DNA of 32,000 nucleotides from Nostoc punctiforme PCC 73102 (GTDB taxonomy: Bacteria > Cyanobacteriota > Cyanobacteriia > Cyanobacteriales > Nostocaceae). The stretch lies in contig NC_010632.1 of the NCBI RefSeq assembly GCF_000020025.1, positions 150,001 through 182,000 on the forward strand, in the 5' to 3' direction. Shown piece by piece: positions 1-32,000 of this stretch (the first letter of the stretch is position 1; each line of letters starts with the position of its first letter). The notes under the pieces were generated by a model. That model was not told the origin of the DNA and searched no databases. It saw only the letters and a program-made list of their open reading frames with translations. The position numbers and the translations under genes were made by a program.

Positions 1-678
1 AAGGCGTTCCGATTTTCTGTGAAAGACTCACAGCAAAAGTTGGCTACTTTAGCAAAGCTTCCAGATTTAAGCGTGTTAAAAAAGTTAGCGAAAGCGTCAC
101 GATTAGATTTAGCTCTAGCTCAACAACAAATACAAGTTAATAATAAACAGATTCAAGTGGCTTATTCAGCCCGTATTCCAGATATCACCTTTGCAGCATC
201 TTATGTTTGGGACCCTGGTTTAAGTACATCTGGTGCGCCACCTCCTACAACGACAACAGCTGTCATTTTGGGTGTGCGAGTGGATCTGCCTTTGTTCAAT
301 AGCGGAGGGAGTGGAGTCAGACAAGCTCGTGCTAATCTTTCTGTGTCTGAAGCACAGAACGCAGCTTTAGGATTACAAACGGATTCTGAGGTGGCAACAG
401 CCTACGAAAATGTTTTGAGTACCCAACGAGTATTAGAACGCGATCGCACAGTTTTATTACCGCAAGCTCTAGAAGTCCTTAATTTATCCCGCAAAAGTTA
501 TGAGTATGGTCAAACTGGTTTGAGTGATGCTTTACTCACACAGCAGTCTGTGCAAGCTGTGTTTGATAACTTCTACACTGATATCCTCTCCTACCAAACG
601 GCTTTAGGCACATTAGAGCAAGCCGTCAATCTACCCTTGTCTGTGATTTACAACACCAATGCCCCCAAAACACCTTAA
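1..678 (+). CDS. TolC/OprM-family outer membrane efflux channel, C-terminal part (5' end outside window)
   Basis: Frame 1 is open from nt 1 (KAFRFSVKDS..., no stop before the GTG listed at 19); TAA at 676-678. OEP-like sequence (IPDITFAASY, LLTQQSVQAVFDNFYTDILSYQTAL). Overlaps the start of the adaptor gene, giving OMF-MFP-RND order. Confidence 0.7.
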   Translation, partial: KAFRFSVKDSQQKLATLAKLPDLSVLKKLAKASRLDLALAQQQIQVNNKQIQVAYSARIPDITFAASYVWDPGLSTSGAPPPTTTTAVILGVRVDLPLFNSGGSGVRQARANLSVSEAQNAALGLQTDSEVATAYENVLSTQRVLERDRTVLLPQALEVLNLSRKSYEYGQTGLSDALLTQQSVQAVFDNFYTDILSYQTALGTLEQAVNLPLSVIYNTNAPKTP

Positions 679-2074
679 ACAATCGGGGTGTTTGCCGGGG
701 AAACTTCCCTTGCCAAACATCTTTACTACTATCTTGCTGATGCTGTTGCTAATTGGTTGTCAAGGAAAAGACCCAACAGCCACTGAAACCCCTCCTATAG
801 TATCCTTACCTATTGTTGACGTGCAACGCCAGGATATACCTGTGGTAGTAAACATTCGCGGCACAGTTAGCGCTTCTCCGAATGCAAATGCTAAAGTTAG
901 CCCAGCTGTAGCGGGAAAACTTGTAGCTGTTACCGTAGTAAGTGGTCAACAGGTGACTAAAGGGCAAATAATAGCTCGTCTGGATAATCGTCAGAATCTC
1001 GATCAGGTAAACCAAGTAACAGCAGCGTTACGTTCAGCCCAAGCGGGTGTTGCTCAAGCACGCACTAATTTGGAACTTGCACAGAAAAATTTCGCGCGAT
1101 CGCGCCGTCTCTATAACGAAGCTCTTAATCCGACGCAAAAAGCAACAGATCCCGGTATCCAAGGAGCAAGAGGAGGTGTTGCTCAAGCTCAAAGTAATCT
1201 CATTTTGGCTCAAAATAACTTACAACGACAACAACAACTCTTTAAAGAAGGCATAACACCTAAAAAAGACTTGATTGCTGCCCAAAATCAGATCGAAACC
1301 GCTCAAGGTGCTCTGGTAACTGCCCAAGCAGCTGTACAACAAGTCGCGCCCGATAAAGATGTGATTGCCGCTCAATCTCAAGTGGAAACGGCCAAAGCTC
1401 AACTTGCTGCTGCAATTGCTCAAGAGAAACAGGCTAATGCTTCCCGCGATCAAGCCCAAACTCAACTCAGCTTTACTGATATCCGCAGCCCCATCACTGG
1501 AATTGTAGCTAACCGCTTTTTGAATAATAGTGATACCACTGACCCTAATACACCAGTCATTCAGGTCGTGAACTTATCAAAGGTAATAGTCAATGGCAAC
1601 ATCAACGCTGACAAAAAAGCTAATATTCGTGTTGGTCAAAGCGCCAAAGTCCTTAGTTTAACTGGCAGCAGCTATTCCGGTGTTGTCACTGCTGTTAGTC
1701 CGATTGTCGATCCCCAAAGTAATACCTGGAATATCCAAATCCGCGTTGAGAATTCTGGCGGACAGTTAAAAGAGAACCAAATTGTTACTGCGTCTATTAC
1801 TACAGATATTCATAAAGCCGCAATTACAGTGCCCCAAACGGCGTTGGTTCCAGACCCAGAAAATCCAAATGGACGTATGGTTTATACAGTCAAAGCTGGG
1901 AAGTTGGAAAGAAAAAAAGTGCAAATTGGCATCCAGCAAAGCGATTTACTCAGCGGCGATCGCTCTGCTTCCCGCGTTGAGATTGTGTCAGGATTAATGG
2001 GCGATAAAAAAGTGGTAGCTAAAGGTGCTTATGGTTTGGCAGATGGCACTGCTATACAAGAGGTGAAACAATGA
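659..2074 (+). CDS. RND efflux periplasmic adaptor (HlyD/AcrA-type membrane fusion protein), lipoprotein
   Basis: 471-aa ORF. N-terminal signal with lipobox LLIGC. Long Ala/Gln-rich coiled-coil hairpin (AQAGVAQARTNLELAQ, AQSNLILAQNNLQRQQ) followed by a beta-rich C-terminal domain. Stop overlaps the RND start (ATGA at 2071-2074). Confidence 0.85.
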   Translation: MPPKHLKQSGCLPGKLPLPNIFTTILLMLLLIGCQGKDPTATETPPIVSLPIVDVQRQDIPVVVNIRGTVSASPNANAKVSPAVAGKLVAVTVVSGQQVTKGQIIARLDNRQNLDQVNQVTAALRSAQAGVAQARTNLELAQKNFARSRRLYNEALNPTQKATDPGIQGARGGVAQAQSNLILAQNNLQRQQQLFKEGITPKKDLIAAQNQIETAQGALVTAQAAVQQVAPDKDVIAAQSQVETAKAQLAAAIAQEKQANASRDQAQTQLSFTDIRSPITGIVANRFLNNSDTTDPNTPVIQVVNLSKVIVNGNINADKKANIRVGQSAKVLSLTGSSYSGVVTAVSPIVDPQSNTWNIQIRVENSGGQLKENQIVTASITTDIHKAAITVPQTALVPDPENPNGRMVYTVKAGKLERKKVQIGIQQSDLLSGDRSASRVEIVSGLMGDKKVVAKGAYGLADGTAIQEVKQ

Positions 2075-5000
2075 TTCGCTTCACCAAACTACTACAATCC
2101 CAAGCAAAAGCGATTTATCTAATCTTTGTGCTCATTGCGATTTTAGGTATATTAGCTTATGGTAATGTGCCTAGTGGAGTTTATCCAGAATTATCCTTTC
2201 CTCGCATTGCCGTGATTGCTGAAGCTGGGAATGTTGCTCCAGAACAGGTAGTCCTTACCGTCACTCTCCCTTTAGAAGCAGCTACCAACCAAGTTTATGG
2301 TGTCCAGAAGGTACGCTCAAAGACTACCCGTGGCTCTACAGAACTCTCAATAGAGTTTCAGCCCACAACCGATATGCAGCAAGCTCTCCAACAATTGCAA
2401 GCTAAAATTAATGAAGTACGGAGTACCCTGCCATCTGGCGTTAACCTCACGGTTGAGCGAGTTACCCCCGCCATTTTTCCGGTACTCAGCTACAACGTCA
2501 CTACCGACACTTTAGCGCAAACAGACCTGTATTCAATTGCTAAATATCAAATTTTGCCTCGTTTAACCAAGGTTGCTGGTGTTGCCCTTGTCAATCTTCA
2601 AGGGGGAAATATTCCGGAAGTTGAGGTGCAGGTTGACCCGAATCGCCTGCAAAATTATGGTTTGAGCTTATCACAAGTTGCCGATACGATTGGGCGTTCA
2701 ACTCAGAATCAAGCAGTAGGTAAACTAGATAGCAACTACCAACAAAATTTAGTAGTTACTAATGGTCAGCCAATAGACTCGTCTGCACTCACAGGGATTG
2801 TGGTAACAACGAAAGGTGCTGGTAAACCCGTGTTTTTAGAGGATTTGGGACAAGTTTCTCTCGGTGAGGCTGACCGCACCCAAATTGTTAGTGCCAAGGG
2901 TCAACCAGGATTAACACTAAATATTTTCCGCCAACCGAATAGTAATGTTGTAGCTGTAGCTGAGGCAGTACAGCAGGAAATTAAGTTGCTGGAAGAAAGC
3001 TTGCCGCCAGGAGTGCAAATCGCTAAAGCTTATGATGAATCCGGATTGGTTGTAGACGCGATCGCTAATGTCCGCGATTCAATTGCTATTGGTATTGTCC
3101 TAATTATCATTGTACTATACGTATTCTTACGAGAATGGCGCAGTACAGTAATTGCTGCCATCACTATTCCTCTGTCAGCACTTGCTGCTTTTGGAGTCCT
3201 ATCCTTCGTTGGTCAAAGTCTGAATCTCATGTCTTTGGGAGGACTAGCAGTAGCGATTGGTTTGGTAATTGATGATGCCATTGTGGTAATTGAAAACATC
3301 GATCGCCAACTGCAAAAAGACTTGGATTCAACTACAGCCGTAGCCGCAGCAATGGCTGAATTAACTGAACCTGTGATTAGTTCCACGATCACTACGGTCG
3401 CAGTGTTTCTGCCTTTGGGATTGTTATCAGGGGTTGCCGGACAGTTTTTTACTAGCCTGACCACTACCTTAACTGCTGCGGTTGGTTTCTCTCTGGTGTT
3501 AGCGCTGACTCTCACTCCTCTATTGGCAGCAAGTTGGCTGCGGCAGAAGTCAAATCACTCAGAACCCAAATTGTTAGTCAAGCTGGACAATGCTTATACG
3601 GGGCTATTGCGTGTTGTGTTTGGGAAAGCCCGTTGGATTGGTGCGATCGCACTGTCTCTACTAGCAGTCGGGGCAGTATTATTTACTCAGGTAGGTTCGG
3701 ATTTTTTACCAACCTTTGATGAAGGCAGCTACATCATTGATTACCTCACACCGCCGGGAACATCCTTAACTGAAACAGACTTTCTCGCACGCCAATTGGA
3801 AGAAATTATTGGCAAAACCCCTGAAGTAATAAATTGGACGCGACGTACAGGTGCAGAAAATGGTTTATTTGCGACTCAGCCGAATAAAGGTGATATCATT
3901 GTCGTCCTCAAGCCACCGGGGCAACGTCAACGCCAAGTCTTTGATATAATCGAAACTCAACGGCAAGATATTTCTAAAAAGTTACCCCAGGTAGATATTG
4001 ACTTTCACCAAATCCTACAAGATGAACTTAACGACCTTTCTGGTGCAGCTAGTCCTGTAGAAGTGCGAATCTTTGGCGAAGAACCAGCTATTCTGCGTAA
4101 ATTAGCAGAGCAAGTTCAAACCATCATTGATAATATTCCTGGTTTGGTAGACTTGGTATCTAGTGGAGGAGTGATCTTACCGCAATTAGATATGCGCGTT
4201 GATTCCACACAAGCCGGACAGTTAGGATTGACAGAATCAGACGTTGCACAGCAAGTACAGGATGGCTTGTTTGGACGGGTAGCAACTCAGATTCGTCAGG
4301 GTGACAAGTTAGTAGATGTGCGAGTTCACCTTTTAGACAGTGTACGTCGAGATCCACAACAAATAGACCAAATTCCAATTGTCGGTACAAATGGCACTAC
4401 ATTACCGCTTTCTGCCTTAGCTACAATCAAACCAACAACAGGCGAGGAAGCGATTTTGCGTGAGAACCAGCAGCGTTACGTTTCCTTTACAGGTGGTGTG
4501 GAAAAACGCGATCTCGGTTCGGTTGTCCAAGATATCAAGAAAAAATTAGCCGGATTCAAGCTACCTCAAGGCTACATCCTTTCAGTCGGTGGATTAATTG
4601 CCTCTCAGCAGCAGTCTTTCTCACAATTACTGATGGTCATGGGTTTGGGAGTATTGTTAGTCTATCTGGTGCTGGTTATACAGTTCCGTGACTTATTACA
4701 ACCACTAGTAATTTTTACGACAATTCCCTTAGCGCTTTTAGGAGTAGTGCTGAGTTTGTGGATTACCCAAACACCCCTAAATGTTTCATCGTTTATGGGG
4801 ATTATTTTGCTCGTGGGTTTGGTGGTAAAAAACGGGATTATTTTGTTGGAATATACTAACCGATTACATTCAGAAGGTCACTCTATAGAATCTGCTTTAC
4901 TTGAAGCCGGTCGTGTAAGGCTGCGACCAATCTTGATGACCACACTCTGTACTATTCTGGGTTTACTGCCTTTAGCTTTGGGTTTAGGTGCAGGAGCAGA

Positions 5001-5112
5001 GTTGCAAAAGCCACTAGCGATCGCCGTTATCGGTGGGCTTTCACTTTCTACTATTTTTACTCTAATATTTGTCCCAGCTGTGTTTCGGATCGTTTCTCGA
5101 TTTCAGCGTTAA
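2071..5112 (+). CDS. RND efflux transporter permease (AcrB/CzcA superfamily)
   Basis: 1013-aa ORF with two large soluble loops and clustered TM segments. Conserved RND blocks GGLAVAIGLVIDDAIVVIENI and RLRPILMTTLCTILGLLPLA. Translationally coupled to the adaptor gene. Confidence 0.92.
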   Translation: MIRFTKLLQSQAKAIYLIFVLIAILGILAYGNVPSGVYPELSFPRIAVIAEAGNVAPEQVVLTVTLPLEAATNQVYGVQKVRSKTTRGSTELSIEFQPTTDMQQALQQLQAKINEVRSTLPSGVNLTVERVTPAIFPVLSYNVTTDTLAQTDLYSIAKYQILPRLTKVAGVALVNLQGGNIPEVEVQVDPNRLQNYGLSLSQVADTIGRSTQNQAVGKLDSNYQQNLVVTNGQPIDSSALTGIVVTTKGAGKPVFLEDLGQVSLGEADRTQIVSAKGQPGLTLNIFRQPNSNVVAVAEAVQQEIKLLEESLPPGVQIAKAYDESGLVVDAIANVRDSIAIGIVLIIIVLYVFLREWRSTVIAAITIPLSALAAFGVLSFVGQSLNLMSLGGLAVAIGLVIDDAIVVIENIDRQLQKDLDSTTAVAAAMAELTEPVISSTITTVAVFLPLGLLSGVAGQFFTSLTTTLTAAVGFSLVLALTLTPLLAASWLRQKSNHSEPKLLVKLDNAYTGLLRVVFGKARWIGAIALSLLAVGAVLFTQVGSDFLPTFDEGSYIIDYLTPPGTSLTETDFLARQLEEIIGKTPEVINWTRRTGAENGLFATQPNKGDIIVVLKPPGQRQRQVFDIIETQRQDISKKLPQVDIDFHQILQDELNDLSGAASPVEVRIFGEEPAILRKLAEQVQTIIDNIPGLVDLVSSGGVILPQLDMRVDSTQAGQLGLTESDVAQQVQDGLFGRVATQIRQGDKLVDVRVHLLDSVRRDPQQIDQIPIVGTNGTTLPLSALATIKPTTGEEAILRENQQRYVSFTGGVEKRDLGSVVQDIKKKLAGFKLPQGYILSVGGLIASQQQSFSQLLMVMGLGVLLVYLVLVIQFRDLLQPLVIFTTIPLALLGVVLSLWITQTPLNVSSFMGIILLVGLVVKNGIILLEYTNRLHSEGHSIESALLEAGRVRLRPILMTTLCTILGLLPLALGLGAGAELQKPLAIAVIGGLSLSTIFTLIFVPAVFRIVSRFQR

Positions 5113-5118
5113 AATGCT

Positions 5119-5919
5119 ATGCAAATTATCATGTATCTGACAAAAGTTTTTTATAAAGTGGGTGATATTCCTATATTTAATCCTCTTTATATCCATGCTT
5201 ACATTATTCATCAATGGCTATTAAACTTTAGAAGCCAGCCTTTGTCAGTTAATCAAAAATCAGCAATAATATTCCCCCCCCATCAAGATGATGAGACTTT
5301 AGGTTGTGGTGGTTTAATTGCTCTTAAACGTGAAATGGGAATCCCGATTAAAGTTATTTTTTTGACCGATGGGCAAAAATCGCATACAGCAATCCCCTGG
5401 GTTCAACCACTAGAAAATCTTATTCAAGTTCGTAAACAAGAAGCAACAACAGCTTTACATATTTTAGGGGTAGAAGTATCAGATATTCACTTTTTTGACT
5501 TAATAGATGGCACTCTAAACCATCTAAGTAATGAGCAATATCAAAATACTATTAAGCATCTTGTTGAGCTTATACAAACTTTTAACCCAGGGGAAATTTA
5601 TGTTCCCCATCGAAAAGATAATCATCCAGACCACGAATGTACTTATAAATTCGTTAAAGCCGCAGTTGAACAATCACAAATAGAATTGGAAATACTGTAA
5701 TATCCCATTTGGATATTTTGGTTATCGCCATTATTTATCAAATTAAGATTTTCTGATTTAACTGGTGCTTATCGATTATGTATTAACTCTGTTTTAGAAC
5801 AAAAAAAGCGAGCAATTACAGTTTATAAATCTCAAACTACAATTCTTCCACCTCGGTTTCTCAAAAGTTTTTTGCTGAATCATCACGAAATTTTCTTTAA
5901 AGCTCAACCGAAAATATAA
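5119..5919 (+). pseudogene. PIG-L/LmbE-family deacetylase interrupted by an in-frame TAA at 5698-5700
   Basis: PHQDDETLGCGG (the family AHPDDE-type metal motif) and HPDHE are in the 193-aa ORF. The same frame continues after the TAA for 72 more codons (YPIWIFW...KKRAITVYKSQ...EIFF) to TAA 5917-5919, matching the usual C-terminal part of the family. Confidence 0.65.
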
Positions 5920-6043
5920 GTTAGTAAGTTAAATTTAAATTTAACGCTATTTTGAACTTAATGAAGGTGTATCAAGTCTTTTTATGTCCTTAATTATGCC
6001 TGCCTAACGCTCTTTTATTACTCTCATTATAAAATATTCAAAA

Positions 6044-6082
6044 CCTTGTTTTTCCGTTCTTGGTTCCAAACAAGGATTTTTT
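6044..6082 (+). terminator. Candidate intrinsic terminator after the efflux/PIG-L unit
   Basis: CCTTGTTT (6044-6051) pairs with AAACAAGG (6068-6075), followed by ATTTTTT. Confidence 0.35.
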
Positions 6083-6267
6083 GGCTTTGCTGAACAACTT
6101 GAGTTTGGACTAATTGGCATTTAGCAGCAAAGAATAGAAGGCAAGAGATGACAAAGATTCAAGATCAGTATCTTATTTTTCTCTCTTCAGAGACATGAAA
6201 GAGCGCTAAACAATGATTAAAATTGATTACCGTTGAAATATTAACGATAGGTGGTGTTGATTTAGAA

Positions 6268-6695
6268 CTATTTAAACTCAAACTGTTCTGTGATATCTTT
6301 TGCTTTAGGTATAATTTTACCGTCTTTAGTTAACTTAAATTGCAACCCCCGCCACTCAATTGTAGTGCCAAAAAAACAATAGCACCAGATTGTAAAACTC
6401 ATCAGGTCTCGTAAAATTACAAGCCAAAAATATTTTTTGGCGCTCGAATCTTGAAGATATTTGACACCAACAATCCAGCCCATTATTAAACGTACTATCC
6501 AGGTAACAGCTAGCAAAAACCAACAAAAAATAGACCCTTTTATAGTCATCATTAGTATTAAGCTAGTGATGTTACCGTAAGTAAAAATTAGTCCCAAATA
6601 ACCCCAAGGACGAGAAACTCGAATACCACGCAACCAGCGAACCTGATGCTGAACAGAATCAATCAAAGTGTTAGCAAATAATACGTGTTCTACTA
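6268..6695 (-). pseudogene. Family-21-like (ceramide glucosyltransferase/HpnI-like) glycosyltransferase, C-terminal fragment
   Basis: The frame is open upstream of the listed TTG: IVEHVLFANTLIDSVQHQVRWLRGIRVSRPWGY..., then TM helices. It joins in frame with the 7817-8548 fragment once the IS630 element is removed. Confidence 0.75.
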
Positions 6696-7816
6696 TAGCA
6701 ATCCTATCTGGGTTGTGAGAAAATACGTAAGAGGATTAAAGGTATAATTATTAGCCATTGTAGGGGAATATCAATGTGGATGCGATCGCTATCAGAGTTT
6801 ATCGAAAATAGCCAAGATAAGCGAGAAATTCAACGGGCACTCGCAGTCAAGATGCTGCTAGAAGGATACACTCATGTTGCTATCCAATCGATATTAGATG
6901 TTTCATCAGGATTTATAAGTAAGTGGAAAAAGGCATTTTTCACTTTTGGAGTAGAAGGCTTAAAGCTTAGATACAAGGGAAGTCAGGGATTTTTGAATCC
7001 ACAACAGCGCTATTGTGTAATTGAATGGCTCAAAACCAAAGAGAAGTGGAATTTGAGCGAACTAGAATACGAGATAGCATCTTCGTATGGGGTAGTGTTT
7101 GAGTCAAAACAGAGCTACTACGACTTATTTGATGCAGCTGGGATTAGTTGGAAGAAAACTCAAGCTCATAACCCCAAGTATGACGAAGAATTAGTAGCAT
7201 CAAAAAAAAAAGAAATCTGTGAGTTACTGGAAACGAGACGTTCTGAAATCGAGTCAGGAAAGTTAGTGGTATTCATGGTTGATGAATGTCATCTGTTGTG
7301 GGGTGATATCTGTGGATATGTTTGGGGAAAAACTAGCGAACGCATATCAGTTCCAGTTGTAAACGCTCGTGACAAGCAAACATATTTTGGTGCTATAGAC
7401 TACAAAACCCACGAATTTATAACTTACGCAGCTAAAAAAGGAGACTCCCAAAACATGATAAATTTCTTGGAATATCTTCAATCACAGCGTCCAGGAGCTA
7501 ATCTTTTAATAATTTGGGATGGAGCTTCTTATCATCGTTCCAATGCAATTCAAGACTATTTAGACTCTTTGAATCGTCAGCTTGAACAGGAACAATGGTT
7601 GATAACTTGTAAACGCTTTGCCCCAAATGCTCCACAACAAAATCCCGTAGAAGATATTTGGTTACAAGCGAAAAAATTGATTAGAGAGTTTTATTTTTTC
7701 TGTCATTCTTTTTCTGTAGTTAAAGCATTATTTGAGCTAGCCGTCAATGGTCAAATTTTTGACTTTCCTAAGCTGAATGAGTACGGTAATTTCTCACAAA
7801 TGATTTAGGATTGCTA
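6696..7816 (+). mobile_element. IS630-family insertion sequence (1121 bp) with TA target duplication
   Basis: Terminal inverted repeats TAGCAATCCTA...TGTGAGAAA (6696-) and the reverse complement at -7816. TA at 6694-6695 and 7817-7818. A single 344-aa transposase ORF lies inside. Confidence 0.88.
6774..7808 (+). CDS. IS630/Tc1-mariner-type DDE transposase
   Basis: N-terminal HTH region. DDE-type blocks VFMVDECHL, LIIWDGASYHRS, NPVEDIWLQAKK. Confidence 0.9.
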   Translation: MWMRSLSEFIENSQDKREIQRALAVKMLLEGYTHVAIQSILDVSSGFISKWKKAFFTFGVEGLKLRYKGSQGFLNPQQRYCVIEWLKTKEKWNLSELEYEIASSYGVVFESKQSYYDLFDAAGISWKKTQAHNPKYDEELVASKKKEICELLETRRSEIESGKLVVFMVDECHLLWGDICGYVWGKTSERISVPVVNARDKQTYFGAIDYKTHEFITYAAKKGDSQNMINFLEYLQSQRPGANLLIIWDGASYHRSNAIQDYLDSLNRQLEQEQWLITCKRFAPNAPQQNPVEDIWLQAKKLIREFYFFCHSFSVVKALFELAVNGQIFDFPKLNEYGNFSQMI

Positions 7817-8548
7817 TATATAGTCAGAAAGCATGACCTTGTAACCGACTTTGGCAGTTAGATAGCCAAGTTGAAAATCGTCTGCGAGATAATCGGCGAT
7901 CGCTTCAAATCCCCCGATTGCTTTTAGCACTTCTTGACGAATTACAATCGTTGAACCAAGTGCGAACTTCATACCCTCTAACTGTTTGCTGGTAATAGCA
8001 CCTGCGTGAAAATCACAAGCAGTCCCAACTGCTTCTAACTTTTCTACCCATCCCCGTGCTACGGAACGATATAAACAGGTGACAACACCAACATTCTTAT
8101 TATGTAACGGTTGAACAACTCGCTGCAAGTAGTCTTCCCCAACTCGGATATCGCTATCAGCAATAACTAGGATTTCGTATTTGGCGAAAGATAAAGCATT
8201 TGCCAGATTACTCACCTTTAGGTTTGTACCAATAATGCGATCGCAGATTATTAAATGAATATCCAGTTTCGGAAAGTCTCGGATAATTTGTTTGACCACA
8301 TCTATTCCAGGGTCTTGCGGGCTGCGGACGCTGAAGATAATCTGATAAGTTGAATATTCCTGTCGGCAAAATGTTGCCAAATTGTCGTAGATATCTCTGT
8401 CTAGTCCGCAAATTGGCTTCAGGATAGTAATGGGTGGATAAAAATTTGGAGCGTATATATGCGGAAAGAATTGGCTTTTTGAGAAGAAAAGACATTATTT
8501 TTGGATTATTCCAGAAAGTTTAAAAATCACAATTAGAAACCAGGACAG
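7817..8548 (-). pseudogene. Family-21-like glycosyltransferase, N-terminal fragment; also carries an in-frame TAA (8495-8497) and has no usable start
   Basis: The frame of ORF 7814-8380 reads upstream as ...LSWFLIVIFKLSGIIQK*CLFFSKSQFFPHIYAPNFYPPITILKPICGLDRDIYDNLATFCRQEY...VIADSDIRV. PPITILKP.CGLD and DSD are family hallmarks. The frame is closed by TGA at 8549-8551 with no ATG. Confidence 0.7.
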
Positions 8549-8587
8549 TCAGCGATTATTTGCTATTTATCGCTAACTGCTAATAAC

Positions 8588-10903
8588 TTAAAACCTTTCG
8601 CCAATACCAAAATTGATGCGGTTGTCACCGTCGCCATTGATGCCGTAGTCAATGCGAATTGGCCCCAGTGGCGATTGTACGCGCACACCAAGACCATAAC
8701 CGTAGCCAGTACCGTTTTTGTTCAGCACCTCAGCTGATCTGGTACTACTTCCCAGATCGCTGCCGATATCAAAAAATAGTGCGCCACTGACGACTGAGAA
8801 AACTGGGAAGCGATACTCGGTAGATGCTTGTATATAACTACGTCCACTACCTAATCCTCCTTCTTGATAACCCCGGACGGAGTTACTACCACCAAGGGTA
8901 AAGGCTTCGTAAGGAGGCAAGTCACCAAGGATAGTTCCACCTTGCAAGTTAAATGCTAAAGTTTGTAGGCCTTTGGTAAGACTAATAAAGTTGACAGGGA
9001 AATATTGGCTATAGTTACCTCGTAACCTGGTGAGAAAAATATTGCCTAGTCCCACTGGTACTGACTGATCGACTCCGAAGCGGAGATAAGAACCGCTAGT
9101 CGGTTGTAAGGGGTTGTTACGGCGATCGCGTTGTACCCCTAGTTGCAACAGCAGCAAATCGTCTTCACCTTGTCCAGATGCACTAAGTGGAACTCGTTCT
9201 GTGGGTACTCCATTCTTGAACACCGTTCCTTCTTTTCTGATGTTGCCATTGGCATCACGGGTGGAAACTCGTTGATACTGCAAACCTGCTGAAGCCGTCC
9301 ATTCAGAATTTTTGTAGGAATTATTGCTCAGGGGACGAGTAAAGGTGACACCGCCACCTAGACGGAGGACACGGGGGCGATCGCCATCGGTCTTCCCCTG
9401 TTCAAAGGTTTTGATATTGTTATTTTTGCCATCAAAAATCAACGAAATGGAACTGCGGCGAAAAATATTGGCTGTATAGGAAGTCCGGTAGGGATCTCCG
9501 GCAATCCAGGGGTCGGTATATCGCAGGTCAAACAACAGTTCCCGTTCTCCCACCTGTATTTCTGTCCCCAGTTTTTGGTTCCTACCGTTCAGGTTTTGCT
9601 GTTGATAGCTAACTGTTCCAAAAAGTCCGCTAGCAGAACTAATCCCTGCCCCAGCCGCAATAGAACCACTACTGCGTTCAGCTACGTTCACTACTACATC
9701 CACTTTGCTGGGGTCGGTACCAGGGTCAAGGGAGACATTTACATCTTCAAACAGTCCCAGTCCATACACGCGCTGTAGGTCTTTTTGCACGGTGTTGCGA
9801 TTGAATATTTGTCCTGGCTTCAACTCCAATTCTCGGGTAATGATGTAAGCTTGTGTCCGTCCGCGAATTGGTTGTCCCTTTTCGTCTGTTTCTTGACCAT
9901 CTTTATTGCGGAACCGGACTCTAATATTCTCTACTACCCCTTCTGCTACTTGCAAGGTAACAACTCCGTTTTCAGAGACTTGGGGCGCTCCAATTACGTT
10001 GGCTAGCACGTAACCTTTGTCTTGATATCGTTTGTTTAACTGCTTGATGCTTTCTTGCAAGTCACGCAAGTTAAGGATTTTGCCATATTGCTCCCGAAAT
10101 ACTTCATCGACAGTATTAGCTGGTAATACGGAGGCGACACCAGTGCCAGGATTGGCTTGCACTTCTACTTTGCTAAGAACAGGGTTAGGCTGTACAACAA
10201 AGCTCACCCGCACTCCCAAGGGGGTATCTTCAGGCGATGCTTGGACGTTGGAGAAGAAGCCAGTACCAAAGATGGCGTTAATATCTTCTTGCAGTTGGCT
10301 GCGAGTTGTCGTTTGTCCTGGTTGGGTACGAATTACTCTGTAAACTTGGTTTTCTAGTTCTGGTGATAGTTGCCCTGTCTGAGATTTAACCACTACTTCC
10401 GACACCAGTACGCGGGGGTCATTGGCTTCTGGGGCTGTGTTGGGTTTAATATTTCTTGGAGTTGTGGGAGATACAGGTGTCGCCGCAGGTAGCTTGACAT
10501 TTTCCCCACCAGGAGTGGTGCTAGGAGACGGGGAAGGTGTTTGTTGTTGAGTGAGGTTTGGGTTTCTTTGAAGGGTTTGTGCCATTGTGGAGGTTGGCAC
10601 TACTACCTCTGGTGAAGCCAATGATGCTGAATTGACTGTTAAGGCTTTGACTGATTGAGACTTGAGATACTCCGAATTTGGAATACCTATTGTATTAGGG
10701 TGAAATTCTAGACCTTGACTGAAGTGACTTTGAGCAGTGCCTTTTTCTGCCTGCTGATTTGTTCCTAGTGTAAAAATCTTTGTTGTCTGTTTCAGACTAT
10801 TAGCAGTTTGTGCATTTGCACTCTCGCAGCTACCCAAAGGAGCTGCAATTGCCAGCACTGCCACCAATACCGGGGATAAACGCATTTTATTTACATTCCT
10901 CAT
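8588..10903 (-). CDS. bamA: Omp85/BamA-family outer membrane protein assembly factor (cyanobacterial type with Pro-rich N-terminus and POTRA repeats)
   Basis: Signal peptide MRNVNKMRLSPVLVAVLAIAAPLGS, Pro/Thr-rich spacer, POTRA-like repeats, C-terminal beta-barrel ending ...NFGIGERF. Start placed at ATG 10903 (alternative 10885), because the 32 upstream codons translate a GCGATCGC-containing repeat. Confidence 0.9.
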   Translation of the reverse strand: MRNVNKMRLSPVLVAVLAIAAPLGSCESANAQTANSLKQTTKIFTLGTNQQAEKGTAQSHFSQGLEFHPNTIGIPNSEYLKSQSVKALTVNSASLASPEVVVPTSTMAQTLQRNPNLTQQQTPSPSPSTTPGGENVKLPAATPVSPTTPRNIKPNTAPEANDPRVLVSEVVVKSQTGQLSPELENQVYRVIRTQPGQTTTRSQLQEDINAIFGTGFFSNVQASPEDTPLGVRVSFVVQPNPVLSKVEVQANPGTGVASVLPANTVDEVFREQYGKILNLRDLQESIKQLNKRYQDKGYVLANVIGAPQVSENGVVTLQVAEGVVENIRVRFRNKDGQETDEKGQPIRGRTQAYIITRELELKPGQIFNRNTVQKDLQRVYGLGLFEDVNVSLDPGTDPSKVDVVVNVAERSSGSIAAGAGISSASGLFGTVSYQQQNLNGRNQKLGTEIQVGERELLFDLRYTDPWIAGDPYRTSYTANIFRRSSISLIFDGKNNNIKTFEQGKTDGDRPRVLRLGGGVTFTRPLSNNSYKNSEWTASAGLQYQRVSTRDANGNIRKEGTVFKNGVPTERVPLSASGQGEDDLLLLQLGVQRDRRNNPLQPTSGSYLRFGVDQSVPVGLGNIFLTRLRGNYSQYFPVNFISLTKGLQTLAFNLQGGTILGDLPPYEAFTLGGSNSVRGYQEGGLGSGRSYIQASTEYRFPVFSVVSGALFFDIGSDLGSSTRSAEVLNKNGTGYGYGLGVRVQSPLGPIRIDYGINGDGDNRINFGIGERF

Positions 10904-11100
10904 AGTTACCACACGCAGTACTCCACAGGAGCCACAGGAGTTACTTAGCGATCGCCTCCGGCGGGGCGTAGCCCATCGCAAAATCATGCTCTTATGCAAA
11001 GCAACTGACCACTAAAGCCAAAAATACTGATGAAAACTATAGCTATAGCCGGATCAGTTGAAGGATTCATGTGTAAATTTATCTGAAATATCGGTTTCTG

Positions 11101-11136
11101 ATTATAAGCAGCAAAGGTCAAGAACTCGGAAAGATT
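11101..11136 (-). promoter_or_regulatory. Motif promoter a-left: AATCTTTCCGAGTTCTTGAC-N10-TATAAT
   Basis: Read on the minus strand. 20-nt motif at 11136-11117, -10 hexamer at 11106-11101. Points toward the small ORF 10984-11070 and bamA. Confidence 0.5.
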
Positions 11137-11211
11137 CATCTCAATAACTTGATATTTTCATGACCTTGTTAGTTACTGAGGCGAACGCGGCATATTTTTA
11201 AAATTGAAGCA

Positions 11212-11247
11212 AATCTTTCCGAGTTCTTGACTTTTATTCTCCATAAT
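11212..11247 (+). promoter_or_regulatory. Motif promoter a-right: AATCTTTCCGAGTTCTTGAC-N10-CATAAT
   Basis: Perfect 20-nt inverted copy of a-left, 75 nt away. -10-like hexamer at 11242-11247. Confidence 0.45.
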
Positions 11248-11606
11248 TCAATCCGAGAACCTTAGTCATACAGGTTGTTTAACTCTAATTAAAGGATTGA
11301 ATGCAATGAAAAATTATACAAAAATGATCCTAGCTGCTGTTACTATAGTTTTATATTAAAGTGCAGTTTTTAATATTACAAATAAAGGCAGAAGGCAGAG
11401 GGTAGAGGAAAAGAAGAATTAATAAAAACTTTAGTTTTGGGTCTAAAACCCAGTTTAAAAAAGGAATTGTATCGAGACGCGTAGCGTGAGATACAAAGAG
11501 TCATTATAGCTGCTTTCGTACTTCTGCCTTCTGAACTAAAATTTTAGTGTTTGACATTTGCAATCTTTGTAAAGTACAGCCAGAATTACAAATAATACTT
11601 TATTAG

Positions 11607-12473
11607 ATGATAAATCTTGCGGAAACTGCGTATCTAGTGGCAATGTATCGCGCATTGGAAAGCGAACGTGCAGATGCACTATTTAAAGACCCATTAGCGC
11701 GTGTGTTAGCTGGTGGAAAAGGTGAAATGTTTGTTGAAGTTATAGGGGAGAAAGACAAAATTACAAATGCGATCGCCATCCGCACCTATGTTATTGATAA
11801 CTTAATTTTACAGTTAGTTAAGTCAAAAAAGATTGACACTGTAATCAATCTGGCTGCGGGGTTAGATACTCGACCCTATCGATTACCTCTTTCTCTTTGT
11901 GCATCGCTTCGTTGGATTGAAGTTGACCTGCCGGAAATCATTGCTTACAAAGAACAATTACTTAAAGACCAGCAACCTTTGTGTTGGCTTGAGCGTGTCA
12001 AACTCGATATTACCAACCTGGCATTGAGAAAGACTTTTTTCTCAGAGATTAATCTTGTAGCAAGACAGGCTCTAGTGATCACAGAAGGGTTGCTATCATA
12101 TCTACACGAAACCCAAGTAGCATTACTTGCAACCGATATTTATGAGCAATCTCATCTGAATTGGTGGCTATTTGAATTGGAATCATCATTAGCGTTAAAG
12201 CACTATGATCAAGTTTACGCTCGAAAAATTTTCGACCAATATTTTGCGGATGGGAATAAAACCTTGTTATTTGCTCCAGAGCAAGGGGCAGAATTTTTTC
12301 AACACTATAATTGGAAAGTTGCAAAATCTGTATCTGCATGGAAAGAGTTACACCGACTAAACCGAGGGATCAAATTTGCCTGGTTACTAGAAATAATTAT
12401 GAAATTGGTTGCTAATGAATATTGGGAAAAAAATCAGCGGCAGGGTAGTATTGTATTGCTTGAGAAAAGTTGA
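11607..12473 (+). CDS. Class I SAM-dependent methyltransferase (leucine carboxyl / TIGR00027-like O-methyltransferase family)
   Basis: N-terminal AETAYLVAMYRALES...DPLA and the SAM-binding block VINLAAGLDTRPYRL typical of this family. 288 aa. Confidence 0.8.
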   Translation: MINLAETAYLVAMYRALESERADALFKDPLARVLAGGKGEMFVEVIGEKDKITNAIAIRTYVIDNLILQLVKSKKIDTVINLAAGLDTRPYRLPLSLCASLRWIEVDLPEIIAYKEQLLKDQQPLCWLERVKLDITNLALRKTFFSEINLVARQALVITEGLLSYLHETQVALLATDIYEQSHLNWWLFELESSLALKHYDQVYARKIFDQYFADGNKTLLFAPEQGAEFFQHYNWKVAKSVSAWKELHRLNRGIKFAWLLEIIMKLVANEYWEKNQRQGSIVLLEKS

Positions 12474-12530
12474 TATTTAAGATGATTATAAGGGCAGGTT
12501 AAAACTGTAATCGTTCGCCTATGAATAAAG

Positions 12531-12563
12531 GAGGTTGTTGAAACTAGAACATTCAACAACCTC
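12531..12563. terminator. Bidirectional hairpin between convergent genes
   Basis: Perfect 12-bp stem GAGGTTGTTGAA / TTCAACAACCTC with a 9-nt loop, followed by ATATTT. Lies between the stops at 12473 (+) and 12615 (-). Confidence 0.5.
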
Positions 12564-12614
12564 ATATTTAGTTATTTACAGCTACACATCAATTAAAACT
12601 AGTTAAAAATTACT

Positions 12615-13163
12615 CTACTTGTTATTTTCATTTGTTTCTTGTTCGTTATTACTCTGCGGAACTTGAATGCTACTCTTGGGACGAGAAGCTTCATTTTCGT
12701 TGTTTTCCTGGTTAGCATTCTCAGTGTAGAGAACCTTACCATTACCAGCGTCAATTTTTACCTCTTTCTGACTAATTTCTACAGCATAAACTAAGTTTCC
12801 ATCTTCATTTTCGAGTTTTACACTACTAGCTTTAGTACCGACAGAAGTTTCAGCAGCTTGTTGAGCTTGTTCTGCTGTGATTTTAGCTAAAGCTTGTAGT
12901 TTTTTGTCCTCTTGCTGTTCTTGTTGATCATCATTGGTTTCACCGTCACCGTCACTTGCTTGAGCTATTTTAGTGTGATGAACACCATTATTCATTACTT
13001 CAGGAGCTTCTATCGCGTCATTAGCTTCGCCATCTCCGTCACTAAATTTAGCTACTTGTATACTGTTTTGAGAAGGAGAGGCACTCACGGTTTTTACCAC
13101 TGCACTAACACCTAAAACACTCATTAAAGCAGCTGCTAAAGCGATTTTTGTCGAAGTTTTCAT
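12615..13163 (-). CDS. Secreted PepSY-domain protein
   Basis: Signal peptide MKTSTKIALAAALMSVLGVSAVV. Two SDGDGE(A/T)ND acidic repeats. C-terminal PepSY-like block ITAEQAQQAAETSVGTKASSVKLENEDGNLVYAVEI...IDAGNGKVLY. ATG 13163 has AGGA 9 nt upstream and is preferred over ATG 13232. Confidence 0.75.
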   Translation of the reverse strand: MKTSTKIALAAALMSVLGVSAVVKTVSASPSQNSIQVAKFSDGDGEANDAIEAPEVMNNGVHHTKIAQASDGDGETNDDQQEQQEDKKLQALAKITAEQAQQAAETSVGTKASSVKLENEDGNLVYAVEISQKEVKIDAGNGKVLYTENANQENNENEASRPKSSIQVPQSNNEQETNENNK

Positions 13164-13258
13164 GTGTGTAAATCCTGGAGATTTGTGTTTTTTGAGCAAT
13201 CTAAAATAGTTATCATTATTTGTGTAGTTCACACCTATTTTTGATTTGCTACAGTTTT

Positions 13259-13294
13259 ACTTTAAATATAAAAAGTCAAGAACTTGGAAAGATT
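13259..13294 (-). promoter_or_regulatory. Motif promoter b-left: AATCTTTCCAAGTTCTTGAC-N10-TAAAGT
   Basis: Read on the minus strand. Motif at 13294-13275, -10 at 13264-13259. Lies upstream of the PepSY gene. Confidence 0.5.
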
Positions 13295-13375
13295 GATTGA
13301 GACTATTAAAAATTATTTTGGTAACAGTATGCAAGTTGTAACAAAAGGATTGAAAAAGTTTTCTCTACTCAGTCA

Positions 13376-13411
13376 AAACTTTCCAAGTTCTTAACAAATG
13401 CAATCTACAGT
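13376..13411 (+). promoter_or_regulatory. Motif promoter b-right: AAACTTTCCAAGTTCTTAAC-N10-TACAGT
   Basis: Motif at 13376-13395, -10 at 13406-13411. About 35 nt upstream of ATG 13447. Confidence 0.5.
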
Positions 13412-13446
13412 AAAACTACAAATACAGATTGAGACATATAGGATTT

Positions 13447-13695
13447 ATGAATAACTCAACAAAAATCATTATTATCGGCTCTTTGCTTAGTACTTTGGGT
13501 ATCGCTGGTTTGGCAAAAGCTATCTCTACAAATCAACCCCAGTTACCTGTTGCAATCATGCCGCAGCATCACAGTAGCACTCAAATGATTATTAGTAAGG
13601 ATAAAGATGTGAAAATCGATGAAAACAGAGAACAGCCAGACGCAGCTTACGATGCTGATAGTGAGGTAAATCATGATAAAGTACCAACTTCTCTA
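13447..13695 (+). pseudogene. Secreted hypothetical protein, 5' fragment (gene split by IS630-family element)
   Basis: Signal peptide MNNSTKIIIIGSLLSTLGIAGLAKA. The reading frame runs into the IS end at 13696. The tail of the listed ORF (VVCQANFAML...) is IS sequence. Confidence 0.7.
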
Positions 13696-13717
13696 GTAGT
13701 CTGCCAAGCTAACTTTG

Positions 13718-14884
13718 CTATGTTAAATTTGGATATAAACGCTCCATTTTTCGGCGAGCATCTTTGGTTTGAAAACCCCAATAAACACTAGCTTTTTGCT
13801 GATTACGTTTTTTCTCCCAAGCGGCAATCTCAGAAGTTAATGTTTCTGCATTAGGAATACGCCGTTCTAAACATTGGCGAGATAAAACAGATAATTCGAT
13901 TTCTACCTGATTCAGCCCTTCGGGTTCGCCAGTTGCTTCAAGTCGGGGAACCCGCCCAACGCACTGGCTCACCAAGAAGCGTGTTTAGGAGTATAGTGAA
14001 ACTCTAACTTTTGAATAATTCGACGTGCTTCTTCTGGTGGAAAAACTTCATATAATGCATTGGGTGTATGAATATTCAAGTTATCAACTACTAAACGAAT
14101 AACATCGGCATCTCGGTAGGAAACATCTACTAAATTTTTCATTTGTTTAGCAAAATCGGCTTTAGTTCGACGTTCTGTAACTTCGATATGCCGCCATCCA
14201 GCCAAGGGTTGAAAACATGCGAATAAATTTACTGTCCCGTTACGTTTATACTCAAAATCATAACGTTCAGGTTGCTCTGGCTGTGGTGGCAAAGGAAGTC
14301 TTACTTCTTCTACTAATTGGTATGGACGTTCATCAAAGCAGACTACAGGGCGTTTAGGATCATAAGGCTCATTGTATAAATCCAGCACATCTTCCATTCG
14401 AAAACATATTCTGCGTTAACTTCAGGAATACACCATTGTTCTTTCAACCAAGGCTTAATTTCATTTTTTTTAAAGTTTGACGTACTGTTTCATCTGAGAT
14501 TGAATCTATGATACCAACGTTCACTAAATGATCTGCTAATAATTGCATTGTCCAACGCACTCTTCCTTCTGGCGGATTAGAACAAGCTGTTGCAATCAAA
14601 AATGCTTCTTGCTTTTCATCTAATTTTTTATGTTTTGGTGGATGAACTTCATCCTTTAAAGCAAAATCTAACCCTCCAATGACAAATTTTTCTCGTATTC
14701 GTTGCACTGTTGCAACATGCGCTCTAACTATGCTAGCGATCGCTTGATCCGTTTCTCCTTCGGAAGCCATCAAAAGAATGTTTGCACGGCTTATGGTTCT
14801 TGCCTTATGCTTACCTTTCTTAATTATCGATTGCAGTTGGGAAACTTCATCTTCATTCAAGTCAACAATGTACTTTTTTGCCAT
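13718..14884 (-). pseudogene. IS630-family transposase: orfA/orfB joined at an A8 slippery run, C-terminal part displaced by a 56-nt insertion
   Basis: Three ORFs (14444-14884, 13969-14397, 13718-13975). The junction ...TLKK/NEIKPWLKEQWCIP lies at the A8 run (14464-14471). DDE blocks [24 protein letters not shown]. ...[10 protein letters not shown] and LNQVEIELS are separated by 56 extra nt (not a multiple of 3). Confidence 0.8.
13916..13971. repeat. 56-nt hairpin-forming mini-insertion inside the transposase gene
   Basis: CCCTTCGGGTTCGCCAGTTGCTTCAAGTCGGGGAACCCGCCCAACGCACTGGCTCA. Contains GGGTTCGCC ... GGGGAACCC arms. Removing it restores ...HASW|LNQVEIE... Confidence 0.6.
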
Positions 14885-14955
14885 GTTACACCCCGTTTTT
14901 GGCTATTTTACCAATTAGAGGTTTTACTTAGCAAAGTTACCTTGGTACACTACTA

Positions 14956-15507
14956 GGCCAAGTGGGTGAATATGGTGAAAGCGTCTATGATATGGCTAAA
15001 GCCAATGATTGGACAAAAGCCACAGCTAATCTCACGTCGCTTCAAAATGCAGCAAAAAGTCTACGTACCGAAATCAAGGGTAAAAATAAAACAGAATTAG
15101 TACAGTTGGATGCCAAAATAGCAGCACTCAAGGGTGCTGTCACAGATAAAAATCGCATATCTGCAATGCGCGATGCTAACCAAGTGACGTTAATCTCTGC
15201 CAATATTACCAAGGAATTTGAACCAAAAGTACCAGTTGAGGTAACGCTACTTGACTACTATGGACGCGATCTGGAAATTTGGTCGATAACAGGAAATACA
15301 AGCCAACTGAAAACAACTGCGTCGGAGATGCGCCGCACCTGGAATGCAGTCAGACCATCTATCTTAGCGCGTGGAGGAACTACACAAGTACAGAAATTTG
15401 ATGGACTTGTTGCTAGTGTTGAGGCGGCAAAATTATCTAGAGATTACGCTCATCTTGCTACCCCTGTGCTAGATGAAGTGGATAATCTAGAAAAGGTCTT
15501 TAAATAA
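14956..15507 (+). pseudogene. Secreted hypothetical protein, 3' fragment
   Basis: Deleting 13696-14955 (1260 nt, a multiple of 3) fuses ...DKVPTSL to GQVGEYGESVYDMAKANDW... in frame. The helical protein has no family I recognise. Confidence 0.7.
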
Positions 15508-15515
15508 TCAATACC

Positions 15516-15551
15516 TTTGCCAAAATAAGAGCCTATAAAAATTTTGGCAAA
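15516..15551. terminator. Hairpin just after the stop at 15507
   Basis: 11-bp arms TTTGCCAAAAT / ATTTTGGCAAA with a 14-nt loop. No clear U-tract on the plus strand. Confidence 0.3.
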
Positions 15552-15901
15552 AACGGCAAAATGACTCATATATAAGCGTTTAGCTTACAAGATAGATTGG
15601 AGGCTCAAACCCTTTGTACTACGGGCAATACGTTAAAAAATGCTTGCGGGAAACCTTGAAGGAATTTTTAGAGCTTATTGTTTTTGCCAGACCTTTGAGA
15701 ACAGGACGTTAATACATCAATTCAGCCTCGTAAATTGGCGAAGGTATTGAATAATAATACTCTTTTCTGGGTGTTGTTTGTCTAAGTCCCACTAATGATA
15801 TTTCACTGCTTTACAGAGCTAATGTTATAACTTTTGATTGAGTCTGGAACAGCATAGTATTTTTACCGTGTAAAGTTTTTAGTTACATCACACATCCTAT
15901 A

Positions 15902-15937
15902 AAACTTTCCAACTTCTTAACATTTGTTGTTTAGAGT
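15902..15937 (+). promoter_or_regulatory. Motif promoter c: AAACTTTCCAACTTCTTAAC-N10-TAGAGT
   Basis: Single copy. -10 at 15932-15937. About 70 nt upstream of ATG 16007. Confidence 0.5.
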
Positions 15938-16006
15938 CAAACAAGACCAAACTACTACGATGAAAACTTCATCATTACTCTAAAAAAATCAGGCAGGACA
16001 AATATC

Positions 16007-16762
16007 ATGAAAAAAGTTTTAAACAGGGCTCCAGAGGTTACAAGTACCTTCTGGATTATTAAGGTTCTGGCAACCACGGTAGGTGAAACTGCGGCTGATT
16101 ATTTGTCAGTAACTCTGAACCTCGGTTTAAGCGTTACATCCTATATTATGAGTGGCTTGTTACTCATTGCGCTTTGGAATCAGTTTAGGCTAAAACGATA
16201 TGTCCCGGTGAGTTACTGGATTGTAGTCGTTTTTACAAGTATCACTGGCACGCTGATTACTGATAGATTGGTAGACGAGCTCGGAGTTAGTTTGATAACA
16301 ACTACTATAGTTTTTAGTGTGGTCTTGCTAGTAGTTTTTGCGCTTTGGTATTTAAAAGAAAAGACATTAGCTATGCACTCCATCAACACAGCTAAAAGAG
16401 AGCTTTTCTACTGGGTGGCTATTTTATTTACGTTTGCTTTGGGGACGGCAACGGGGGACTTACTAGCAGAGGCTTTGAAGCTAGGTTATGCCCAATCAGC
16501 ACTAATATTTAGTGTTTTAATTGCGATAGTAGCTGGTGGTTATTATTACTTTAGAATAAATGCAGTCTTGGCATTTTGGATAGCATATATCTTGACTCGT
16601 CCGCTTGGCGCATCTGTAGGTGATTTACTATCTCAACCTGCTAAAAATGGTGGCTTGGGTTTAGGTACGGTCGAAACTAGTATGCTTTTTCTTTCTATAA
16701 TCATAAGTCTGGTTATTTACTTAAGCCTTAAGCAGAAGCAACCAGCGCCTACTGCCGATTGA
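16007..16762 (+). CDS. Polytopic membrane protein with four internal repeats (DUF347/COG4705-like)
   Basis: 251 aa. Repeated TM-pair units each carry a G-x-T/S-x-x-D signature (TVGETAADYL, ITGTLITDRL, GTATGDLLAE, LGASVGDLLS). AGGA lies 8 nt upstream of the ATG. Confidence 0.6.
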   Translation: MKKVLNRAPEVTSTFWIIKVLATTVGETAADYLSVTLNLGLSVTSYIMSGLLLIALWNQFRLKRYVPVSYWIVVVFTSITGTLITDRLVDELGVSLITTTIVFSVVLLVVFALWYLKEKTLAMHSINTAKRELFYWVAILFTFALGTATGDLLAEALKLGYAQSALIFSVLIAIVAGGYYYFRINAVLAFWIAYILTRPLGASVGDLLSQPAKNGGLGLGTVETSMLFLSIIISLVIYLSLKQKQPAPTAD

Positions 16763-16778
16763 CCGAAAAGATTGATTA

Positions 16779-16874
16779 ATGATAGCGACGATTTGCCATG
16801 TTACTCAACAGTGGGATGCTGATTTGATTATTTTAGGTCAGTGTAACCACTGTGCGATCGCAAAAAATAACTGA
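16779..16874 (+). pseudogene. Possible relic of a universal-stress-protein C-terminus
   Basis: The 31-codon ORF MIATICHVTQQWDADLIILGQCNHCAIAKNN resembles the ...A.....ADLIVLG... segment of USP-family proteins. There is no N-terminal part. Confidence 0.25.
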
Positions 16875-16890
16875 TTTTTTGATTCAAAAT

Positions 16891-16926
16891 TGTCTTTTCA
16901 ATTTCTTGACTATTGTTCTGTAAGCT
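16891..16926 (+). promoter_or_regulatory. Motif promoter d (most divergent): TGTCTTTTCAATTTCTTGAC-N10-TAAGCT
   Basis: 14 of 20 positions match the a-copy, with the same N10 spacing to a TAnnnT hexamer (16921-16926). 30 nt upstream of ATG 16957. Confidence 0.4.
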
Positions 16927-16956
16927 ATGAGTCCACAATAGATTTAGACATACTCA

Positions 16957-17676
16957 ATGATCCGAAAAATTTCTACCTTTTGGTTACGCCATATATACCC
17001 TCGTCTAGCTCCTTTAATTGCCACAATTGGTGTGGTTGGACTTACTGTTTGTCTGCTGATCCTGTTTGTTGTTGCCAAGCTTGCTGAAGAAGTTTTAGAG
17101 AAAGAAGCTTTTGCATTTGATACATCTTTCTTATTATGGATACATCAATTTGCCAATCCGAGTCTTGATAAATTAATGTTATTTATAACAAATCTTGGTA
17201 ATCCTAAGACAGTAATAGTAGTCGCAGGAGTGACTTTAGGAATACTTTGGTGGCGACGTTACCGAGTAGAAATATACATTTTTGTGCTTACTTGTTTAGG
17301 AGGGTTAATCCTAAATACAGGTTTAAAGTTATTTTTTTCAAAACCTCGTCCGCAACTTTGGACACTTTTGATCTCTGAAAAGTCTTTCAGTTTTCCTAGC
17401 GGTCATGCACTAGGTTCTATGGTAATGTATGGTTTTATTGCCTATATGCTAGCTACTCATTATTCTCAATTTTCGCGGTTCATCTATGTTTTAGCGGTTA
17501 TTTTAATAGCGGTAATTGGGATTAGTCGGCTATATTTAGGTGTCCATTGGCCTACAGATGTAATTGCTGGGTATAGTGTTGGATTTTTGTGGTTAATGAT
17601 ATGCATCGTGATACTAAAGCTACAGAGATTGAGGCAAGGAAAATTACTAGGTAAAACATTCGATAACGTTCGTTAA
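16957..17676 (+). CDS. PAP2-family membrane phosphatase (undecaprenyl-diphosphate / lipid phosphate phosphatase type)
   Basis: The three PAP2 motifs are present: KLFFSKPRP, PSGH, SRLYLGVHWPTD. Six hydrophobic segments. Confidence 0.85.
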   Translation: MIRKISTFWLRHIYPRLAPLIATIGVVGLTVCLLILFVVAKLAEEVLEKEAFAFDTSFLLWIHQFANPSLDKLMLFITNLGNPKTVIVVAGVTLGILWWRRYRVEIYIFVLTCLGGLILNTGLKLFFSKPRPQLWTLLISEKSFSFPSGHALGSMVMYGFIAYMLATHYSQFSRFIYVLAVILIAVIGISRLYLGVHWPTDVIAGYSVGFLWLMICIVILKLQRLRQGKLLGKTFDNVR

Positions 17677-17730
17677 GTGATTCTTATTCTGTCTTCAAGC
17701 GATGTATTATAAATGTAGTATAAAAATATC

Positions 17731-17774
17731 GGCTTGACATTTACTCAGGCGATCGCTTTGGTAAATGTCAAGCC
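17731..17774. terminator. Hairpin between convergent PAP2 and SRPBCC genes
   Basis: Perfect 14-bp stem GGCTTGACATTTAC / GTAAATGTCAAGCC. The loop contains HIP1. A T-run follows on the minus strand (GATATTTTT). Confidence 0.55.
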
Positions 17775-17790
17775 TGCAAGCGAGTTGTAA

Positions 17791-18271
17791 TTAATCATTT
17801 GGCTCTAAAAGCTTGCCCAGAGCTTCAACGGACTGCCGCCAGCCGCTTGGAATGCCGCTAGCAACCATGCCGTCACGGTCTGACTGGCTCATTGCTGTGC
17901 TATGGGTACGAATCTCAGTTGTATGTTCGTCAATTGCGACAAACTCAGCTTTTTCCAGCATGACATGCCCACGTTCCGGCATCGCCAAGAATTCAAATGT
18001 CTGCACGATTCGTTTATCTAGAGCGACTTCATGAAAACAGCCAGTAAACTCATACTCGTGACCGTCTTCTGATTGTTCAGCAATGTGCCAACTGCCGCCG
18101 TCTTGACAATCGAAGTGATACACTTTCATTGGATTACCGCGACACCACCAAGTAGCAAACAGTTCCTCTTTGGTATATGCTTCAAATACCTTTTCTAACG
18201 GAGCCTTGATTGTTACAGTACCAAAGATATTTTGTGAATTTTCTCTCCCCTGTTACTGTCAGATGTGCCAT
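17791..18271 (-). pseudogene. SRPBCC/Aha1-like domain protein with a 1-nt frameshift near the 5' end
   Basis: ATG 18271 has a GGAGGG Shine-Dalgarno and reads MAHLTVTG..., then stops after 29 codons. The family-like sequence (...NIFGTVTIKAPLEKVFEAYTKEELFATWW...MKVYHFD...) is in the +1 frame, open from 18252. Dropping one G of the GGGG run gives a 159-aa protein. Confidence 0.6.
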
Positions 18272-18291
18272 ACTACCCTCCTGCTACTTTG

Positions 18292-18615
18292 TTATCGATC
18301 TTCTAGTAGTTTTTCCAGAGCATCAAAGCGGGCACTCCAGATTTTTTCATATTCGCCCAGATACGCTGCGGCTACTTTGAGAGTTTTCGGCTGAATCTGA
18401 ATAACTTTCTCCTTGCCACTTCGACGCTTGGTAATTAGTCCGGCTTTCTCCAACACACTGATGTGCTTTGCGATCGCTGCAAAAGACATCGCGTATGGTT
18501 GTGCTAATTCGCCGATAGTATGTTCTGCTGTTGATACCCGCTTAACAATGTCTCGCCGCGTCACATCAGCCAGAGCAGCAAAAATTTTATCAAGGGCTAG
18601 ATTTGATTCAACCAT
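18292..18615 (-). CDS. ArsR/SmtB-family winged-helix transcriptional regulator
   Basis: LDKIFAALADVTRRDIVKRV...IGELAQPYAMSFAAIAKHISVLEKAGLI is a typical ArsR HTH. Lies upstream of an SRPBCC gene, a common pairing. Confidence 0.85.
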   Translation of the reverse strand: MVESNLALDKIFAALADVTRRDIVKRVSTAEHTIGELAQPYAMSFAAIAKHISVLEKAGLITKRRSGKEKVIQIQPKTLKVAAAYLGEYEKIWSARFDALEKLLEDR

Positions 18616-18633
18616 ATAGTTGAATCAAATCTA
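18598..18633. promoter_or_regulatory. 36-bp perfect palindrome (15-6-15) centred on the arsR start codon
   Basis: TAGATTTGATTCAAC CATATA GTTGAATCAAATCTA. One arm encodes codons 2-6 (VESNL), the other is 5' UTR, and the ATG sits in the spacer. Confidence 0.5.
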
Positions 18634-18689
18634 AAGATACAGATCGTGTCAAGTGACGAGGCAGACAACTTTTACCTTCTGTCGTGACC

Positions 18690-18895
18690 AAACAATTCGC
18701 TTTTTCGCAATTGAAAATGCGAATTGCGGATTGTTAATTGGTTAATTGCTTGTGGGGTACAAGCCCCCACCAACCTACGGGTTGGTGGCATCCAATTAGT
18801 GGTGGGTACAGAGCTAACACTAATTGTCTTATATGCGAACGAGCGAAAAAGCGAACTTGTACTGAGCGCAGTCGAAGTATTGCGAATTGGAGTTG
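18690..18895. repeat. Repeat-rich intergenic block (GCGAATT-type heptamers plus GC hairpins)
   Basis: CAATTCG...CGCAATTG...TGCGAATTGCG at 18693-18730. Hairpin CCACCAACC-TACG-GGTTGGTGG at 18767-18788. TTGCGAATTGG near 18880. Confidence 0.5.
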
Positions 18896-19008
18896 ACAAG
18901 CTCTAAGCTATGTGAGAGAAGGGCTATAGCTGAATGTTGCTAAAATAACGAGCGGACAAAGGTCACAACTTTATATAATCTTTTATAGAAGACTAAGCTT
19001 AACCTAAA

Positions 19009-19356
19009 ATGACCGATACACCTGAGTACTTCCCAAGCAGACTAGACCGTGCTGAACAAATTATCTTGGGGTTAGCTGAAAGACAAGCTAATACCCAAGC
19101 ACAACTCGATGAGCTAAGACAGGAAGTGCGAGGACTTACCAGTAACGTTGACCGTGTGCTAGCTCGTAGCGCAATTTTGGACGACGTACTACTTGAGTTA
19201 CGCGACTCACACGAAGCACATCAGCGTAATTTTGAAATACATCAGCGCAACTTTGAAATACATCGTCAAGACTTTCAAGAACACCAACGCACCACGAACG
19301 CTGCACTACAAAGTCTTGAAGCTATCTTGCTACAGTTAACTCGAAATCATTCTTGA
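19009..19356 (+). CDS. Hypothetical coiled-coil protein with a 3 x 21-nt tandem repeat
   Basis: 115-aa helical ORF. Repeats at 19219-19281 encode HQRNFEI HQRNFEI HRQDFQE. Confidence 0.5.
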   Translation: MTDTPEYFPSRLDRAEQIILGLAERQANTQAQLDELRQEVRGLTSNVDRVLARSAILDDVLLELRDSHEAHQRNFEIHQRNFEIHRQDFQEHQRTTNAALQSLEAILLQLTRNHS

Positions 19357-19456
19357 AATGCGATCGCATGAGGGTAAATTTTGAGCAAATTCACCTTCAT
19401 AAAAAACGATTGTCTCTTGCCATTAATGCTGACCTTGGATCGCATATACGCACTCA

Positions 19457-19648
19457 TCACTGTTCATCCCGCAACCACTCTAACCCAGTTGTCAACGCTG
19501 CCTCCGCCGTGTAATAAATCTTTTTTTCCCCGAATATCCCACCCGTGCGGCTGATGATACGGAATTCCCAGCAATGCCCTGGCGTGTAAAAAACCATTAG
19601 GATACTGCTGTTGACACAGAGTACCGTGTAAACTTTAACTTGGGACAT
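19457..19648 (-). CDS. Hypothetical 63-aa protein
   Basis: Its ATG overlaps the upstream ORF's stop (TAATG at 19646-19650). No family recognised. Confidence 0.4.
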   Translation of the reverse strand: MSQVKVYTVLCVNSSILMVFYTPGHCWEFRIISRTGGIFGEKKIYYTAEAALTTGLEWLRDEQ

Positions 19649-19857
19649 TAGCCAAAGCGCAGTATGGTTGCAAGTCTCCCCTTGAACCTACTGTTAGAAT
19701 CGTAATCTTCAGTTTTCGGCTTGGTGCTATAGGTAGACTTTGACTCAAATGCTTTTTCAAAAATGAAAACTCCAGTATCCAAAAATTGTACTAATTTCCT
19801 GTACCTATCTATCAAGACACTACAATTAAGACAAAGAACTTCATCAACCTTAAACAA
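19648..19857 (-). CDS. Hypothetical small protein (about 69 aa, start uncertain)
   Basis: ORF immediately downstream of the response-regulator gene. TTG start in the track. The in-frame upstream codons add KCH, giving C-x10-C-x2-C. Confidence 0.3.
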   Translation of the reverse strand: MFKVDEVLCLNCSVLIDRYRKLVQFLDTGVFIFEKAFESKSTYSTKPKTEDYDSNSRFKGRLATILRFG

Positions 19858-19879
19858 GTGACATTTGGCAGTTTTATGA

Positions 19880-20646
19880 TTAATGCTCTAGTTGAGGAAT
19901 TCGTTGAAAAAAGTAACCACTTCCTCTTGCAGTGAGTATATATTCTGGATTTTCCAGATCATCTTCTAACTTCGAGCGCAAACGTGAGATATGCACATCC
20001 ACCACACGAGTATCTGCATGTTGTTCTGCACTATAACCCCATACTTGCTGCAATATTTCTCCACGGGTAAAAGATTTGCCGGGATAGCTCATCAATAACT
20101 CTAGTAAGCTGTACTCTACACCCGTTAATGTAATCCGCTCACCTGCTTTGTAGACTTGTCGCTTATTGGTATCAATTTTAAGATTGTCTACAACCATTAC
20201 TCCCAAATTAGAAATAGCAGTAGTTGCTGTATCGTTTCTTCGTCGCAGCAACGAGCGAATTCTTGACTCTAATTCCTTGGGAGTATTGGTTTCGCCATAT
20301 AGTCATCAGCCCCTAATTCCAGCCCAGTGATTCGATCTGCTACATCTCCCAAGGCTGTAAGCATGATAATTGGCACATCTGATTGTTTCCGTAATTCTTG
20401 ACAGACACCGTAACCATCCAGCTTTGGCATCATCACATCCAGAACGATTAAGTCGGGAGTTTCTTTACGAAAGGCTGACAAAGCTTCTTCACCATCACTA
20501 GCTGTCACTACGCTGTAGCCAATCATTTCTAACCGCATCTGTAAAATCCGGCGGATGCTGGCTTCGTCATCTACTACTAAGATTGTGCCTTTATCACTTG
20601 ATAAGTTTCTTAATGCTGTTCCTCCACAGCGAGAACTCTCAACCAT
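19880..20646 (-). pseudogene. RpaB-like OmpR-family response regulator split by a 1-nt frameshift
   Basis: The receiver ORF (ILVVDDEASIRRIL...VMMPKLDGYGVCQELRKQSDVPIIMLTALGDVADRITGLELGADDYMAKP) ends in ILPRN*. The next frame continues TPKELESRIRSLLRRR... into the winged-helix ORF (RVVDVHISRLRSKLE...ILTARGSGYFFQ). The shift must lie within 20272-20298. Confidence 0.75.
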
Positions 20647-20796
20647 CTATTAACCCAAGTTGCGGGTTATCAAATACAGATTTACTATTGAGTGCGAACA
20701 GGCACTTCAAGGTGGTGGTTATGGGTAGCCCAACCACCACTTCGACTCAACTAAAAGTAGCAGTATACAATTATAAAAAGTATTAAATTTAGCTCA

Positions 20797-21621
20797 TTAC
20801 ATAAATGCAGATTTTAGGGTAAATGCAAAAATAAATGCTTGTAGTTTCAGTAAAAACCCTTCATATGTCACTGCATGAATTGATTTTGGAAAGATGCAAG
20901 TGATACAACTAAACACTGTTTCAATATAATGCCTTGTATATTGCTTAACATACTGATTCCACGGTTGATCTTGACGCTTGGAATTCTTTTTCCGCATGAC
21001 TTTGAGAGATATTTGGCTTGATTGTGCCATATCATCCTCTACGGTATAATCAGTATAGGCTGCATCTGCGTATACTTCACTACCAGGCGGTAAGTTGAAT
21101 GGTAACGCATTTAATCCACGCACATCGTTTGCACTACCAGGTAAAAAGGCAAATTCTACAGGAATTCCGCTTTTGGTACTGATTAACTGGACTCTGACTC
21201 CGTAGAAATAGCGTTTTTTCGATGCGATGTAACCTCTGTATTCTTCTGACTGTATCAAGTGAACTTGAAAAATACGGATATTGTCACAAATGGTCACGGG
21301 AAATGAGTCTAAAAGATACTCCGTTGAATCACTTATTTCTTTAATTATCATTCCTATTTGATGAAATAAGTCGTTGAGCAACATTGATAAATTGTGTAAT
21401 CGCAGATTGAATCGTGATTTTTCTAACATATTTGGTATTAATTTATGGTCTTTCATATAGGCGCAAGCCTTGCTATGATTACCATTGAAGAACATAGCGG
21501 CAACAAGTGCCGTTGTAATAATTTCTGCATCAATCATGTCCCGACGAATGTCGTCGTCATGCCCAATCGCCTTGAGTAAGTCATCAGTGATAGCATAGAT
21601 CGTAATTATTTCGTTTAGCAT
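20797..21621 (-). CDS. IS982-family transposase (element ends not resolved, roughly 20780-21745)
   Basis: LDSFPVTICDNIRI, GYIASKKRYFYGVRVQLI, PVEFAFLPGSANDVRG, YADAAY, RKKNSKR are blocks typical of IS982 transposases. Start placed at MLNEIITIY (ATG 21621). I could find only weak terminal inverted repeats. Confidence 0.7.
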   Translation of the reverse strand: MLNEIITIYAITDDLLKAIGHDDDIRRDMIDAEIITTALVAAMFFNGNHSKACAYMKDHKLIPNMLEKSRFNLRLHNLSMLLNDLFHQIGMIIKEISDSTEYLLDSFPVTICDNIRIFQVHLIQSEEYRGYIASKKRYFYGVRVQLISTKSGIPVEFAFLPGSANDVRGLNALPFNLPPGSEVYADAAYTDYTVEDDMAQSSQISLKVMRKKNSKRQDQPWNQYVKQYTRHYIETVFSCITCIFPKSIHAVTYEGFLLKLQAFIFAFTLKSAFM

Positions 21622-21970
21622 CTGTCCCTCCTCTTTTGACTCTGGGGGGAATTTTATGGCTTTTTTGACCCCGTTGCGATCGCCTGAATCTGTAACTAGC
21701 AACTTGGGTTATTATCTGCTTATTAGGAGTCAAAACTGCAAAACAGTATTGACATACAGTCATGAGGAAAGAAGCGATCGCTTAATACTTGCATCTGTGC
21801 AACAGATTATGCTGGGGCATCTGCACGAAAACAGATTTGTACACAATTAATAAATTCCTCGACAAGGGACTCGTATTTTCCATAAATTTGGTGTACCTTG
21901 TTAATTTCGTGCAAATTATTTACACCCGACTGACCCCGACTTTCTAGAAATCTACTGTCATCCAAATTTT

Positions 21971-22285
21971 TTGCCAATGCCTTCGAGGGAACAGCCAATG
22001 AATACTTCTAATGAGATACAAACAAAGAAGATCATCAAAAAATCCGACAAGCTTACCCTGAGACAGATGAAGCTAATCGAGGAGGCTGAAGACCAACTTC
22101 TTGAAGCTAATACTGTCAATTCTACTGCCCCTGTAGCTGAGGAGAAACCAGTAATCACTCCTGAACCAAGAGTTCCTGACTATATTCCATTGCTTGATAA
22201 TCCTCCAGTACAATCGGTGGGCAACTCTGGCTGGCAGATTTCTGATGTCTGGCGGGATCTGCGCGTGGATAGCTTCTCGAATTAA
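21971..22285 (+). CDS. Hypothetical 104-aa protein; its last about 18 codons are duplicated at 28226-28281
   Basis: ORF with a Lys-rich N-terminal part, a Pro-rich centre and the tail GWQISDVWRDLRVDSFSN*. No family recognised. Confidence 0.45.
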   Translation: MPMPSREQPMNTSNEIQTKKIIKKSDKLTLRQMKLIEEAEDQLLEANTVNSTAPVAEEKPVITPEPRVPDYIPLLDNPPVQSVGNSGWQISDVWRDLRVDSFSN

Positions 22286-22668
22286 ACCGGAACTAAGGCA
22301 ACCGCCTGAGCAACTTTTGTAAACTATCTTTGCACTCAGTCAAAGCTATAGTTAATTGTGCCTATAATTAAGTTACGGCTAACTATAACTAAAAGTTAGC
22401 ACCCTGTAAATGGTTATCGCTTGGATTACGCATCAAAAGCGATACCAAAGACAAACAAAATTTATCGGCAGCGCAATAGTTCCTATTCCGTTGCCAACAT
22501 GCACCCTCCGCGATCGCATGTTGGTGAAAGTGTTGTATATCAAAGAAAATGGTGTTAATCGTAGTTTATATCGGATAAAAGATAAGGGTATATTATTTTG
22601 TGTTCTCCAGGATTCGTGTATACTGAACTTTTAAATTCAGAACTACCGAGTGCGATCGCATAATTATT

Positions 22669-23682
22669 GTGAATAACCCTGAACTAAATAATTTACCTCC
22701 GATTAAACTCATTCCTCTGAACGCTGAAACAGCATTGCTGACTGGGCGCACGGCTAGTACAAGACCACCAACCGATATCCGGTGGGTAAAGGTGCTAGAG
22801 TTTTTACGCAGCAACAATCTCGCACCAAACAGCCGCAAGCTTTACGAACGTGAACTGAAGCGATTTTTGGCTTGGAGTGAGCTGCACTATCATGAACTGC
22901 GTCCACGTCATCTTGCGCTATATAAAGAATATCTCCGTGATGAAATACGGACTGATGCAGGTAATCCCCTTTCAAAAAGCAGCATTAATGCGGGAATTGC
23001 GGCACTCAAAAGCTTTTTCAAATGGATGTCTTACACATATCCTGAAATTATTGCTACTAATCCCACACTGGGGATTAAACTGGAAAAAGTGCCACTGCCA
23101 CCAGCCCAGAGTTTAACCCCAGAAGAGATGGAACGGGTTTGGTCAGCGTTGGAATTGCTCCAAGAGACAAAGCAACGGGATACAGCACTGGTTCACATTC
23201 TCAGTCATGGACTCCGGGCTGGGGAAGTTGTGCAGCTAAATGTTGGCTCATTTGATGGCAAGCTACTATTTTTACCAGACACCAAAACCAATGAACCACG
23301 CTTAGTGCCACTGCGAAAGGAGAGTCGGGAAGTTTTAGCAGAGTATTTGCAATTGCGCTCACAGCAAGGAGAGGTTTTAAACAGCGACTCTCCATTGATG
23401 ATTTCACACCATGCTTCATACAAAGGTGAACGCTTGAGTTATCACGGCATTTACTTTGCTGTAGAAAATATCGGTGAACTTGCTCAAATTGAGGATTTGC
23501 ACCCTCACTCCTTTCGCCACACCTATGCCACTGACTTATTGCTATTGGGAGTTGACCCCAGCCATGCCCGTAAGCTAACGGGACATCAAAGCGAGAAGGC
23601 GTTTCGGCGCTATACCCTTCGCAGCGAACAAGAAGCGGCGATCGCTGCTTACTATCGTGCAATCGGTGAAGAAGCAGAGTAG
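22669..23682 (+). CDS. Tyrosine site-specific recombinase (XerC/XerD-like phage-integrase family)
   Basis: N-terminal SAM-like domain (LYERELKRFLAW). Catalytic residues in LSHGLRAGEV (R), HSFRHTYAT (H-x-x-R), GHQSEKAFRRY (H...Y). GTG start. Confidence 0.88.
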   Translation: MNNPELNNLPPIKLIPLNAETALLTGRTASTRPPTDIRWVKVLEFLRSNNLAPNSRKLYERELKRFLAWSELHYHELRPRHLALYKEYLRDEIRTDAGNPLSKSSINAGIAALKSFFKWMSYTYPEIIATNPTLGIKLEKVPLPPAQSLTPEEMERVWSALELLQETKQRDTALVHILSHGLRAGEVVQLNVGSFDGKLLFLPDTKTNEPRLVPLRKESREVLAEYLQLRSQQGEVLNSDSPLMISHHASYKGERLSYHGIYFAVENIGELAQIEDLHPHSFRHTYATDLLLLGVDPSHARKLTGHQSEKAFRRYTLRSEQEAAIAAYYRAIGEEAE

Positions 23683-23685
23683 ACT

Positions 23686-24153
23686 ATGCCGAAGCCGTTA
23701 GACCCCAAGTGTCAGCTATGTTCTAAACTACCAACAACTCAAGCTAAAGTGCTGCATGGAACAGCAGGGGATGGATGTTGGAATCCACGCATTTGCCACA
23801 ATCGCCGTTCGTTTTACCGCCACCGCTCCCAGAATAATTCAGCAGAAATTGATGCAATCGCAGTCGAACCACCAGCAACATATTTTGCAGTGCTGTATTT
23901 GTATAAAGAACCAGGGGATAAGCCATTGCACGCTATGTCGGCAGAACTGTGGCTGGGACAACAGCCTATTTGTCGCTTAGAACCAATTCACTGCTTTGGA
24001 CTAACGGCTGGCAAGATCCGCGCCTATACAGATCAGGTGTTGCAGGCTTTTGCAAAACAATATGGTGTTTCGCTCTATCAATATAAAGATATGTTTGAAA
24101 TTACCTCAAGTTACTGCCCAGTTCGTCCTTGCCCGTTACATCCAGAATCCTAG
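23686..24153 (+). CDS. Hypothetical Cys-rich 155-aa protein, operonic with the integrase
   Basis: Starts 4 nt after the integrase stop. N-terminal C-x2-C ... C-x6-C-H arrangement (KCQLCSK...GDGCWNPRICHNRR) suggests a zinc-binding fold. No family recognised. Confidence 0.5.
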   Translation: MPKPLDPKCQLCSKLPTTQAKVLHGTAGDGCWNPRICHNRRSFYRHRSQNNSAEIDAIAVEPPATYFAVLYLYKEPGDKPLHAMSAELWLGQQPICRLEPIHCFGLTAGKIRAYTDQVLQAFAKQYGVSLYQYKDMFEITSSYCPVRPCPLHPES

Positions 24154-24164
24154 AGATGACCGAA

Positions 24165-24216
24165 CAATTCGCAATTCGCAGTGACGCTCCTTCGTCGCTA
24201 ACGCAATTCGCAATTG
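24165..24216. repeat. CAATTCG heptamer copies (inverse orientation of the 24336 array)
   Basis: CAATTCG CAATTCG at 24165-24178 and CAATTCG CAATTG at 24204-24216. Confidence 0.6.
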
Positions 24217-24335
24217 TGGACGTAATTGATAATTGATTCATCTTTGGTGTCAAAGCCCCTAATTTCAATTATGAAAAGAAACAAGACACGTAGTATCAAT
24301 ATTCAAGCCCCCGCATTCATGAGTGGGGTATTATT

Positions 24336-24369
24336 AATTGCGAATTGCGAATTGCGAATTGCGAATTGG
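24336..24369. repeat. STRR-like tandem heptamer array (AATTGCG x4 plus a partial copy)
   Basis: AATTGCGAATTGCGAATTGCGAATTGCGAATTGG read directly from the sequence. Confidence 0.85.
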
Positions 24370-24371
24370 AA

Positions 24372-24745
24372 ATGACCACATACCGCCAATTAACAATTTG
24401 GGATGTGCTTAATGAGTTGTCCGAATCTCCAACGACATCAACACTAGCACCGATGTGGGAATGTTTAGATGCCGAGCTAGAAAAATTACCCCTAGAGGCA
24501 CAGTTATTAACCGCAGCGCTTGCCTTCACTCAAATTGCGGATATTCTCAAGTCTCGTGCCGAAGTGCTGTTGCAAGATACCCGCGATCGCAATAGTCTTT
24601 TGGGGCCAATTATTAGCACCGATCTCTTTGCTGGTCTAGTGCGAACAACAATGCACCTAGATTTAGATGATTTGATTGAACCGGAAATACCACAAACCTT
24701 TAAACCACACGGCCCACACCAATTTTCATCTCCTACTGAGTTGGG
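24372..24745 (+). pseudogene. Hypothetical 236-aa acidic protein, 5' fragment (split by IS4-like element)
   Basis: MTTYRQLTIWDVLNEL... runs to ...SSPTELG at the IS boundary. The upstream MRIANCELE codons are the heptamer array. Confidence 0.6.
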
Positions 24746-26386
24746 CAGCAATTCTCATTATGAGAATGGTTATCAATATGTTAAGAGCGAAACTAACCGA
24801 TGAAGCCTGGGAGACGTTGAGAATTCTGCTGAATGATAAATTTGAACTAGGAGTGGCTACTTCAAACAGATTTTTAGACACAATGAACTACCAAGTAATA
24901 CATGGCAATTCAAGCTAATTCCATGTATTACACGGAGTTGTAAGTATTCTCAAAAAGTAAGATGAATTTTCAGCTTGTGTTGGGATGAAATTCTAATTCC
25001 AGTCCGTGGATCATAAAGTTAAGCAGACTTTCCCAACTATCAAAATAAAGATAACGAGTTAAGGCGCGTAAATCATCAAAGAAGGTCTTGCGTGTTGGTA
25101 AATGCTGGCGGATAAATTGGTATTTCTCATCTATAATGTCAAGTAGAGTATGAAACAGAAATGCAAGGATATTAAAGGTTGCTAATAGGGAGGATAAATG
25201 CGTTTTCCCATGTCCGAAATTATGTTCTAAGTTGTAACCTTTGGTTTTAAGAGTGTTATTATTTTCGTTTTCTATTTTCCATCTGCTGCGACCATCTGAC
25301 ACAATCGCCTCAACATTAATATCTGTGATTCGATGATTTGTCGCAAAGGTATTTTTGTAGATTATAGTCCCATCAGAGCGAGTAATGGCCAATTCACACC
25401 AGTTTACTAATAAAGCATCCTCGCTATTCCGTAAAGGAATTTGGTTGACATAACGGTAGGTATAAATCTCATAGACTTTGCCCTTCCAATGTTTGACACT
25501 AAATGTATCAAGGGGCATTCCTTCTAACCATTCATAAAGTGTTTTATGGGATTTAGACCGACACACTAGAATGAAATTTAGTTTTTCTTGTAGTAATAAT
25601 TCACATAAAGGTTGATGGCAATAAAGATCATCTCCTAAAATGGTAATACCAAGAGATGCATACTGTTTGGCATATTTCTGAATCCAACGTTTTGCTGCCG
25701 CATTCTCACAATCCTGCTTTTGATATCCGTCTTGAGGGACAACAAACTCTGGTATTAACGGGATTACTTGAGAATTACTAGGACAAACAATTACTGGTGT
25801 CACCACAGTATGAAAATACTGAGTTGTTCCGTTTTTAAAAGTTCTGCTCGAACAGTGTTCACAGTGAATTTCATTGGAGCAAAAATATTCTGTTCCATCT
25901 AGAGCTATCAGCAAATTATTTTTAAAAGAACGAAATTTTGATAAGTGTTTACCATTCTCTAATGCTTTGAAAATCTTGGTAAACACCGGAAACACAACGG
26001 TTGGTTCTATCTCATCAAGTAAATCTCGGATATGGTTATCGCTTGGAATTTGGTGTACCCCAAACAAGCTTTGAGCATTATTATGTCCCTTACTATGTGC
26101 CATTGACCTTTGATGGGCAAGAAAAGAAGGACTCTGAGTAAAAAATATGGAGAATGCGCTTAATGCTGCATCACTCATTTGATAGCGTTTGTTTTTGCCT
26201 GTTCGCTTATCAGGTAAATCTTTCAGGATTGACTGAAAGTATTGTACTATTTCGTCAAAAATTCCTGGCTGATTCAAAAAAGCTCCTGCGTTCGCGAGTA
26301 TTGAGATACAAAAACCATACCTTTAACTGAAAATTTTGCATAGATGCTAATGATAGTTATAATCATTCTCATGATGAGAATTGCTG
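24746..26386 (-). mobile_element. IS4-superfamily-like insertion sequence (1641 bp) with 10-bp target duplication
   Basis: Imperfect inverted repeats of about 35 bp: CAGCAATTCTCATTATGAGAATGGTTAT... versus the reverse complement of the right end, CAGCAATTCTCATCATGAGAATGATTAT... Direct repeat CTGAGTTGGG at 24736-24745 and 26387-26396. Confidence 0.85.
24970..26277 (-). CDS. DDE transposase, 435 aa (family not resolved; IS4-like RW.IEN signature)
   Basis: LIALDGTEYF, ITILGDDLYC and GRSRWKIENENNNTLK blocks. Confidence 0.75.
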   Translation of the reverse strand: MNQPGIFDEIVQYFQSILKDLPDKRTGKNKRYQMSDAALSAFSIFFTQSPSFLAHQRSMAHSKGHNNAQSLFGVHQIPSDNHIRDLLDEIEPTVVFPVFTKIFKALENGKHLSKFRSFKNNLLIALDGTEYFCSNEIHCEHCSSRTFKNGTTQYFHTVVTPVIVCPSNSQVIPLIPEFVVPQDGYQKQDCENAAAKRWIQKYAKQYASLGITILGDDLYCHQPLCELLLQEKLNFILVCRSKSHKTLYEWLEGMPLDTFSVKHWKGKVYEIYTYRYVNQIPLRNSEDALLVNWCELAITRSDGTIIYKNTFATNHRITDINVEAIVSDGRSRWKIENENNNTLKTKGYNLEHNFGHGKTHLSSLLATFNILAFLFHTLLDIIDEKYQFIRQHLPTRKTFFDDLRALTRYLYFDSWESLLNFMIHGLELEFHPNTS

Positions 26387-26396
26387 CTGAGTTGGG

Positions 26397-26703
26397 TGAT
26401 TCTGTAGCAGCACCTGTTGAAAAAGCGAATGTTTTGGCAATGCTCAATGAGGTGACAACTTTAGAAGATGTACGCAATTTGGCATCAGATGAGGATGTGG
26501 AAAAATGGCAGAGTGCGATCGCTAACCATCTGATAAATGTCAAAGATGAGATTTCTTTAGATAAACTGCAACGTGTGTTGCAAATGCCGATGGTAGAAGT
26601 CTGGTTGGGATTATTGCTGGGTGGGTTTACATTAGAACAGCGTGGTGATTTTTATCACAACCATAATGTCTGGGTGAAAAGCTCTCCTTCCTACTACCAA
26701 TAA
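26397..26703 (+). pseudogene. Hypothetical 236-aa protein, 3' fragment
   Basis: Deleting 24746-26396 joins ...PTELG to DSVAAPVEKANVLAMLNEV... in frame (the codon GG|T spans the junction). Confidence 0.6.
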
Positions 26704-26808
26704 GTAAATCAGGGAAACAATTTGAAGGGTTTTTACTAAAGCGACCTCTTGCAGATATCTTGAAGCGATCGCCCATCTTTAAGTTAGTAGTTATTGGTTG
26801 CTGCTTTG

Positions 26809-28185
26809 TTACATGTTCGGACAGGTTGGCATATCATCTCCAACGAGTAGCCTTGCGAGACTGGGCAATGCCTCACCGTATGTTGGGTGAATGTGAACCG
26901 ATTGTTCAAGTACCTGCCACGTTGCTTTAGCTTCCATAAGTGACAAAAAGACATGCACCAGTTCAGCCGTTTCGTAACCAACCAGCGTTGCTCCTAAAAT
27001 CAAATTCGTCTGGGTGTCGATGACCATGCGGTAGAAACCCAGATCGTGCCCCCACTCAATGCTACGGGCAATGTGAGCCATTGGCAGGGTGACTTCGCTC
27101 GCAGTAATGCCCTGTTTGTGAGCCTGCTCTAACGTCATACCCACTCGACCCACTTGTGGCTCTGTGTAGACGGCATAGCCTAATACCCGATCGTTGCGTG
27201 TCCGGTGTTCGCCACACAGAATAGCTTTCAAGCGACGATAGTCTTCCCAAGAAACATGCGTAAAAGCAGGCTGTTTGGCAGCGTCTCCGATCGCATAAAT
27301 CCCAGCGCAAGTTGTTTGAAATTGCTCGTCGATTTTAATAAAACCCTGTGCATCTAATTCAACACCTGTCACCGCAGAATTTAATGCCTGAGTATTTGGT
27401 TTGCGCCCAGTCGCAATCAGCAATGCTTCTCCATCTAGTACTTCACCATTGTTCAGCGTTAGGGTAAACACACGATTGGTATAAGCAACCTGCTGAACCG
27501 TCACATTGAAATGCAGTCCAATTCCGTCTTGCTCAAAAGCATCAGCAAGCACAGCACTGACATCGGATTCTTCTTGAGCCAGCAGCCGTTCACCCCGCAC
27601 AATCAATTCGGTTTGGCTCCCTAAACGTGCCATTCCCTGCCCTAGCTCCAAGGCAATATAGCCACCGCCAACCACCAGCAAGCGGGGCGGAATCTGCTGC
27701 AAATCAAAGAAATTTCGGTTGGTCAGATAAGGCGTTCCAACTAAACCCGAAAAGTCAGGAATGGTGGAGGATGTCCCTGTATTGATGACGATGAGCGGAG
27801 CCTGCACAGTCACACCTCCTCCACTCACAGTTCGCTCTCCGGTGAAAGCAGCTTCAGCGCAGACGACTCGAACCCCTGCACTGTCTAGTCGCCGTTTGAC
27901 ACCCTGGTTAAACTGGCTGCGAATACTACGCACACGCTCCATCACCGCAGAAAAATCGACCTCGACCTGCGCGTGTATGCCTAACTTTGTCGCTTGCCTT
28001 GCGCGACCTGCGGCATGGGCAGAGGCTAAAAAGGCTTTAGAAGGAGTACAGCCATAGTTTATGCAACTGCCGCCCAACGCATCACGCTCAAATAGAACGA
28101 CGTTTCGACCTGATGATGCAAAGTCAGCTGCAAGTGGAATTCCGCCCTGACCGCTTCCAATCACAATTACATCTGCTGTTTCCAT
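26809..28185 (-). CDS. FAD-dependent pyridine nucleotide-disulfide oxidoreductase (dihydrolipoyl dehydrogenase / mercuric reductase-like family)
   Basis: GSGQGG FAD fold, redox-active GGSCINYGCTPSK, NAD fold VVGGGYIALE, C-terminal dimerisation domain with HIHPTYGE. Start at ATG 28185 (GAGG upstream). Confidence 0.85.
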   Translation of the reverse strand: METADVIVIGSGQGGIPLAADFASSGRNVVLFERDALGGSCINYGCTPSKAFLASAHAAGRARQATKLGIHAQVEVDFSAVMERVRSIRSQFNQGVKRRLDSAGVRVVCAEAAFTGERTVSGGGVTVQAPLIVINTGTSSTIPDFSGLVGTPYLTNRNFFDLQQIPPRLLVVGGGYIALELGQGMARLGSQTELIVRGERLLAQEESDVSAVLADAFEQDGIGLHFNVTVQQVAYTNRVFTLTLNNGEVLDGEALLIATGRKPNTQALNSAVTGVELDAQGFIKIDEQFQTTCAGIYAIGDAAKQPAFTHVSWEDYRRLKAILCGEHRTRNDRVLGYAVYTEPQVGRVGMTLEQAHKQGITASEVTLPMAHIARSIEWGHDLGFYRMVIDTQTNLILGATLVGYETAELVHVFLSLMEAKATWQVLEQSVHIHPTYGEALPSLARLLVGDDMPTCPNM

Positions 28186-28225
28186 TGTTACCTCTGTTGA
28201 TAGTTGGTTATTACAATTTGTCACC

Positions 28226-28281
28226 GGATGGCAGGTGTCTGATGTGTGGCGCGAATTGAGGTCGATGATTTTTCTAATTAA
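28226..28281 (+). pseudogene. Decayed duplicate of the 3' end of ORF 21971-22285
   Basis: GWQVSDVWRELR-(1-nt deletion)-DDFSN* against GWQISDVWRDLRVDSFSN*. About 72 percent nucleotide identity over 54 nt, same orientation, 5997 nt downstream. Confidence 0.6.
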
Positions 28282-28311
28282 TAATCTATCTTAGGATAGT
28301 TGTAATAATTA

Positions 28312-28332
28312 ACGCATATATCATATATGCGT
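28312..28332. promoter_or_regulatory. 21-bp perfect palindrome ACGCATATAT-C-ATATATGCGT in the AT-rich tpsA upstream region
   Basis: Read directly from the sequence. Function unknown (operator or terminator-like hairpin). Confidence 0.3.
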
Positions 28333-28690
28333 CTCAGATGAGGATGAATAAACAATTGTGCATCACTTATCTCTAAAGAGATATTTCATAGGTTGACTCT
28401 TCCCATGATAATAAAAAAATTGTTGGTAATATGCATTAAAATTCTTTTGGATGTCTTAGTCTAATTGTGTCATTTTTTATCTTTTAATCTATTAAAAAAT
28501 ATTAAGTTATAAATAATTATTATCTTTAATCACAATCAAATTTAAAGTCAGTAACTTATCTTGCTATTTACTTGTAAATATGCAAATCTTTTTTTATAGC
28601 TTTAATGATAAAGTTATAACTTTTACTTAAAGTTAACTTAATTTTTCAGTTCTCTAAAGCTAAACTTGGTCTATAGTTTTTCAAAATTTG

Positions 28691-31216
28691 ATGAAAATTA
28701 GCACTAGTGCATTATTAGTAGTCTTCCCTTTACTTATGAGTTCACTTCCAGCTAACGCACAAATTTCTCCCGATCTAACTTTACCTAACAACACAAATAT
28801 TCAAATAAATGAAAATCTTAGAACCATTGAAGGTGGTACTCAAGTAGGAAACAATTTATTTCACAGTTTCAAGGACTTTTCCGTTCCTACAGATACTAGC
28901 GTCCATTTCAACAACGGGCTGGATGTTTACAACATTATCGCTAGAGTTACTGGTGGTTTCGTCTCTAATCTTGATGGGCTGATTAGCGCCAATGGTACAG
29001 CTAACTTGTTCTTGATCAATCCCAGTGGCATTGTCTTTGGCCCTAATGCTCGATTAGATATCGGTGGTTCTTTATTTGCAACTACGGCTGACTCTCTAGA
29101 ATTTGCCAATGGTTCTGAGTTTAGTGCTATTAACCCACAACAACCACTGCTGACTGTGGATATTCCTATTGGTTTGCAGTTTAATGGTAATTCTGGAAGT
29201 GTTACTGTCCAAGGAAAAGGACACACAATTGAGCAGAGTGATTTTTTTACCCCTCTTAACCCTAGCAAGTTAGCAAACAGCCTGGAAGTTAAACCTAATA
29301 ATATTCTTGCTTTGATCGGCAATAACATTGCCTTAGATGGAGCTATTCTTAAAAACACTAATGGTCGGCTCGAATTAGTTAGCCTTGAGAAGGGAGTAAT
29401 AAATTTAAGCATCCAAAATAATCAATGGTTAGTCTCTCCTGGAAATAGCTTAGTTTATAAAGACATAAGAATATCAAATAATTCTTTACTTTATGATGGT
29501 AGCTCTAATGGCTCAGGAAATTCTATAGAGATTTATGGAGATAATATATTTTTAGATAAAGGCTCTTTAATTATTGGACAAAGTTTTAAGGATAGACAAT
29601 CTGGTAATATATTTATTAATGCTGTAGAATCATTAAATATACAAAATGAATCTCAAACAACTGCTACAGGTATTTTTAATATTAATTTTAGCGAAAATAC
29701 AGGTGGTAATATTGAATTTAATAGTGGGAAAATCTCTTTAAAGGCTTCTCAAGTTGCCACGACAACTTTTAGCAGTGCTGCGGGTGGCAATGTCATTGTA
29801 AATGCTGAACAATTAAATTTTGAAGGCTTAACTCTTGAAAGTATTTCTCAAGGGTCTGGAATTAATACATTTACTTACAATGCTGGGAAAGGCGGCGACA
29901 TTATTGCAAATGTCGCACAAATTGTTGCAAATAATGGAGGATTGCTTACAACAACTTTTGGCAGTGGAGATTCTGGAGTTTTAAGACTAAATTCTAACTT
30001 TATCTCTTTACGGGCAGGGAGTAGTATAGGCTCTGCAACTTTTGGTCAAGGTAAAAGTGGTAGTGTTTCAGTTAATTCAAACTCTATAGAAATAATTGGC
30101 ACATCTACTGGTTTAGGTAACGCAAGTAACATTCAATCATCTACTTATAAAGATGGCAATGCTGGTAATTTAGAAATTAATAGTTCAAATTTATTATTAC
30201 AAGATGGAGGTACTATTAGTACTAGTACTTTTGCTTCCGGCGATGCTGGTAATTTATTTATTAGATCCTCAGAAGCAATTACAATATCAGGAAAATACTT
30301 AGACACATTAAGTGCTATATCTTCTTCAGCACCTATACTAAATGAACGCCTCAGAACCGGATTAAGATTACCTCCAGAGCCAACAGGTAGAGCGGGAAGT
30401 TTAACTATTGATACTCAAAAGTTAACCATTTCTAATTTTGGACAGCTTAGTGTAATAAATCAAGGCTCCGGTGACGCTGGTACTATTAATATCAATACAG
30501 ACAAAATCGATATTACAAATCAAGGGGGAATTACAGCGACAACTGCTGTTGGAGCAGGTGGGAACATCAATTTGAAAGCAGAAAATGTTCAACTGAATAA
30601 TAGCTTTATATCTGCAACCGCAGGTACAAACGGCAGTACGGGCAATGGGGGCAATATTGGTATTGAAACAGGTGCATTAATATTGCAAAGTAACAGCCAA
30701 ATTACAGCCAATGCCTCTGAGGGTAGGGGTGGGAACATCAAAATCAATACCCCAGGTTTATTTGCCTCGCCAGATAGCCAAATAAAAGCTACTTCAGAAA
30801 GAGGAGTTAACGGCTCAGTACAGATTAACACTACTCAAATAGATATTGCTAACTCTGGGATTAGAAATACTGTCTTTCAGTCTCCACAACCGTTTAACAC
30901 TTGCTCGCCAGAACCTCCTAACTTGCCGAGTGAACTAACTATCTCTGCTAAAGGAGGGCTTCCCGCTAGTCTTGATGATTTATCTAGCACTACACTGGGG
31001 TGGACAGACTCATCAGTACCCATCTCTTCTCAACAATTACCCCAATCTACTCAAACTGATAATACGGAAAATATAGTGGTAGCCCAAGGGTGGCGCAATA
31101 ACGGGGATGGGACTGTTAACTTTGTGATTACCCCAGATCCAAGTGACGATATGGGTGCGTACAGTTCGCCATTGAAATCTTCTTGCATCAAGAGAGTACC
31201 AGATGTAGGGGGTTAA
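28691..31216 (+). CDS. Two-partner-secretion exoprotein (TpsA) with filamentous-haemagglutinin-type N-terminal TPS domain
   Basis: Signal peptide ending ANAQ. TPS-domain blocks NNLFHSFKDFSV and ANLFLINPSGIVFGPNARLDIGGSLFATTA. Gly/Asn-rich beta-helix repeats (GGNI...). ATG at 28691 preferred over TTG 28688. Confidence 0.85.
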   Translation: MKISTSALLVVFPLLMSSLPANAQISPDLTLPNNTNIQINENLRTIEGGTQVGNNLFHSFKDFSVPTDTSVHFNNGLDVYNIIARVTGGFVSNLDGLISANGTANLFLINPSGIVFGPNARLDIGGSLFATTADSLEFANGSEFSAINPQQPLLTVDIPIGLQFNGNSGSVTVQGKGHTIEQSDFFTPLNPSKLANSLEVKPNNILALIGNNIALDGAILKNTNGRLELVSLEKGVINLSIQNNQWLVSPGNSLVYKDIRISNNSLLYDGSSNGSGNSIEIYGDNIFLDKGSLIIGQSFKDRQSGNIFINAVESLNIQNESQTTATGIFNINFSENTGGNIEFNSGKISLKASQVATTTFSSAAGGNVIVNAEQLNFEGLTLESISQGSGINTFTYNAGKGGDIIANVAQIVANNGGLLTTTFGSGDSGVLRLNSNFISLRAGSSIGSATFGQGKSGSVSVNSNSIEIIGTSTGLGNASNIQSSTYKDGNAGNLEINSSNLLLQDGGTISTSTFASGDAGNLFIRSSEAITISGKYLDTLSAISSSAPILNERLRTGLRLPPEPTGRAGSLTIDTQKLTISNFGQLSVINQGSGDAGTININTDKIDITNQGGITATTAVGAGGNINLKAENVQLNNSFISATAGTNGSTGNGGNIGIETGALILQSNSQITANASEGRGGNIKINTPGLFASPDSQIKATSERGVNGSVQINTTQIDIANSGIRNTVFQSPQPFNTCSPEPPNLPSELTISAKGGLPASLDDLSSTTLGWTDSSVPISSQQLPQSTQTDNTENIVVAQGWRNNGDGTVNFVITPDPSDDMGAYSSPLKSSCIKRVPDVGG

Positions 31217-31219
31217 ATA

Positions 31220-32000
31220 TTGAGTTTACATTTACTAGCGTATTTAACGGCAAGTCATTTTTCCTCGGCAGAACTTGAGTCAGGTGGCCTTCATCAAAAA
31301 AATCCGCCAACCATACAACAAACACCCCTGTCACCCACCCCTTTACCTCCAGCACCGCCACCATTAACGCTTCCAGCATCCTCTACTCCTTTGATTCCTC
31401 AAAGAACCCTTAAACCAAACAATTTCGTTAAAATCAAAGTTCAAGGTTTTCGATTTCAAGGAAATACAGTCTTTAATAATCAGGAGTTAGAGAAAGTATT
31501 ATCAGAATTCATTAGTCAGGAAATCACTTTTACTGATTTATCAAAAATTAGTGATAAGGTTACTGATTATTATGTAGAGCAAGGGTATATCAACTCTGGT
31601 GCATACATTGGTGTTGCCCAAAATCAATCTCTCAAGGTTGACAATGCTATAGTTACTGTCTCAATTGTTGAGGGACGAATAGAAAAAATCAATATTGTCG
31701 GCGGCAACAGACTACACAACTATATCCGCGCACGTATTCCACAACCGATTCTCAACAGTAAACGCTTATTGCCAGCACTACAATTACTTCAACAAGACCC
31801 ATTAATTGAGAAAATTACTGCTTCATTGAAAGAGGGAAGCAAACCAAGCCAAGCTATTTTGGATATTAATGTACAGCCCCAACAGGAATTTAAGGTTAAT
31901 ATTGGTCTAGACAACTACCGATCTCCAGTCATCGGAACTTTCCAGCGTCGCATTGATATCTCGCACAATAACATCCTGGGATTGGGAGACGGACTAAGCA
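31220..32000 (+). CDS. ShlB/FhaC-family TpsB outer-membrane transporter, N-terminal part (continues beyond window)
   Basis: The frame is open from TTG 31220 to the window end (not in the ORF track because it has no stop). Short signal, Pro-rich linker, POTRA-like IKVQGFRFQGNTVF...ITFTDL...YYVEQGYINSGAYI...VSIVEGRIEKINIVG, then LDNYRSP...GLGD. Confidence 0.8.
   Translation, partial: MSLHLLAYLTASHFSSAELESGGLHQKNPPTIQQTPLSPTPLPPAPPPLTLPASSTPLIPQRTLKPNNFVKIKVQGFRFQGNTVFNNQELEKVLSEFISQEITFTDLSKISDKVTDYYVEQGYINSGAYIGVAQNQSLKVDNAIVTVSIVEGRIEKINIVGGNRLHNYIRARIPQPILNSKRLLPALQLLQQDPLIEKITASLKEGSKPSQAILDINVQPQQEFKVNIGLDNYRSPVIGTFQRRIDISHNNILGLGDGLS

Follow-up and report, generated by a model that had tools for sequence, protein, structure and literature searches.

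A conserved promoter box in Nostoc punctiforme PCC 73102 probably serves an OmpR/PhoB-type activator of envelope and metal-stress genes

In the pho box of Escherichia coli, tandem direct half-sites about 11 bp apart lie 10 bp upstream of the -10 hexamer. The PmrA (BasR) box reads CTTAAT-N5-CTTAAT and the BqsR box of Pseudomonas TTAAG-N6-TTAAG, and PepSY genes adjoin bqsRS. The mmf cluster of Tn6048 in Cupriavidus metallidurans comprises mmfA (PepSY), mmfB (PAP2), mmfC1/C2 (DUF347), mmfD and mmfRS; Zn and Pb induce its expression, and no function has been assigned to it (PMC4914505, PMC12029693). UppP-DUF347 operons of Frankia are lead-induced (PMC4531530), and UipA, a PepSY protein, binds both U and Fe (PMC8963506). 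Caulobacter UzcRS is a global two-component system with an OmpR-type regulator that responds to U, Zn and Cu; its 18-bp motif is placed for activation, mainly of secreted and membrane protein genes, in the context of metals (PMC8963506).

We analyzed a 32,000-nt stretch of Nostoc punctiforme PCC 73102 (NC_010632.1, positions 150,001 to 182,000; the window), in which an initial annotation had described six copies of a 20-nt bipartite motif, all intergenic, each facing a gene and each with a -10-like hexamer precisely 10 nt downstream. Re-scanning the window with the 17-mer core CTTTYCRANTTCTTRAC returned 6 matches with 0 mismatches at the coordinates and strands claimed (Table 1); 100 dinucleotide shuffles, with up to 2 mismatches allowed, gave a mean of 0.26 and a maximum of 2. 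Allowing 3 mismatches added one match in the window, intragenic and unrelated. The N10 spacing proved exact in 6/6 sites, the 11-bp phasing of the half-sites (start to start) was confirmed, and none of the six copies falls within a credible gene, site 1 overlapping only a spurious 51-aa ORF. Of the motif as first described, the two half-sites 11 bp apart stand and the length does not: the conserved box is longer, AAT-CTTTCC-RAG-TT-CTTGAC-nTTT. Its half-sites are consistently unlike (CTTTCC vs CTTGAC), an arrangement with less symmetry than tandem repeats of the classic kind. In none of the six window promoters was a canonical -35 hexamer found at 16-18 nt. The CATAAT of site 2 is TACAAT at the same position in N. 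punctiforme NIES-2108; judged from this sequence comparison, the exception is a recent change.

Table 1. Candidate promoter sites, genes and insertions in the window
Feature	Positions	Strand	Details
Site 1	11101..11136	-	box AATCTTTCCGAGTTCTTGAC (11136-11117), N10, TATAAT (11106-11101); faces Omp85/BamA paralogue
Site 2	11212..11247	+	box, N10, CATAAT; faces LCM-type methyltransferase
Site 3	13259..13294	-	box, N10, TAAAGT; faces PepSY gene
Site 4	13376..13411	+	box (second half-site CTTAAC), N10, TACAGT; faces secreted YpjB-like protein gene
Site 5	15902..15937	+	box, N10, TAGAGT; faces DUF347 gene
Site 6	16891..16926	+	box (first half-site CTTTTC), N10, TAAGCT; faces PAP2 phosphatase gene
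Seventh site, relic	8461..8472	-	AATTCTTTCCGC, first half-site only; from comparison with NIES-2108
IS630-like element	6774..7808		
GT21 glycosyltransferase remnant	7814..8495	-	
Omp85/BamA-family paralogue	8588..10999	-	Pfam Omp85 and POTRA, NCBIfam
MITE-like insertion	about 11380..11535		156 nt
LCM-type SAM methyltransferase	11607..12473	+	first plausible gene after site 2; predicted site 2 target
PepSY-domain secreted or anchored protein	12615..13163	-	ATG at 13163; predicted site 3 target
Secreted-protein gene (weak YpjB-like match)	13447..15507	+	predicted site 4 target
IS630-type insertion	13693..14956	-	35-nt inverted repeats, split transposase
DUF347 membrane protein	16007..16762	+	four repeats; predicted site 5 target
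PAP2-family phosphatase (undecaprenyl-diphosphatase-like)	16957..17676	+	predicted site 6 target
RpaB-like regulator	19880..20646	-	frameshifted

The first products behind sites 1 and 2 are not the two tiny hydrophobic ORFs initially proposed, which are kept only in one very close relative, with differing length, and are instead the Omp85/BamA paralogue, whose start lies 101 nt after the hexamer, and the LCM-type methyltransferase, whose leader holds the MITE-like insertion. The site 1 promoter also precedes a 96% identical Omp85 in NIES-2108 and Nostoc P1574, and in Tolypothrix PCC 7601 and A. cylindrica PCC 7122 a promoter identical to that of site 3 stands before PepSY. The site 6 promoter recurs before PAP2 in PCC 7120 pCC7120beta and Scytonema, and in Tolypothrix, there without an annotated downstream PAP2 gene. 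The IS630-type insertion interrupts the gene that site 4 faces; the orthologues of this secreted protein behind sites in loci L022, L039, L054 and L060 are intact, at 261-265 aa. In N. punctiforme NIES-2108 both the site and the gene are intact (L050 1594, minus strand); compared with them, the relic has lost its second half-site and its -10 to a deletion that also took about 65 codons from the N-terminal part of the GT21 gene, whose 3' end was lost to the IS630-like element.

A reference-genome scan, whose pattern required TANNNT so that its site counts are not genome-wide frequencies, returned at least 80 loci, of which about 68 come from cyanobacteria of several orders. Two to five sites lie within 8 kb in 19 loci among the matches listed. 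Across 127 non-identical sites from other genomes, again among the matches listed, conservation extends to positions left free by the scan: the AAT before the core is kept as A in 82, A in 101 and T in 114, the N position of the core is G in 109, and the TTT after the core occurs in 104, 120 and 95; flanks outside the conserved box carry about 0 bits. The box-to--10 distance is fixed in 101 of 104 perfect sites, and of 24 one-mismatch sites, for which TANNNT was no selection criterion, 21 have it at precisely N10, with other offsets reaching at most 2 (both among the matches listed). A Brasilonema variant, CTTGAC-N5-CTTGAC-N10-TATAGT, is a perfect repeat with the same geometry, and its divergent partner reads CTTGAC-N5-CTGAAC-N10-TACCGT. 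The spacing of divergent pairs ranges from 6 to 221 bp across genomes among the matches listed, and this variability indicates that the members of a pair are independent promoters.

Conservation upstream of orthologues, whose absence would have counted against the motif, is present and extends to distant cyanobacteria: on plasmids of PCC 7120, A. cylindrica, Tolypothrix and Scytonema, orthologues of the PepSY, DUF347 and PAP2 genes stand behind these promoters too. Behind 112 sites among the matches listed, DUF347 is the commonest family (22), followed by PepSY (13), the secreted protein (6) and PAP2 (5), with Omp85 (3), UppP (2) and GT21 (2) rarer. LCM genes follow sites in L050, L068 and L142; in two genomes a sigma-70 gene does so. 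No literature mention of the motif or of the PCC 7120 genes was found.

In 18 scan loci among the matches listed, the motif has a member of one OmpR-family regulator clade no more than 8 kb away. Orthologues of this regulator are at least 68% identical, as against at most 57% for the next paralogues, and are also present in Brasilonema and A. cylindrica plasmid loci. Of 21 regulator loci, 11 have a site upstream of the regulator gene and on its strand, 79-122 nt away in 4 and about 0.9-1.3 kb away in 7; the longer gap is consistent with one intervening gene, which is DUF347 where identified (A. cylindrica, L082, L033). The clade is thus apparently autoregulated. When loci were picked solely for the regulator protein, all four proved to have sites (0-1 mismatch, -10 at N10), which precede the regulator gene, DUF347, PepSY and LCM, a GT21 operon and the gene of a sigma factor. 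The best NCBIfam matches of regulator and kinase are the RppA/RppB families NF041734 and NF041735, with bit scores under the equivalog cut-offs (231.5 vs 250 and 285 vs 400), which makes this a paralogous clade. The regulator scores 181 bits against PhoB (cut-off 296) and 183-192 bits against PmrA (cut-off 330), the latter so far under the cut-off that it is not a PmrA orthologue. No specific name for the clade was found in the sources. A second paralogous clade, 55% identical, is linked to canonical sites in L012, L032 and L033, so that the exact regulator is not uniquely assigned; an uncharacterized two-component regulator clade probably binds the box.

These features allow comparison with the described systems. 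As in E. coli PhoB promoters, the -35 appears to be replaced and the regulator-kinase operon to be autoregulated; the half-sites differ (TCTTTCC/TCTTGAC vs CTGTCAT), the regulator belongs to another clade, the regulon holds envelope and metal genes rather than phosphate genes, and binding and sigma contact are predicted. With PmrAB and BqsR the system shares hexamer direct repeats 5-6 nt apart with a CTTAA-like core, and, as predicted here, a metal-sensing kinase placed over envelope and lipid-carrier remodelling genes, whereas the first half-site here is CTTTCC and the target gene families differ. Synechocystis RppA/RppB (NrsR/NrsS, nickel-sensing) is the closest curated family, cyanobacterial and metal-linked, but the targets here are not nrsBACD. 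The UzcRS motif, CATTAC-N6-TTAA, lies at -43 or -53 and does not abut the -10, and that system belongs to a different phylum with different targets.

By analogy, the regulon resembles the Cupriavidus mmf cluster (locus L016) in gene content: both combine PepSY, PAP2 and DUF347 with a secreted protein and with an OmpR-type regulator and its kinase, and mmf lies on mobile DNA amid metal-resistance genes. The window DUF347 is about 55-60% identical to plasmid-borne homologues in other phyla, and 55.0% identical to its best match on a Rhodoferax plasmid carrying the Tn6048 mmf cluster. The PAP2 and regulator counterparts are 27% and 37% identical, and comparison of the secreted protein with MmfD revealed no homology. 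Unlike mmf, which is one operon with a GTCAT-type upstream repeat, the cyanobacterial regulon uses many separate promoters and is larger (Omp85, GT21, LCM, UppP, LptFG and others).

The box overlaps the core promoter region, and OmpR-family regulators can repress from such overlapping positions. It is nevertheless unlikely to be an operator from which the same or another regulator occludes RNA polymerase: the promoters have no -35 element at 16-18 nt, and positive autoregulation, frequent among two-component systems, agrees with a box before the regulator's own operon. The invariant spacing, in perfect and unselected sites alike among the matches listed, fits a polymerase-contacting activator and not a repressor, and it is this geometry that argues for activation. 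We also consider it improbable that the block is the recognition element of an alternative sigma factor (SigB-like group-2 or ECF) acting with no response regulator. The TTGAC within the box, the sigma-70 genes behind sites and the sigB genes in the same islands of PCC 7120, A. cylindrica, Tolypothrix and Scytonema would suit such a factor. However, this TTGAC lies only 9-10 bp from TAnAnT, compared with 16-18 bp in sigma-70-family promoters, the -10 is a normal TAnnnT rather than the ECF-type CGTC, the 24-nt block with its 11-bp internal repeat far exceeds a -35 element, and what is physically linked is a response regulator and kinase pair.

The sole OmpR-family regulator in the window is an RpaB-like protein encoded 3 kb from site 6, and HLR1 shares with the box two direct repeats, a place in cyanobacterial promoters and, as predicted for the box, an OmpR-family regulator. 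This protein is 71-76% identical to genuine RpaB of distant cyanobacteria (Gloeobacter, Thermosynechococcus). Its RpaB recognition helix is presumably kept, so HLR1, (G/T)TTACA(T/A)(T/A) twice with a 2-nt gap, would be its expected target. The box does not match these repeats, as the initial annotation had noted, the gene is frameshifted in the window, and 0 orthologues occur in the 80 motif-selected loci listed (best match 44% identical); a variant HLR1 bound by this protein is thus very unlikely. A hinted link to SphR fared no better, and we give even less credence to the sites being Pho boxes of SphR/PhoB. The 11-bp phasing and 10-bp distance to the -10 are the same, and the second half-site CTTAAC/CTTGAC resembles the Pho-box unit PyTTAAPyPy. 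The first half-site CTTTCC misfits that unit, no pst, phoA, phoX or like gene lies behind the 112 sites among the matches listed, and the regulator falls under the PhoB cut-off with RppA as its best match. Least credible of all is a dispersed mobile repeat with no regulatory role, such as the terminal repeat of a MITE, despite inverted pairs at two loci in a window rich in IS elements and holding a real MITE-like insertion. Likeness between copies stops after about 42 nt, the extent of box, N10 and -10; the spacers of divergent pairs are unrelated; no copies lie inside window genes; and the element keeps a fixed short distance before a few orthologous families in Nostocales, Leptolyngbyales and Microcoleus.

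The exact N10, the missing -35, the conservation before orthologues and the regulator linkage support the original proposal of an OmpR/PhoB-type activator site in an envelope regulon. We consider it likely that the sites are -35-replacing activator sites of the linked two-component system, serving an envelope and metal-stress regulon. All six elements would then be activator-dependent sigma-70-type promoters, each with a 24-nt box of two TCTTnnC half-sites 11 bp apart. As the 17-nt core ends exactly 10 bp upstream of TAnAnT, it fills the place of the missing -35. A phosphorylated response regulator dimer would sit head to tail on the half-sites and recruit RNA polymerase, as PhoB does at pho boxes. 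The likeliest regulator is the cyanobacterial clade of response regulator and membrane histidine kinase, closest to Synechocystis RppA/RppB yet a distinct paralogue, which elsewhere in cyanobacteria is encoded amid its predicted targets and has a box before its own operon. Because this pair is not encoded in the 32-kb window, the window targets would be controlled in trans. The predicted regulon includes DUF347, PepSY, PAP2 and UppP phosphatases, the secreted protein, the Omp85 paralogue, GT21 and the LCM methyltransferase, and elsewhere may add LptF/G, a signal peptidase, an ArnT-like enzyme and a group-2 sigma factor. Gene context suggests that the signal may be divalent metals or envelope damage.

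The initial annotation had described six copies of one bipartite motif at a fixed distance from -10-like hexamers. All six were recovered by direct reading and motif search: the core, CTTTYCRANTTCTTRAC, occurs six times in the window without a mismatch, compared with a mean of 0.26 and a maximum of 2 matches in dinucleotide shuffles. A tolerance of three mismatches added one further core match in the window, which is intragenic and unrelated. The hexamers found exactly 10 nt after the cores are TATAAT, CATAAT, TAAAGT, TACAGT, TAGAGT and TAAGCT for sites 1 to 6, respectively. At the same place in Nostoc punctiforme NIES-2108, whose locus is 95% identical, the hexamer is TACAAT, indicating that CATAAT is a recent change. 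From hexamer to first credible start the distances are 101, 359, 95, 35, 69 and 30 nt, and the value for site 2 falls to 203 nt if a 156-nt MITE-like insertion is removed. The two tiny hydrophobic ORFs that had been included among the first downstream products are not counted as genes here, because they are kept only in the 95% identical relative, where their length differs; none was found in the distant loci compared.

Features of the window that bear on the box and its genes
Feature	Window coordinates	Strand	Remark
RND efflux genes	19-5112		
PIG-L deacetylase	5119-5700		
IS630-like element	6774-7808		
GT21 glycosyltransferase remnant	7814-8495	-	
Relic of a seventh box	8461-8472	-	half-site AATTCTTTCCGC; from comparison with N. 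punctiforme NIES-2108
Omp85/BamA paralogue	8588-10999	-	
Site 1	11101-11136	-	core at 11117; back to back with site 2
Site 2	11212-11247	+	core at 11215
MITE-like insertion, 156 nt	~11380-11535		in leader of LCM gene
LCM-type methyltransferase	11607-12473		
PepSY protein	12615-13163	-	
Site 3	13259-13294	-	core at 13275; back to back with site 4
Site 4	13376-13411	+	core at 13379
Secreted-protein gene	13447-15507		split by IS
IS630-type insertion	13693-14956		35-nt terminal inverted repeats
Site 5	15902-15937	+	core at 15905
DUF347 membrane protein	16007-16762		
Site 6	16891-16926	+	core at 16894
PAP2 phosphatase	16957-17676		
AHSA1 and ArsR genes, transposases, integrase	downstream of PAP2 gene		
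RpaB-like response regulator	19880-20646	-	frameshifted

Relatives of the module are carried on Nostocales plasmids, in heavy-metal-resistance islands with CzcA/CusA, P-type ATPases, SmtB/ArsR, DUF305 and sigB. The same promoters precede the same genes in these related Nostocales, as the proposed check on orthologues had asked. The PepSY promoter occurs as an identical 36 nt in Tolypothrix PCC 7601 and A. cylindrica PCC 7122, the DUF347 promoter as CTTTCCaagttCTTGAC-N10-TACGAT in PCC 7120 (pCC7120beta), A. cylindrica and Scytonema NIES-4073, and the PAP2 promoter as CTTTTCaagttCTTGAC-N10-TAAGCT in PCC 7120, Tolypothrix and Scytonema. A scan of the GTDB species, each represented by a single genome, for the core followed by N10 and TANNNT returned at least 80 loci. 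Approximately 68 of these are cyanobacterial, spread over Nostocales, Phormidesmis/Leptolyngbyales, Microcoleus, Chamaesiphon, Chroococcidiopsis, Elainella, Thermoleptolyngbya and others, and about 10 lone matches in unrelated phyla, among the matches listed, equal the number expected by chance. Two contigs of the Legionellales MAG Tatlockia sp. MGR_bin123 (L038 and L053) contain the cyanobacterial module (a regulator at 78% identity, a PAP2 protein at 66%, four boxes), probably because cyanobacterial DNA was misbinned. At least 19 loci have two to five strict sites within 8 kb. The gap between divergent pairs varies from 6 to 221 bp among the matches listed, and such pairs are therefore independent promoters and not one palindromic unit.

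The anatomy of the box was derived from 127 non-identical sites in other genomes, among the matches listed. In this set the three bases before the core are A (82 sites), A (101) and T (114), the N position of the core is G in 109 sites, the TTT after the core is present at 104, 120 and 95 sites, and the hexamer base third from last is A in 81. All of these positions are conserved although the scan pattern left them free, and the sequence flanking the box on either side holds approximately 0 bits. The consensus reads AAT-CTTTCC-RAG-TT-CTTGAC-nTTT-N6-TAnAnT. Across the same sites TCTTnnC is found at positions 0-6 and again at 11-17. A variant of identical geometry in the divergent PepSY/DUF347 spacer of Brasilonema, CTTGAC-N5-CTTGAC-N10-TATAGT on one strand and CTTGAC-N5-CTGAAC-N10-TACCGT on the other, identifies the unit as a hexamer whose copies begin 11 bp apart. 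The TCTTnnC repeat and the perfect Brasilonema repeat thus bear out the two half-sites phased 11 bp apart that had been read from the window alone.

Among the matches listed, TANNNT lies exactly at N10 in 101 of 104 perfect sites. The scan itself demanded TANNNT, and for this reason the spacing was tested on cores with one mismatch in the same loci, which the scan had not selected. In 21 of these 24 cores TANNNT is exactly at N10, and no other offset within 7-13 has it in more than 2 of them. A scan with the sigma-70 consensus (both hexamers, 16-18 nt spacing) detected none of the six promoters, so that the six hexamers are without a -35 partner; in the region as a whole, sigma-70 and terminator counts were not above those in shuffles (sigma-70, 15 versus a mean of 17.1). 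With only 9-10 bp between it and the hexamer, the TTGAC within the box is too near to act as a -35. The unselected sites and the lack of a canonical -35 confirm that the motif stands in the -35 place at a fixed N10 from the -10, and they support its reading as a putative -35-replacing (class II) activator site of the OmpR/PhoB type.

Downstream ORFs were required to have at least 50 aa and a start within 350 nt of the site. Such an ORF follows 99 of 112 scan sites among the matches listed; many of the 99 begin 17-100 nt past the hexamer, and all but 25 could be assigned to a family. DUF347 is found behind 22 of the 112 sites, PepSY behind 13, a YpjB-like secreted protein behind 6, PAP2 behind 5 and Omp85 behind 3, with two sites each for BacA/UppP, GT21, signal peptidase I, LCM methyltransferase, an SbtA-like protein and the response regulator itself. 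Single cases in the same matches are LptF/G, an ArnT-like PMT enzyme, an acyltransferase, DUF2127, a group-2 sigma factor, an OprB porin, a peptidoglycan-binding protein and a squalene-synthase-like protein. These families form an envelope and lipid-carrier gene set, in line with the envelope regulon that had been guessed.

Group-2 (SigB-like) sigma genes lie behind a box in the Aliinostoc chromosome (L141, 13665, +) and in A. cylindrica UHCC 0172 (L097, 1324, +), and sigB is also present in the plasmid islands of PCC 7120, A. cylindrica PCC 7122, Tolypothrix and Scytonema. The box-preceded genes and the presence of sigB in the same islands hint at a regulator-to-sigma cascade. DUF347 genes have envelope-lipid neighbours outside cyanobacteria as well. 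One adjoins mcr-10.1, a colistin-resistance gene for a lipid A phosphoethanolamine transferase, on the Enterobacter asburiae plasmid pECLA (L017, 5502-8741). On a Deinococcus aquaticus plasmid (L018, 1482-9466) another stands beside UppP, DedA, PIG-L and a PAP2-regulator-kinase operon; a PIG-L gene is common to this locus and the window.

In A. cylindrica a site is followed by DUF347, an OmpR-family regulator gene and a histidine kinase gene, and on the other strand DUF2127 and PepSY lie behind their own site. Brasilonema has the same arrangement, with a second regulator-kinase pair after PAP2. Comparison of the A. cylindrica regulator with all loci by tblastn separated an orthologous clade at 68-97% identity from paralogues at 57% or less. 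This clade is present in at least 18 of approximately 70 cyanobacterial loci that were picked by the DNA motif alone, among the matches listed; by our own estimate, about 0.1% of windows of that size (8 kb) should contain any given single-copy gene. The regulator gene has a same-strand site upstream in 11 of 21 regulator loci, at either 79-122 nt or approximately 0.9-1.3 kb, and the longer distances fit one intervening gene, which is DUF347 wherever it was identified. The reciprocal test used four loci fetched by the regulator protein alone, from Oscillatoria nigro-viridis PCC 7112, the Aliinostoc chromosome and two metagenomic contigs. All four have sites with no more than one mismatch and TANNNT at N10, and behind them lie genes for the regulator, DUF347, PepSY, LCM, sigma-70 and a peptidoglycan-binding protein with DUF2127, as well as a YdjC-EamA-GT21-regulator-kinase operon. 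A paralogous clade, at 55% identity, accompanies canonical sites in at least three loci, and one clade or both may be the binder. The best NCBIfam family for the regulator and kinase is RppA/RppB (NrsR/NrsS), with equivalog cut-offs that neither reaches (231.5 and 232 versus 250 bits for the regulator, 285 and 287 versus 400 for the kinase). The sources gave no specific name for the clade, and the literature searched offered nothing usable on the NrsR binding site. Read by eye, the kinase has two membrane segments around a loop of approximately 120 residues, which suggests periplasmic sensing. The expectation of an OmpR-family regulator for the motif thus leads to one linked clade with sites at its own operon, a candidate binder of the box.

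Other identities for the box were weighed against this assignment. Two of them, a repressor operator and the recognition element of an alternative sigma factor, were judged unlikely. Pho boxes also end 10 bp upstream of the -10, and a likeness to the SphR Pho box had been suggested in the initial annotation. The cyanobacterial Pho-box unit is PyTTAAPyPy(T/A); the first half-site of our box, CTTTCC(R)A, does not fit it and the second, CTTRAC, does so only in part. None of the families identified downstream, among the matches listed, is a Pho-regulon family (25 of the 99 ORFs being without identification), and the linked regulator scores 181 bits against a TIGR02154 (PhoB) cut-off of 296. On these three counts the Pho/SphR suggestion is not supported; apart from it, the initial interpretation is supported. 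The RpaB element HLR1 consists of (G/T)TTACA(T/A)(T/A) direct repeats 2 nt apart. The box consensus matches its first unit at five of eight positions and its second poorly, which agrees with the earlier view that the motif is not HLR1. The RpaB-like gene of the window is excluded as the binder, as no orthologue is linked to the motif in any locus among the matches listed. This gene shares 96% identity with an intact 'RpaB' from Nostoc sp. CALU 1950 and 71-76% with the genuine RpaB proteins of distant cyanobacteria such as Gloeobacter and Thermosynechococcus. A one-base frameshift near 20255-20275 gives KPILPRN* in place of KPFSPKELESRIRSLLRRR, so the gene is either a pseudogene or affected by a sequencing error. 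Immediately upstream is an IS4-type transposase gene (20797-21702). Downstream of the regulator, short ORFs at 19457-19857 (-) encode glycosyltransferase-like fragments such as ILTVGSRGDLQPYCALA, apparently what is left of a decayed MGT-family gene.

A MITE or other mobile repeat, raised at the outset as a competing origin of the copies, was tested and rejected: the copies resemble each other over only about 42 nt, from the box through the spacer and hexamer to a few bases beyond, their place upstream of a few gene families is fixed, and the gaps of divergent pairs are variable among the matches listed. A structured RNA was rejected as well. Rfam gave only sub-threshold plant microRNA matches in the region. 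Those to MIR7993, on both strands at 11110-11237, reach 31 bits where the gathering score is 100; they are an artefact that arises because sites 1 and 2 form a hairpin-like inverted pair.

Decay has affected several genes of this copy. Relative to NIES-2108, a deletion at the GT21 gene has taken the second half-site of its box, the -10, the leader and approximately 65 codons at the N-terminus, and the 3' end of the remnant is cut by the IS630-like element. The IS630-type insertion breaks the secreted-protein gene directly behind site 4; its transposase is itself split into two ORFs (13969-14397 and 14444-14884). The MITE-like insertion between site 2 and the LCM gene ends in the inverted repeats GCAGAAGGCAGA / TCTGCCTTCTG and is missing from the otherwise collinear NIES-2108 locus. 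Neither a histidine kinase nor an intact OmpR-family regulator was found in the window. With the targets present but not the regulator pair, control of the six intact promoters has to be exerted in trans, provided that the regulator is encoded elsewhere in the genome. A tyrosine integrase (22669-23682) and a TPS-domain (two-partner secretion) protein (28688-31216) are encoded farther downstream, and these, the many IS elements and the plasmid-borne relatives suggest that the window is part of a plasmid or genomic island.

The mmf cluster of Cupriavidus Tn6048 combines PepSY, PAP2, DUF347, a secreted protein and a regulator-kinase pair. PepSY, PAP2 and DUF347 are present in the window, whereas the regulator and kinase are absent from it and adjacent in other cyanobacteria. 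The window DUF347 protein is 55% identical to its mmf counterpart, PAP2 is 27% identical, and the cyanobacterial regulator is 37% identical to MmfR. The window secreted protein is not homologous to MmfD, and the box is absent upstream of mmfA in Tn6048, where GTCAT-type repeats are found instead. Judged by these comparisons, the resemblance appears to be partial and one of module content. The Tn6048 mmf locus is strongly induced by Zn and Pb, with function unknown (PMC4914505, PMC12029693), Frankia UppP-DUF347 operons respond to lead (PMC4531530), and the PepSY protein UipA binds U and Fe (PMC8963506).

The box is bipartite and strictly placed, has no -35, is conserved across orders and is linked to one regulator clade. 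From what is known of the OmpR/PhoB family, a phosphorylated regulator dimer would bind the half-sites head to tail and recruit RNA polymerase via sigma region 4, as at pho boxes, and regulation would be positive. The metal-resistance islands and the literature on mmf, Frankia and UipA point to a periplasmic divalent metal or envelope damage as the possible signal. In the literature searched, the motif string gave unrelated matches only, the guessed PCC 7120 locus tags all7623-all7626 were not mentioned, and no description of this system in cyanobacteria was found. Response-regulator boxes that define a regulon are a well-known kind of element; this particular box, with its regulator clade and its regulon, has apparently not been described before.

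To our knowledge, envelope-stress signalling in cyanobacteria is poorly mapped. We put forward, tentatively and as a possibility well short of even chances, that the box marks an undescribed and widespread cyanobacterial envelope-stress/metal response, in which an RppA-like system switches on DUF347, PepSY and PAP2/UppP undecaprenyl-pyrophosphate phosphatase machinery. On this view, one functional module would be shared with Cupriavidus (mmf), Frankia, Deinococcus and enterobacterial plasmids. If the proposal is true, DUF347 plus a phosphatase would form a new system that spans phyla and acts on the lipid carrier or on periplasmic phosphate, for example in metal precipitation or undecaprenyl phosphate recycling, and the box would be a ready-made reporter for finding the signal of this response. 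Six look-alike sequences have become a testable regulon with a 24-nt box, strict geometry and a candidate regulator-kinase pair. Its target families include several of poorly known or unknown function (DUF347, PepSY, the YpjB-like secreted protein and the LCM methyltransferase), in the company of enzymes of the undecaprenyl-phosphate cycle and outer-membrane biogenesis. The box would explain why these genes travel together on Nostocales plasmids in metal-resistance islands, and may provide a compact inducible promoter or reporter for filamentous cyanobacteria. For more than 10 years the similar mmf cluster in metal-resistant Cupriavidus has been recognized as strongly metal-induced, its function unknown. 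Unsurprising in kind, the box offers a clean, broadly conserved lead into envelope and metal-stress signalling in cyanobacteria and into what DUF347, PepSY and mmf-type modules do.
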